Positions 1 to 43,584 of a stretch of 43,584 bases of DNA are shown in pieces (positions within the stretch are counted from its first letter, which is position 1; every line of letters begins with the position of its first letter). The stretch is from a virus (taxonomy: Duplodnaviria; Caudoviricetes), in the IMG/VR virus record IMGVR_UViG_3300030376_006915, positions 1 through 43,584 of that record. One strand, 5' to 3'. A program made the position numbers and the translations under genes. The notes under the pieces were generated by a model. The model did not search any database, had not been told where the DNA came from, and saw only the letters and a list, made by a program, of their open reading frames with translations.

Positions 1-25
1 CTATACTGATATAATAAGTAAAAGC

Positions 26-70
26 GTGACAGTAGGGTGTTATTAATTATATTATACTACCTAACGTCAC
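26..70. promoter_or_regulatory. 45-bp dyad GTGACnnTAGG-N23(AT-rich)-CCTAnnGTCAC; candidate operator or origin site, copy 1
   Basis: Inverted arms at 26-36 and 60-70; a second copy with identical spacing lies at 4421-4465. Confidence 0.5.
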
Positions 71-158
71 ATTTTTCCTCTTTACTCACAGTAAGAGAAG
101 AAGCTTAATACCTGTACACTACTAATCTACACTTAAACAAAACTACTACTTTACCATT

Positions 159-190
159 ACGGGTCCAATACGGATTTACAATGATATTAT
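159..190 (+). promoter_or_regulatory. Phage early promoter-like motif ACG-N8-ACG-N9-TGATAW, copy 1
   Basis: ACG ggtccaat ACG gatttacaa TGATA ttat, upstream of the first ORF at 215. Confidence 0.7.
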
Positions 191-214
191 AAATGAACTA
201 AAAATAATAATAAT

Positions 215-391
215 ATGCAAAAAGTAAAAAAAGTAACTATTACTGCAATTAGTAGTTTTAGTATAGAAAAAATAAATAAAATATTAGAAAAACATCTGTG
301 GGATGGTAGTATATCATATGAATTAGATGATATAAATTGGACAATTGAAAAGACAAGTGAATCATATGATGACTACATAGAAAACTTATAA
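215..391 (+). CDS. Small hypothetical early protein (58 aa, MQKVKKVT...)
   Basis: Manually translated ATG..TAA ORF downstream of the promoter motif, A-rich leader. Confidence 0.6.
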   Translation: MQKVKKVTITAISSFSIEKINKILEKHLWDGSISYELDDINWTIEKTSESYDDYIENL

Positions 392-407
392 TTTAAAATA
401 AATAAAT

Positions 408-575
408 ATGTACATAAATTTCAATCAAATAGACCAATTAGAGAAAACTATCAATAGTATAGTAACATCAAACTTAGATGTAGATACTCACTTAGACCTT
501 AGGGAAAGTGAAAGAGAATATTACAGAAATGCAATAGTAAGTACAATAGATAAAATATTAAAATTAGAATTATGA
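408..575 (+). CDS. Small hypothetical early protein (55 aa, MYINFNQ...)
   Basis: Manual ORF; ATGA stop/start overlap with the next ORF. Confidence 0.6.
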   Translation: MYINFNQIDQLEKTINSIVTSNLDVDTHLDLRESEREYYRNAIVSTIDKILKLEL

Positions 576-691
576 GAAAAGAAGAATTATTAAACATAAT
601 AAAAACAAAAGACCTAATCATAAAAGAAATGCAAGAAAATATAGATGCGTTATGTGATAGATTAGAGGAATTAGAAAATGTAAATTATTAG
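572..691 (+). CDS. Small coiled-coil-like hypothetical protein (39 aa)
   Basis: Manual ORF MRKEELLNII...; ATGA coupling to the upstream ORF. Confidence 0.55.
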   Translation: MRKEELLNIIKTKDLIIKEMQENIDALCDRLEELENVNY

Positions 692-694
692 ATT

Positions 695-823
695 ATGATA
701 GTATATAGAAATGGTAAAGATGTAACCAGAGAAGTACTCGACCGTTCATACGAAAGAATGGGATATAAAAAGGTAAATGGTAAACTTGTTAAAATAGACA
801 ACGAGCCTGATACGAAACAGTAA
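695..823 (+). CDS. Small hypothetical protein (42 aa, MIVYRNGKDVTREV...)
   Basis: Manual ORF, tightly packed with its neighbours. Confidence 0.55.
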   Translation: MIVYRNGKDVTREVLDRSYERMGYKKVNGKLVKIDNEPDTKQ

Positions 824-831
824 TGATATAA
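801..831 (+). promoter_or_regulatory. Early promoter-like motif, copy 2
   Basis: ACG agcctgat ACG aaacagtaa TGATA taa. Confidence 0.7.
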
Positions 832-848
832 ATATAAATTAAATAATT

Positions 849-1031
849 ATGAAAAGCGAATTTGAAAAATACGTAACAGTATTAGACTTTGGTAACGGCG
901 ATGTTATGACATATCCTATAAATACGTGGGAAATGGATAGCGAAGCGCTTGAAACTGCAATAACAAAAATGGGCCATAACTTAACTAATTGTGAGTGGAT
1001 GGTGCATGATGAAATGCCAATAATTCATTAA
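849..1031 (+). CDS. Hypothetical early protein (60 aa)
   Basis: ORF track; directly downstream of a promoter motif. Confidence 0.7.
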   Translation: MKSEFEKYVTVLDFGNGDVMTYPINTWEMDSEALETAITKMGHNLTNCEWMVHDEMPIIH

Positions 1032-1032
1032 T

Positions 1033-1302
1033 ATGAAAACATTTGACAGACATAAAAAGAATTTAAGAGAAATAGACGGTAAAATCTACTCTTATGATAC
1101 ACACGTAGCAACAATAGTACGTGACACTCAATTTGAAGATGGACATATACTTCAACACGGGTGGTGGTCAGTGACTACACAAAGACATATAAATTATGTA
1201 GCGAACTACTATGATATACCTGTAATAAAAGAATATGAGCAAGCAGAGAAGCATACAGATGAATTAGCTGATAGATATTATAATATTATTAAAAAAATAT
1301 GA
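1033..1302 (+). CDS. Hypothetical phage protein (89 aa; IYSYxTHVA / WSVTTQRHIN motifs)
   Basis: ORF track; motif pattern resembles small early phage proteins. Confidence 0.75.
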   Translation: MKTFDRHKKNLREIDGKIYSYDTHVATIVRDTQFEDGHILQHGWWSVTTQRHINYVANYYDIPVIKEYEQAEKHTDELADRYYNIIKKI

Positions 1303-1451
1303 GTAAATATAAAAATTTAGCAGAACTTAATAGACTCGCTGACGAAATGTTTGCAGAGTTTGGATTTCACTCATTAACAGACGATGAGAAAGAAAAAGTA
1401 TTAACACACTATATAAGTAAATATTTAGACGATGGAATGGTATCAAAATAA
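1299..1451 (+). CDS. Small hypothetical protein (50 aa, MSKYKNLAELNRLADEMFAEFGF...)
   Basis: Manual ORF with ATGA overlap. Confidence 0.6.
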   Translation: MSKYKNLAELNRLADEMFAEFGFHSLTDDEKEKVLTHYISKYLDDGMVSK

Positions 1452-1578
1452 AATAGAGGGCGAATGTTATAACTGTGGCCATACAATATTAACATCAATT
1501 ATAAGTGATGATATATGCGGTGATATATGCCCAAGATGTGGTGAAGAGCAGATCGAAGCTGACACGATTGAGTATTGA
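1432..1578 (+). CDS. Small zinc-ribbon protein (48 aa; CYNC...CPRC)
   Basis: Manual translation MEWYQNKIEGECYNCGHT...ICPRCGEE with two CxxC pairs. Confidence 0.65.
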   Translation: MEWYQNKIEGECYNCGHTILTSIISDDICGDICPRCGEEQIEADTIEY

Positions 1579-1583
1579 TATAA
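1553..1583 (+). promoter_or_regulatory. Early promoter-like motif, copy 3 (first triplet TCG)
   Basis: TCG aagctgac ACG attgagtat TGATA taa. Confidence 0.65.
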
Positions 1584-1598
1584 AAGTAAATAATTAAT

Positions 1599-1727
1599 AT
1601 GAAACATTATCCAACTAAAAAGCAATTAAAAATACTTGACTCAACTGAATTAATTGAAATAATTCAAGAGCTCAAAAGTGAAGTTAAAAGAATGAATAAA
1701 TTTACATACTGGACTAAATTAGATTAA
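1599..1727 (+). CDS. Small hypothetical protein (42 aa, MKHYPTKKQL...)
   Basis: Manual ORF downstream of a promoter motif. Confidence 0.55.
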   Translation: MKHYPTKKQLKILDSTELIEIIQELKSEVKRMNKFTYWTKLD

Positions 1728-1728
1728 T

Positions 1729-2097
1729 ATGACAAGCAATAATATAAAAGAGTGGCTATCTGAAGCAGAGCAAGCCGCTAAAGACTACCAAGAAGATTGT
1801 ATTGACACGATCGTTACTGATATAAATTGGGAACTAATGAGTAATGACTACGAGTTTGAAGACCATTATATAGGTGAACACATACACGAGTACTGTGAAA
1901 CAAAAGTAATATATAACTATGACTGTAAAAAAATTATAGATGAATTAAGTTATGATGTGTTTGCTGATGACCCTATGACAGGACAAAGAGCTAATAGTTT
2001 AGCGCAAGCGGCTTATTTAGCTTTAGAAGGCGCTTTATATGGCGTTGATATTGAAACAATAATAAAAAGTAAATTAAACCTTAATAAAGATGGATAG
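1729..2097 (+). CDS. Acidic Ocr-like (T7 gp0.3-like) DNA-mimic / anti-restriction candidate
   Basis: 122 aa with 26 D/E versus 9 K/R; EHIHEYCETKVIYNYDCKKII resembles Ocr [22 protein letters not shown]; early-region position. Confidence 0.5.
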   Translation: MTSNNIKEWLSEAEQAAKDYQEDCIDTIVTDINWELMSNDYEFEDHYIGEHIHEYCETKVIYNYDCKKIIDELSYDVFADDPMTGQRANSLAQAAYLALEGALYGVDIETIIKSKLNLNKDG

Positions 2098-2320
2098 AGA
2101 GTTAATAGATATGGATATTAAAGAGGCAATGAAAAAAGTAATTGACACTTTAGAAAATCATAACACGGATGCGTGGAAACCTGATGGTTATTTAGACGGT
2201 AGAATACACGACTTAATACAGGATGCGGTAGTAAGTGCTATACACTCCATTGCTGATGACCTAAGTTATAAGTTTAAGTTGGGTGGCTACGCAAACGAAC
2301 CCGACACGAAAGATGAATGA
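2090..2320 (+). CDS. Hypothetical protein (76 aa)
   Basis: ORF track; overlaps the upstream stop. Confidence 0.7.
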   Translation: MDRELIDMDIKEAMKKVIDTLENHNTDAWKPDGYLDGRIHDLIQDAVVSAIHSIADDLSYKFKLGGYANEPDTKDE

Positions 2321-2326
2321 TATTAT
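2295..2326 (+). promoter_or_regulatory. Early promoter-like motif, copy 4 (upstream of the structured RNA and tRNA)
   Basis: ACG aacccgac ACG aaagatgaa TGATA ttat. Confidence 0.7.
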
Positions 2327-2346
2327 ATATGTAGTGATTTCATAAT

Positions 2347-2415
2347 GAGTAAATGTCTGGCGGCGTGAAGCAAAACGGTGATATAAAAAGGTAATGCCAG
2401 ATTCACCCTTTACTC
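2347..2415 (+). ncRNA. Putative structured RNA of unknown family in the tRNA leader
   Basis: GAGTAAA(2347-53)/TTTACTC(2409-15) and TCTGGC(2356-61)/GCCAGA(2396-2401) stems; GGTGA/TCACC possible pseudoknot; non-coding gap. Confidence 0.35.
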
Positions 2416-2424
2416 TAATAATAT

Positions 2425-2496
2425 AGCGACGTGGAGAAGTGGTATCTTGCTGGGCTCATAACCCAGAGGTCGGCGGTTCGAGTCCGCCCGTCGCAA
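2425..2496 (+). tRNA. tRNA-Met(CAT), initiator (fMet) type; CCA not encoded
   Basis: Full cloverleaf; anticodon CAT at 2457-2459; three consecutive G-C pairs in the anticodon stem (CTGGG/CCCAG); unpaired 1:72 (A:A); A11:U24; T arm GGCGG-TTCGAGT-CCGCC. Confidence 0.95.
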
Positions 2497-2498
2497 CT

Positions 2499-2738
2499 AT
2501 GAGAAAAGTAAGTAAAGAAGTTTTACTAATAGATAGTAAAGCAATAAAACAAATCTCGTATGATCGAGAAAAAAGAATATTACTAGTGTTGTTTCAAAAT
2601 GGCACTATGTATTCATATTGGAAAGTACATGTACGTACATTTCAACGGTTGCGTAATAGCTACTCGATAGGAAAGTTTTATAACAGGAATATAAAAAACA
2701 AATACAGCCACACAAAACAAACAGTAAAAGTAATATAA
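2499..2738 (+). CDS. KTSC domain protein (79 aa)
   Basis: SKAIKQISYD...LLVLFQNGTMYSYWKV...F..L..S.SIGKFYNRNIK matches the KTSC pattern; start moved to ATG 2499 because the track start lies inside the tRNA. Confidence 0.8.
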   Translation: MRKVSKEVLLIDSKAIKQISYDREKRILLVLFQNGTMYSYWKVHVRTFQRLRNSYSIGKFYNRNIKNKYSHTKQTVKVI

Positions 2739-3043
2739 TGGTCAGTAATAAATTACCTCTTCGTGATAATCAGCTTATTCTAAACGCATTTGAAAACGAT
2801 ATAGACGCATTTAAAAGCATGATGGAGTCTTGTTATTGTTACGGAGGATTAACTAAAACCAATAAATACATTTTAGAGTTTAAAGAAACTTTAGGAGAAG
2901 CTACGTGGACCGTAGTTTATAATGATTACAGTAAATGGTTAAAAGATAACTATACTGTAGAGCATAATGTTGGTAGAGATAACGAGGGTTTAACATATAA
3001 TAGATTGATACCACGCCTAGATAATAGGAATAATAATATATGA
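2738..3043 (+). CDS. Hypothetical protein (101 aa)
   Basis: ORF track; TAATG coupling. Confidence 0.7.
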   Translation: MVSNKLPLRDNQLILNAFENDIDAFKSMMESCYCYGGLTKTNKYILEFKETLGEATWTVVYNDYSKWLKDNYTVEHNVGRDNEGLTYNRLIPRLDNRNNNI

Positions 3044-3345
3044 AAGCAGAAGATTTTGGGTTTACCAGTGAAGAACTGGATGAAATAGATAACATAGCAG
3101 CTGAATTTTTTAAAGACGAGTACTTTAGAGAAGAAAGAGCTGGTTATACTATGACAATTTATGAGTTGGTTGATCTAATTCACACAAAACTACATCACGA
3201 TGAAACTACACTTATTAACGAAAAGCTAGATTTACTTGATAAGTTCCACCAAAATAAGTATATTCGTGCTGTAATCTACACTTCACTAGTACAGATTAGC
3301 AAAACTATTTACGAACACTATCTTAAAAATAAGTATGGAAAATGA
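3040..3345 (+). CDS. Hypothetical protein (101 aa)
   Basis: ORF track; ATGA coupling. Confidence 0.7.
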   Translation: MKAEDFGFTSEELDEIDNIAAEFFKDEYFREERAGYTMTIYELVDLIHTKLHHDETTLINEKLDLLDKFHQNKYIRAVIYTSLVQISKTIYEHYLKNKYGK

Positions 3346-3508
3346 TACGCGAGAATGCGTTATCTGCCATCACTCATTTCAGGGTAGAGGCCATAATCCT
3401 TTTCCAGTTAAAGAAGAAGGAGAATGTTGTGGAGGGTGTAACAACGCTATAGTTATACCACACCGCATTGCACTATACACTGAAATCGGTGGTAGTTTAA
3501 GGTTTTAA
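3335..3508 (+). CDS. Small Zn-finger-like protein (57 aa; CVIC...GHNPFP...CCGGCN...VIPHR)
   Basis: Manual translation; Cys pattern. Confidence 0.7.
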   Translation: MENDTRECVICHHSFQGRGHNPFPVKEEGECCGGCNNAIVIPHRIALYTEIGGSLRF

Positions 3509-3531
3509 TGTCACACGACAATAGTATGCTA

Positions 3532-3563
3532 ACGGACCCAACACGGATACCGAATGATATTAT
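3532..3563 (+). promoter_or_regulatory. Early promoter-like motif, copy 5 (upstream of the operon containing the sigma gene)
   Basis: ACG gacccaac ACG gataccgaa TGATA ttat. Confidence 0.7.
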
Positions 3564-3581
3564 ATACAAATAAAGTAAAAT

Positions 3582-3767
3582 ATGAAAAAAAGTAAAAATT
3601 CAAGCAGTATGCTTACAGATGCGCTACTTAATATAGTAGCTGAAAAACACTTCGATAAGAAGTTTGACAAGCTCGATATGTTTCAAAAAAACTATTGTGC
3701 TAAGTATGTATTAAATTACATTAATGAGACTGACGCACTTAAACCTGTAACTGAAATAGAATTATGA
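3582..3767 (+). CDS. Hypothetical protein (61 aa)
   Basis: ORF track. Confidence 0.65.
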   Translation: MKKSKNSSSMLTDALLNIVAEKHFDKKFDKLDMFQKNYCAKYVLNYINETDALKPVTEIEL

Positions 3768-4201
3768 GTTACGCAGATACACCAATACACGAATTACCTA
3801 CGCCTCACGATTATGTGAAAGCAATTGAAGATTACTTTGGTACTGAGGTAATTGTAACAGATGATATATACAGTGGCAAGCTTACGGGTTGGGCAATTTA
3901 TATAACAGAAGAAACAATGGATGGTACGCTCTTGCACTATGCTACAAACAATACGTCTAAGTGTACTTACATTGGTAATATGACTAATGATCCCCAAGAT
4001 CTTTGGGACGAATTAGAGTCAGATATTAAAGGAGGCTACAAAGTAGCTATTCATACATGGTTTGCCGATGAGCTCCAAAGTGGTGGCACCGCTCAAGCTA
4101 TTTGTGAAGAAGTCTGGGATTACGCTTGTGATGAATCTCGTCATGACGCTGAAAAGAAAGCTAAGTTAAACTTAAGTAATATTGAAGTAAATGAAGATTA
4201 A
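3764..4201 (+). CDS. Acidic hypothetical protein (145 aa)
   Basis: ORF track; ATGA coupling. Confidence 0.7.
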   Translation: MSYADTPIHELPTPHDYVKAIEDYFGTEVIVTDDIYSGKLTGWAIYITEETMDGTLLHYATNNTSKCTYIGNMTNDPQDLWDELESDIKGGYKVAIHTWFADELQSGGTAQAICEEVWDYACDESRHDAEKKAKLNLSNIEVNED

Positions 4202-4424
4202 CTTTACACCCTCGCCTGTTGCAATGCTTTTCAATAAACGAAAGGCAAAGCACAGAGCGTATGTAGGATCTCGCGTATGGGAACTGCATGATGAAATTAG
4301 CTGTATAACATTTAATCTGGATAAAATGCCGGATGCTGACGCGAATGAAATAATTGATGAAATCAAAAATAAATTGTGGTTTTTAAGAAAATATCAGCGT
4401 TATTACAGGTTATTAATAACGTGA
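4191..4424 (+). CDS. Hypothetical protein (77 aa)
   Basis: ORF track. Confidence 0.65.
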   Translation: MKINFTPSPVAMLFNKRKAKHRAYVGSRVWELHDEISCITFNLDKMPDADANEIIDEIKNKLWFLRKYQRYYRLLIT

Positions 4425-4465
4425 CAATAGGTACAATAATTAATATAGTAGCACGCAAATGTCGC
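4421..4465. promoter_or_regulatory. 45-bp dyad, copy 2, overlapping the start codon of the HTH gene
   Basis: GTGACaaTAGG...GCAAatGTCGC with the same spacing as 26-70. Confidence 0.5.
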
Positions 4466-5133
4466 ACGAAAGAAACCTTGATTATTTAAATAAACACAGA
4501 ATAGTTTATAGGAGAGATCCTATCTTTGATGAACCAAATGAAGAAACAAAAGAATATAAACTTTATACAAACGGTACTCACGAGTGTTATGAACTGTTTA
4601 GAAGTAAAGCTAAAATAACTTCTTTTAAATCTTTAAAGTGGCATTTGCTTGTGCTATGGTATTTAAATGATCACATAACAAAAAGTATGTTTTTAAAATT
4701 AGGAAAGCACATTACTAACAAGTCAAACGGATTTATTACATTCGTAATAGATGAGGACAGATTAGTAAACATAGTTGAAAGCCTGTGGTCAAAAGATTTA
4801 GACAAACCTCCTAAGAATAGATTAAGAAAAATTATATTCAAAGATAGTTGCAAACTTGATCGTATTGAAAAGCTTAAGCTTGTAGGTAAAGTATTAGGGC
4901 GAGGAAAGAAAGCAAGTGAAAGCGATATGTATGAAGCAATGCTATACATGCACGACGTAGGTAAAAAAATTACCGTTAAATCTTTAGCTACACAACTACA
5001 AGTAACTACACGTACCATTTTTAGGAACATGAGTAGCTCTTTAAAAGAGGAGAAGCAAAGATTAAACGATGAAACATTACAGTGTAAAAAACTACATACG
5101 TTACAAAGAACAGTTAACAGAAAGGTTATTTGA
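4459..5133 (+). CDS. DNA-binding protein with C-terminal helix-turn-helix (possible replication initiator or regulator)
   Basis: KITVKSLATQLQVTTRTIFRNM is HTH-like; basic protein. Confidence 0.65.
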   Translation: MSHERNLDYLNKHRIVYRRDPIFDEPNEETKEYKLYTNGTHECYELFRSKAKITSFKSLKWHLLVLWYLNDHITKSMFLKLGKHITNKSNGFITFVIDEDRLVNIVESLWSKDLDKPPKNRLRKIIFKDSCKLDRIEKLKLVGKVLGRGKKASESDMYEAMLYMHDVGKKITVKSLATQLQVTTRTIFRNMSSSLKEEKQRLNDETLQCKKLHTLQRTVNRKVI

Positions 5134-5830
5134 AGAATGTTGCAACTCCGAAACATCACGAGAAGATTTAATAGAATGCGCAAGACCTCTAGTCGAAGCG
5201 GTAGCATGGAAGTTTGTACTAACGTACCAAGCGTCGGGAGTGATGTCGATACTAGATCTAATACAGGAAGGTACAATAGGTTTGATAAACGCCGTAGACA
5301 GAATAGATTGGGACAAGGTTTATGGGACAGCGAAACCGGGAGAAGAACCACTTATGGTAAAAGGTTTTTTGAAGAAAAGAATAAAAGGTTCAATAAGAAG
5401 GGCGATCGATATAAACAGGGGAAGCATGAGGATACCGGAGCACAGGTTAAACGAAATCAGGAAGAACAGCAGCAACAAGGAAATGGTAAAAGTATTTTTC
5501 GACAGTATCTTTGTAAGTCTAGACGTCAACACTTCTACAGACGCAAATATTTTATTACAAATTCCAGACAACTCTACTACGTACAACATAAATATTTTAA
5601 ATCAATACTTAATGGGGTTAATGAGATTATATTTAACAGAAACAGAGTACAACGTACTGCGAATGAGTTATGGTTTAGATTGCGACAAGCTAAGCGCAAA
5701 AGAAATATCAGAAAAGCTGGGTATAAAAGGCTCAGCATCTTACGTAAGAGTATCACAAATAAAAAAAGACGGGATCGACAAACTAATAAAAAACGTTGAA
5801 CCAGAACAGGTTGTTGATTATTTAAGTTAA
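5069..5830 (+). CDS. Phage RNA polymerase sigma-70 family factor
   Basis: Region 2 (PLVEAVAWKF...LDLIQEGTIGLINAVDRID...IKGSIRRAI, MRIPEH) and region 4 (LTETEYNVLRMSYGL...SAKEISEKLGI...RVSQIKKDGIDKL). Confidence 0.9.
   Translation: MKHYSVKNYIRYKEQLTERLFEECCNSETSREDLIECARPLVEAVAWKFVLTYQASGVMSILDLIQEGTIGLINAVDRIDWDKVYGTAKPGEEPLMVKGFLKKRIKGSIRRAIDINRGSMRIPEHRLNEIRKNSSNKEMVKVFFDSIFVSLDVNTSTDANILLQIPDNSTTYNINILNQYLMGLMRLYLTETEYNVLRMSYGLDCDKLSAKEISEKLGIKGSASYVRVSQIKKDGIDKLIKNVEPEQVVDYLS
5137..5799 (+). CDS. Possible overprinted basic protein (220 aa), in frame with 4459-5133 after a single TGA
   Basis: 220 stop-free codons in the -1 frame of an AT-rich gene. Confidence 0.3.
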   Translation: MLQLRNITRRFNRMRKTSSRSGSMEVCTNVPSVGSDVDTRSNTGRYNRFDKRRRQNRLGQGLWDSETGRRTTYGKRFFEEKNKRFNKKGDRYKQGKHEDTGAQVKRNQEEQQQQGNGKSIFRQYLCKSRRQHFYRRKYFITNSRQLYYVQHKYFKSILNGVNEIIFNRNRVQRTANELWFRLRQAKRKRNIRKAGYKRLSILRKSITNKKRRDRQTNKKR

Positions 5831-5831
5831 C

Positions 5832-5863
5832 ACGAGCCGAACACGAGTATAAGTTGATATATA
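5832..5863 (+). promoter_or_regulatory. Early promoter-like motif, copy 6
   Basis: ACG agccgaac ACG agtataagt TGATA tata, ending just before ATG 5868. Confidence 0.7.
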
Positions 5864-5867
5864 AAAC

Positions 5868-6281
5868 ATGACAAAGAGCGAATTACTTAATGAGTTATAC
5901 AAAAAGTATGGTCTTGATAAAGAAGATACTTTTAGGAGTCCACAAGGTTGGACTATAATTACAAGAGCAGGTATTGATAAAATACAAGCTCAAGCGGATA
6001 TTGATATTACATTTGATTGTATAGAATATACTCCGGGTGTTTCAGCTGCTGTAAAAGCTTCTGCTGAGTGGAATAGTAGAAAACTAGAAACTTATGGTGA
6101 AGCAAACGAAAAAAATTGCAGACAAAGTTATGTCCTTGCAATGGCTGAAAAGAGGGCTATGTCAAGAATTACCCTTAAATTAACAGGATTTTACGCGCTA
6201 GGAGCGTTTGGTGAAGATGAATCAGATGATTTTAAAAAGCCAAGGCAAGCAACGCCAGATCATGTTAAAATGACTTTATAA
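5868..6281 (+). CDS. Putative single-strand annealing protein (Rad52/Sak/Red-beta-like)
   Basis: IITRAG and AMAEKRAMSR motifs; translationally coupled to the exonuclease, with SSB next; the family call is inference. Confidence 0.5.
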   Translation: MTKSELLNELYKKYGLDKEDTFRSPQGWTIITRAGIDKIQAQADIDITFDCIEYTPGVSAAVKASAEWNSRKLETYGEANEKNCRQSYVLAMAEKRAMSRITLKLTGFYALGAFGEDESDDFKKPRQATPDHVKMTL

Positions 6282-7012
6282 TGCAAAGACACAAAATTCT
6301 TAAAATGCTTGAAGACGACGACCAATATTATAATGGTATTGGCCGTGAGTTTTTAAGTAATTCAAATATACAAATATTACAAAACGACCCTACTAAACTA
6401 AGGGAGCCTACGCCAAATCATGTAAATTTCGTGATTGGAAGGTATGTTCACACCGCAATACTCGAACCAAATAAATTAAAAAATTTTAAAATTATAGAGT
6501 CGAGTACACGAAATACAAAAAAATACAGAGAACTATCTGAAGGTGAAATATGTTTACTTCAACATGAAGTTGATAAGATTGAAAACATGGTTGAAAAGAT
6601 AGAAAAAAATAAATACTTTGGCGAATTAATTTCAGGAATGAATATTGAATATGAAGTTCCTAATATTATGCAGATAGAGGATTTATGGTGGAAATGCAAA
6701 GCTGATATTGTAAACCACGACGACAAGCTTATCGTTGATTTAAAAACGACAAGTGATATTAATTTATTCAAACCAAGATGTAAAAAATATAACTATGACA
6801 GTCAGGCTTTTATATACTCCTCTATGTTCGGTTATGAATTTTTATTTTTAGTAATTGACAAGAATACATTAAAGACAGGTATCTTTGAATGCTCTACTGA
6901 GTTTTACGAATCGGGTCAACGTAAAGTAAAGGAAGCAGCTGATACTTATAAGCTGTTTTACGAAACAGAGAACTTTGACCCTAACCAATATTTTATAACC
7001 AAAACATTATAA
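6281..7012 (+). CDS. PD-(D/E)XK exonuclease, RecE/exonuclease VIII (DUF3799-like)
   Basis: LSNS, GRYVHTAILEP, KCKADIV, IVDLKTT and YNYDSQAFIY motifs. Confidence 0.85.
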   Translation: MQRHKILKMLEDDDQYYNGIGREFLSNSNIQILQNDPTKLREPTPNHVNFVIGRYVHTAILEPNKLKNFKIIESSTRNTKKYRELSEGEICLLQHEVDKIENMVEKIEKNKYFGELISGMNIEYEVPNIMQIEDLWWKCKADIVNHDDKLIVDLKTTSDINLFKPRCKKYNYDSQAFIYSSMFGYEFLFLVIDKNTLKTGIFECSTEFYESGQRKVKEAADTYKLFYETENFDPNQYFITKTL

Positions 7013-7013
7013 T

Positions 7014-7334
7014 ATGGCAGGAATTTTAAAAGGAAACCTAGATGTTACCAAAATACCAAAGGATAAAATCTATAATGGTAAAAAGGGTAAATACATTCCA
7101 GTCGTTGTTGCAATCAATAACGAAATGGATCAGTTTGGAAACAACGGTTCTGTAACCGTAGACCAATCAAAAGAAGAACGAGAAGCGAAAGAACCTAAAG
7201 TTTATTTAGGTAATATCAAAGTCGTTTGGACTGACGGAGAAGCTATGCCCGCCGCACAACAGCAGGGGCAGTCACAATCCGCGCCTGTAGCACAGGCAGC
7301 TACTGCACCAACAGATGATGATCTTCCGTTTTAA
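7014..7334 (+). CDS. ssb: Putative single-stranded DNA-binding protein
   Basis: Q/A/P-rich linker and acidic DDDLPF C-terminal tip; located in the recombination/replication block. Confidence 0.65.
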   Translation: MAGILKGNLDVTKIPKDKIYNGKKGKYIPVVVAINNEMDQFGNNGSVTVDQSKEEREAKEPKVYLGNIKVVWTDGEAMPAAQQQGQSQSAPVAQAATAPTDDDLPF

Positions 7335-7336
7335 AT

Positions 7337-7367
7337 ACGGGCTCAACACGAAGCAGTAATGATATAA
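7337..7367 (+). promoter_or_regulatory. Early promoter-like motif, copy 7
   Basis: ACG ggctcaac ACG aagcagtaa TGATA taa, upstream of the primase-helicase. Confidence 0.7.
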
Positions 7368-7412
7368 CATTTGACAAACAATAGTGTTAGTCATAATAAT
7401 TAGATTTAGTTT

Positions 7413-9137
7413 ATGTTAAATACGGTAGAGGTTAATGGTTTTTTTGTCGAAAATTTCAATCAATATAATCTACCCGTTGGTAAAGCAGAGAGTGTTTGTC
7501 CTCTTTGCTCTCACCAACGTAAATCTGAAAACAAGAAAAAGAAATGCGCAAGTCTTGACTGGGAAAGAGGTTTAGGTACTTGTCACAACTGCAATAAAAC
7601 ATTTCAACTACACACTTACCAAAGAAAAGGAGGAACAGATCGAGAATATGCAAGGCCTTCTTATGATATAGAAACTCATAAACCAGTAGAAACCAAAGCT
7701 TTACAGTGGTTTAAATCAAGAGGTATATCTAAAAAAACTGTTCAAGACCTTAATATTTCAGAAGGATTAGAATACATGCCGCAAACCGGTAAAAAAGAAA
7801 ACACTATTAAATTTAATTATATGATAGGTGATCAACTTATCAATATTAAATACAGAGACGCAAGAAAAAACTTTAAGTTATATAAGGGAGCAGAAAAAGT
7901 ATTTTATAATATAAACAGTATAATAGGTTATAACTGGTGTGTTATAGTAGAAGGAGAAATGGATGTTTGTGCTATACACGAGATTGGTATTCCAAACGTA
8001 ATATCCGTTCCAAACGGTGCTACACTTAATACAAATAATTTAGATTATTTAGATAATTGTATTGATTACTTTGCTGATAAAGAAAAAATTATTATAGCGG
8101 TTGATAATGATGCAGCTGGTATAGCGTTAAAACAAGAATTAATAAGAAGATTAGGTTCTGAAGTTTGTTATACAGTAGACTATAATAAACATAAAGACGC
8201 AAATGAAGTATTATTAGAGGATCCTAAATCTTTAATTAATATAATAGAAAAGGCATCTCCTGTACCCTTAGAGAATGTTACAACCTTTAAAGACTTAGAA
8301 GATGACTTACAAGACTTTGTTAAAAACGGTTTTAAACCGGGATTTCAGATTGGCATTAATAACTTTGATAATATCTTCAGTACTTACACTGGTCAGTTTA
8401 TTACTGTTACTGGTATACCGAGTAGTGGTAAAAGTGATTTCGTTGATCAAATGGTTATTGGATATAACATAGGTCATGATTGGAAAATAGGTTTTGCTTC
8501 ACCTGAAAACGCACCTACATATTTACACGCACACAAAATTATGCGTAAAATATGGGGAGGTATGCCTTCACATGAAGATATTGATGGCGATAAGTGGAAA
8601 GAGGTCTCAAATCATATAAATGAAAATTATTATTTTATTGATCTTGAAGTGCCATCACTTGAAGCTGTGTTAAGAAAAGGTGCAGAGCTTGTAAAGCGTA
8701 AAGGTATTAAGTGTTTAGTTATTGACCCTTTTAATAAAATTAGAGACGTAGATGCTAATAGTATGGATGTTAATACTTACACATTAGAATATTTAACTAA
8801 AATTGAACAGTTTGCAAAACGATATGATGTTTTAGTAATTATAGTTGCACACCCAACAAAAATGTATAAAGATAGTTCAGGTAAAATTGAAGAGCCTACT
8901 ATGTACAATATTAAAGGTGGAGGTGAATGGTATGACGCGAGTTACCATGGGTTATTAGTACATAGAGATTATGAAAATAAAACAACAAAAGTAAAAGTAT
9001 TAAAAGTAAAGTTTCAAAACTTAGGTGAAAATGGCGCTGAATGTTTTTTTACTTGGGAACCAAAAAGCGGTTCATATATACCACATATAGAAGAAGATGC
9101 AGAATTGAATAACCCTTTACCTTGGGAAAATGTATAG
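7413..9137 (+). CDS. Bifunctional DNA primase-helicase (T7 gp4/Twinkle-like)
   Basis: Zn finger CPLC...CHNC; TOPRIM (VEGEMD, DND, KDANE); SF4 helicase Walker A GIPSSGKS, LVIDP, VAHP. Confidence 0.93.
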   Translation: MLNTVEVNGFFVENFNQYNLPVGKAESVCPLCSHQRKSENKKKKCASLDWERGLGTCHNCNKTFQLHTYQRKGGTDREYARPSYDIETHKPVETKALQWFKSRGISKKTVQDLNISEGLEYMPQTGKKENTIKFNYMIGDQLINIKYRDARKNFKLYKGAEKVFYNINSIIGYNWCVIVEGEMDVCAIHEIGIPNVISVPNGATLNTNNLDYLDNCIDYFADKEKIIIAVDNDAAGIALKQELIRRLGSEVCYTVDYNKHKDANEVLLEDPKSLINIIEKASPVPLENVTTFKDLEDDLQDFVKNGFKPGFQIGINNFDNIFSTYTGQFITVTGIPSSGKSDFVDQMVIGYNIGHDWKIGFASPENAPTYLHAHKIMRKIWGGMPSHEDIDGDKWKEVSNHINENYYFIDLEVPSLEAVLRKGAELVKRKGIKCLVIDPFNKIRDVDANSMDVNTYTLEYLTKIEQFAKRYDVLVIIVAHPTKMYKDSSGKIEEPTMYNIKGGGEWYDASYHGLLVHRDYENKTTKVKVLKVKFQNLGENGAECFFTWEPKSGSYIPHIEEDAELNNPLPWENV

Positions 9138-9193
9138 ATTTACTATATTTGTATGTGCCTGTCTTCATACTTTACCGCAAAACAAAATTCAAC

Positions 9194-9448
9194 ATGGGTA
9201 CTTATAGCTCAACGCGTCTTGAAAATAAAGCATGGGACTATTGTGTAAAAAACAATATAAGAATATTTCCTGTGTGTGTAGAAAACGGAAAATCGTGGAA
9301 AGTTGGTATAAACTTAGGTCCTTATAAAAAAGGAGAAAAACCAAACTTATCACCTGATGTATATGGTCCCGGTGAAATACAAAAACAAATATATAAAGCA
9401 AGTATTTATTATTATAATAAGTACGAATTGAACACGAAAACCAATTGA
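9194..9448 (+). CDS. Hypothetical protein (start 9194 preferred over 9122)
   Basis: ORF track 9122-9448; the in-frame ATG at 9194 avoids overlap with the helicase. Confidence 0.65.
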   Translation: MGTYSSTRLENKAWDYCVKNNIRIFPVCVENGKSWKVGINLGPYKKGEKPNLSPDVYGPGEIQKQIYKASIYYYNKYELNTKTN

Positions 9449-9454
9449 TAATAA
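9423..9454 (+). promoter_or_regulatory. Early promoter-like motif, copy 8 (upstream of the nucleotide-metabolism operon)
   Basis: ACG aattgaac ACG aaaaccaat TGATA ataa. Confidence 0.7.
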
Positions 9455-9459
9455 AAACA

Positions 9460-10263
9460 ATGATATACGAAGAGCAATATAGAAAACTACTAATTGATAT
9501 AATAAAAAACGGAGACCTACGTAAAGATAGAACAGGCGTTGGCACAAAAGCTTTATTTCATAAACAATTAAGTATACAGCTTCTTACAGAAAGTAAATTA
9601 GGATTAACGAAAATTACAGGTAAAAACTTTCCAATATTAAAAGGCAAGCACATGAGCCAAAAAATATTTGACACAGAGTTTGAATGGTTTATGCGCGGGG
9701 AAACAAATATTCAAAGATTTAAAGACAATGATGTTCATATATGGGACAACTGGGCTACACCTGAAGGTGATTTAGGACCTGTTTATGGTTATCAATTAAG
9801 AAACTTTAATGGAGAAGATATAGATCAATTAAAAGACCTTATAGATAATATTAATGCGGATAGACACAGCAGGCGCCATGTAATAAGTTTATGGAATCCC
9901 GCAATGACGGAGCAAATGGCTTTGCCTCCTTGCTATTTATATTTTCAATTTTATGTGTATCAAGGCAAGCTTAACATGTTTGTAGTTCAAAGATCAGGTG
10001 ATATGTTTTTAGGCATACCTTATGATATTTGTTTATTTACAAAAATTATGTTATATGTTGCTTCTGAAACGAACACTTTACCTAATAAATTAGATGTATC
10101 TATAATTGACGCGCATATATATACAAATCATTTTGATGCAGTAGGAAAATATATAGAACAAACAAATTATAAAGATGATTGTTCTTTTACGTATGAAAGT
10201 GGTAACTTAGTATTACATGATTATACCCCCGGGCCAATAATTAAAGCAGAAGTAGCTATATAA
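9460..10263 (+). CDS. thyA: Thymidylate synthase (ThyA)-family enzyme; the Asn-to-Asp specificity change suggests a dCMP methylase
   Basis: DRTGVGT, LGPVYGYQLR, SRRH, LPPC, QRSGDMFLGIPYD, DAHIY, C-terminal AEVAI; ATG 9460 preferred because TTG 9445 lies in the promoter motif. Confidence 0.9.
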   Translation: MIYEEQYRKLLIDIIKNGDLRKDRTGVGTKALFHKQLSIQLLTESKLGLTKITGKNFPILKGKHMSQKIFDTEFEWFMRGETNIQRFKDNDVHIWDNWATPEGDLGPVYGYQLRNFNGEDIDQLKDLIDNINADRHSRRHVISLWNPAMTEQMALPPCYLYFQFYVYQGKLNMFVVQRSGDMFLGIPYDICLFTKIMLYVASETNTLPNKLDVSIIDAHIYTNHFDAVGKYIEQTNYKDDCSFTYESGNLVLHDYTPGPIIKAEVAI

Positions 10264-11015
10264 TGTATTACTTGTATCACATTCCTGGAAAAAAAATAGG
10301 TGTAACAACAAACCTATTAAAACGTGTAACTAAAACACAAGGTTACAAATCAGGTGAGTATGAAATTTTACTCAGCTCTGACGATATAGATTTTATATCA
10401 GATCAAGAAAGAGAACTACAAAAAAAGTTTGGATACAAAGTGGATATAACTCCATATAATAAATTATTAAAGACTAAAAAAGAAATGAAAATTAATATTA
10501 CTGAACAAACGACAACTTTTCCCTGTCCGCGTGTTCATTTAGCTGATGCCTTAATAGAAAACGATGGTATGACATGGGAAACTACATTAGGTGAATTTAA
10601 AAACACAGAAGAAACAAGAATATGGATATTAGCAAATGCTAAAAAATCTATGTTTAATAACGAAAAGTGTTTTATATATAACAAAGCATATTATGAAGAA
10701 TTTTTATTCCAAACAAACGGAAGAAATATATTTGATCGTATAAGGGCTTGGGCAAAAGAAAGAAACATATATACTCACGGAGATATTAAAACGCAGCTAT
10801 TAAAGCTGTATGAAGAAACAGGAGAGCTTTCTGAAGCAGTATTAAAAGAAGATAAGCAAGAAACAATGGATGCTATTGGAGATTGTGTTGTTGTGTTAAC
10901 TAATCTATCTGAGCACCTTGGTGTTAATATAGAAAAGTGTATTGAACAAGCTTATCAGGAAATTAAAAATAGAAAAGGTAAAATGGTTAACGGAACATTT
11001 GTAAAAGATGAGTAA
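10263..11015 (+). CDS. MazG-like NTP pyrophosphohydrolase with an N-terminal GIY-YIG-like extension
   Basis: C-terminal QLLKLYEETGELSEA...DAIGDCVVVLTNL...IKNRKG; N-terminal YYLYHIPGKKIGVTTNLLKR. Confidence 0.8.
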   Translation: MYYLYHIPGKKIGVTTNLLKRVTKTQGYKSGEYEILLSSDDIDFISDQERELQKKFGYKVDITPYNKLLKTKKEMKINITEQTTTFPCPRVHLADALIENDGMTWETTLGEFKNTEETRIWILANAKKSMFNNEKCFIYNKAYYEEFLFQTNGRNIFDRIRAWAKERNIYTHGDIKTQLLKLYEETGELSEAVLKEDKQETMDAIGDCVVVLTNLSEHLGVNIEKCIEQAYQEIKNRKGKMVNGTFVKDE

Positions 11016-11265
11016 AAGAGGATATGATTTTAGAGACCCTATCATACAAAAAGTGGTAGAAAAGTTTATATCAAGATCTGATGTAGGTTTTGATAAATAT
11101 AAAGTTACACTTGACGAAGACAGTAAATCAATAAATGAATGGCTTAATAATATACAAGAAGAATTAATGGACGCTGTAAACTATATTGAAAAACTTAAAT
11201 CAGTTTTAACTGATGAGCTTCAAGAAGTCTTATTAAAAGATTATAATGAAAAGGATAAGACGTAG
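11008..11265 (+). CDS. Small all-alpha NTP-pyrophosphatase-like protein
   Basis: RSDVGFDKYKVTL...EWLNNIQEELMDAVNY contains an EExxD metal motif. Confidence 0.55.
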   Translation: MSKRGYDFRDPIIQKVVEKFISRSDVGFDKYKVTLDEDSKSINEWLNNIQEELMDAVNYIEKLKSVLTDELQEVLLKDYNEKDKT

Positions 11266-11728
11266 TAAAAAGCGTGGCCCCGTTGTATCAAAGAAAGTTA
11301 CATATGACGGGATTAATTTTGCTTCAGGTTTAGAAAAATATATGTATATTGCATTAAAGCAAAACAGTATTAAAGCTAAGTACGAAAAAAGAACTTTTGT
11401 TTTAATTCCTGAATTTTACTTTAATAATGAAAGTTATGAAAGAACAGCAAACGCTAAAGGTGAGTTTAAAAACAGAGGCGTTAAAAAAATACAATCAATA
11501 AAATATACCCCTGATTTTGAAGGAGAAAAATTTATAATTGAATGTAAAGGTCGTGCAAACGAAACGTTTTCTATGCGGTGGAAATTGTTTAAAAAATATG
11601 TTACAGAACAACTTCCGGGTATTGTACTTTACAAACCCCAAAACCAAAAAGAATGCGACAAAACAGTGAAGCTAATATTAGAGTCTCAAAAGCAATTGCA
11701 AGACAAAAATATAAAGAAAGACAAATAA
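11246..11728 (+). CDS. T7 endonuclease I-like Holliday junction resolvase
   Basis: FASGLE, KYTPDF and IIECKG PD-(D/E)XK motifs. Confidence 0.8.
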   Translation: MKRIRRSKKRGPVVSKKVTYDGINFASGLEKYMYIALKQNSIKAKYEKRTFVLIPEFYFNNESYERTANAKGEFKNRGVKKIQSIKYTPDFEGEKFIIECKGRANETFSMRWKLFKKYVTEQLPGIVLYKPQNQKECDKTVKLILESQKQLQDKNIKKDK

Positions 11729-11826
11729 ATAAATATACTAATTGGGCTATGGAAAGCAGAGGTTATTTAAAATGGCGTGAGTTAGTAGACGTTCAAAATA
11801 AACACGGAGTAAAAATTTATGGCTAA
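11653..11826 (+). CDS. Small hypothetical protein (57 aa, MRQNSEANIRVSK...)
   Basis: Manual ORF filling the gap after the endonuclease. Confidence 0.5.
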   Translation: MRQNSEANIRVSKAIARQKYKERQINKYTNWAMESRGYLKWRELVDVQNKHGVKIYG

Positions 11827-11959
11827 AGGTATTTCATATTCAACTGTAGAAAGAAAAAAAGTTAGAAGACCAGGTGTGCACGCAAAAACTAAAACTAGTG
11901 GTTTGAAGTCTAGTAAATATTATAAAAAAAAATATAGGGGGCAAGGAAAAAAAAGATGA
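11819..11959 (+). CDS. Small highly basic protein (46 aa) ending KKKYRGQGKKR
   Basis: Manual translation MAKGISYSTVERKKVRRPGVHAKTKTSGLKSSKYYKKKYRGQGKKR. Confidence 0.65.
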   Translation: MAKGISYSTVERKKVRRPGVHAKTKTSGLKSSKYYKKKYRGQGKKR

Positions 11960-12102
11960 AGAACAAGCCAAATTGGGAAGTACACATAGGATTTTATCCA
12001 GGAATATTATTAGGAGTGCGTAGTTATAGAATGAAGGATTATGATGATCATGTGTTGTATTTACCCCTTGTAGATTTTTGTTTAACAATTTATAAAAAAT
12101 AA
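11956..12102 (+). CDS. Small hypothetical protein (48 aa; IGFYPGILLGVRSY...HVLYLPLVD)
   Basis: Manual ORF; ATGA coupling. Confidence 0.6.
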   Translation: MKNKPNWEVHIGFYPGILLGVRSYRMKDYDDHVLYLPLVDFCLTIYKK

Positions 12103-12103
12103 T

Positions 12104-12526
12104 ATGGAATTAAATCAAATTAAAAGTATACTAATAGACTTATTTAAAAATGACTTTAGTAAAAAAAATAGACAAAGACACAACGTGTATCAAAGAGCGG
12201 TATTTTTTAGATTATGTCGAGATCTTACTCCATATGCGTTAACTGATATTGGAGCGGTAATAGATAAGGATCATGCTTCTGTATTGCATGGATTAAAATT
12301 ATTTAAAAATTTTAAAGATTGGGGAGAAGATATATATCTTTCAATATACAATGAAGCTAGGCTTAAACTAAAGCAACGATACGATTTTGCTAATCCTCAT
12401 CTTAACATGACTGTTGAACAAAGATATAAAGAGCTTTTTATGAACCATATAATTCTTAAAGAAAAATACTATAAAACGAAGCAAGAGTTAGATAAAATGC
12501 GTAACTTAGAGTTAATTGAAGGATAA
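12104..12526 (+). CDS. DnaA C-terminal (domain IV)-like DNA-binding protein
   Basis: RQRHNVYQRAVFFRLCRDLT...LTDIGAVIDKDHASVLHG matches the DnaA_C pattern R...YL.RELT..SL..IG..F.RDHTTVLHA. Confidence 0.8.
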   Translation: MELNQIKSILIDLFKNDFSKKNRQRHNVYQRAVFFRLCRDLTPYALTDIGAVIDKDHASVLHGLKLFKNFKDWGEDIYLSIYNEARLKLKQRYDFANPHLNMTVEQRYKELFMNHIILKEKYYKTKQELDKMRNLELIEG

Positions 12527-12527
12527 A

Positions 12528-12761
12528 ATGCCATATACAATAGACGATATAGAAAAAATAGCTGAATACAAGTCATGGTCAAAAAAAAGAAAAGTTGATA
12601 CATTGCTTGAAATAGATGCTGACCTATATTGTAATTTAGGTATAGAGTCTACAAAAACGGAAATAGAAGCTATAAAAATACAATCCAGAAAAATATATAG
12701 ACTTATAAAAACTATAGACGAGTATAGTGGTAAGTTATTATTAAGAAACGAGGCGCGATGA
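12528..12761 (+). CDS. Hypothetical protein
   Basis: ORF track 12516-12761; ATG at 12528 preferred. Confidence 0.7.
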   Translation: MPYTIDDIEKIAEYKSWSKKRKVDTLLEIDADLYCNLGIESTKTEIEAIKIQSRKIYRLIKTIDEYSGKLLLRNEAR

Positions 12762-12958
12762 AAATGAAGTTAGCTGATTATATTGTATGTTTTTTTGTAA
12801 TACTTTTATTCATTATGGCGGCCTCTTGTAGTAAAGAAGAAAGCAATTGTTATGAATACTATTATTATGATGAAGAAATTGTAAATGAATGTGAGTTTGG
12901 AATATGCACACAAACAGTACAAGAAATAACAACCTGTATAAGTTATGAAGGAGAATAA
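12758..12958 (+). CDS. Putative small lipoprotein
   Basis: Basic N-terminus, hydrophobic stretch, AASC lipobox, acidic Cys-rich mature part. Confidence 0.6.
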   Translation: MKMKLADYIVCFFVILLFIMAASCSKEESNCYEYYYYDEEIVNECEFGICTQTVQEITTCISYEGE

Positions 12959-13145
12959 ATTAATTTTAATGGCACGTAATCTACAGAGGTTAGAAGAAAC
13001 AGTAGATCAACTTATTAGAGAAGTAGTTAGAACTCAAAACATGACCATAGGAACATTGGAGGTTATAAAAAGAATGAAAGGATACGAAAAAGCAGTTGAT
13101 ACGCTTAAAAAAGAAAATCAAAAAGAAAGTAAAAAAAATAACTAA
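12945..13145 (+). CDS. Hypothetical coiled-coil protein; last gene of the + arm
   Basis: ORF track. Confidence 0.65.
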   Translation: MKENKLILMARNLQRLEETVDQLIREVVRTQNMTIGTLEVIKRMKGYEKAVDTLKKENQKESKKNN

Positions 13146-13169
13146 TCAGTTTTTTTTCATATTAATTAG

Positions 13170-13367
13170 TCAGGAAAGGGGCACAGCTTTGTGCTCCTTT
13201 TTATTTATACTATCTTTAATACGCTGTTGTTCATGCCAATATTTAGAAGGGTATTTTTCTGAAAGATAACCTATAACACTACTCTTAATAGTATAACAAG
13301 AAACAAAAGTAAGTAATACACATACAAGCAAAAGCTTTTTATATAATGCTATACACTGCTTTTCCAT
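13170..13367 (-). CDS. Putative lipoprotein, possibly a spanin-like lysis accessory
   Basis: KK + LLLVCVLLTF + VSC lipobox; overlaps the endolysin 3' end. Confidence 0.5.
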   Translation of the reverse strand: MEKQCIALYKKLLLVCVLLTFVSCYTIKSSVIGYLSEKYPSKYWHEQQRIKDSINKKEHKAVPLS

Positions 13368-13800
13368 TTTTTCTTTCTGCTTTTAAACAACGCTTTCTGT
13401 TTTGATCTTCTGATACATAACTTATATGCACCCAATCTGGGTTTGTATCATTACCAAACTCCCATATAAGTTGATCAAAATTTAAGTTGTCTTTTATATA
13501 ATTATACATTTCTGCATTTGTTTTATATCCAAATGTATCATCAATATCAATTGCTCTTCCCTCACAATGTTGCGATCTGCTACTTCCCCCTATTGCTGTG
13601 TTTAAATCTACAGACCTAAAAAATGAATTTATTTTTACAGGACCGCGAACCCAATCTCTTAAAGGTTCAAATATATTTAAAGCAACAGCTTCCATATTTG
13701 CTAATTGATAGTTGTCTGGTATATTGTCAATGTTTAATCGAGTAGCGGTATTTGACAGTACTCCTTCTCTATAAGATATGTGATGACTAATATTTTTCAT
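13339..13800 (-). CDS. Endolysin, peptidase M15 family (zinc peptidoglycan peptidase)
   Basis: INSFFRS, SQHCEGRAIDID and WVHISY Zn-binding motifs; FDQLIWEFG. Confidence 0.9.
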   Translation of the reverse strand: MKNISHHISYREGVLSNTATRLNIDNIPDNYQLANMEAVALNIFEPLRDWVRGPVKINSFFRSVDLNTAIGGSSRSQHCEGRAIDIDDTFGYKTNAEMYNYIKDNLNFDQLIWEFGNDTNPDWVHISYVSEDQNRKRCLKAERKNGKAVYSII

Positions 13801-13806
13801 AAATTT

Positions 13807-16800
13807 TTAATTTGAACTTGGTTTTACTTTTGTTTCACTAGGCAACGCTTTAGATTCAGATGGTAAAGAAAGTATTGAAGATGGTCCTCCTACAGTTTTT
13901 GGCGTTTGAGGAAGTAATTCATATTCTGACCAACCTAAAAACATAGCTACTCTCACCCAATTGTCATAATCAGAATTTAATGCTCCTAATATGTTTTCTG
14001 TTTTTCTTAGTAATCTATCTAGTGGTATGTTTACAAGAGCTGCTGCTTCTGCCGCCCCAACTAATGCTGGAGGAAACCTACTATCGTATTTACCTGCCTC
14101 TGCGGCTGCTTCTGCTTTTCTTTGTTTATGACTAATAGGTGGTGATATAGAAAGCAACGCGTCTGATATTTCGCCGTAATCTGCAAAAAATTGATTTTCT
14201 TTATTTTTTAATTGATAATATTTTAAACCAGCATCTTTAACAGCAGCTAAAACAGCCCCACTCATACCTGTACCTCTTAATACACTATTTGCCATATTGT
14301 TATACATTCTAGTATATTTTGCAGTTTTAAATTTCTTTTGGGATTCAGTTAATTCTTCATCATCAAACATTGCCGCTAAAATTGCATTTTGTAAAGCATT
14401 AAACATATAGTTTTGAGCAGCTAAATAATAAACAACTTTAGAAACATTTGTTACAGGATCTCCTCTTCTATTTATAAGATCTTGTAAAGCTCTTTTACCA
14501 ATACGTGTATATTGAAAAGGTGTATTACCAAAAGCAAAAATTAAACGACCTAAGTTAGTTGCTTGTATTTCACTAATTCTTGAAGGGTCTGAAGACTGTT
14601 GAGATTCATTTGATATTTGTCTCCAATCTTGATACGCTTTTTCTTCTGCTTTTTCTGTAGTTAATCCTGATTTTATATAAGAGTTTATTCTGTTTCTAAA
14701 GAACGGAGCACCACCAAATGAAATAGCTAAACTATCTGCAGCTTGTGTTGGCGTAAACCCTATTCTTAATAAATATGAAGTAGCGGCTAATATTGGGTTT
14801 TTACTTCTAGTAACAGCATCCATTAATTCTGATTCTTGAATATTTATTTTTAACCCTTTCCTTCTACTAACTAAATAATCTGAATAAAATAACTTTTTAA
14901 AATCTTTAGCAAATTGAGGAGCATTTAAAAAAGCTTTACTAGCTGCTAAAGGATTGTTATCAGACCAGTTTATAAAGTTTACAGCAGAAATAGTTTGTAA
15001 AGTAGCAGAGCGCATGTTAAAAAACATAATAGTCCCTACAGACCCATTTATAAAGTCTTGATACATGTCTACTGTTTTATCCCCTGAAGGCTTTCTATTT
15101 GTACCTGATTTCATTCTAGCAATAGTTTTATCTAAAGTGTCAATAAAATCAGAGCCAAACGCTGCTGTTAATTTAGCTCTATTTGTAGGGTTTAATATAA
15201 TTTCTAAATTGTTACTCCATGCGCTTAAAGCTTTAGGTCTTTTTACTTTGCTAATGCTGTTTGCTAAATCAATTCCAATATTACCTCTTTGCCAATTTGA
15301 TTCTGGCTTTATATATCCTTTTTTCCCAACAGCTCTTGTTAAACCAAAAGCAAAGCTTCTTAAATCAGGATTACCTTCAATAAACTTTACTAATTTATTT
15401 AAATTGGTTTTTGAAAGCTTTGGTATGTCATGCCCAGAGTTTTGAAAAGCATATATTCTAATAGCGTCTTGAACAGTAAACATAGGTAAATCTATTTCAT
15501 CTAATTTTTTAGTTAGTCGTTGGGGAGAAGTTCTAAGTTTTTTCTTTAATTGCTTAAAAGCTTCCATTGTTTCTAAACGCTCTGTTTCTAATTGAGAAAC
15601 CCCTGTTGTATATGGGTCTATTAATAATTCTTTTAATAATTTTAAATCAGAAGTTCCTTGCTCCCCTTTACCAGCTAAGTTATATAATAGTCCTTGCCAA
15701 TCTTCTGCATTATAAGGAATAGACAATTGACCAAATATACCTCTATTGTATGCGTTAGCTTTTTCACCTAATCTTTCTGCTATTGCTAAATCTTTACCAC
15801 TTTTAACTGATTGAGCTCGTGTACTTTTACGGTCAATCATATCTTTTATTAATTTAGATTTTGCTTGTGCTCTTTTTGTTGTTGAAAGTTTTAAGTTATC
15901 ATTTGCTTTATTTTGAGATTGTTTTAAAATCAAACCTTCAGCATCAATATTTAAATCATCTCTTAAAATTATTTCTGATGCAAATAGATTTTTTATATCA
16001 CTTATGCTTTTTCCTTCAATGTTATTTTTAATATAATCTAAATTATTTTGCGAGTACTCTTTTATATATTTTTCTGTTACAAAAGTTTTCTTTACAGTAG
16101 CTACACGCTCATTTAATTTTCTATTTAAACCAGCTAAAATATCGCCATTATTAACTATAAAAGTTTTATATAATCTATTTATAGAATCATTATTACTTTT
16201 TGTGTAATTATTGTTTTTAAGTTTTTGTAAATATTTTTTATAGCTATTTTCTGTTTTAGGCAGTTTATTAAAGTCTTCTTTAATTTTTAATGTTTCATTG
16301 TAACCTTTTTCTTTTTCTTTTAATGTACTTTCGTTTTTTAAATTTTGATTATATTCTTTTGTGGCTCTTTGTACTCCTTCAACAATAGAAACTTCATTAA
16401 TTCTATCAATTAATGATCCTTCTGCAGCTCTAACAGAAGCGGCTTCAAATACATATTTCCAAAAATGAGTTAATGCTACAGCGGTGTTATTATCTTTAGT
16501 TTCTTTACTAAAATTATCAATAACTTCTTTATAATTTTTTTCTGTAGCTGCTTTATATTTAGCTAAAAACGGAATTAAATATTTTTTTTCAAAAACACTT
16601 GTAGCTGGTTGATGCTCTATATAAAACCCTAAGTTTATATTTTGAGGAATATTGGTAGCTATTGTAGTAGCAGTAGCTTTAATATTGCTTTGGGTTGCAC
16701 CATGACTACTTGCTGCAAAAACAAGCCCTGTTAATTTGTTAAGCAATCCTAATTTTCTTGACGCTTCTTGTCCTGCTTCGTTTAATGGGTTTTTATTTAT

Positions 16801-19800
16801 TGTTTTCTTTAAGTTTAATTCTGCAACTTTTAATTCTTTTAAAGAACTGTTTAATAAACTAATTCCATAATTTACACCTTTATCTTGGCGTTTAGCTTCA
16901 TTAATTCCTATTTTTTTATAACCTTTATTAGGGTTTTGCGTATCTTCTAGTCTTAACGATTTTTTATATTCTTCTGTGTTTGTGTCTTGATTAAATCTAT
17001 TTTTTTGAGCCGAGGATAAAGTTTCATCCGGATATATCAATTTAACATAATGATTTATTCCCCCCGCGTTAGCAGCCCATAATTCTTTCAACGCAGAGTC
17101 TTCGCCCATTTCTTCTATAATAGATTTAATCGTACTTCTTTCTTCAGCATTAAATAAATAATCTCTATCTAATTTTTTTGATGCTTTTAATAATCCATTT
17201 GTTGCAAGTTGCCCTGATTCAAACCCAAATTCATTTTCAATATGTTGTACATTATATGTAGGCTCAACAACTTTTCTATTTTTTAAATCATAACTATTTA
17301 GCTCATTCTTTATAGTTTTAATATTTGTAATTGAAAACTTTAAACTTTCTTCTGGAGCTATTGCTTCTTCAAAAGCGTTACCTAATAGTTTACCTGATTT
17401 ATATTGTTTTACTACTTCCGGCATACCGGCTTTTATAATTTCTTGAAGACTTGGATCACTATCAATTTTTCTTTGTAATGTAATACTGTATTTAGTAAAT
17501 CTTCCTCTTTGTATGTTCATTTCAAACTCCTGAATAAATTCATTTATTTCAGTTTCTTGAGTAAGAGGTATTTTTTCTAAAGTTGCGGGGTTGTTTAAAG
17601 CTTGCATTGATTCATCAAAAGCTATTTCTTTTGCAAGAGTATTTATTACAAAAGCTTTTCTTTGAGCATGATTAGAATGTTTTACTCCAAATTCAGATAT
17701 AAACGCTTTTTCAACTTCAGCCCAAGGCTTCTTTTTAAATACTAAATTACCAGCATAAGATTTTTTACCAGTAAAGCTTTCTAATACTCTTACAGGTTTT
17801 CCGTCTTTATCAAATTGTTGTTCTAAAAATAAATTTTTTAAAGCTTGACTTTTTGCTAAATCGCCTAAAGGCATTATTTCATACAAAGCTTCCGCATTTA
17901 ATTTAATATAACCATAATAATCTGTGTTATTAAAAGCGCGTAATTCAGTAGACACATCTTCATAAAGCATGTTTCTTACAGCTATTTTATATTTTTCCCT
18001 AAAGTTCTTACCTTTTTTAATATCAATTTGAGGAAGCATTGTTCCTAATGTTTTTGTAGCCGCCTCTAAAGCTTTTATTTGTAGTTCATTTGAAAGATTT
18101 GCTCTATCTAAAATGTTTCTTTTTTCTTGAGTTTTTGCTACTTCAAGTTCTTTTTCTTGTATTTCTTCTCTTTCTACTTGCTCTGGTAGTGTTTCTTGTG
18201 CGGCAACATCTACTCTTTCAGTTACATCATCAGTAAATTTTTGACCAAATAAATCGCTTGCGAATGCATTCATTCTTAACGGAAGTAATCTTCCAACATA
18301 ACCAGACAGCGTACCACGCCCGTCAAAGCTGTTTATAAGGTCTATAACGCCTCCTTTTTGATAAAGAGCATTCTGTATTAAGTCTTCTTTTAAAACGCTA
18401 AAATCAGGCACGTTTTTATATTTTTGAGACAGCTTAGTTACTAAAGGCTCATACATCATGGCTATTTGAAAAGCACCATCTCCTTTGCTATACGCATCAT
18501 CAATTTCTTTTGCTGTTGTTTTACTAAATTTAGTTCCCAATGTTTTACTTACAACTTTGTTTAAAACGTTTTCAAGTTTTACAGGGGCTTTACCATAATG
18601 AGCACTTTTATTAAAATCTTTTACAAAATTAAATACACCCTCCCCTTCATTATCTTTAAACTTAAATTTAGTTGGTAAATAATTGTTTACAAATTTTCTT
18701 ATAGCATTTAATGAGTTTGCTTTTACAAATTGGCCGTCTGCTATAACATCTGACATAGCGTTCATAGCCTCTTCATAATAGTTTTCGTTTTCAACTATTT
18801 CACCTTCAGGGTTTTGCTCCCTATAACTTTGATCTATTCTAAATTTTACACGAGCATGTAAATCTTTGTCGTTTCTTTTTAAATAAGCTAATAAATCTTT
18901 TCCTGCTTGTGTAACATTATCAGTACCATATTTAATTTTTGCTTGTATATGCAATAACTCGTGAGCAAACACACCTATTCTTTTGTTTTTAACTGCATTA
19001 GGCATGTGAACTATTACTGTGTTTCCTTCTTGCATAGCCTCTAACTCACCGTCTTCTAAAGCCTTTTTAGCTTTCGTTATATCAGCTTGTGTTGCTCCCG
19101 CATCCTTTAATGCTTGTATAGTTTGTTCTACTGTCTCTGTTTTTACAAAGTTTACATCAAGCCCATTGCTTTTTGCATAAGACTTAGCATTAGCCTCTCC
19201 TTTTTCAATTTTTTCTTTATAAGCATTATCTATGTAATTTTTATAAGCTTGATCTTTTATTTGTTTTTCTGTTAATCTAGCGTATGGAGTTGCATCTTTT
19301 CTTAAATCTTTTTTAGCTTGATTGTATAAAGATTGTTTGGATGTTTTACTTAAACTATTATATTGATCAAGCAAATTTAATTCACTGTTATTAAGCATAC
19401 GAGCTTCATACATTTGATACCCTAAAGTTGAGTCAAATTTAACAGCTGTAGCATCTGCAAGAGCTCTTGTTTCTTCTTGTAAGTCTTTATCTGTTAATAT
19501 ATTTTCTCTTCTTTCAATTAAATTATCATATCTTGCTTCTAATTCTTTTTTTGCGGCATCTAATTCTGCAGGTGATAAATCAGTGTTAAAACTTAATTTT
19601 GAAAATCTATCATTGATTTTTCTCATTTCCCTGTTTAACTCTCCTATTTCATAAGCTTGCTCAATACTAATATCCTTTCCTAATCTTGCTACTATATTAA
19701 ATTTTATAGCACTCATTTCTCCTGTTAATTCTTCAATTAGTTCTTGAACTTCAGGATTTTTAGTTGGCATTTTAATATTACCATCAGGTGCATTTTCAAG

Positions 19801-22023
19801 CGAAGTAATACCCGTAAGCTCTCTTAGCTTTTGAGTAATTTCTTTCATTCTAGTATATTCAGATCTTGTAGCTAAAGACATTGCAACAGCTTCATTTACC
19901 GCTTTAGCAACCGGTGCCCCTGCAATTCCAGTACCCATCAATGCTCCTTGCGCAAACGATTCTAATCCTCCTTCAAATAAATTTTTATCTTCTCCTAATA
20001 TAAATATATCACCAAAGTTTTGAGTTAATGTAGTTGCAAGCTCTGAACCTCCCTCTTTACCAAAACCTTTACTAAGTTGTGTTCCTGCAAATTTAAATCC
20101 CTCTTTAATTGTAGTAGGTGGTAAACTTTTTAGAGCTGATTTAACACCTTTTAATAATGATAATGTACCTAATCTTTCAAATACTACTTCAGATATTGCA
20201 TATAATCCTTGTAAGCCTATTTGTTCTATGTTAGATAAATTTAAAGTTTCTTTATCCTTTTTCATTTGGCTTTCAATCTCTACTCTTTGTTCGTCTGAAA
20301 CTCCTTCTGCTAAAAGTTTTTCATTAGCTATCATTCTTTCTACTGCATTTTTTTGATTTATAGCAATATCAATACCTGCGCCTCCAGCTCCTGATAATCC
20401 AAATAAAGGCAAAGCAGCTGGTCCCGTAAAAGCCATAGTCAAAGAGGGTATTAAATTTGTGCTTGATCCAGCAACCCACCTACCAAAATCTTTTGTTGTT
20501 TTAACCTCGCTTATTTCAATAGGTCTTTGAAACGATTCTGTTTCTTTTTTCATTCTTTCCGCGAGTGTAACAATACCTGTTTGACTTTCAAGCATTTTGT
20601 TTCTTTGAGCAGGAGTACTTTGGCGAGCAATAGACGACATTGCTTGTGCTTCGCTCGTTCCCATTCCTGATACTTGAGCAATTTGAAGAGTAGTATATAA
20701 TATGTCTGTACCTAAGCTTTTAAAACTAGTTCTTAATTGTTCTAATCTATTATAGTTAGCTAAAAAGTCACTTACAGCTAATGGCAAAAATTCTTTTTCT
20801 TTAGCGCTTGTAGATAGTGCTATTTGTTTTTCTTGAAGCCTATTAGTTTCTTCTATAAATTTTATTTGTAAGTTTTTAGCTTTTGCGTGTAGTTCGCGAG
20901 AAGTTGGGTTTGCTAAAAAGTTTTTTATTGCTTTTTCTAAAACAGGGAGGGATATTTTTTCATGAGTATTATAATCTTTTTCAAATTGATTTACAGATTT
21001 TTCTAACTCATTTTGTTCTGACCAAGCTATTGCTCCTAAGTCTTTTCTTTGCGTAGAGTTTAAATTATATGCAAAATCATCAGACTTGTTTGAAGCATAT
21101 TTTGTTTTTTTCTCTTGCTTTAATTCTTCTAATTCTTTTTCAGTATAATCAGGCATTACGCCATCTTCTTTAAATTTTAAATAACGCGCTTTATCTTTTT
21201 CATTTCTAAAAGGAAGTTCTTTTTTAAAAGTAGTAGTAGCTAATGGGTCAACACCTGTTTTGAATTGAAATGCTCCTAAATCTCCTCCTTTTTCTTTTTG
21301 ACTATTTTCAATATCTATAAACTTTTCATACCTTGTTAATTCATCAAAAAGTATATTATCATCACTAAGCTCAGTGTCAGCTATTGAAATATTTTTTAAA
21401 TATTCTTCATATAATTCAGAATTACCTTCTTTATTACGCGCTATTTCAGTGTAGTTTTTATTTCCGTTAGTATTTAAAAAGTCATTTAAAACTTTAGCTT
21501 GTCTTGCTAAATATTCTGGTGATTGCTTAGGACCTACTTTAATTCTTCCTGTTTCAACTAAATCTCTTCTACCTGATCCATATCCTTCACCTGGAATAAA
21601 TCTACCACTACCAGAAGATAATATAATTCCGTTTCCTATATTAGCTTCATCTATTTCAATACCTAAACTATTAAGCTGACCTTTAAATTTAGAGTTTATA
21701 TCCTCTTCATTTTCTAAAAGATCTTCAGCTTTAAAATAATCTATATATCCTTCTGGCTTATCCTTTTGTACAGGCGGTTTTGCAATCGGAGCTACAAGTC
21801 TTTGTGATTCCGATAAAGAAGTTCCCGAGGCTAACCCCGAAGCGGCTGCCACGTTTCTTGGTGCTACAGTTGCAGCTGGTCTTGCAACACCCTTTGTCTT
21901 TTCCAAGCTTAGAAGCTTTTGTTTTTCGGCTTCTACTCTTTTTTTAATTTCTTCTTCTGACAAACCTTGATCAACAAGATCGCTTAGTAAAGCATATAAT
22001 TTTTGTTTTATTTCTTCGCTCAT
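13807..22023 (-). CDS. Giant virion cargo/ejection polyvalent protein (2738 aa) with a zincin HExxH motif and a sigma-region-2-like segment
   Basis: Position after the tail and pilot genes; AHELLH (aa 1021) plus downstream YEEAM; G/A-rich membrane-like segments; YEPLVTKLSQKY...EDLIQ...FDG. Confidence 0.75.
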   Translation of the reverse strand: MSEEIKQKLYALLSDLVDQGLSEEEIKKRVEAEKQKLLSLEKTKGVARPAATVAPRNVAAASGLASGTSLSESQRLVAPIAKPPVQKDKPEGYIDYFKAEDLLENEEDINSKFKGQLNSLGIEIDEANIGNGIILSSGSGRFIPGEGYGSGRRDLVETGRIKVGPKQSPEYLARQAKVLNDFLNTNGNKNYTEIARNKEGNSELYEEYLKNISIADTELSDDNILFDELTRYEKFIDIENSQKEKGGDLGAFQFKTGVDPLATTTFKKELPFRNEKDKARYLKFKEDGVMPDYTEKELEELKQEKKTKYASNKSDDFAYNLNSTQRKDLGAIAWSEQNELEKSVNQFEKDYNTHEKISLPVLEKAIKNFLANPTSRELHAKAKNLQIKFIEETNRLQEKQIALSTSAKEKEFLPLAVSDFLANYNRLEQLRTSFKSLGTDILYTTLQIAQVSGMGTSEAQAMSSIARQSTPAQRNKMLESQTGIVTLAERMKKETESFQRPIEISEVKTTKDFGRWVAGSSTNLIPSLTMAFTGPAALPLFGLSGAGGAGIDIAINQKNAVERMIANEKLLAEGVSDEQRVEIESQMKKDKETLNLSNIEQIGLQGLYAISEVVFERLGTLSLLKGVKSALKSLPPTTIKEGFKFAGTQLSKGFGKEGGSELATTLTQNFGDIFILGEDKNLFEGGLESFAQGALMGTGIAGAPVAKAVNEAVAMSLATRSEYTRMKEITQKLRELTGITSLENAPDGNIKMPTKNPEVQELIEELTGEMSAIKFNIVARLGKDISIEQAYEIGELNREMRKINDRFSKLSFNTDLSPAELDAAKKELEARYDNLIERRENILTDKDLQEETRALADATAVKFDSTLGYQMYEARMLNNSELNLLDQYNSLSKTSKQSLYNQAKKDLRKDATPYARLTEKQIKDQAYKNYIDNAYKEKIEKGEANAKSYAKSNGLDVNFVKTETVEQTIQALKDAGATQADITKAKKALEDGELEAMQEGNTVIVHMPNAVKNKRIGVFAHELLHIQAKIKYGTDNVTQAGKDLLAYLKRNDKDLHARVKFRIDQSYREQNPEGEIVENENYYEEAMNAMSDVIADGQFVKANSLNAIRKFVNNYLPTKFKFKDNEGEGVFNFVKDFNKSAHYGKAPVKLENVLNKVVSKTLGTKFSKTTAKEIDDAYSKGDGAFQIAMMYEPLVTKLSQKYKNVPDFSVLKEDLIQNALYQKGGVIDLINSFDGRGTLSGYVGRLLPLRMNAFASDLFGQKFTDDVTERVDVAAQETLPEQVEREEIQEKELEVAKTQEKRNILDRANLSNELQIKALEAATKTLGTMLPQIDIKKGKNFREKYKIAVRNMLYEDVSTELRAFNNTDYYGYIKLNAEALYEIMPLGDLAKSQALKNLFLEQQFDKDGKPVRVLESFTGKKSYAGNLVFKKKPWAEVEKAFISEFGVKHSNHAQRKAFVINTLAKEIAFDESMQALNNPATLEKIPLTQETEINEFIQEFEMNIQRGRFTKYSITLQRKIDSDPSLQEIIKAGMPEVVKQYKSGKLLGNAFEEAIAPEESLKFSITNIKTIKNELNSYDLKNRKVVEPTYNVQHIENEFGFESGQLATNGLLKASKKLDRDYLFNAEERSTIKSIIEEMGEDSALKELWAANAGGINHYVKLIYPDETLSSAQKNRFNQDTNTEEYKKSLRLEDTQNPNKGYKKIGINEAKRQDKGVNYGISLLNSSLKELKVAELNLKKTINKNPLNEAGQEASRKLGLLNKLTGLVFAASSHGATQSNIKATATTIATNIPQNINLGFYIEHQPATSVFEKKYLIPFLAKYKAATEKNYKEVIDNFSKETKDNNTAVALTHFWKYVFEAASVRAAEGSLIDRINEVSIVEGVQRATKEYNQNLKNESTLKEKEKGYNETLKIKEDFNKLPKTENSYKKYLQKLKNNNYTKSNNDSINRLYKTFIVNNGDILAGLNRKLNERVATVKKTFVTEKYIKEYSQNNLDYIKNNIEGKSISDIKNLFASEIILRDDLNIDAEGLILKQSQNKANDNLKLSTTKRAQAKSKLIKDMIDRKSTRAQSVKSGKDLAIAERLGEKANAYNRGIFGQLSIPYNAEDWQGLLYNLAGKGEQGTSDLKLLKELLIDPYTTGVSQLETERLETMEAFKQLKKKLRTSPQRLTKKLDEIDLPMFTVQDAIRIYAFQNSGHDIPKLSKTNLNKLVKFIEGNPDLRSFAFGLTRAVGKKGYIKPESNWQRGNIGIDLANSISKVKRPKALSAWSNNLEIILNPTNRAKLTAAFGSDFIDTLDKTIARMKSGTNRKPSGDKTVDMYQDFINGSVGTIMFFNMRSATLQTISAVNFINWSDNNPLAASKAFLNAPQFAKDFKKLFYSDYLVSRRKGLKINIQESELMDAVTRSKNPILAATSYLLRIGFTPTQAADSLAISFGGAPFFRNRINSYIKSGLTTEKAEEKAYQDWRQISNESQQSSDPSRISEIQATNLGRLIFAFGNTPFQYTRIGKRALQDLINRRGDPVTNVSKVVYYLAAQNYMFNALQNAILAAMFDDEELTESQKKFKTAKYTRMYNNMANSVLRGTGMSGAVLAAVKDAGLKYYQLKNKENQFFADYGEISDALLSISPPISHKQRKAEAAAEAGKYDSRFPPALVGAAEAAALVNIPLDRLLRKTENILGALNSDYDNWVRVAMFLGWSEYELLPQTPKTVGGPSSILSLPSESKALPSETKVKPSSN

Positions 22024-22035
22024 AATATTAAAGTA

Positions 22036-24054
22036 TTAATTATCAAGCCCCAATATTTGAGCTAAGTTATATTTTTTACTTAAGTTTTCAATAAATGTTT
22101 CAAAGTCTTCTCCTCCTCTAGCATATGTATTTTCTAACTCTTGCGCTGTTATGGAAGTTCCATCAGGTTCAGTTATGTTCTCTAATTCAAATACTTTTTC
22201 ATATATATCGAACAAAGATGTTTTACCATTAGTTAATGTCATTTCAAGCGAAACTCCTTTAGAATCTTTAGCAATAGCGTTAGAATCAAATTTAAATATA
22301 CCAAACAACTCGCCATTTTCATCACGTTTATAATCACGTCTAGGATAATTTCCGTCTGCGTCCTTTTGTGTTGCTAAACTCATTTTTAAACCTAAATTTT
22401 CTGATAGCCATGATTCTGTTTGCGGAAATCCTGTTTCAGATAAATCTAATAACATTCTACCTGAATCATAAGCGTTTTCAGAATTATAAGATATTTTATC
22501 AAACGAATCTATAGCGCCTCTCATACCGGTTAATCTTCTGTTTCTTGCTGCTGCAAATTGAAGTTCTGTTCTAGTTGGTCCGGATTCACCTTTTACTGTA
22601 GGCGGTTTTTTACCTTGACTTATAGAGCTTAACTGTTCTTTTATTCCAGTACCTTTTGTAAAAGTATAACCTTTCACATCTTGATTATAAATAGCACTAG
22701 TAGTTCCCATATGTGTTAATTCATCTAATGTATATTCATGTACAATTTCAGCTAAATTAAACACCTGCCCCTCTTCAATATCTTGTAGGCGTATAGAATT
22801 ATTTATTTGAGAATCTCTTACTGCTGTTACGGTTGTAATATATTCTCCATTTTCATTTTTTCTATTTCGACCAGAAGTTATATCCAACGCTAACTGCTCA
22901 ATGTCCTTTTGTGTGTTTGCAAGCCCGTATTGTGCTGCAAGTTGTTTTGCAATTTTAATTGCAGCTGCTGAAACGTTTACTTTTGATCCATCACGAGCAG
23001 TAATTTCAGGATCTATTTCTGGATTTACTCTACCTGCCATTTCATCATCAAAAATTTTATCAAGCTTTACATCGTTTAAATCTATATTTAAAACTTTTCT
23101 ATAATCTTTTTGATATTGATCAAAATTTCTTATAGTTAAAACAGTTTTTATTTGCTTGTTTGGCCCATAACCCACTCCATTAGCATCTCTTAATCCGTTA
23201 TCTATAAGTTTTCCTTCTGCATCTCTTTCGCTACCGTATATTACATCTTGATCGCTGAGTGGCGTTATTCCTTTATTAGAAAATGTTCCATATCTTCTTC
23301 TTGCATTTAAATCATCTGCATCACCTACTATAATTTTATTAGCGTTTGTTAAAACATTAAATATTGTAGGACCTTCTCCCTTTGCTGCGGGTGTTCGTAA
23401 ATCTTCTCTAAGATTATAACCTGCTGCAATCAGTCCTTCAATTTCTTCTACAGTATACCCAGCGTATTCCCCTTTTTCACCTTCTTTCAACCTATCAAAC
23501 GCTTTTATATATGAAATTTTTAATTGACCCGTTTCAGGATCATCAACCATACTAAATCCGCTTTCATTAATTTCTTGAATTGAATCAATAAGCCCTAAAT
23601 AAGCAAGTTGATTTTCGTCTTGACTAAGTGATATTAATCTTCGTTTTTCAGGTGTCATATTTTGCGCTTCTTCCGCTACAGTTGTTAAAATATTACTTAC
23701 TCTATTAACTTTTTTTAATCTTTCTCTTTCGGATTTTTTTACATCTAGCTCTGTAAAATTTCTTCCTCTAGCGGCGTCTGCATACATTGTAGCTAAAACA
23801 GAAGCGTCATTAATAAAATAATTTTCTATAACATTGTCAAACTGGATATCTCCTGTGTCAACTATTGTGTCAATTTTTCCTTCTACATCAAAAAGATAAT
23901 TTTTACCTGCTTGAATACTTTCTTTTTGTTGTTTAATTTTTGCAAGTAAAGGGTCCATAACTTGTTTTACCAAAGCTGCTCCATATTGCATGTTTCTTGC
24001 AAATATTTCTCCGTAATTTGGGGGCGTAATTATTTGAGGATTCCTATAACTCAT
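22036..24054 (-). CDS. Putative internal virion (cargo) protein (672 aa)
   Basis: Long ORF between the pilot-like protein and the giant protein; function inferred from synteny only. Confidence 0.6.
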   Translation of the reverse strand: MSYRNPQIITPPNYGEIFARNMQYGAALVKQVMDPLLAKIKQQKESIQAGKNYLFDVEGKIDTIVDTGDIQFDNVIENYFINDASVLATMYADAARGRNFTELDVKKSERERLKKVNRVSNILTTVAEEAQNMTPEKRRLISLSQDENQLAYLGLIDSIQEINESGFSMVDDPETGQLKISYIKAFDRLKEGEKGEYAGYTVEEIEGLIAAGYNLREDLRTPAAKGEGPTIFNVLTNANKIIVGDADDLNARRRYGTFSNKGITPLSDQDVIYGSERDAEGKLIDNGLRDANGVGYGPNKQIKTVLTIRNFDQYQKDYRKVLNIDLNDVKLDKIFDDEMAGRVNPEIDPEITARDGSKVNVSAAAIKIAKQLAAQYGLANTQKDIEQLALDITSGRNRKNENGEYITTVTAVRDSQINNSIRLQDIEEGQVFNLAEIVHEYTLDELTHMGTTSAIYNQDVKGYTFTKGTGIKEQLSSISQGKKPPTVKGESGPTRTELQFAAARNRRLTGMRGAIDSFDKISYNSENAYDSGRMLLDLSETGFPQTESWLSENLGLKMSLATQKDADGNYPRRDYKRDENGELFGIFKFDSNAIAKDSKGVSLEMTLTNGKTSLFDIYEKVFELENITEPDGTSITAQELENTYARGGEDFETFIENLSKKYNLAQILGLDN

Positions 24055-24090
24055 ATTTTATATTTTTTTAAAATCTATATTTATTTTTTA

Positions 24091-26202
24091 TTAACCTGTA
24101 AATCTGCTAAAATCGTTATAAGCTCCTGTGTTTCCAGGTGTACTCCCACCACCACCACCGCCACCAAATGCTCCGCCGAAAAGACCGCCAGCTAATTGAA
24201 ATAAGCCTCCTGTTACAGCTCCTGATGTTGCAGCTTGCGCAGCTTGTGCAGCTTGTTGATTAACCATAGATTGTGTTGCTAGTCCTGATAATCTATCTAA
24301 GTTTCTTTGAGCCATATCAAATGCCATACCTTGTTGATATTGAACCCCCGCTACATCCGCTTGTCTTAATGATTGCTGTTCTGCAAGTTGTATATTTTGT
24401 TTTCTTATTGCTTCGGAAAGTTGAGCTTGCTGTATTCTACCTGCCTCTTGAAAACTAGTATCATCTACTCTTCTTGCTTCACCAAATCTAATTCCTTGCA
24501 ACCTTTGAGCTTCTGTTTGAGCAGCAGTATCTAATCTTAACCCCTCTCTTTCTCTTAAACTTTCTAGTCTTAATCTTTCAGAAAAAGCAATGTCCTGTAG
24601 CCTTTTGCTTTCATTCATTCTTATTTGTTCAACTTGTTGTTGCCCTTGCGCTCTTAATTGTGTATTTCTAGCTTCTTGTTGCTCAATCGTTGCTGAAATA
24701 CCTAATTTACTTTGTAAAGCTGCTTGTGCAATTGCGGTTGCTCCCCCTGCTCCAGCACCTGTTGCTCTAATGGTTGACAATGTATTTGCTAATGCTTGAT
24801 CTGTTTGTTGCGCTTGTAAATCTGCTGCTTGTGTAGCTACTTGTAAGTTTGCAAATGTATTAGAAGCTAAATCACTTGTGTCTGCAGCTAATCCAGAAAA
24901 ATCTTCTGCGCCCCTTCTTAAATCATTTAAATATCCTGTAGTAGGATCTACCATGTCAGATCTATCTCTTAATAATCTTCTTCTATCGTTTGCCCCTGTA
25001 AATATGTCGCTTCTATCTTGTATAATGCCACTTTTGTCACGAAATCTTCCGTATGGGTTTTTAATTTCACTGTCAGCATACAGCTGTCCTCCTAATTCTT
25101 CCATTTGCAATGCTTTTATAGAGCCTGCAAACCCTGGGGTTGAGCCCCCTGGTGTTCCTGTTCCTGTTCCTGTTCCGCTTTGTCCTGGTATTGTAAAACC
25201 TCCAGCTCCTGTTCCTGTTCCACCTGTAGAACCAGCTGTTCCACCTACACCTATAAAAACATTACTTTTAGTACCATCAGGGCTTAATAAATATCCATCT
25301 TCAGTTGTGACGCTTGCTAACGCTCCACCTTCTATTGCTGCTCTTCCTTTTGTTTCCATATCTTCTACAAAAGCAGCATTATCAAAGTTGCCTTCGTCGT
25401 CTATAAAAGGTTTTTTAGCTTCTTCCATAGAAGTTTGAATGGCTTCTTTAAATTCATCCGTATTTATTTGTTTTTTAAATTCTTCAGTAAAAAGATTATC
25501 AAAATCTAAAACAACATTACCTTCTGCGTCTCTTTCTACATCTTCAGTTTGTGTTCCAGTAAATTCAGCTTCTTCATCAAAATATTCACTATCCGGGTTT
25601 GTTGATTTATAGTTTGTTTTTTTAGCTATTTTATCAAAACCAGCTTGTAATTCCCAATACGGAACATCTAGTTTACCATTTCCTAATATATTAAACATAT
25701 CAAGGCTAGCTTGTATTTTCACAGGGTCTAAATCATTTAATAAAGAATTAGGGCCAAAAATGTCTGCTTGTTGCATTGCTTGCATTATTTCATTATTACT
25801 AAGCATTGTAGCAGCTGTTTCCGCAGTATTTCCTGCTGGAGTTTCTGTTGTTGATCCTCCTGCTAAGTCATTTTCTTCTTGAAACGGGAATTCTGTAAAT
25901 GCTGGAAGTTGGCTAAAAGGGCTATTACCCCCTAACATTAAAGACGGATCTTGCTCTAAAGATCTAGCTATAGTTCTCGTGCTTCCGGGCTGCACTGGAT
26001 TATCAAATTTTTCTGCATAAGATAAATATGCTTCTTTAGCTATTGCTGCATCTTCTTCCGCTTCTTCATATGCTTTTTTTGCTTTTCTTTTTTGACCAAT
26101 ACCATTTATAATACTAATAATACCTAGTCCTATACTAAGGGGGTCTACAGCCGCGTGTTGTAAAGTGTTAGCTACTTCTATTATTGTATATATTTCTTCC
26201 AT
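24091..26202 (-). CDS. Putative DNA-ejection/pilot protein (703 aa)
   Basis: N-terminal hydrophobic glycine helix, Q/A-rich coiled region with 11-aa repeats, Gly-rich C-terminal membrane-like segment. Confidence 0.65.
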   Translation of the reverse strand: MEEIYTIIEVANTLQHAAVDPLSIGLGIISIINGIGQKRKAKKAYEEAEEDAAIAKEAYLSYAEKFDNPVQPGSTRTIARSLEQDPSLMLGGNSPFSQLPAFTEFPFQEENDLAGGSTTETPAGNTAETAATMLSNNEIMQAMQQADIFGPNSLLNDLDPVKIQASLDMFNILGNGKLDVPYWELQAGFDKIAKKTNYKSTNPDSEYFDEEAEFTGTQTEDVERDAEGNVVLDFDNLFTEEFKKQINTDEFKEAIQTSMEEAKKPFIDDEGNFDNAAFVEDMETKGRAAIEGGALASVTTEDGYLLSPDGTKSNVFIGVGGTAGSTGGTGTGAGGFTIPGQSGTGTGTGTPGGSTPGFAGSIKALQMEELGGQLYADSEIKNPYGRFRDKSGIIQDRSDIFTGANDRRRLLRDRSDMVDPTTGYLNDLRRGAEDFSGLAADTSDLASNTFANLQVATQAADLQAQQTDQALANTLSTIRATGAGAGGATAIAQAALQSKLGISATIEQQEARNTQLRAQGQQQVEQIRMNESKRLQDIAFSERLRLESLREREGLRLDTAAQTEAQRLQGIRFGEARRVDDTSFQEAGRIQQAQLSEAIRKQNIQLAEQQSLRQADVAGVQYQQGMAFDMAQRNLDRLSGLATQSMVNQQAAQAAQAATSGAVTGGLFQLAGGLFGGAFGGGGGGGSTPGNTGAYNDFSRFTG

Positions 26203-26204
26203 AA

Positions 26205-27926
26205 TTAATTAGTTAATAATTCGTATTCACTTGATACCGCGAATAATTCTTTTGCTGAAGTGTCTGAAACACTAAGTTGTACTTTGTTAAAAAATCCTTT
26301 TACACCCGATATATCTCCACCAAACAATACTTCATTTGTTTTAGGTAAAGTTTCATTTACAATATACGAGTAATATTTGTTATCTTTCTTTTTAAATCCT
26401 GTTATCATTAAGTCTTGCCAAGTGTTTTCTGCACTAGCGCTTGTAGATACATAAGCCGGTATAAATGCGCCTTTGTCACTGTCTGTTTCAATAGATTTTA
26501 CTGACCATCCTGTATTGCCTTCATAATTTATAGTTCTAAAATACTTTGAAACTGAAGGAGGTTTGTTAAATATTAAATCAACAGTTGAAGCAATCGTAGA
26601 GTTTCCGTAAAAAGAGCCCCTGTTAGCATCTAAATCATAATGCTTATATAAATCATTTACGCCGTAAGTATAAAAGTCTGCATCTATACTTCCTCCAAAC
26701 GCAGGTTTATATCCATAAAATGATGACCAACCATTTATATCTTCATCAAATGTTACAGTTTGAAAACCACTTGTAAAATCTCTTAAGTGTATTGTTATTG
26801 TATCTCCTACAGGAGGTGCCGATGCCATAGTTACAACACCGGTTGAAGTGTTATATGTATAATCTGTATTTGCAGCTAATGCTGTTGTACCTCTACTTGT
26901 TTGAAATATTTCAATTTGAGATATGTTTGTAGGGTCAGGTAAATTAACTGTAGCAAAACTTGCGTCAACTATTGTAAATGCAAGTGAAATCGTAGTATCA
27001 CTCCCGTTTCCAATAAATGTATTTGTTACTAAATTTTCTTGTAATGATAGTACATATTTTTTTCTATTATTATCCCATATACCTATTATTGAATCCGCAA
27101 GCTTTAAATTTGTTTTAAAGTAATCTCGCATACCAAAATTAGATATTTCAGTTATACCATCTCTAGATAATCTTAAAACAACCCCGTTATTTTTATCTGT
27201 AAAATATTTTCTACCTGCATGGTAAGCAAAACTTTCGGGATTTTTACTTATACCATAATTACCTGTATATGCAACAACTTGACCTAATACTTGATCTGAA
27301 GACGTTACCTGAGGGTCTCCCTCTGCTGTAAATATAATGTCTTTATCTATAAGTATATTATGCACTTTGTTTTCTTGAAAAACATTTAAGTTATTATCTT
27401 CTGCAAATAATTTTTGTATTGATCCAAACGATGAATCAATTGATTTTGTATTAGGTATTGAAGGATTAAACTGATTTATTTGGTTTGTTCTTGTTCTTCC
27501 ATTGTATATACCTGAATATATAAGAGACGCTTCTCTTGTTTCTGGCGCATACTCATTATCTGTTATTGCCGCTCTTACCCCAAAGTCTACTGTTTTACCA
27601 TTAAATGCCCCTCGTATTCTTGACTCTTCTATATGCCAGCTTTTTACAACAACTAATATTGATTTATTATTATCAGGGGCTGATGTAAAAGTAATTACTC
27701 TTGTTTTGTTTTTATATGTATATCCTGACGCTGGTTGTAATTCATTATCAAAATATACTTGAAAATCCGCTTCTGAATTAGGTACTGCATATATAGTGTC
27801 CCCGCTAATTTCAGCAATAGTAAATGCAGTTGCACTCCCATTACCGGTTCCAATTACTTGATGCGTAACCTCAGAACTCTTTATAAGAAAGGTATTATAG
27901 TATTTTATTTCTAGTGTTACACTCAT
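26205..27926 (-). CDS. Tail tube/nozzle (stabilization) protein, C-terminal-type part
   Basis: IEESRI, LIYSGIYN, YGISKNPESFA, YFTDK..GVVLRLSRDG and GWSSF beta-propeller-like motifs; synteny. Confidence 0.7.
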   Translation of the reverse strand: MSVTLEIKYYNTFLIKSSEVTHQVIGTGNGSATAFTIAEISGDTIYAVPNSEADFQVYFDNELQPASGYTYKNKTRVITFTSAPDNNKSILVVVKSWHIEESRIRGAFNGKTVDFGVRAAITDNEYAPETREASLIYSGIYNGRTRTNQINQFNPSIPNTKSIDSSFGSIQKLFAEDNNLNVFQENKVHNILIDKDIIFTAEGDPQVTSSDQVLGQVVAYTGNYGISKNPESFAYHAGRKYFTDKNNGVVLRLSRDGITEISNFGMRDYFKTNLKLADSIIGIWDNNRKKYVLSLQENLVTNTFIGNGSDTTISLAFTIVDASFATVNLPDPTNISQIEIFQTSRGTTALAANTDYTYNTSTGVVTMASAPPVGDTITIHLRDFTSGFQTVTFDEDINGWSSFYGYKPAFGGSIDADFYTYGVNDLYKHYDLDANRGSFYGNSTIASTVDLIFNKPPSVSKYFRTINYEGNTGWSVKSIETDSDKGAFIPAYVSTSASAENTWQDLMITGFKKKDNKYYSYIVNETLPKTNEVLFGGDISGVKGFFNKVQLSVSDTSAKELFAVSSEYELLTN

Positions 27927-27956
27927 AGTTTTATTATTACGCTATTTTATTTATTA

Positions 27957-30900
27957 TTAAGGGTGACTCAACCCACAAGAAACTTGACCTGGCCACTTAA
28001 TTGCGCCATTGCTTCCAAACTCTATGTAGAACGTTTGGCTACCTAAATTAATATAGCTGTTAGAGCCAGTCCAAAAATATGTTCTTTGCACTCTATAATA
28101 CTTATCATTACCATCAAAAACAGATCCTTGTTGCGCTCCCTGTGTATGAGCCGCTTCAGGTGTTGTATAATATACATCTCCTATATTACGCCCTAAAGTT
28201 TTTGAATATATCTTATTAGCGCTACTTACAGCTATATCACAAATAGCTGGATAGCCATCACTTTCAAGCTCGTCTGATGGCACAGGGTATGTACTAGGGC
28301 CTGAATGAGGCCCGCTATACCAATATCCTATAATACCAGATGTTCCATCGTCTGTTATTCTTTTAACGTCAACAGTTATTGAATAAGCTGTTCCCCCTGT
28401 AGGGGTTGCTGTTAATGTAAATGAACCATTTTGTGCAGCTGTCCCTATTGAGCAAGTTCCACTAAATGATCCTGATGTACTAGTAGAAGGTGAATTTAAA
28501 GTTACACTTGATCCACTAACACTTGCATTTGAAATTGTAACACCAATATTTCCAGTTCCTACTATGTCAAAAGGTATACTTGTGTTAGCTGTGTTTCTGT
28601 TTACAGAATAATGTGTTCCTGCTCCCCCGCTTTGAATAGGCACTCCGTGTATTTTAATTCCTGTAACTGCGCTTGGTGTTCCAGTATTTGGTACCATTAC
28701 TACATTAGCTGAACCACTTGTATCACTACTTAATATTTTTGTTTTACCTGTTATTGAAAAACTACTATTACCGTTAGCCGAAGGTTTAGTAATTTGAAAA
28801 GGGCTATCCGCTGTGTGAGAAGTTACATGTATATAATTAGTTGTATTAGGTGTTTGATCACTATAAAATACTTCTGGGTCGGCAGTAAAGGTACCTGAAG
28901 ATGCTGTTATAGTTTTACTATCCATGTCAGCTAGCGAATTACTGACTGCTCCTGACAAACTTAATATCCCATTTCCTGATACTGTATATCCTACATTTAT
29001 CATATTAAGCTGTATTGCTGACACATATTGAGCTGCTCTTGTTATATTAACAGTAAAGCTTGAATTCATATTTCCATTTACATTTTGATTAGGGTTGGTT
29101 CCTGTAAAACCAATAGTTACAGTATTTCCATTATCAGTTTTCACAACAGTAAATCCTGAACCTCCTGCCCCTACAACAATCATATCCGGAGAAAGATTTT
29201 CTCCTGATTTAGAAACCGTAAACTGCATTTGATTTGTAAATGTTGAACCTATGTCACTTACTGCGTATGTATGAGTTTTTGAAACATTTCCTTGTGCACT
29301 CGAAGAAATACCTTCTACTGTACATCCATCAAAAGTTGAACTACCGCTAACAAAAGTCATTGTAAGGGTTGCGTTTTGATTACAAGCTGTTACATTTAAC
29401 GCCACTGTTGCTGATACCGAAGCATTTCCTTTTACAACTGTTATTGCTGATGCTGTACTTCCCGCCACACTTCCGTCTACAGTTGCTTTTTCATTAAATG
29501 CTGCTACTACTATACTTCCTGCGGAAGTTGTACCTGTTATATCATTACATGATCCTTGCCCTGTTAATCTTAATATATACCCGTTTACAATTGTAGCACT
29601 TATTTTTGAAGCTGTTGCTGAGTTACTTGTAATTTCAAAAAACTTACCATTTGTAAAGTAGTTTCTTAAATCTATGTCTGTTGAGCCCGTAATTTCAGTT
29701 GATTGAGTTGGTATACTACCAGTAGTCAATGTTGGCTGCACACTTGGTTGAACAATATTATATGTAAAGTCTGCGGCATTTGGATTTGTAAAAGTAGATC
29801 CTGGTGTTATATTTAATGTTAATGTTCTCAATGTTGCAACTGTAACAGTTGATATATTAGTTGCTGCCCCGTTTGTAAGCGCATTACCTGATAATGCAAC
29901 ACTATTTAAAGAATCCGCTCCTGGTTGAATTGTTCCTTGTGTAAATACAGCATTTTCTGCTATAGAAAATCCTGAAGGTATTGCGTTTACCGCTACTGTA
30001 TATGCTACTAAAGCTGGCGCTGCTGGTTGTATAACATTTCTTACTGCTGTATACAAATAATCTGATGAAGCAGAATTACTATATCCGCTTGTAGGTATCT
30101 GTATTCTTATAGTATTACTATTACTAGAATAAGTATTAGCTGAACCGTCAGATCTTCCTAAAGGTACTGATACTGTTTGTGTATTACTAGTATTAGCAGC
30201 TACTCCACTTGAAGGAGCATATAAAACTTGCGGTGAATTTCCTGCAACTGTTGTAACAGCCCCTGTATGAGCAACACTTATGCTACCTGTCCAGTCAGAA
30301 ACCTGAAATAATCCAAGTGCTGGCGTTGTAATTTGTATTGGCCCTTGTATATTTACTCCCTGTGAATTAGTTGCAAAAGCCCAAACATAAAATAATGTAT
30401 TTATTGTTGCATCACTCTTGGTGGTTGTAAATGTACCTGTACCGCTTCCTACTGAAACCGAGGTTGCATTAGCGAATACATCTGTAGTTCCTATTTTAAA
30501 TCCTCTTGCAGATACAGTTGCGTTTCCATTTGAACTTATTGTTGCAGACACCGTAAATGTTGCGGCTGAACTTGATGTAGATTCAGTTGATGTTAATGAT
30601 AAATCAGAAAATAATGGCACAGTTGTACTTAGCCCGCTAGTTGCTGGTTGTACAGCTGTTGTAGACATAATAATATTTTGACCCGCATTTGTATACCCAT
30701 TAGGAGCTGTTATAGTTAATTGTGCTGTTCTGGTTGTATTTGTGCTTACTGCAAAATAATTAAAACCTACAGTTTCATCTGCGTCTGTTGTTGCGTTAAC
30801 ATATACTACGGATTGTAATGAGCCAATATCAATTGTTGGCGCTGTAATAGCTCCATCTTCAGCTACTGCAAAATTTGATACTGTTACACTGGCTGAAGTA

Positions 30901-33638
30901 AATACTCCTGTTTCTAAAGCATTCAACTCATTAATTAATCCAGTAGTTGAAGTTTCATAATAAATATTTATTTCACTTTCAATAGGTTTCGTTTCAAATA
31001 CTGCTAAATCTAAATATTTACCTCTTTTTATATAAGATGTAACTCCTGATTTTGGAAATTCTGTGTTATCTGAGGCAGTATCATCTGTAAACAGCATTCT
31101 TACTCCATGTAAATCTGAATCGCTTGATGTTTCTCCATATGGAGGCAATTGAGCTATTAAATGATTGTTTTCTCTTTGATAGAAAGGCCCACCTGCATCG
31201 TCTGTAAGCGATGATGATCTGCTATATTCTTGAACTGTGTTTATATTAATTGAACTAAAATCTGATAGTTTACCAATACCTGTTATAGGTAGTTCATCGT
31301 CTGCTGATAATGATTGTATTCTTTTTTCAGGGTTATATGCAATTGTTTTAGCTATTTGTCCCGATGATGAGTCTGTAACTTCTGCTGCTCCATATCCTGT
31401 ATTACTGTTAGCGTCTGCTACAGAATTAAAAGTTAATTGAGTTACTTCTACAAAACCAACATCAGCATTTGCTGTTAAATCAGGAAACGTTAATGACCAT
31501 ACTATTTGTTTTTTTCTTGCTCCTAATGTAACTGTGGTAGCAGCATTTGTTAAATCAGTTTGATTTGATATTGAACTAGTACAAGGAGTAAACTTAAAAT
31601 CTTTATCCGAGCTTTCATGTCTATTAAATATTTGATATTGATTACATGAAAAAACCATCGCCGCTGATGTAATTGTTTTTCCTCCAGTAGTTGCGCTTCT
31701 TGTTCCTGTGGTTGTAGTTGTAGTTGTGTAAAAAGCTGTATTAATTACTTTAGGAAATAATATAACATTTGATCTAGCTATAGCGTTATCTGCTGAAATA
31801 GTTTCCATTAGTCTAGGAATTTTGTTTATATTATCCCCAAACAATGTTATATAAGAATTGTTGTCTACAGCTGTTGCTCCAGGCGTATATACATTATAAT
31901 ACTCTTGCTCCAATTGCTTTACAACAACCCTATAAGAATACCACCCATAAGGATTATACGTGCTATACACACCACTGTTTAATTCGTTTGAATATACATC
32001 GCTATCCGGTATTAATTTACCACTTTGTGCATTAAAAGTTATTTTTAAATTATCTCCTACCCAACTATTAAACTCACCTGCTTTTGTTCTTGCTGGAACT
32101 GTAATTATAGAATTTGAAGCAGTTGATGGTAAAATAACTGGCGATTGTCTTCCAAATATATCAGCTAATACAACACCTATTTGATATGTTCTTCTTTGTT
32201 TTAATGAGCTATCAGGGTATTCATGATTAACTAATGTAACTGTTATAGCCGCCCCATCTGCAGGAGCTGTATTAAATGTTATTACCCCTGTTGTTCCATC
32301 ATAAGCATAATTTGAAGAGGCTAATAATACATCATTTATATAAACAACAAATTGATTTGTATTTGCAGGAGGTATACTTGTTGATCCTCTCGTGGGTGAT
32401 TTTAATGTTAATGTAAACTCATCCTCACTCCCGTCACCTGTAAAAGTTTGTGTTGCTTTTGCCCCAAAAGAAACAGTATAGTCTAACGCTGGAACAGTTA
32501 TATTTTGAGAATAATTACCAAATACTAATCTATTACCTACAATGTCTAATGCTTTTGCTTTTGTAGGTACATTGTCAAAAACTCTTGTTATTTGATCTTC
32601 TGGTAAAGTTTCTTGTGGAGTATCAGATTTATAAGTATATGTATAAAATGTTGAACTAATATCTGCATCAGTCAATGTTTTCGTTTCAACTATTCTTGCT
32701 ACAGTACTATCTGATTCTTTAATTATAATTTCAACTTCTTTTATTTCAAAATCAGCATTAGGGTTTATACTTGGCAAATCAATACCTAAAACAGCGGTAT
32801 TAACATGGTTTATCATCCCGTCTAATTCTGTTGCCTGATAAGCCCTTGCTTCCGCAGCTTCATTAAATACTCCATACTCTGTGTTTGATTTATAAGAATG
32901 TTGAAATGCTATTTGTGTAAATGGAGCTAGTACAGAATATTCGTTGTCATTAAATTTATATCTATATGAAAATCTTACAAACTCTTCTTCTATATAATCA
33001 TTTTCAAGTGTTGCGTCATTACTCATTGTGGAAATTCCATCAATATCATTTTCTGTCATAAATACAACAGGTGTATATGGGGCATACTTAGCTAAACTTA
33101 TTTTTAATTCATTATTATAAAAATCTGTATCTCCAATTGCTTTTACAACATTAATTCTTCTTGGTTGATTTTTGTTATCTGTCCAAAACAATAAATCATC
33201 AATCATTGCAATCCCAGTGATTTTATATTTTTTACTAAACTTTAAAAATCTTCCAGTTACAATTGCTTTAGCTGTTTTAAAAGTTGCACTAGAGGGGTCT
33301 GCGTCGTAATAATAAATAGCATGAAATCGTGGGTCAGTTAATCCTGAATCTATATACCAATCTGTAGCCGATAAATCATTATTATCTGTAACAAACCAAT
33401 ATATACGTTTGTTTTTTTCATCAAAGTACGTTCCTATTACGTCCACATCTGAAGATAAACCAAGTGTTGTATGAGCTATTGTATTACCAGCAGCGTTTTG
33501 TATAACACCAACATTTGAACCATCAGGTTTTAATACTTCAATATTTTGTGCATCTCTGTATTCACCCTCTGGTAGAAGTCTATCGTCCAGGTCTTTATTC
33601 ATTTTCCCACCAAGGAAAGTATTTTTGATTTCTGGCAT
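27957..33638 (-). CDS. Tail stabilization/nozzle protein (N-terminal type) fused to a long T/S/G-rich fibre-like extension (1893 aa)
   Basis: N-terminal F.GGKMNKDLDDRL.P.GEYRDAQN, LFWTDN.NQPRRIN, RFSYRYK, GNRLVFGNY; C-terminal beta-rich region with an FN3-like module. Confidence 0.75.
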   Translation of the reverse strand: MPEIKNTFLGGKMNKDLDDRLLPEGEYRDAQNIEVLKPDGSNVGVIQNAAGNTIAHTTLGLSSDVDVIGTYFDEKNKRIYWFVTDNNDLSATDWYIDSGLTDPRFHAIYYYDADPSSATFKTAKAIVTGRFLKFSKKYKITGIAMIDDLLFWTDNKNQPRRINVVKAIGDTDFYNNELKISLAKYAPYTPVVFMTENDIDGISTMSNDATLENDYIEEEFVRFSYRYKFNDNEYSVLAPFTQIAFQHSYKSNTEYGVFNEAAEARAYQATELDGMINHVNTAVLGIDLPSINPNADFEIKEVEIIIKESDSTVARIVETKTLTDADISSTFYTYTYKSDTPQETLPEDQITRVFDNVPTKAKALDIVGNRLVFGNYSQNITVPALDYTVSFGAKATQTFTGDGSEDEFTLTLKSPTRGSTSIPPANTNQFVVYINDVLLASSNYAYDGTTGVITFNTAPADGAAITVTLVNHEYPDSSLKQRRTYQIGVVLADIFGRQSPVILPSTASNSIITVPARTKAGEFNSWVGDNLKITFNAQSGKLIPDSDVYSNELNSGVYSTYNPYGWYSYRVVVKQLEQEYYNVYTPGATAVDNNSYITLFGDNINKIPRLMETISADNAIARSNVILFPKVINTAFYTTTTTTTGTRSATTGGKTITSAAMVFSCNQYQIFNRHESSDKDFKFTPCTSSISNQTDLTNAATTVTLGARKKQIVWSLTFPDLTANADVGFVEVTQLTFNSVADANSNTGYGAAEVTDSSSGQIAKTIAYNPEKRIQSLSADDELPITGIGKLSDFSSININTVQEYSRSSSLTDDAGGPFYQRENNHLIAQLPPYGETSSDSDLHGVRMLFTDDTASDNTEFPKSGVTSYIKRGKYLDLAVFETKPIESEINIYYETSTTGLINELNALETGVFTSASVTVSNFAVAEDGAITAPTIDIGSLQSVVYVNATTDADETVGFNYFAVSTNTTRTAQLTITAPNGYTNAGQNIIMSTTAVQPATSGLSTTVPLFSDLSLTSTESTSSSAATFTVSATISSNGNATVSARGFKIGTTDVFANATSVSVGSGTGTFTTTKSDATINTLFYVWAFATNSQGVNIQGPIQITTPALGLFQVSDWTGSISVAHTGAVTTVAGNSPQVLYAPSSGVAANTSNTQTVSVPLGRSDGSANTYSSNSNTIRIQIPTSGYSNSASSDYLYTAVRNVIQPAAPALVAYTVAVNAIPSGFSIAENAVFTQGTIQPGADSLNSVALSGNALTNGAATNISTVTVATLRTLTLNITPGSTFTNPNAADFTYNIVQPSVQPTLTTGSIPTQSTEITGSTDIDLRNYFTNGKFFEITSNSATASKISATIVNGYILRLTGQGSCNDITGTTSAGSIVVAAFNEKATVDGSVAGSTASAITVVKGNASVSATVALNVTACNQNATLTMTFVSGSSTFDGCTVEGISSSAQGNVSKTHTYAVSDIGSTFTNQMQFTVSKSGENLSPDMIVVGAGGSGFTVVKTDNGNTVTIGFTGTNPNQNVNGNMNSSFTVNITRAAQYVSAIQLNMINVGYTVSGNGILSLSGAVSNSLADMDSKTITASSGTFTADPEVFYSDQTPNTTNYIHVTSHTADSPFQITKPSANGNSSFSITGKTKILSSDTSGSANVVMVPNTGTPSAVTGIKIHGVPIQSGGAGTHYSVNRNTANTSIPFDIVGTGNIGVTISNASVSGSSVTLNSPSTSTSGSFSGTCSIGTAAQNGSFTLTATPTGGTAYSITVDVKRITDDGTSGIIGYWYSGPHSGPSTYPVPSDELESDGYPAICDIAVSSANKIYSKTLGRNIGDVYYTTPEAAHTQGAQQGSVFDGNDKYYRVQRTYFWTGSNSYINLGSQTFYIEFGSNGAIKWPGQVSCGLSHP

Positions 33639-33642
33639 TTAT

Positions 33643-34746
33643 CTAGTGTTTAATCTGTTTAGATTTATTTCTCATTGTAGCTGCAATTTCAGGAAGCTTA
33701 ACATTTGATAATCTTAGTTTTGCATTACGCATAGCAGCCCTTCTTTCTCTTTTATATCTATTTACAATATATTCTGGAATATTTGTTTTTGTTGTAAGTA
33801 TTGCATATGCCATGTGTTTATATAAAGCTTCCTCTGCCATTTTATGTATTTGCATTTCTGCATCCGTACCTAATCCATCTGATACATAATGAATAGTTAA
33901 TATTTTTTCCGATAAATTACTGCTAAAGCTAAACTGCCCATTAGCTTCATCATTTACAAATACGCCGTTAACCTGTAGATGTTCAGGGTTACTTCCATAT
34001 CTTCTACCATAACCTAGTGCACTATTGCTGTAATCTGAGTTAGCTGTAAAATAGTCATATGAACTACTATTGCCTAACTCGGTGTTTGTTTCAATGCCAT
34101 TAAACTTTTTAGTTATTTCATTTTCTGTTAACAGTAAAGAATTGTCAGTGTCATATAGATATTCACTGTCTGTATCTTGTAATACAGCTTGAGAAGGCCT
34201 TGAAGTATTGCTTGTGGGATATATGCGTCTTTCTATTCCATTATCATCAACCCAAGAAAGTTTTACATAATTAACATAATCTTGAGGCATAGGCACAACT
34301 AATGTTGTAGGAACTATTACTTCAAATATTTTTTCAACTCTTGAAATATCATAACTAAATTCTTGAATACCTCTTTTAGCATGAAATAATACATCCTGTT
34401 TTGAAACATAATTTATAAGTTTCCCATCACCTACATATGCTACTAAAAAGTTATTTATTATATCCGCTAATGATATATACCTATAGTTACCTGTGTTTTG
34501 ATTTTGTAATAAAACTTTTATTACAGCTCCATTTGCGGGTGCTGTAGTAAATGTAATTACCCCTGTGCTATTATTATAACTATGTAAGTCGTCATCAACC
34601 TCTAACCCCGCGACAAATACTCTAAATAATGACTCTGCTGTTGGTAATGGAGTAAAAGTTAATGTAAATGCAGTAGTAGACCCGTTTCCTGTAAATAATT
34701 GATTGCCTTCGTAATACTCTCTAGCTGATTGTGTAATTAGTCCCAT
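33643..34746 (-). CDS. Tail ring/tubular (head-tail adaptor) protein
   Basis: MPQDYVNYVK motif; synteny downstream of the capsid genes. Confidence 0.65.
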   Translation of the reverse strand: MGLITQSAREYYEGNQLFTGNGSTTAFTLTFTPLPTAESLFRVFVAGLEVDDDLHSYNNSTGVITFTTAPANGAVIKVLLQNQNTGNYRYISLADIINNFLVAYVGDGKLINYVSKQDVLFHAKRGIQEFSYDISRVEKIFEVIVPTTLVVPMPQDYVNYVKLSWVDDNGIERRIYPTSNTSRPSQAVLQDTDSEYLYDTDNSLLLTENEITKKFNGIETNTELGNSSSYDYFTANSDYSNSALGYGRRYGSNPEHLQVNGVFVNDEANGQFSFSSNLSEKILTIHYVSDGLGTDAEMQIHKMAEEALYKHMAYAILTTKTNIPEYIVNRYKRERRAAMRNAKLRLSNVKLPEIAATMRNKSKQIKH

Positions 34747-34749
34747 TTA

Positions 34750-35451
34750 TTATGTATTTTCTTGATTAATTTTTTGAGTTTCTTCTTGTTTTGCTGCTTG
34801 TACTACACTTGGATCTTTTATTGTAACACCTGCATAACCTAATATTTTAATTATTAAAGGCACCTCTTCTGAGACATGAAGCGCAAAATCAGTTGAGCTT
34901 CCGCTTGCATATTGCATATCTGCATATGTAGAACCTGTTGTAGACCCCCAAACAGGGTCAGATGGTTTAAATGTATAATCTATAGTAGCAGAAGATATAG
35001 TTGTAGGCAATATAAAGAATAAACTACCTTGTTTATAATAAACTGGATATGAAGTAGAAGGGGCTGTGAGCTTTGAAGAATTTATATGAGGAAGATTAGA
35101 CTTTTGTACTTCTTGTACTTCAGTTCCTCTTGAGCCGGTAGAAATCATAATACATTTATAATAAGTTGAAGGTACCGCTGCAACTCCGTCTGTAAAATTT
35201 AATGTGGCTGATGTTGAAAATACATCAATTTTTTCTTTAGTGCTTTTTGCTAAATTAGCGTACTCATCATTTATAGTATTGTTTTCTTGTCTTGTTATAT
35301 ATCTATTATAATCCACATAAGCTTTTTCAAATAAATCTAATTGGGCTAATCTACCAATTCTATTAAATTGATCTGGAGTGAGAAAACCTCGTTGCTCTAT
35401 ATTCATTATAGATAGCACGGTTCTATATACTGTATTTACATTTATGGCCAT
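34750..35451 (-). CDS. Head-tail connector/ring protein
   Basis: VYRTVLSIMN.EQRGFLTPDQFN; synteny. Confidence 0.6.
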   Translation of the reverse strand: MAINVNTVYRTVLSIMNIEQRGFLTPDQFNRIGRLAQLDLFEKAYVDYNRYITRQENNTINDEYANLAKSTKEKIDVFSTSATLNFTDGVAAVPSTYYKCIMISTGSRGTEVQEVQKSNLPHINSSKLTAPSTSYPVYYKQGSLFFILPTTISSATIDYTFKPSDPVWGSTTGSTYADMQYASGSSTDFALHVSEEVPLIIKILGYAGVTIKDPSVVQAAKQEETQKINQENT

Positions 35452-35473
35452 ATTATTATTTATTATAGCCTTA

Positions 35474-35489
35474 GGCCCACTTAAGGGCC
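35474..35489. terminator. Intergenic GC hairpin (terminator or RNA-stability element)
   Basis: GGCCC-acttaa-GGGCC in an AT-rich spacer; no clear U tract on the - strand. Confidence 0.4.
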
Positions 35490-35503
35490 ATGACTATTAT
35501 TTA

Positions 35504-36328
35504 CTATTTTAATCTTTTTTCAACAGCAGTATAAACTTCAATACCTTCATCGGTTTTAAAGAATGCTGCTAAAGCTGAATATGGATTTTCTTCATAAGGG
35601 ACGGTAACTAATTTTTTATTATTTGAGCCCCAGGTAAATGTTCTTTGGTCAGCTGAAAGTTTGATAACACCTGCTTCAACTGCCTTAATACCCATATTTC
35701 TAATATTAATGTTTTCGTCATTAGCTAGTTCTAAGAACAAAACAGGATCTTTCTTTGCAATATTAATCAAATCACGTTTAAGTTCCTTAGAAGTCATTTT
35801 AGACGCCTTATTTCCAGCCTCAGTACGCACTATTGCTTCTATCTGATCAATTTCCATGCTCATTGCTGCGTTTAAAGCTTCAATTTCTAATTCTATCATA
35901 TCTAACTCATCTTCCGCTTGTACTTCTGGATCAAACTCAAAAAATAATGAATTTCTTTGAGGGTGATATAATGATAAAAGTTTTTGTAATGTTTGTTTTC
36001 TTTTTGGAACGTTTAATGTTCCGTCTTCAAACGTTATATGTTCTAATTTAGCTACTCCTTTAAATTCATCAACAAATGGCGTTTTTTGATTTGTTGTATA
36101 TTTAAGTTCTCTTTCATATCCTTTTTCTTCATCAAAATAAAATATGTTAGAACTTTTTATTGTGTATGTTAAAGGTGCTAAACCGTCTTTAAGGGCGTAA
36201 ACCCTATCTTTCGCAACCCAAGAAGGTTTTGTTTCTTTTGGCTGCTTAACTATTTTTTCAACTGATTGTTCAACTACAGCTTCTTTAATAGGTTTTTGTG
36301 CCTTTTCGGCTTTTGTTTTTTGTGTCAT
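35504..36328 (-). CDS. Hypothetical protein following the capsid gene (274 aa)
   Basis: ORF track; position directly after the MCP. Confidence 0.7.
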   Translation of the reverse strand: MTQKTKAEKAQKPIKEAVVEQSVEKIVKQPKETKPSWVAKDRVYALKDGLAPLTYTIKSSNIFYFDEEKGYERELKYTTNQKTPFVDEFKGVAKLEHITFEDGTLNVPKRKQTLQKLLSLYHPQRNSLFFEFDPEVQAEDELDMIELEIEALNAAMSMEIDQIEAIVRTEAGNKASKMTSKELKRDLINIAKKDPVLFLELANDENINIRNMGIKAVEAGVIKLSADQRTFTWGSNNKKLVTVPYEENPYSALAAFFKTDEGIEVYTAVEKRLK

Positions 36329-36351
36329 AATATAATATAATAAAAGTTAAT

Positions 36352-36393
36352 AAAAAGTAAAGTCAGGGCACTAATACAATGCCCTGCTCTACT
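36352..36393 (-). terminator. Intrinsic terminator after the major capsid gene
   Basis: CAGGGCA/TGCCCTG stem (36364-36386) followed on the - strand by ACTTTACTTTTT. Confidence 0.7.
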
Positions 36394-36402
36394 ATGAAAA
36401 AT

Positions 36403-37851
36403 TTAAGAAGTTAATAACATAAAGTTATTAGCACCTTGAGTAATTAAACATCTTTCTGATAGGTAGTGAACCTCCATCGCATCTAGATCTGATGTGATGT
36501 TGCCACCAACAGAACCAGTTGTCCAAGATTTCATTTTTCTATCATCAGCTTGTGAAGCTCTATATCTAACGTGTAAGAATGGTCTTTTAATGTTTTTACC
36601 AAGTGTTTGGTCATAAACAGTAGATGTACCAGCTGGCACAACGACTCCTCTTATATCGTTTTCAATAATACCTCTTGTTGATGCGTCATTTAAGTATTTC
36701 CAGTCAGTTTTGTAGAAGTCATAAGAACCTCTTCTAAATCCTGAAAAACCTAAGTTAAGTGCCATATCCTCACTGTTAGAAAATACACCGTAAGATGTAC
36801 CACCTGACCCATAAGAATTTTGCGCTGCTAACATATCATCAATTGCTAAAGATACTTCTCTGTTGATAAATAGCATGTTTTCTTCAATAGCACCTTGTGC
36901 ATCGAATTTTTTTAGAATGTTATCAAAAGATCCTAAATCATCAGCCGTTGAAGAACCTACAACACCTGTTGTAATGTGACCTCTTGCAGTAATTGCTGCA
37001 AAAAGACCTTCAGTTCCTGCAGTTCCTTCTGATCCTGCTGTACCTAATTGAGAGTCTACACCACCAGCTGCTGCTGCTAGTTCACCTTCAATCATTGCCA
37101 TTTCAAGGTTATCTTCAAATCTTGTTCTTGTATCACCTTCAGCTTTTAAATACCATAGGTAACCAGATTGTCCATTTTCTCCTGTTACTTCAACCCAACC
37201 AATTTGAGAAGCGTCAGATCCTGAGACCTCATACTTATCTTTAATTATAATTGGTTTGTTAGTTAACGATGCAAAAGATGGCGTTACTGCGCCTGTCATC
37301 CCGTTAGTTCCTTTTTTAAATTCAGAACCATAAACGAAAAAGTCACACGTGTTTGATCCACTATCATCAGCGGTATCAAATCCAGACACTGCTCCAACTG
37401 TTGCAGCACCTGTATAAGGTATTGCTGTTAGAGTTGTGTTGTTAGCCGCTACTGCAGAAACATAACACTTAATTACTGTAGGAGAAGATTGGTTATCGCT
37501 AAGTACGATAGTTTGTCCAACTCTTACTGCGTGAGTTCCTGAAGATGCGATTGTAATTACACCGGTGTTAGCTACTGATGCGCCTTTATAGTGTAAGTGT
37601 AGTCTACCTTGCTCAGACCAAATTACTTGATCCGCAGTCATAGGCATTTCAGCACCAACCATTCTTACGAAAGAAGCTACAGATCTGTTTCCAAATACTT
37701 CAACTTCTTGTTCGTATAAATCTGGTAGGTATTGCTGAGACCAGTCATTTGAGCCACCTGTAAATGATAGGTAGTTAGTTGACAAAGTCTGTTTAACTGG
37801 AGCCGGCGTTGCGTTCAACGAGCCTCCAGCTGATGGAGTTATTGCTGCCAT
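36403..37851 (-). CDS. Major capsid protein
   Basis: 482 aa; follows portal and scaffold; followed by a terminator; QQYLPDLYE, WSEQGRLH, GTEGLFAAI and GFRRGSYDFYKTDW motifs. Confidence 0.85.
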   Translation of the reverse strand: MAAITPSAGGSLNATPAPVKQTLSTNYLSFTGGSNDWSQQYLPDLYEQEVEVFGNRSVASFVRMVGAEMPMTADQVIWSEQGRLHLHYKGASVANTGVITIASSGTHAVRVGQTIVLSDNQSSPTVIKCYVSAVAANNTTLTAIPYTGAATVGAVSGFDTADDSGSNTCDFFVYGSEFKKGTNGMTGAVTPSFASLTNKPIIIKDKYEVSGSDASQIGWVEVTGENGQSGYLWYLKAEGDTRTRFEDNLEMAMIEGELAAAAGGVDSQLGTAGSEGTAGTEGLFAAITARGHITTGVVGSSTADDLGSFDNILKKFDAQGAIEENMLFINREVSLAIDDMLAAQNSYGSGGTSYGVFSNSEDMALNLGFSGFRRGSYDFYKTDWKYLNDASTRGIIENDIRGVVVPAGTSTVYDQTLGKNIKRPFLHVRYRASQADDRKMKSWTTGSVGGNITSDLDAMEVHYLSERCLITQGANNFMLLTS

Positions 37852-37876
37852 TTTATATTGAAATTTTTAATTATTA

Positions 37877-39079
37877 TTATTTTTTTAATTTTATACGTAG
37901 TTTTGAGCTATCGTCGCCGGATATTGCTTTTACTTTTACGCCCCCTGATTCAACAGTGCCTGAATTTGTTTGTCTTGGATCCATATTAATATTTTTAGAT
38001 TCAGACGAAATTTCTTTTATAGCCTCTGTTTTACCAAGTTGATAAAAATGATTCGCAATATTATCAGCATTTTTAGCGGCAAATAATGCTTTATGATAAC
38101 CATACCCATCGTCTAGTTTATTATTATTATCAAGGTAACTACCTACAATATTCATAATATCCATTTGAGTATTTTTAACATCTTCAACATCTTTAAGATT
38201 ATACCTGAATTTTTTATCGTTAATTTTGAAATCAAAACCTTTGAATTCTTCATTAAAAACCTGTTCAGTTTTTGTCTTAAATTGATCTGTCGCTTGGGTT
38301 TGTTGTCGAGCAATTTCTTGTTGCTCAGTATTGTATCTATTAAAAAAGTCAACAGCTTTTTGTTGATCTTTACTTAAACTGCCGTTTATTTTTACTTCTT
38401 TATAGTATTTACTTTTTTGTCCTTCAAGATATTTTTTTGCTTCAGCTACTTGTTCTTTATAAGCAACTTGTTTTCTTTTTATTTCTCTAGGATCATCTAT
38501 TTCTTCGTCATATAAAAACGCATCTTCTATTAAAAAATCAACCTCTTCTGTATTTAAATGAGGTTTTGTTTTATTATAATATTCTTTAATAATTTCATTG
38601 TTATCATATGAAGTATAATCTTTATTTAAATTTACAAAATCTTCTACCGTACCTCCTGTTTCATTCATAAACTGCACTAGATCATGTATATTATCCGGTA
38701 TGTTTACTTCGGTTTGTACTTCAGTTTGTTCAATGGGTTTTTCAACAACTTCTTCCTTAGGCTCTTCTTTAGGTTCCGTTTTAGTTTCCTCGTCAATTAC
38801 TTCTTCTAAAGTTAATTGGCCTTCTTCTTGCTGTACTTCTTGCAATTCCACTTTGGCTTCTTCCCCAGTTTTTTCATCCGTGCCGCTTCCGCGTGACACG
38901 CTTTCATCTGTGCTTTGTTCTTGAACGGCATCTGTTTCTTCTTTAGTTTGTCTTAAATCTACTTTAGTGATAGATTCTTCACCTATATCAGCACCCATTT
39001 TTTTGAGTACTTTCGTTTCTTTTTCAGCAGTAGATGGATTTTCTTCCTCTACTACATTTTCTTGTGTTTCTTCTGACAT
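37877..39079 (-). CDS. Putative capsid scaffolding protein
   Basis: Very acidic E-rich N-terminus and helical C-terminus; lies between portal and MCP. Confidence 0.7.
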   Translation of the reverse strand: MSEETQENVVEEENPSTAEKETKVLKKMGADIGEESITKVDLRQTKEETDAVQEQSTDESVSRGSGTDEKTGEEAKVELQEVQQEEGQLTLEEVIDEETKTEPKEEPKEEVVEKPIEQTEVQTEVNIPDNIHDLVQFMNETGGTVEDFVNLNKDYTSYDNNEIIKEYYNKTKPHLNTEEVDFLIEDAFLYDEEIDDPREIKRKQVAYKEQVAEAKKYLEGQKSKYYKEVKINGSLSKDQQKAVDFFNRYNTEQQEIARQQTQATDQFKTKTEQVFNEEFKGFDFKINDKKFRYNLKDVEDVKNTQMDIMNIVGSYLDNNNKLDDGYGYHKALFAAKNADNIANHFYQLGKTEAIKEISSESKNINMDPRQTNSGTVESGGVKVKAISGDDSSKLRIKLKK

Positions 39080-39148
39080 AATATAATATAATTATTTGCA
39101 CTCTTTTAATAAGGCAAGAATACGCATACCTTTTTATTTACTTAGTTA

Positions 39149-41572
39149 TTATCTAGGATCAAACTGTTCTAATCCAAAGCCTCCTAAGCTGTCAAATCCC
39201 GCGGATTCAAAGTTTTTAGGTGGTTTATTGTTTTTTCTTTGATCAATTAACTCTGATTGTTGAGAAGCTTGTATTTTTGTTCTGTCATCTTTCCTATCTT
39301 CCTTATACTTCTCTTTATCATTAATTACTCGTAAATCCATTTCTTTAAGCTTTACGTTTAATTGAAATTCATGCAACATAAGCTCTTTCTTAATAGCCGC
39401 TTCTCTTTCTAATTTTTGTATATCAAATTGTATTTGGGCTTGATTCATTTTAACTTTATTTTCAGTTAAAATAGTATTTTTTTGAATATCAGCGGCGGCG
39501 GCTGCTTCTGCGGATTTTGCATTAGATTCAGATTGTAACTCTATGTTCCTTGCCGCAATAGCTTGATCTTGCTCCATTTTTTTTCTTCTTCTTACTTTTA
39601 ATAGCTCATTAGCAAGTTTTAAATTCTTTACGTTTCTAATGTCGATTGCATCTTCTAAGTTTACTTGATCTTTTTGCAATGATGCTTGTATATTATTTTC
39701 AAGTAATTGTTTTTCTTCTTCATCAGGCGTTAATTCTAAGAATATACCAAAATCATGAAGATGTAATTCTTTCACTTCTTTTAAATTAGCTACATTGAAC
39801 CTACCTAATGAGTTTATAAAAGAATTATTAGTATTTCCATATTCTAGTACATCTGATACTCTTAAAGAAATAGCTTCCGCTGTTTTAAGTGTAAGATATA
39901 ATCCCCCTTGAAGTACATGTCTTGTTGCGGTATTTGAATTTGCTGCTGCTATTTTTTGAAGACCAACTAGTGCGTTCTTGTCTGGCGCCGAGCCGTCTCT
40001 TGCTTCATTTAATCCAGTTACGTCTCGCATGTTCTGTAGGTAATAATTATAAGCGGTTATTAAACTTTGAATCTTACCACCCCCATTACTTGTTTGTAAT
40101 TCTTGTATTGGTACTCTACCGTTATTAAATTCGCCATCTTGTGTCATTGATCTACCAATAACAGAACCAGTCTGGAAATACATGTTTAATGCTTCTTGTG
40201 GGTTATAATTTGTTCCGTTACCTAGATCTACTTCTGCAATTCCATCAGCATCTAAAAATACCCCATCAGGAACCATTCTAGCTAATACCTGCTGTAGTTT
40301 AAGATGCGTTAGTTGAATCATATCAGCAAATGTTGACATTCTACTTACAAGAGATTCTAATCTTCCTTTATACATTCTAGGCGCTACAATATTATACGAC
40401 ATCTCAACTTTTGTTGTATCCGATTTAGGTCTTGTCATATTTTCCGCTAGTTCCCATTTTAATAAATCTTGGCTACCTATTATTTTAGCCCCTGTATATA
40501 AAACCTCAATTGCTCTATTTACTTTTTCAAATCTAGCTCTTTGATCAGTAGGTGGATTAAAATCATCGTTCTTTTTAATTGCTTTTTTACCACCAGATGC
40601 AGTGTTTTTAATTTTATAAGTTTGATTTTTATAAGTTTTATATTCAAAATTTAACACATACACAAACCCTTCATCATCCCCATCCATAGCCCCATAAGAT
40701 TTATTATATAATAAACGGCTAGAACCATAGCCATTTTTTTCTATTGCTTCAATTTCATCATCAGTTATATTGGGATATTGTTTTTTAAGTTCAACAATAC
40801 TTATTTTTTTAATTTCTCCTACATAATATAAATCATCAAAATATGGAGATTCCGTAAAAGAGTAAACAATGTCGGAAGGATCCACATAGTTAATTTTTAT
40901 CCCCTCTGACTTATTAAAACTATTTTTTACACAAGCCATTCCAATAACAGCTATATCATAATCAAGTCTCTTTTTTATTAATTCATATTTATTTTTATCA
41001 AGAACATTGCTTATTGCTTCTTCTTGCGCAATTTCAATGCCTTGTTTGTATTCCATTTGCATATGAACTCCTAATTCTGTTTCGTCCATTGGGAGTTTTG
41101 TGGCATCTGTTTTAAAAGTATCAATACCTAAAGTTCCTTTTATTTCTTCTATATATTCTTTAGCTTGCATATCTCTAACGATATTATCCATATAATCTGT
41201 TCTTTTTTTAACAGAAGATGGGTCTTGAGAATATGCGTTTATGTCATACATTCTTTCCGCAATACCGTTTACAACAATATCTACAAATTTTGGTATAATA
41301 GGCACCGGCTTCCAATCTAAATTTAAATACGATAAATCACCATTTATAGACAACTCATCTTTATATTTTTGTATTGATTGCTCTCCTCTTGCATATAATC
41401 TTAGCTTGTGAAAATTTTCTCTATTAGATTGATATTTTGATGTTCCTGAATCTTTTTTAAACCATTCTGATTCAATAGCCATCCCGACTTTAGTACCATA
41501 TTCTAAACTTGCTTTTTCTGAATCTGAAACTGCTTGACTCGGAAATAATCCTATTGGTTGTATTTTTGCCAT
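39149..41572 (-). CDS. Portal protein
   Basis: 807 aa directly after TerL; PVPIIPKFVDIVVNG, TGLNEARDG, C-terminal coiled coil. Confidence 0.85.
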   Translation of the reverse strand: MAKIQPIGLFPSQAVSDSEKASLEYGTKVGMAIESEWFKKDSGTSKYQSNRENFHKLRLYARGEQSIQKYKDELSINGDLSYLNLDWKPVPIIPKFVDIVVNGIAERMYDINAYSQDPSSVKKRTDYMDNIVRDMQAKEYIEEIKGTLGIDTFKTDATKLPMDETELGVHMQMEYKQGIEIAQEEAISNVLDKNKYELIKKRLDYDIAVIGMACVKNSFNKSEGIKINYVDPSDIVYSFTESPYFDDLYYVGEIKKISIVELKKQYPNITDDEIEAIEKNGYGSSRLLYNKSYGAMDGDDEGFVYVLNFEYKTYKNQTYKIKNTASGGKKAIKKNDDFNPPTDQRARFEKVNRAIEVLYTGAKIIGSQDLLKWELAENMTRPKSDTTKVEMSYNIVAPRMYKGRLESLVSRMSTFADMIQLTHLKLQQVLARMVPDGVFLDADGIAEVDLGNGTNYNPQEALNMYFQTGSVIGRSMTQDGEFNNGRVPIQELQTSNGGGKIQSLITAYNYYLQNMRDVTGLNEARDGSAPDKNALVGLQKIAAANSNTATRHVLQGGLYLTLKTAEAISLRVSDVLEYGNTNNSFINSLGRFNVANLKEVKELHLHDFGIFLELTPDEEEKQLLENNIQASLQKDQVNLEDAIDIRNVKNLKLANELLKVRRRKKMEQDQAIAARNIELQSESNAKSAEAAAAADIQKNTILTENKVKMNQAQIQFDIQKLEREAAIKKELMLHEFQLNVKLKEMDLRVINDKEKYKEDRKDDRTKIQASQQSELIDQRKNNKPPKNFESAGFDSLGGFGLEQFDPR

Positions 41573-43282
41573 TTATTTTAATATTTTGGATAACAGTCCT
41601 TTATTATTGTATTTTTTTAAACTAAATTCTAATTTTTTAGTTGTTTTCATTGCCGCTGGTGTGTACATGTTTTTATTACAAGCCATTATTGCTAATCCCG
41701 AACTAATAGCTGCATCAAACTTTGTTCTTTTATTTATATCAAATCCAGCCCAGTCATTTAATGTTTTATTAAAATATAAATCACCGTATGAGTTATCATT
41801 TTTTAGCCCCACATATTTGTCAATATACGACTCAATAGCAGCCGCATGTGCTTGTCTAATATCTTCTGATGAATTAGGTATGCCACCTATTTCTTTTTCT
41901 GTTACAGATAACTTATTATAAAGCTTATCAGGTCTATTGATTGAATAACCTCTATACCCTCTTCTTTTTAAATAATATAAAAGTCTTGGCTTGTTGTTTT
42001 CTGCAAGTAACGGCATACCGTAAAATACTAAAGCCATTAATACATCTTCAAAAAATATTTCTGCCGTTGGTGGCCTTGATACATATTCAAGAAAAAAACT
42101 ATTAGAAGGGGCTTCATCTAAGCTAAACTTAGTTAAACCATGCAATGCTCCTTTAGATCCTTGACCATCTGTCGTACCGGATATATCATAACTATCACAT
42201 CCAAAAGCCCCTAAGTGTTCATTTCCTGGAGTTTTTCTACCTCTATTATTTATTACAATGTTCTGCATATGTACCGGAGGAACCCAAGATATATTAAATC
42301 TTCCACTATTATTAGGGGTAAATATAACTTTAGTATCTTTAATACCGTTTTCCCACGAAAAATTACCTTTGACTATAAATTTATTTTGATTAATATCAGT
42401 ATTATAATCTATTTGCTCATATATTTTCTGCAAGTTGAATATACTATTTTTTGTTTCGTCTCGGAAAGCGTGTTCTTCTGTACGCGGGAATTGTCTATAA
42501 AATTCATTTAAACCGTCTTGGTCATCTCTAAGACCTTCAGCTTCATTTTCCCAATGCTCCACAATACCTATATCGATTGGATCTCCATATGGTCCTTCAA
42601 CCGGAGATTTGGGTGTATCGAATACAGGTATTCCATAAGAATCAATGAATCCCTCGTAGTTCCATTCCATAGGTATGAACAAACTATATAATCCCGAACT
42701 AGTCTGTCCGTTTCGATTTCTTTTTGTAACGTCTGAGCCATTATATAATTTTTTAAAGTTATCACCACCTTTATCTAAAGAATTTGAGGTGGATCCCATC
42801 ATACATTTTCCTATAATTCTGCTTCCTAATCTCAGCGTTGTTTTTGTAACGCGCCAGTTATTTAATATATTATCTGGTCTTTCCCATTTACCAGATTCAT
42901 CGTGAACAAGTAATTTTAACTTTTCACCATCATACGAGTTATCACCTGTGTTCTTCCAATCTATTGTTGTATCGAGCCCTTCGAGCGTCCCTGTGATGGA
43001 CTTGGAATTGGTTGTACTGGTGATGGACTTTCTTGTGAGTTTGGATGCTGGGACACGGTAGGCAAGCTCTGTCTTGGGACGGTCCATCCCGTCTTGTATT
43101 GGTTTAAAGAAGAATGGATAGTGTAATGAAATTGGGACGACCTTGTCGGTAAACATCTTCTTTGCATCGCTACCAGTCTTCGATAAGATTCCGAATCTAG
43201 CATCTGAAGAGATTGTAGCTTGATTAACTGTCTCGCTGCTTGACATGAAGCTAAATCCAGACCGTCTATTCTTAAGGTAGCA
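41573..43282 (-). CDS. terL: Terminase large subunit, ATPase and nuclease portion (frame open from 43282; ORF-track ATG at 43246)
   Basis: Walker A-type YLKNRRSGFS just upstream of Met 43246; Walker B LLVHDESGK; GSTSN coupling motif; nuclease GCDSYD, AENNK, KFDAAI. Confidence 0.85.
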   Translation of the reverse strand, partial: CYLKNRRSGFSFMSSSETVNQATISSDARFGILSKTGSDAKKMFTDKVVPISLHYPFFFKPIQDGMDRPKTELAYRVPASKLTRKSITSTTNSKSITGTLEGLDTTIDWKNTGDNSYDGEKLKLLVHDESGKWERPDNILNNWRVTKTTLRLGSRIIGKCMMGSTSNSLDKGGDNFKKLYNGSDVTKRNRNGQTSSGLYSLFIPMEWNYEGFIDSYGIPVFDTPKSPVEGPYGDPIDIGIVEHWENEAEGLRDDQDGLNEFYRQFPRTEEHAFRDETKNSIFNLQKIYEQIDYNTDINQNKFIVKGNFSWENGIKDTKVIFTPNNSGRFNISWVPPVHMQNIVINNRGRKTPGNEHLGAFGCDSYDISGTTDGQGSKGALHGLTKFSLDEAPSNSFFLEYVSRPPTAEIFFEDVLMALVFYGMPLLAENNKPRLLYYLKRRGYRGYSINRPDKLYNKLSVTEKEIGGIPNSSEDIRQAHAAAIESYIDKYVGLKNDNSYGDLYFNKTLNDWAGFDINKRTKFDAAISSGLAIMACNKNMYTPAAMKTTKKLEFSLKKYNNKGLLSKILK

Positions 43283-43584
43283 AATTCTCTATTAATATAC
43301 GCATGCCATGTTTCTTTAAATTGAGCAGGATATGTTTCCCAGTCAAATATTGTTTTTATATTTTTTAACTCTCTAGGGTATTCATGCGGTGTCCACTTAT
43401 CATGTTTGCTATACACTTCTTTTACTTCAGGAAGTGCAATCTTTAAGTTTTGTATTTCATATACTTCACCAATCCTGCCTGTTTTGCTTATAACAACCAC
43501 GTCGTGTTCCTTGTTATAACCATATTCCCAAGCTTTCTTTTTATTTAACCTATGTATTGTTGTTCGTTTAATAGGTTCAATAAT
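43282..43584 (-). CDS. terL: Terminase large subunit N-terminal fragment (5'-truncated by the window edge; out of frame with the rest of terL)
   Basis: Frame open from the window edge (IIEPIKRTT...WEYGYNKEHDVVVISKTG...YINREF), then continues in an alternative frame to 42961. Confidence 0.55.

Follow-up and report, generated by a model that had tools for sequence, protein, structure and literature searches.

A predicted dCMP-type thymidylate synthase homologue and a GIY-YIG-like/MazG fusion protein form a candidate cytosine-modification module in uncultured marine phages

Introduction

A ThyA-family gene in the phage DNA analysed here encodes Asp where the canonical thymidylate synthase (TS) has Asn, which raises the question of whether its product makes thymidylate from dUMP or methylates dCMP, so that 5-methylcytosine (5mC) replaces cytosine pre-replicatively. 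An earlier note, made from the sequence alone, had proposed the latter.

The class of dCMP methylases is already known from Xp12 (listed in the accessible text of PMC5175136), PaMx74 and the MetaGPA work, and the Asp alone is no surprise. In the accessible portion of the MetaGPA paper (PMC8670742), 177 and 147 were the two positions that best distinguished the TS of C-modified contigs from those of unmodified contigs, and mutagenesis in which N177D switches specificity is cited. Hydroxymethylases are described as carrying L143D/E and hydroxylases D169N, with L143 accompanying methyl (excerpts of PMC13326640). The available text of a further report (bioRxiv 2024.12.05.627091) describes seven Asp-type TS expressed in E. 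coli with T4 gp1 kinase and with Xp12 as control, of which five made 5mdCMP and two gave no 5mdC in that test; the tested MetaGPA enzymes had been selected for a linked deaminase. The same text states that Xp12 obtains T by deamination of 5mdCTP.

Results

The Phage and Its Relatives

The sequence analysed, here called the window, is the whole virus record of 43,584 bases and contains, among others, genes for portal, large terminase, virion proteins, primase-helicase, exonuclease and endolysin. The terminase and portal matched 87 annotated records, namely phages infecting Flavobacterium (Elemovirus), Cellulophaga, Tenacibaculum and Maribacter, together with a single uncultured phage, and judging from these matches the host is probably a member of the Flavobacteriia. 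Since the genomes of relatives are about 60–68 kb, the window represents a partial genome. The 14 runs that contained at least half of the sampled words were marine, seawater, estuary or viral metagenomes. Contigs spanning the region were present in RNA run X15, contigs as such being unable to show transcription, and a promoter scan was at chance (34 hits vs. 34.8 expected by chance). Gene content of the clade was surveyed in 50 genomes picked by length, 32 of them at least 90% complete.

Several other genes of the window were recognized. A sigma-70-like phage factor with regions 2 and 4 (5069–5830, +) was a core gene in 15/15 genomes, and a protein with a DnaA C-terminal HTH (12104–12526, +; PF08299, E 1.1e-9) agrees with use of the host replisome. 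A virion protein (26205–27926, −) matched the crAssvirus muzzle C-terminal domain (PF25729, E 7e-8). At the place of 12526–13170, relatives carry a class II or Ia ribonucleotide reductase (RNR), which is missing from that place in the window and in its three closest relatives.

The Thymidylate Synthase Homologue

The TS gene and its context are as follows (residue numbers without further remark are those of E. coli ThyA):

7413–9137, + strand: primase-helicase, heading the gene run and marking the slot (context)
9460–10263, + strand: ThyA-family enzyme, predicted dCMP C5-methyltransferase, type A of the clade (PF00303; N177D and H147Y, with L143 and D169 kept)
9922–9936, + strand: LPPCY, comprising Leu155 (= L143), catalytic Cys158 (= C146) and Tyr159 (= H147)
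10024–10026, + strand: Asp189 codon GAT, the specificity position N177 in the alignment to E. coli ThyA

The ORF matched PF00303 with an E value of 6.9e-70 and starts at ATG 9460, with an alternative TTG at 9445. The ThyA fold with the catalytic Cys146 and the phosphate-binding Arg set was present, and R21, E58, W80, W83, Y94, R126, R127, L143, C146, Q165, R166, S167, D169, H207, Y209 and the C-terminal VAI were identical to those of E. coli ThyA. The changes were H147Y, C168G, F176Y and N177D, and the Asn177 and His147 that mark a canonical dUMP-using ThyA were thus absent. Loss of the His next to the catalytic Cys favours dCMP use in the Asn-to-Asp mutant background. The Tyr at this position was confirmed, and the motif LPPCY was relocated, as the bases previously given for it (9931–9936) cover only TGC TAT.

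The alignment to ThyA and T4 gp42 that had been suggested as a check bore out D177 and Y147, with identities of 33 and 21%, respectively; identity was 27% to the Xp12 and PaMx74 enzymes and 39% to that of uvMED S28-C10. Among the best 120 of 504 homologues found (54–88% identical), Asp177 was present in 119, the remaining one being without the region, and Tyr147 in all 120. Besides, a contig from a separate run (X3) covered 9513–10229 with 0 differences. The Asp codon at the canonical Asn position was thereby confirmed, and a sequencing error, named earlier as a possible source of the Asp, was ruled out. A 12-residue insertion (9586–9633, +; around LTESKLGLTKITG) is common to a 267-aa subgroup and is missing in 255-aa type A enzymes.

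The best PDB and Pfam matches of the window TS were ordinary ThyA, which suits the alternative that the enzyme is still a dUMP-using thymidylate synthase tolerating Asp177; the N177D mutagenesis cited in the available text of PMC8670742, in which specificity was switched, speaks against it. As for the product, the enzyme combines a non-acidic residue at 143 (Leu) with Asp169, which is expected of methyl rather than hydroxymethyl or hydroxyl transfer, and a methyl product is predicted because Leu143 and Asp169 are kept under the published residue rules. The marks of gp42-type hydroxymethylases (acidic 143, RSND motif, no ThyA C-terminal tail) were absent from the window TS, as was the D169N of the 5-hydroxy-dCMP synthases of RB69 and DLP3; the RSND motif and a short tail instead characterize the type C enzymes described in the next paragraphs.

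A Slot with Three Enzyme Types or None

Loci were gathered both via TS and via primase-helicase, and 160 were typed, the window included. The set excludes contigs known to be duplicates, L001 (nearly identical with the window), L022 (whose ThyA is unrelated and of the Asn type) and 12 more remote loci (33–43% primase identity), and some near-identical genomes remain among the 160. The slot next to primase-helicase held a TS in 153 loci, was empty in five and was cut off in two. All 153 slot TS had Asp177 and none had Asn. They divided into 26 with PPCY (type A, the type of the window), 70 with PPCH (type B) and 57 short, T4 gp42-like enzymes with RSND (type C). The 70 enzymes of the second type keep His147 together with Asp177, and loss of the His, previously taken as part of the dCMP signature, is thus not required.

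A quick IQ-TREE analysis of 98 rows placed the three types in three separate supported clades, apart from Xp12 and PaMx74. On the FastTree primase tree they were interspersed, with 15 changes among five groups where the minimum possible is four, and supported branches forced three to five changes per TS type. The slot has therefore been refilled several times, always by a dCMP-type enzyme, which is not predicted by a plain thymidylate-supply role. Absence of the module within the primase clade corresponded to two changes, only one of which was forced by supported branches. The no-module sisters nest in the same primase clade as the module phages, and this, like the exclusive presence of Asp in three unlike TS types, counts against a dUMP-using enzyme.

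The type C loci (L059, L064, L093 and 54 others) carry T4 gp42-like TS of about 215–250 aa with RSNDLWYGFCND, predicted to lead to 5-hydroxymethylcytosine (5hmC), and no glycosyltransferase was detected when representative ORFs around the slot were scanned. That hydroxymethylation occurs in this slot lends some weight to the alternative that the window enzyme acts on dCMP with a product other than 5-methyl-dCMP (hydroxymethyl or another C5 group), or that the base is modified further after replication. Besides, Xp12 has Gln near 143, so that the L143 rule is loose, and the Tyr147 and Gly168 of the window lie outside the tested variants. This alternative nevertheless appears quite unlikely, as the enzyme resembles ThyA at L143, D169, R21 and W83 and in its folate-closing C-terminal VAI, identity is higher to E. 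coli ThyA than to gp42, and a scan of 135 representative ORFs taken from five relatives of type A found neither a glycosyltransferase nor a carbamoyltransferase.

Further genes were seen in or near the slot of some loci. A CAP-domain gene lies between TS and the downstream fusion gene in L058 (8581–9006) and six other type B loci. JmjC/cupin genes occur near the module in seven type B loci (L116:6560–7366, 7366–7707), and 10 loci, duplicates among them, have a DUF6445 gene there (L003:13627–14190); oxidative base tailoring is a possible role of these genes, and so is unrelated cargo. A Vsr endonuclease gene (PF03852, E 1.1e-31) was found in one genome only, G003, the closest long relative, where it lies between primase-helicase and the Asp-TS, directly upstream of the latter (L027:7813–8262). 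Vsr repairs T:G mismatches arising from deamination of 5mC, and the gene in G003 may be just a mobile insert.

The Fusion Partner and the Third ORF

The TS gene is followed by two ORFs, both of which had previously been read as MazG/all-alpha NTP pyrophosphatase genes:

10263–10478, + strand: putative GIY-YIG/T5orf172-like N-terminal domain (invariant Y5, H6, K11, G13, R21 and E49; predicted beta-beta-alpha-beta-alpha)
10479–10718, + strand: conserved middle domain, residues ~73–152 (matching, in part, 'DNA binding protein'/MazG fusions of Streptococcus phages)
10719–11015, + strand: C-terminal MazG/all-alpha NTP pyrophosphohydrolase domain, candidate dCTPase (invariant EExGE, D203 and GD)
11008–11265, + strand: 85-aa conserved clade gene outside the cassette, kept in phages lacking the module

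The pyrophosphatase reading held for the C-terminal part of the first of these, a 250-aa protein with a MazG domain at residues ~154–250. PF03819 was found in 78/78 aligned members, with invariant E184, E185, E188, D203 and D207, and the four-helix fold with the EExxE...D metal motif was present. The model of the fusion was built from an alignment, as the single-sequence fold reached a pLDDT of only 37, and its fold matched 1vmg (VIA) with Z 10.5 and an rmsd of 2.8 over 81 aligned residues. Foldseek matches to the dCTPase 6sqw, to S-2L MazZ (7ody) and to other MazG proteins had similar, weak scores. The domain is a candidate dCTPase, its fold being observed and its substrate predicted.

The first ~70 residues, missed in the earlier reading, look like a GIY-YIG domain by sequence and model. 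The T5orf172 profile matched the N-terminus in 34 of the 78 members (E ≤ 0.5), with a best value of 2.1e-5 and 0.048 for the window protein, and the Atlas neighbour of this domain (0.97) was a cluster in which T5orf172 has a 12% share. T5orf172-like domains are common in mobile genes. The alignment-based fold (pLDDT ~90) showed strands at 2–7, 11–15 and 34–39 and helices at 18–25 and 42–55, and the topology of the GIY-YIG family is of the beta-beta-alpha-beta-alpha type. The two strands were present, and the conserved Gly, the Arg of helix 1 and the Glu of helix 2 were represented by G13, R21 and E49, corresponding to the Gly/Arg/Glu triad described in the accessible text of PMC2764454. A profile search of the PDB retrieved no solved structure of the GIY-YIG family. 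In fold searches with the entire protein, matches to the MazG domain took up the results, and the N-terminal alignment did not match T4 SegA in hhalign.

The fusion was closely linked to TS. The GIY-like domain was present in 153/153 TS loci vs. 0/5 empty-slot loci, and TS and the fusion were the only gene clusters found in 12/12 module genomes and absent from three no-module genomes, one of which has a separate MazG-only gene. The full fusion was found in no cultured phage.

No second pyrophosphatase was supported. The ORF 11008–11265 has invariant residues (R23, G27, K30, Y31, QEE, D55 and Y59) and showed no profile or PDB match to MazG, PRA-PH or dUTPase; hhalign against the fusion alignment gave a probability of 0.9%, and the ORF was retained in 4/5 empty-slot loci. 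It was therefore rejected as a member of the module. A 66-aa ORF (12945–13145) that seemed to be co-lost with the module (11/12 vs. 0/3) was likewise rejected, being present in the no-module locus L182.

Restriction-Site Footprint

Palindrome counts were compared with maximal-order Markov expectations. The window contained 31 CCGG sites (34 expected) and 98 GATC sites (102 expected). In 13/13 Asp-TS genomes (seven of type A and three each of types B and C) the observed/expected ratio was 0.67–1.29 for CCGG and 0.68–1.25 for GATC. In the seven no-module relatives (G028, G029, G064, MW202828, elemoE, the first 45 kb of Panino and the first 50 kb of phi38:1, module absence in the last two referring to the fetched stretch) the ratio for GATC was 0.00–0.48, and CCGG was represented by zero sites in five and was not depleted in G064 (33/51) and phi38:1 (53/64). 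Among loci of at least 9 kb, ratios below 0.3 were found for GATC in 1/131 module vs. 4/4 no-module loci and for CCGG in 0/131 vs. 3/4. Restriction-site avoidance thus tracks module presence, and escape from cytosine-sensitive restriction is likely; on 5mC in virion DNA the lack of CCGG and GATC avoidance in Asp-TS genomes bears only indirectly. A search for DNA methyltransferases (PF00145, PF02086, PF01555) found none in the 50 genomes, so that the release of CCGG and GATC is not explained by one.

According to the enzyme table in the accessible part of PMC7653180, 5mC-containing Xp12 DNA resists HpaII, MspI, Sau3AI, PstI and AflII and is cut by KpnI, MboI and DpnII but not by NlaIII, and EcoRV and NdeI, but not EcoRI-HF, cut 5hmC-containing T4gt DNA. 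As MboI and DpnII still cut Xp12 DNA there, the GATC release fits only Sau3AI-type enzymes. Some sites were still avoided in Asp-TS genomes, namely GATATC in type A genomes (pooled 19/101; window 1/12), GGTACC (31/63) and, in some genomes, CATATG, which would be expected if C5 modification does not block the enzymes of these sites. Avoidance of GAATTC, and of CATG in G055, also remained and is not explained by the table, in which EcoRI-HF and NlaIII are blocked.

The main weakness of the footprint is low independence, as the no-module sisters need only one or two losses and the remaining genomes belong to phages that are less closely related and infect other hosts. CpG ratio and GC content did not cleanly separate module from no-module genomes. 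For the dUMP-using alternative, the word-count differences would reflect different hosts, and it draws on the small number of controls. In view of the mutagenesis and the slot contents described above, it is regarded as the most improbable of the explanations considered.

Genes Absent from the Clade

The statement that no dNMP kinase or DHFR is visible, and that host enzymes would be needed, was extended from the window to the clade: family A polymerase, the dNMP kinase PF21448 and DHFR were each found in 0/50 genomes. A dCMP deaminase was found in 1/50 (0/32 near-complete genomes), the sole gene of this family being that of L130 (G046:53142–53468), a type C phage. The linked dCMP deaminase and DHFR of the full Xp12/PaMx74 module were accordingly absent as a pair from the clade, the window itself being a partial genome. 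Other polymerase families gave no match in Pfam scans of representative ORFs, and for kinases beyond PF21448 the coverage was likewise that of such scans. When seven genomes were searched for Walker A motifs that might betray a hidden kinase, the only convincing one was that of the helicase.

Exactly one TS was present in 48/50 genomes, with ThyX only in the two without TS, and no second, canonical TS was found. In the no-module loci L151, L152 and L153 (G028, G029 and G064) ThyX lies between two RNR subunit genes, and the same three genomes encode a TonB-dependent receptor of 836–848 aa (examples of these genes are L067:12202–12837 and L068:11777–14284). The restriction of ThyX to no-module genomes could mean that the Asp enzyme also covers dTMP supply.

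These observations bear on the alternative that 5-methyl-dCMP is mainly a side route to dTMP via a host deaminase, with little 5mC in DNA. The single TS per genome, ThyX only where the Asp-TS is missing, the lack of a detected kinase and the origin of T in Xp12 by deamination of 5mdCTP, as given in the accessible text of the preprint cited above, are in line with it. It leaves the released CCGG and GATC sites and the fixed link to the fusion unexplained, however, and the TS is exchanged with a gp42-like enzyme whose product cannot yield dTMP; moreover, the ThyX genomes G028, G029 and G064 represent one lineage. It is considered very unlikely. Given these absences, phosphorylation of 5mdCMP to the triphosphate and the supply of dTMP would have to be provided by the host or by an unrecognized gene, and this main gap allows partial instead of full C substitution.

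Discussion

The observed residues, their conservation, the co-occurrence of the two genes, the folds and the word counts make it probable that the TS homologue and the GIY-YIG-like/MazG fusion, relying on host enzymes, bring about pre-replicative 5mC substitution, whereby the DNA escapes C-sensitive restriction. The substrates, the product, the host steps and the role of the nuclease would be as follows. The MazG domain, recognized by its fold, would hydrolyse dCTP to dCMP and thereby drain unmodified dCTP. The TS homologue would convert dCMP with CH2-THF to 5-methyl-dCMP, an activity suggested by its residues and by tested homologues. Host kinases and the host replicase would then bring 5mdCTP into DNA; they are invoked because family A polymerase, PF21448 kinase and DHFR were not found in the clade. 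One point against this reading is that the published in vivo assay, in the text available, supplied T4 gp1 kinase, and no such kinase was found in the clade. Others are the near absence of the deaminase that goes with Xp12-type modules and the two of seven tested Asp-type TS that gave no 5mdC. More speculatively, the GIY-YIG-like domain might cut unmodified host DNA, as T4 EndoII does. The outcome would be escape from cytosine-sensitive restriction enzymes, leaving the footprint in genome word counts. The earlier expectation of a C-modified, restriction-resistant genome is thus supported by residues, conservation, slot swapping and footprint, with methyl favoured over hydroxymethyl on account of Leu143.

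The enzyme belongs to a class already described; what makes this a variant system is the arrangement of two genes with the fusion and the interchange of methylase and hydroxymethylase. The dCMP C5-methyltransferase of Xp12 (MT664984, 45326–46195) and PaMx74 gp52 have in common with it the ThyA fold, the catalytic Cys, YD at 176–177 and a replaced His147, and in PaMx74 a gene for a nucleotide pyrophosphohydrolase likewise lies next to TS. The window TS differs from both in its low identity and separate branch. In addition, Xp12 and PaMx74 have DHFR and dCMP deaminase beside TS, and PaMx74 a DNA polymerase, whereas none of these was found in the window clade bar one deaminase in 50 genomes, and its partner gene is the GIY-YIG-like/MazG fusion. 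The closest Asp-type enzyme among the annotated phages examined, the ThyA of uvMED MedDCM-OCT-S28-C10 (AP013540), likewise has D177 and Y147, and is encoded in a T7-like genome, surrounded there by genes for dTMP kinase, NTP pyrophosphohydrolase, dCMP deaminase and Pol I. The Asp177 TS of the MetaGPA work share positions 177 and 147 and have PRA-PH/MazG-type neighbours in the accessible text (PMC8670742; bioRxiv 2024.12.05.627091).

The role of T4 gp56 is removal of dCTP. The T4 5hmC system (gp42, gp56 dCTPase, gp1 kinase and EndoII/denA) has in common with the window Asp177 and the logic of dCTP removal combined with cutting of unmodified-C DNA, EndoII being described in the available text of PMC2764454 as a nuclease of the GIY-YIG family by which host DNA with unmodified C is cut. 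T4 gp42 differs in having Asp near 143. In T4, moreover, the functions are spread over separate genes, kinase and polymerase are the phage's own, and the DNA is glucosylated. No paper on a two-gene arrangement with a GIY-YIG-like/MazG fusion was found in a full-text literature search whose scope falls short of most subscription journals.

A broader and rather doubtful proposal is that the fusion is a single-chain 'unmodified-cytosine eraser', an EndoII-like nuclease joined to a dCTPase, and that with it and one swappable TS gene a large marine clade that has no family A polymerase, kinase or deaminase of its own might replace C genome-wide via host enzymes, lineages switching between 5mC and 5hmC by exchange of the TS gene alone.

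If the domain is a nuclease as proposed, it may discriminate C from 5mC or 5hmC and could serve as a reagent. The clade offers a natural experiment, in which one slot of widespread uncultured marine phages holds one of three unlike dCMP-type enzymes or nothing, and site avoidance tracks their presence. If the proposed reading is true, a two-gene kit would suffice without a phage kinase or polymerase, and many phages annotated with a thyA metabolic gene would have modified DNA instead.

Follow-up and report, generated by a model that had tools for sequence, protein, structure and literature searches.

Phages are known to start transcription from host promoters or by bringing along, in the particle, either a polymerase or an enzyme that modifies that of the host. 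The virion RNA polymerases of crAss-like phages and N4 (bioRxiv 2020.03.07.982082; PMC13434306) are described, in the available portions of those accounts, as giant ejected proteins that are linked to a zincin motif and start early transcription, and the N4 polymerase is described as packaged uncut. The polyvalent zincin MPTase proteins (Iyer et al. 2017, PMC5512222) are described as large modular proteins of the virion block with an HExxH motif and a distal Glu, swappable enzyme modules, and a proposed self-cleavage; a count of the word "sigma" in the main text of that paper, supplements aside, gave 0. The T4 late sigma factor gp55 (PDB 7D7C/7D7D; PMC7892883) is reported to be a diverged phage sigma-70 protein that has a region 2 domain only and binds the clamp helices. 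In the "group 2" Flavobacteriaceae phages (Nishimura et al. 2017, PMC5332604), which have phi38:1-like structural genes, a free sigma-70 gene was previously noted, and in phi14:2 a tripartite motif of middle promoters is described as read by the host polymerase. No report of a virion-borne sigma factor was found in a literature search whose scope lay outside most subscription papers.

Genome organization and relatives

The window, the whole 43,584-nt stretch analyzed here, is a whole, linear virus record that is 68% complete. Small genes, a sigma factor gene (5069 to 5830), and replication genes are encoded on the plus strand, and the terminase, portal, structural genes, a muzzle-like gene, two unannotated genes, and an open reading frame (ORF) of 2,738 aa are encoded on the minus strand. 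The portal protein matched those of Flavobacterium elemo, Maribacter Panino, and Cellulophaga phi38:1 and phi18:3 phages at 27 to 45%, and 12 of 19 genome-bin matches carried a Bacteroidota label. The phage fits the "group 2" Flavobacteriaceae phages, and the hosts of the phage family are likely bloom-associated Flavobacteriaceae.

The muzzle-like gene (26205 to 27926) contains a Crassvirus muzzle C-terminal domain above the Pfam cut-off, which links the tail to crAss-like architecture. Imperfect inverted repeats of the form GTGACA...TGTCRC surround AT-rich cores at the contig start (24 to 71) and before the gene at 4459 (4421 to 4467). Comparable repeats at the early/late divergence in three relatives (G006, G009, and G021) point to a possible operator or origin.

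The giant protein and its sigma region 2-like module

The last gene of the virion block (13807 to 22023, minus strand) encodes the giant 2,738-aa protein, a likely ejected polyvalent protein. The whole protein had no match in Pfam or PHROGs, nor did a single-sequence search of the locus produce one. A family profile of the N-terminal region matched the giant virion proteins of elemo (3e-25), phi38:1 (6e-20), and phi18:3 (gp123; 3e-10), the last of which is annotated from virion mass spectrometry (MS). Based on synteny and on this N-terminal homology to MS-annotated gp123, the giant protein is likely packaged in the virion. Two unannotated genes directly upstream (22036 to 26202, minus strand; 672 and 703 aa) are syntenic with phi18:3 gp120/121, and their products are likely further ejection proteins. 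A conserved helical domain toward the C terminus (13909 to 15906, minus strand) was delimited by comparison of homologues.

A zincin-like metallopeptidase domain was placed at approximately aa 951 to 1145 (18589 to 19173, minus strand). A preliminary description of this DNA had noted an HELLH motif with a downstream EEA ligand, and both are where it placed them: HELLH is at aa 1021 to 1025 (18949 to 18963) and EEA at aa 1084 to 1086, with E1085 (18769 to 18771) as the third ligand. The H, E, H, and E1085 residues were invariant in all 42 aligned domains, and HExxH was present in 118 of 120 homologues. Profile searches of the domain against PDB and Pfam returned weak metalloprotease rows alone (E = 0.23 to 0.32), with Peptidase_M78 in 5 of the 42. 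The absence of a DxDxD RNA polymerase catalytic motif, also remarked on earlier, was borne out by a pattern search of the entire giant protein; of 120 homologues, 3 had the pattern, and there it lay in unrelated positions.

Iterated profiles delimited a module of ~345 aa (aa 1168 to 1512) after the zincin domain. The words at its N-terminal end (KFSK; 18520 to 18531, minus strand) and C-terminal end (KYSI; 17482 to 17493, minus strand) are candidate cut sites. At the C-terminal end, [FY]S[KRLIV] was found in 79 of 103 end windows, compared to a background of 4.8%, and a looser word was found at the N-terminal end in 21 of 81 start windows (background, 1.9%). In the AlphaFold prediction, an N-terminal domain and a helical C-terminal domain, both confident, are joined by an acidic linker that is disordered. 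Profiles, the predicted fold, and structure searches assign the first of these (aa 1168 to 1262; 18238 to 18522, minus strand) as sigma-70 region 1.2-2-like. The linker (aa 1263 to 1301; 18121 to 18237, minus strand; pLDDT of <50) appears to be placed like sigma region 3.2, as judged from the family sequences against the usual region 3.2 pattern. The helical C-terminal domain (aa ~1302 to 1507; 17503 to 18120, minus strand; pLDDT of ~90), modeled within the module, had no clear structural match, with no usable Atlas match and slight VIA coverage, which is not proof of a new fold.

The module was present in 67 of 69 giant proteins chosen by their C-terminal domain, a set with a few near-duplicates, many members of which had helped build the module profile. 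In total, 992 clusters at 50% identity matched the module. It was missing from the syntenic giant proteins of all five isolate or reference phages, which match the family N-terminal region, and neither the module nor the C-terminal domain had a tblastn match among 50,697 phage records. In some relatives (for example, P0045, P0089, P0104, and L050), the stretch that separates the sigma-like module from the C-terminal domain carries a swappable P-loop kinase and a HAD-like DFDDT module, both of which are missing from the window; a P-loop kinase was found in 4 of 17 scanned relatives and not in the giant protein of the window. In L013, L057, and L050, two ORFs take the place of the single giant gene, with the break after the module, and two copies (L091 and L093) lie on one 117-kb contig from a Flavobacteriaceae-labeled bin.

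The sigma region 2-like peptide reported in the preliminary description was located at aa 1185 to 1251 (18471 to 18271, minus strand of ORF 13807 to 22023). Searches with Pfam Sigma70_r2 gave no match to this segment of the window even at E values of ≤10 and a single sub-threshold match among 56 relatives (E = 0.079; gathering score not reached). When the 56-sequence family profile was compared to PDB, sigma factors made up the top 8 rows (E = 0.014 to 0.061) and 22 of the 30 rows at E values of ≤10. The AlphaFold model of the domain had a pLDDT of about 96; of the checks suggested earlier, Pfam missed the domain, and AlphaFold predicted a region 2 fold. In VIA, sigma-containing entries filled the top 24 rows, with T4 gp55 ranking highest (Z = 8.3; rmsd, 3.9 over 94 residues), SigB at a Z of 7.8 (rmsd, 2.7 over 82 residues), and the first non-sigma entry at a Z of 5.7, where a Z of 8 is attainable by chance for helical bundles. 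Foldseek with the domain model listed sigma chains in 45 of 46 rows, all weak (E ≥ 0.65); with the two-domain model, the PDB list was without sigma and BFVD gave weak sigma rows only, a poorer result attributed to the flexible linker. Atlas language-model features placed the domain with sigma region 2 clusters at 0.93 to 0.94, at a recognition value that fell short of the threshold set for the tool. The A3 profile, searched against 1,636 ORFs, matched only free sigmas outside the giant proteins (1e-4 and 4e-4).

Residues mapped to sigma-70 through family-profile alignments and the usual residue assignments were conserved to different degrees among 71 divergent representatives. The aromatics of regions 2.2/2.3 (F1233 and Y1242) were kept in 93% and 93%, the region 2.4 Arg (R1250) was kept in 42, and conservation of the core-binding acidic positions was partial (D in 31, E in 23), which counts against a starter sigma. 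The alignment with the phage's own sigma that had been noted before is real yet weak (hhalign probability, 3.5 to 9.8%; E = 0.003 to 0.012), so the domain is not a recent copy. Taken together, tests that are singly insignificant yet agree confirm, at the family level and beyond chance, a predicted sigma-70 region 1.2-2 fold at aa 1168 to 1262. Searches of Pfam, VIA, and Atlas found no match to region 4 for the giant protein or the module (with the module C-terminal domain modeled within the module), in line with the earlier statement that no clear region 4 was present.

Complex prediction of the domain with a Flavobacteriaceae beta-prime clamp, taken from Flavobacteriaceae-labeled bins as a stand-in host, gave an ipSAE of 0.39, compared to 0.00 for the best control, with run agreement of at least 97% and a partner pLDDT of at least 72. 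Of 157 solved pairs, 116 came up to the ipSAE mark, as did 2 of 215 mismatched pairs, but those that did so at ≤0.60 comprised only 18 of the solved pairs and both mismatches. The multimer check proposed with the original claim is accordingly a weak pass: clamp docking is weakly predicted above the control, but the score may reflect memory of solved sigma-clamp complexes.

Early and late promoter motifs

The ACG-ACG-TGATA motif of the preliminary description is real, with 7 strict matches in the window compared to a mean of 0.03 and a maximum of 1 in 100 shuffles. A weight matrix placed eight sites, all on the plus strand, at 159 to 189, 801 to 831, 1553 to 1583, 2295 to 2325, 3532 to 3562 (the last upstream of the sigma gene), 5832 to 5862, 7337 to 7367 (before the primase-helicase), and 9423 to 9453. 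A tRNA-Met gene (2425 to 2497) lies within the early region directly after the fourth site. Clade-wide, 159 sites were found in 25 of 29 records, with the consensus ACAAAnTAAATACGA-N8-GATAAT; the window and G001 have a common variant, ACGR..ACGR..TGATAT. The motif consists of three blocks, of which TTTACA and GATAAT resemble -35 and -10 elements, and its GAT and C are invariant across the clade. The four records without it contain little or no early region in the record or stretch, and none was found in 50 kb of each of five outside isolate or reference phages.

The free-standing sigma (5069 to 5830, plus strand; 253 aa) contains regions 2 and 4 (PF04542 and PF04545, both above the Pfam cut-off). 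It was found in 16 of 18 near-complete relatives, with both misses ending inside the early block, and was absent from all five outside isolate or reference phages. The equivalent of a conserved gene with a weak helix-turn-helix match (4459 to 5133, plus strand) always immediately precedes it in relatives and is a candidate co-factor, activator, or replication initiator. The sigma gene appears split or shortened in G035 (65734 to 66500) and G029 (35351 to 35968), where assembly error is possible, and a 220-aa Arg/Lys-rich frame overlapping it in the window (5137 to 5799) is probably a shadow ORF.

A second motif class, TAA-N16-GTRATWAT at intergenic sites of the late strand, is new in this analysis. 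In the window, it occurs as TAA-N16-GTAATAAT before the muzzle-like gene (27933 to 27959, minus strand), where the TAA doubles as the upstream stop codon. TAA was found at -19 in 16 of 32 GTRATWAT sites (other offsets, at most 5; control core, 3 of 51). Because this offset was first spotted in part of the training set, a test on held-out loci was made, in which TAA was at -19 in 16 of 36 sites; the other strand had 4 sites. After removal of 11 cases in which TAA was a stop codon, 22 of 57 sites retained TAA at -19. These sites are not independent, with 39 of 68 at two orthologous junctions, among 19 downstream families, and genome-wide searches without the intergenic filter gave no spacing peak. 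The late spacing is that of the sigma-28 pattern, TAAA-N15-GCCGATAA, and would suit the 253-aa free sigma as its reader. Both motif classes contain RATAAT, so one reader could serve both. The RNA runs consist of contigs only, mostly 90 to 95% alike, in which start sites are not readable.

The cascade proposed in the preliminary description needs two promoter classes, and both were found: the separate late motif replicates, and in 20 of 22 records the gene for the free sigma is preceded by early sites. With early sites in that position, something must act before the free sigma.

Proposed mechanism and comparison with known systems

The reading that we tentatively favor is an injected, protease-freed starter sigma. 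We infer that the giant protein would be packaged and ejected with the DNA and that cuts at K-F/Y-S sites, with the zincin alongside, would free the sigma-like module. The freed module, its fold and clamp docking being model predictions, would attach to the clamp of the host polymerase and open promoters of the early class until the free sigma of the phage was made, which would then serve the late class; the fast-changing C-terminal domain of the module may stand in for region 4. We lean to this reading because the two sigma-like proteins and the two promoter classes are found in company and are missing in company and because the gene for the free sigma follows the early class. The complete scheme is more doubtful: an injected sigma of new build (region 2, an acidic finger, and an unrelated DNA-binding domain for region 4) would read a three-block early promoter and the free sigma a sigma-28-spaced late promoter, as a virion-started two-sigma cascade in a very large clade of marine flavobacterial phages. 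The original proposal is partly supported, by the predicted sigma region 2 fold, the conserved zincin, candidate cut sites at both module ends, the lack of an RNA polymerase catalytic motif and of a region 4 match, and the two promoter classes; the co-variation of domain and motif that it suggested as a check was not seen.

Motif distance was not correlated with that of the sigma-2-like domain (Mantel r = -0.09, P = 0.70; 18 genomes) or the whole module (r = 0.02), in a comparison that left out 11 of 29 records (those with under 4 sites or with a marker that was split or missing) and had low power, with module similarity saturated and some module ends approximate. It was best predicted by the conserved C-terminal domain (r = 0.61), probably a proxy for relatedness. 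The sole positive of 28 main tests, the central ATACG block versus the module C-terminal domain (r = 0.35, P = 0.004), was not significant after correction. Median identity was 23% for the sigma-2-like domain, compared to 60% for the free sigma, and close relatives with domains only 17% (G017/G029) and 20% (G002/G018) identical have nearly unchanged motifs.

Such divergence, with modules swapped and the motif unchanged, would also be expected of a sigma mimic or decoy that binds the host clamp or a host anti-sigma and displaces host sigmas, leaving the host holoenzyme and then the free sigma to read phage promoters. We regard this as less likely than a starter sigma, but it and the host-read model below are the main rivals. 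The lack of a detected region 4 favors it, the clamp-binding prediction fits it equally, and motif distance follows that of the free sigma (r = 0.39) more closely than that of the module, but the correlation with the free sigma is gone once relatedness is controlled for (partial r = 0.02). Across the family, the aromatics of the melting region are conserved, as is a long folded C-terminal domain, and a pure decoy would block the host polymerase that early genes require.

Less probable again is that the host primary sigma reads the early promoters and the free sigma the late ones, with the module serving, for example, to hold incoming DNA or activate the host holoenzyme. Host reading has a precedent in phi14:2, and the TTTACA and GATAAT blocks and the clade-wide invariance of GAT and C suit a fixed host reader. 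The Bacteroidota promoter element has the consensus TAnnTTTG. This element is missing from the early motif, which moreover differs by genome (the window and G001 versus the rest) and was not found in the 50 kb searched in each of the five related phages without the module. That both classes are read by the free sigma, made from a weak host promoter, with the virion domain left as a relic or as a structural part, is improbable: RATAAT in both classes, conservation of the free sigma, and some early sites downstream of it are consistent with this, but the upstream architectures of the two classes differ, and a relic is not expected to persist between conserved boundary words in 67 of 69 proteins and across about 990 clusters. 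A chance helical bundle, to which individually insignificant searches, Z values of ≤8.6, and the Pfam miss might point, is highly improbable given that sigma comes out on top with the sequence profile, with the language-model features, and with both structure aligners and that conserved residues are where they would be expected.

If the starter sigma reading is true, a packaged sigma would be another route to start transcription, spread over about 990 clusters at 50% identity, and a virion-started cascade would be an alternative to virion RNA polymerases; if the module is a decoy, it would still represent a kind of injected effector that is new. With the 345-aa module, the two defined motifs, and a host family that can be cultured, these readings are testable in vitro without phage isolation.

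Compared to the "group 2" account (PMC5332604), of which the available portion mentions neither a domain within the giant protein nor promoter motifs, this phage has both sigma-like proteins, and the cultured relatives are without them. Its early genes share a motif, whereas those of phi14:2, as far as they are described, do not. In contrast to the crAss-like and N4 virion RNA polymerases, as described in the available portions, the giant protein has no DxDxD motif, and early transcription would need the host polymerase and be rifampicin-sensitive. gp55, by its available description, is a free protein that is made during infection and needs gp33 and gp45, whereas the module lies inside a 2,738-aa structural-block protein beside a protease, has its own second domain of 200 aa, and would act first; a gp55-type promoter has a -10 element only, whereas the early motif has three blocks. 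By analogy, the module would be a putative sigma factor built like gp55 and timed like a virion polymerase.
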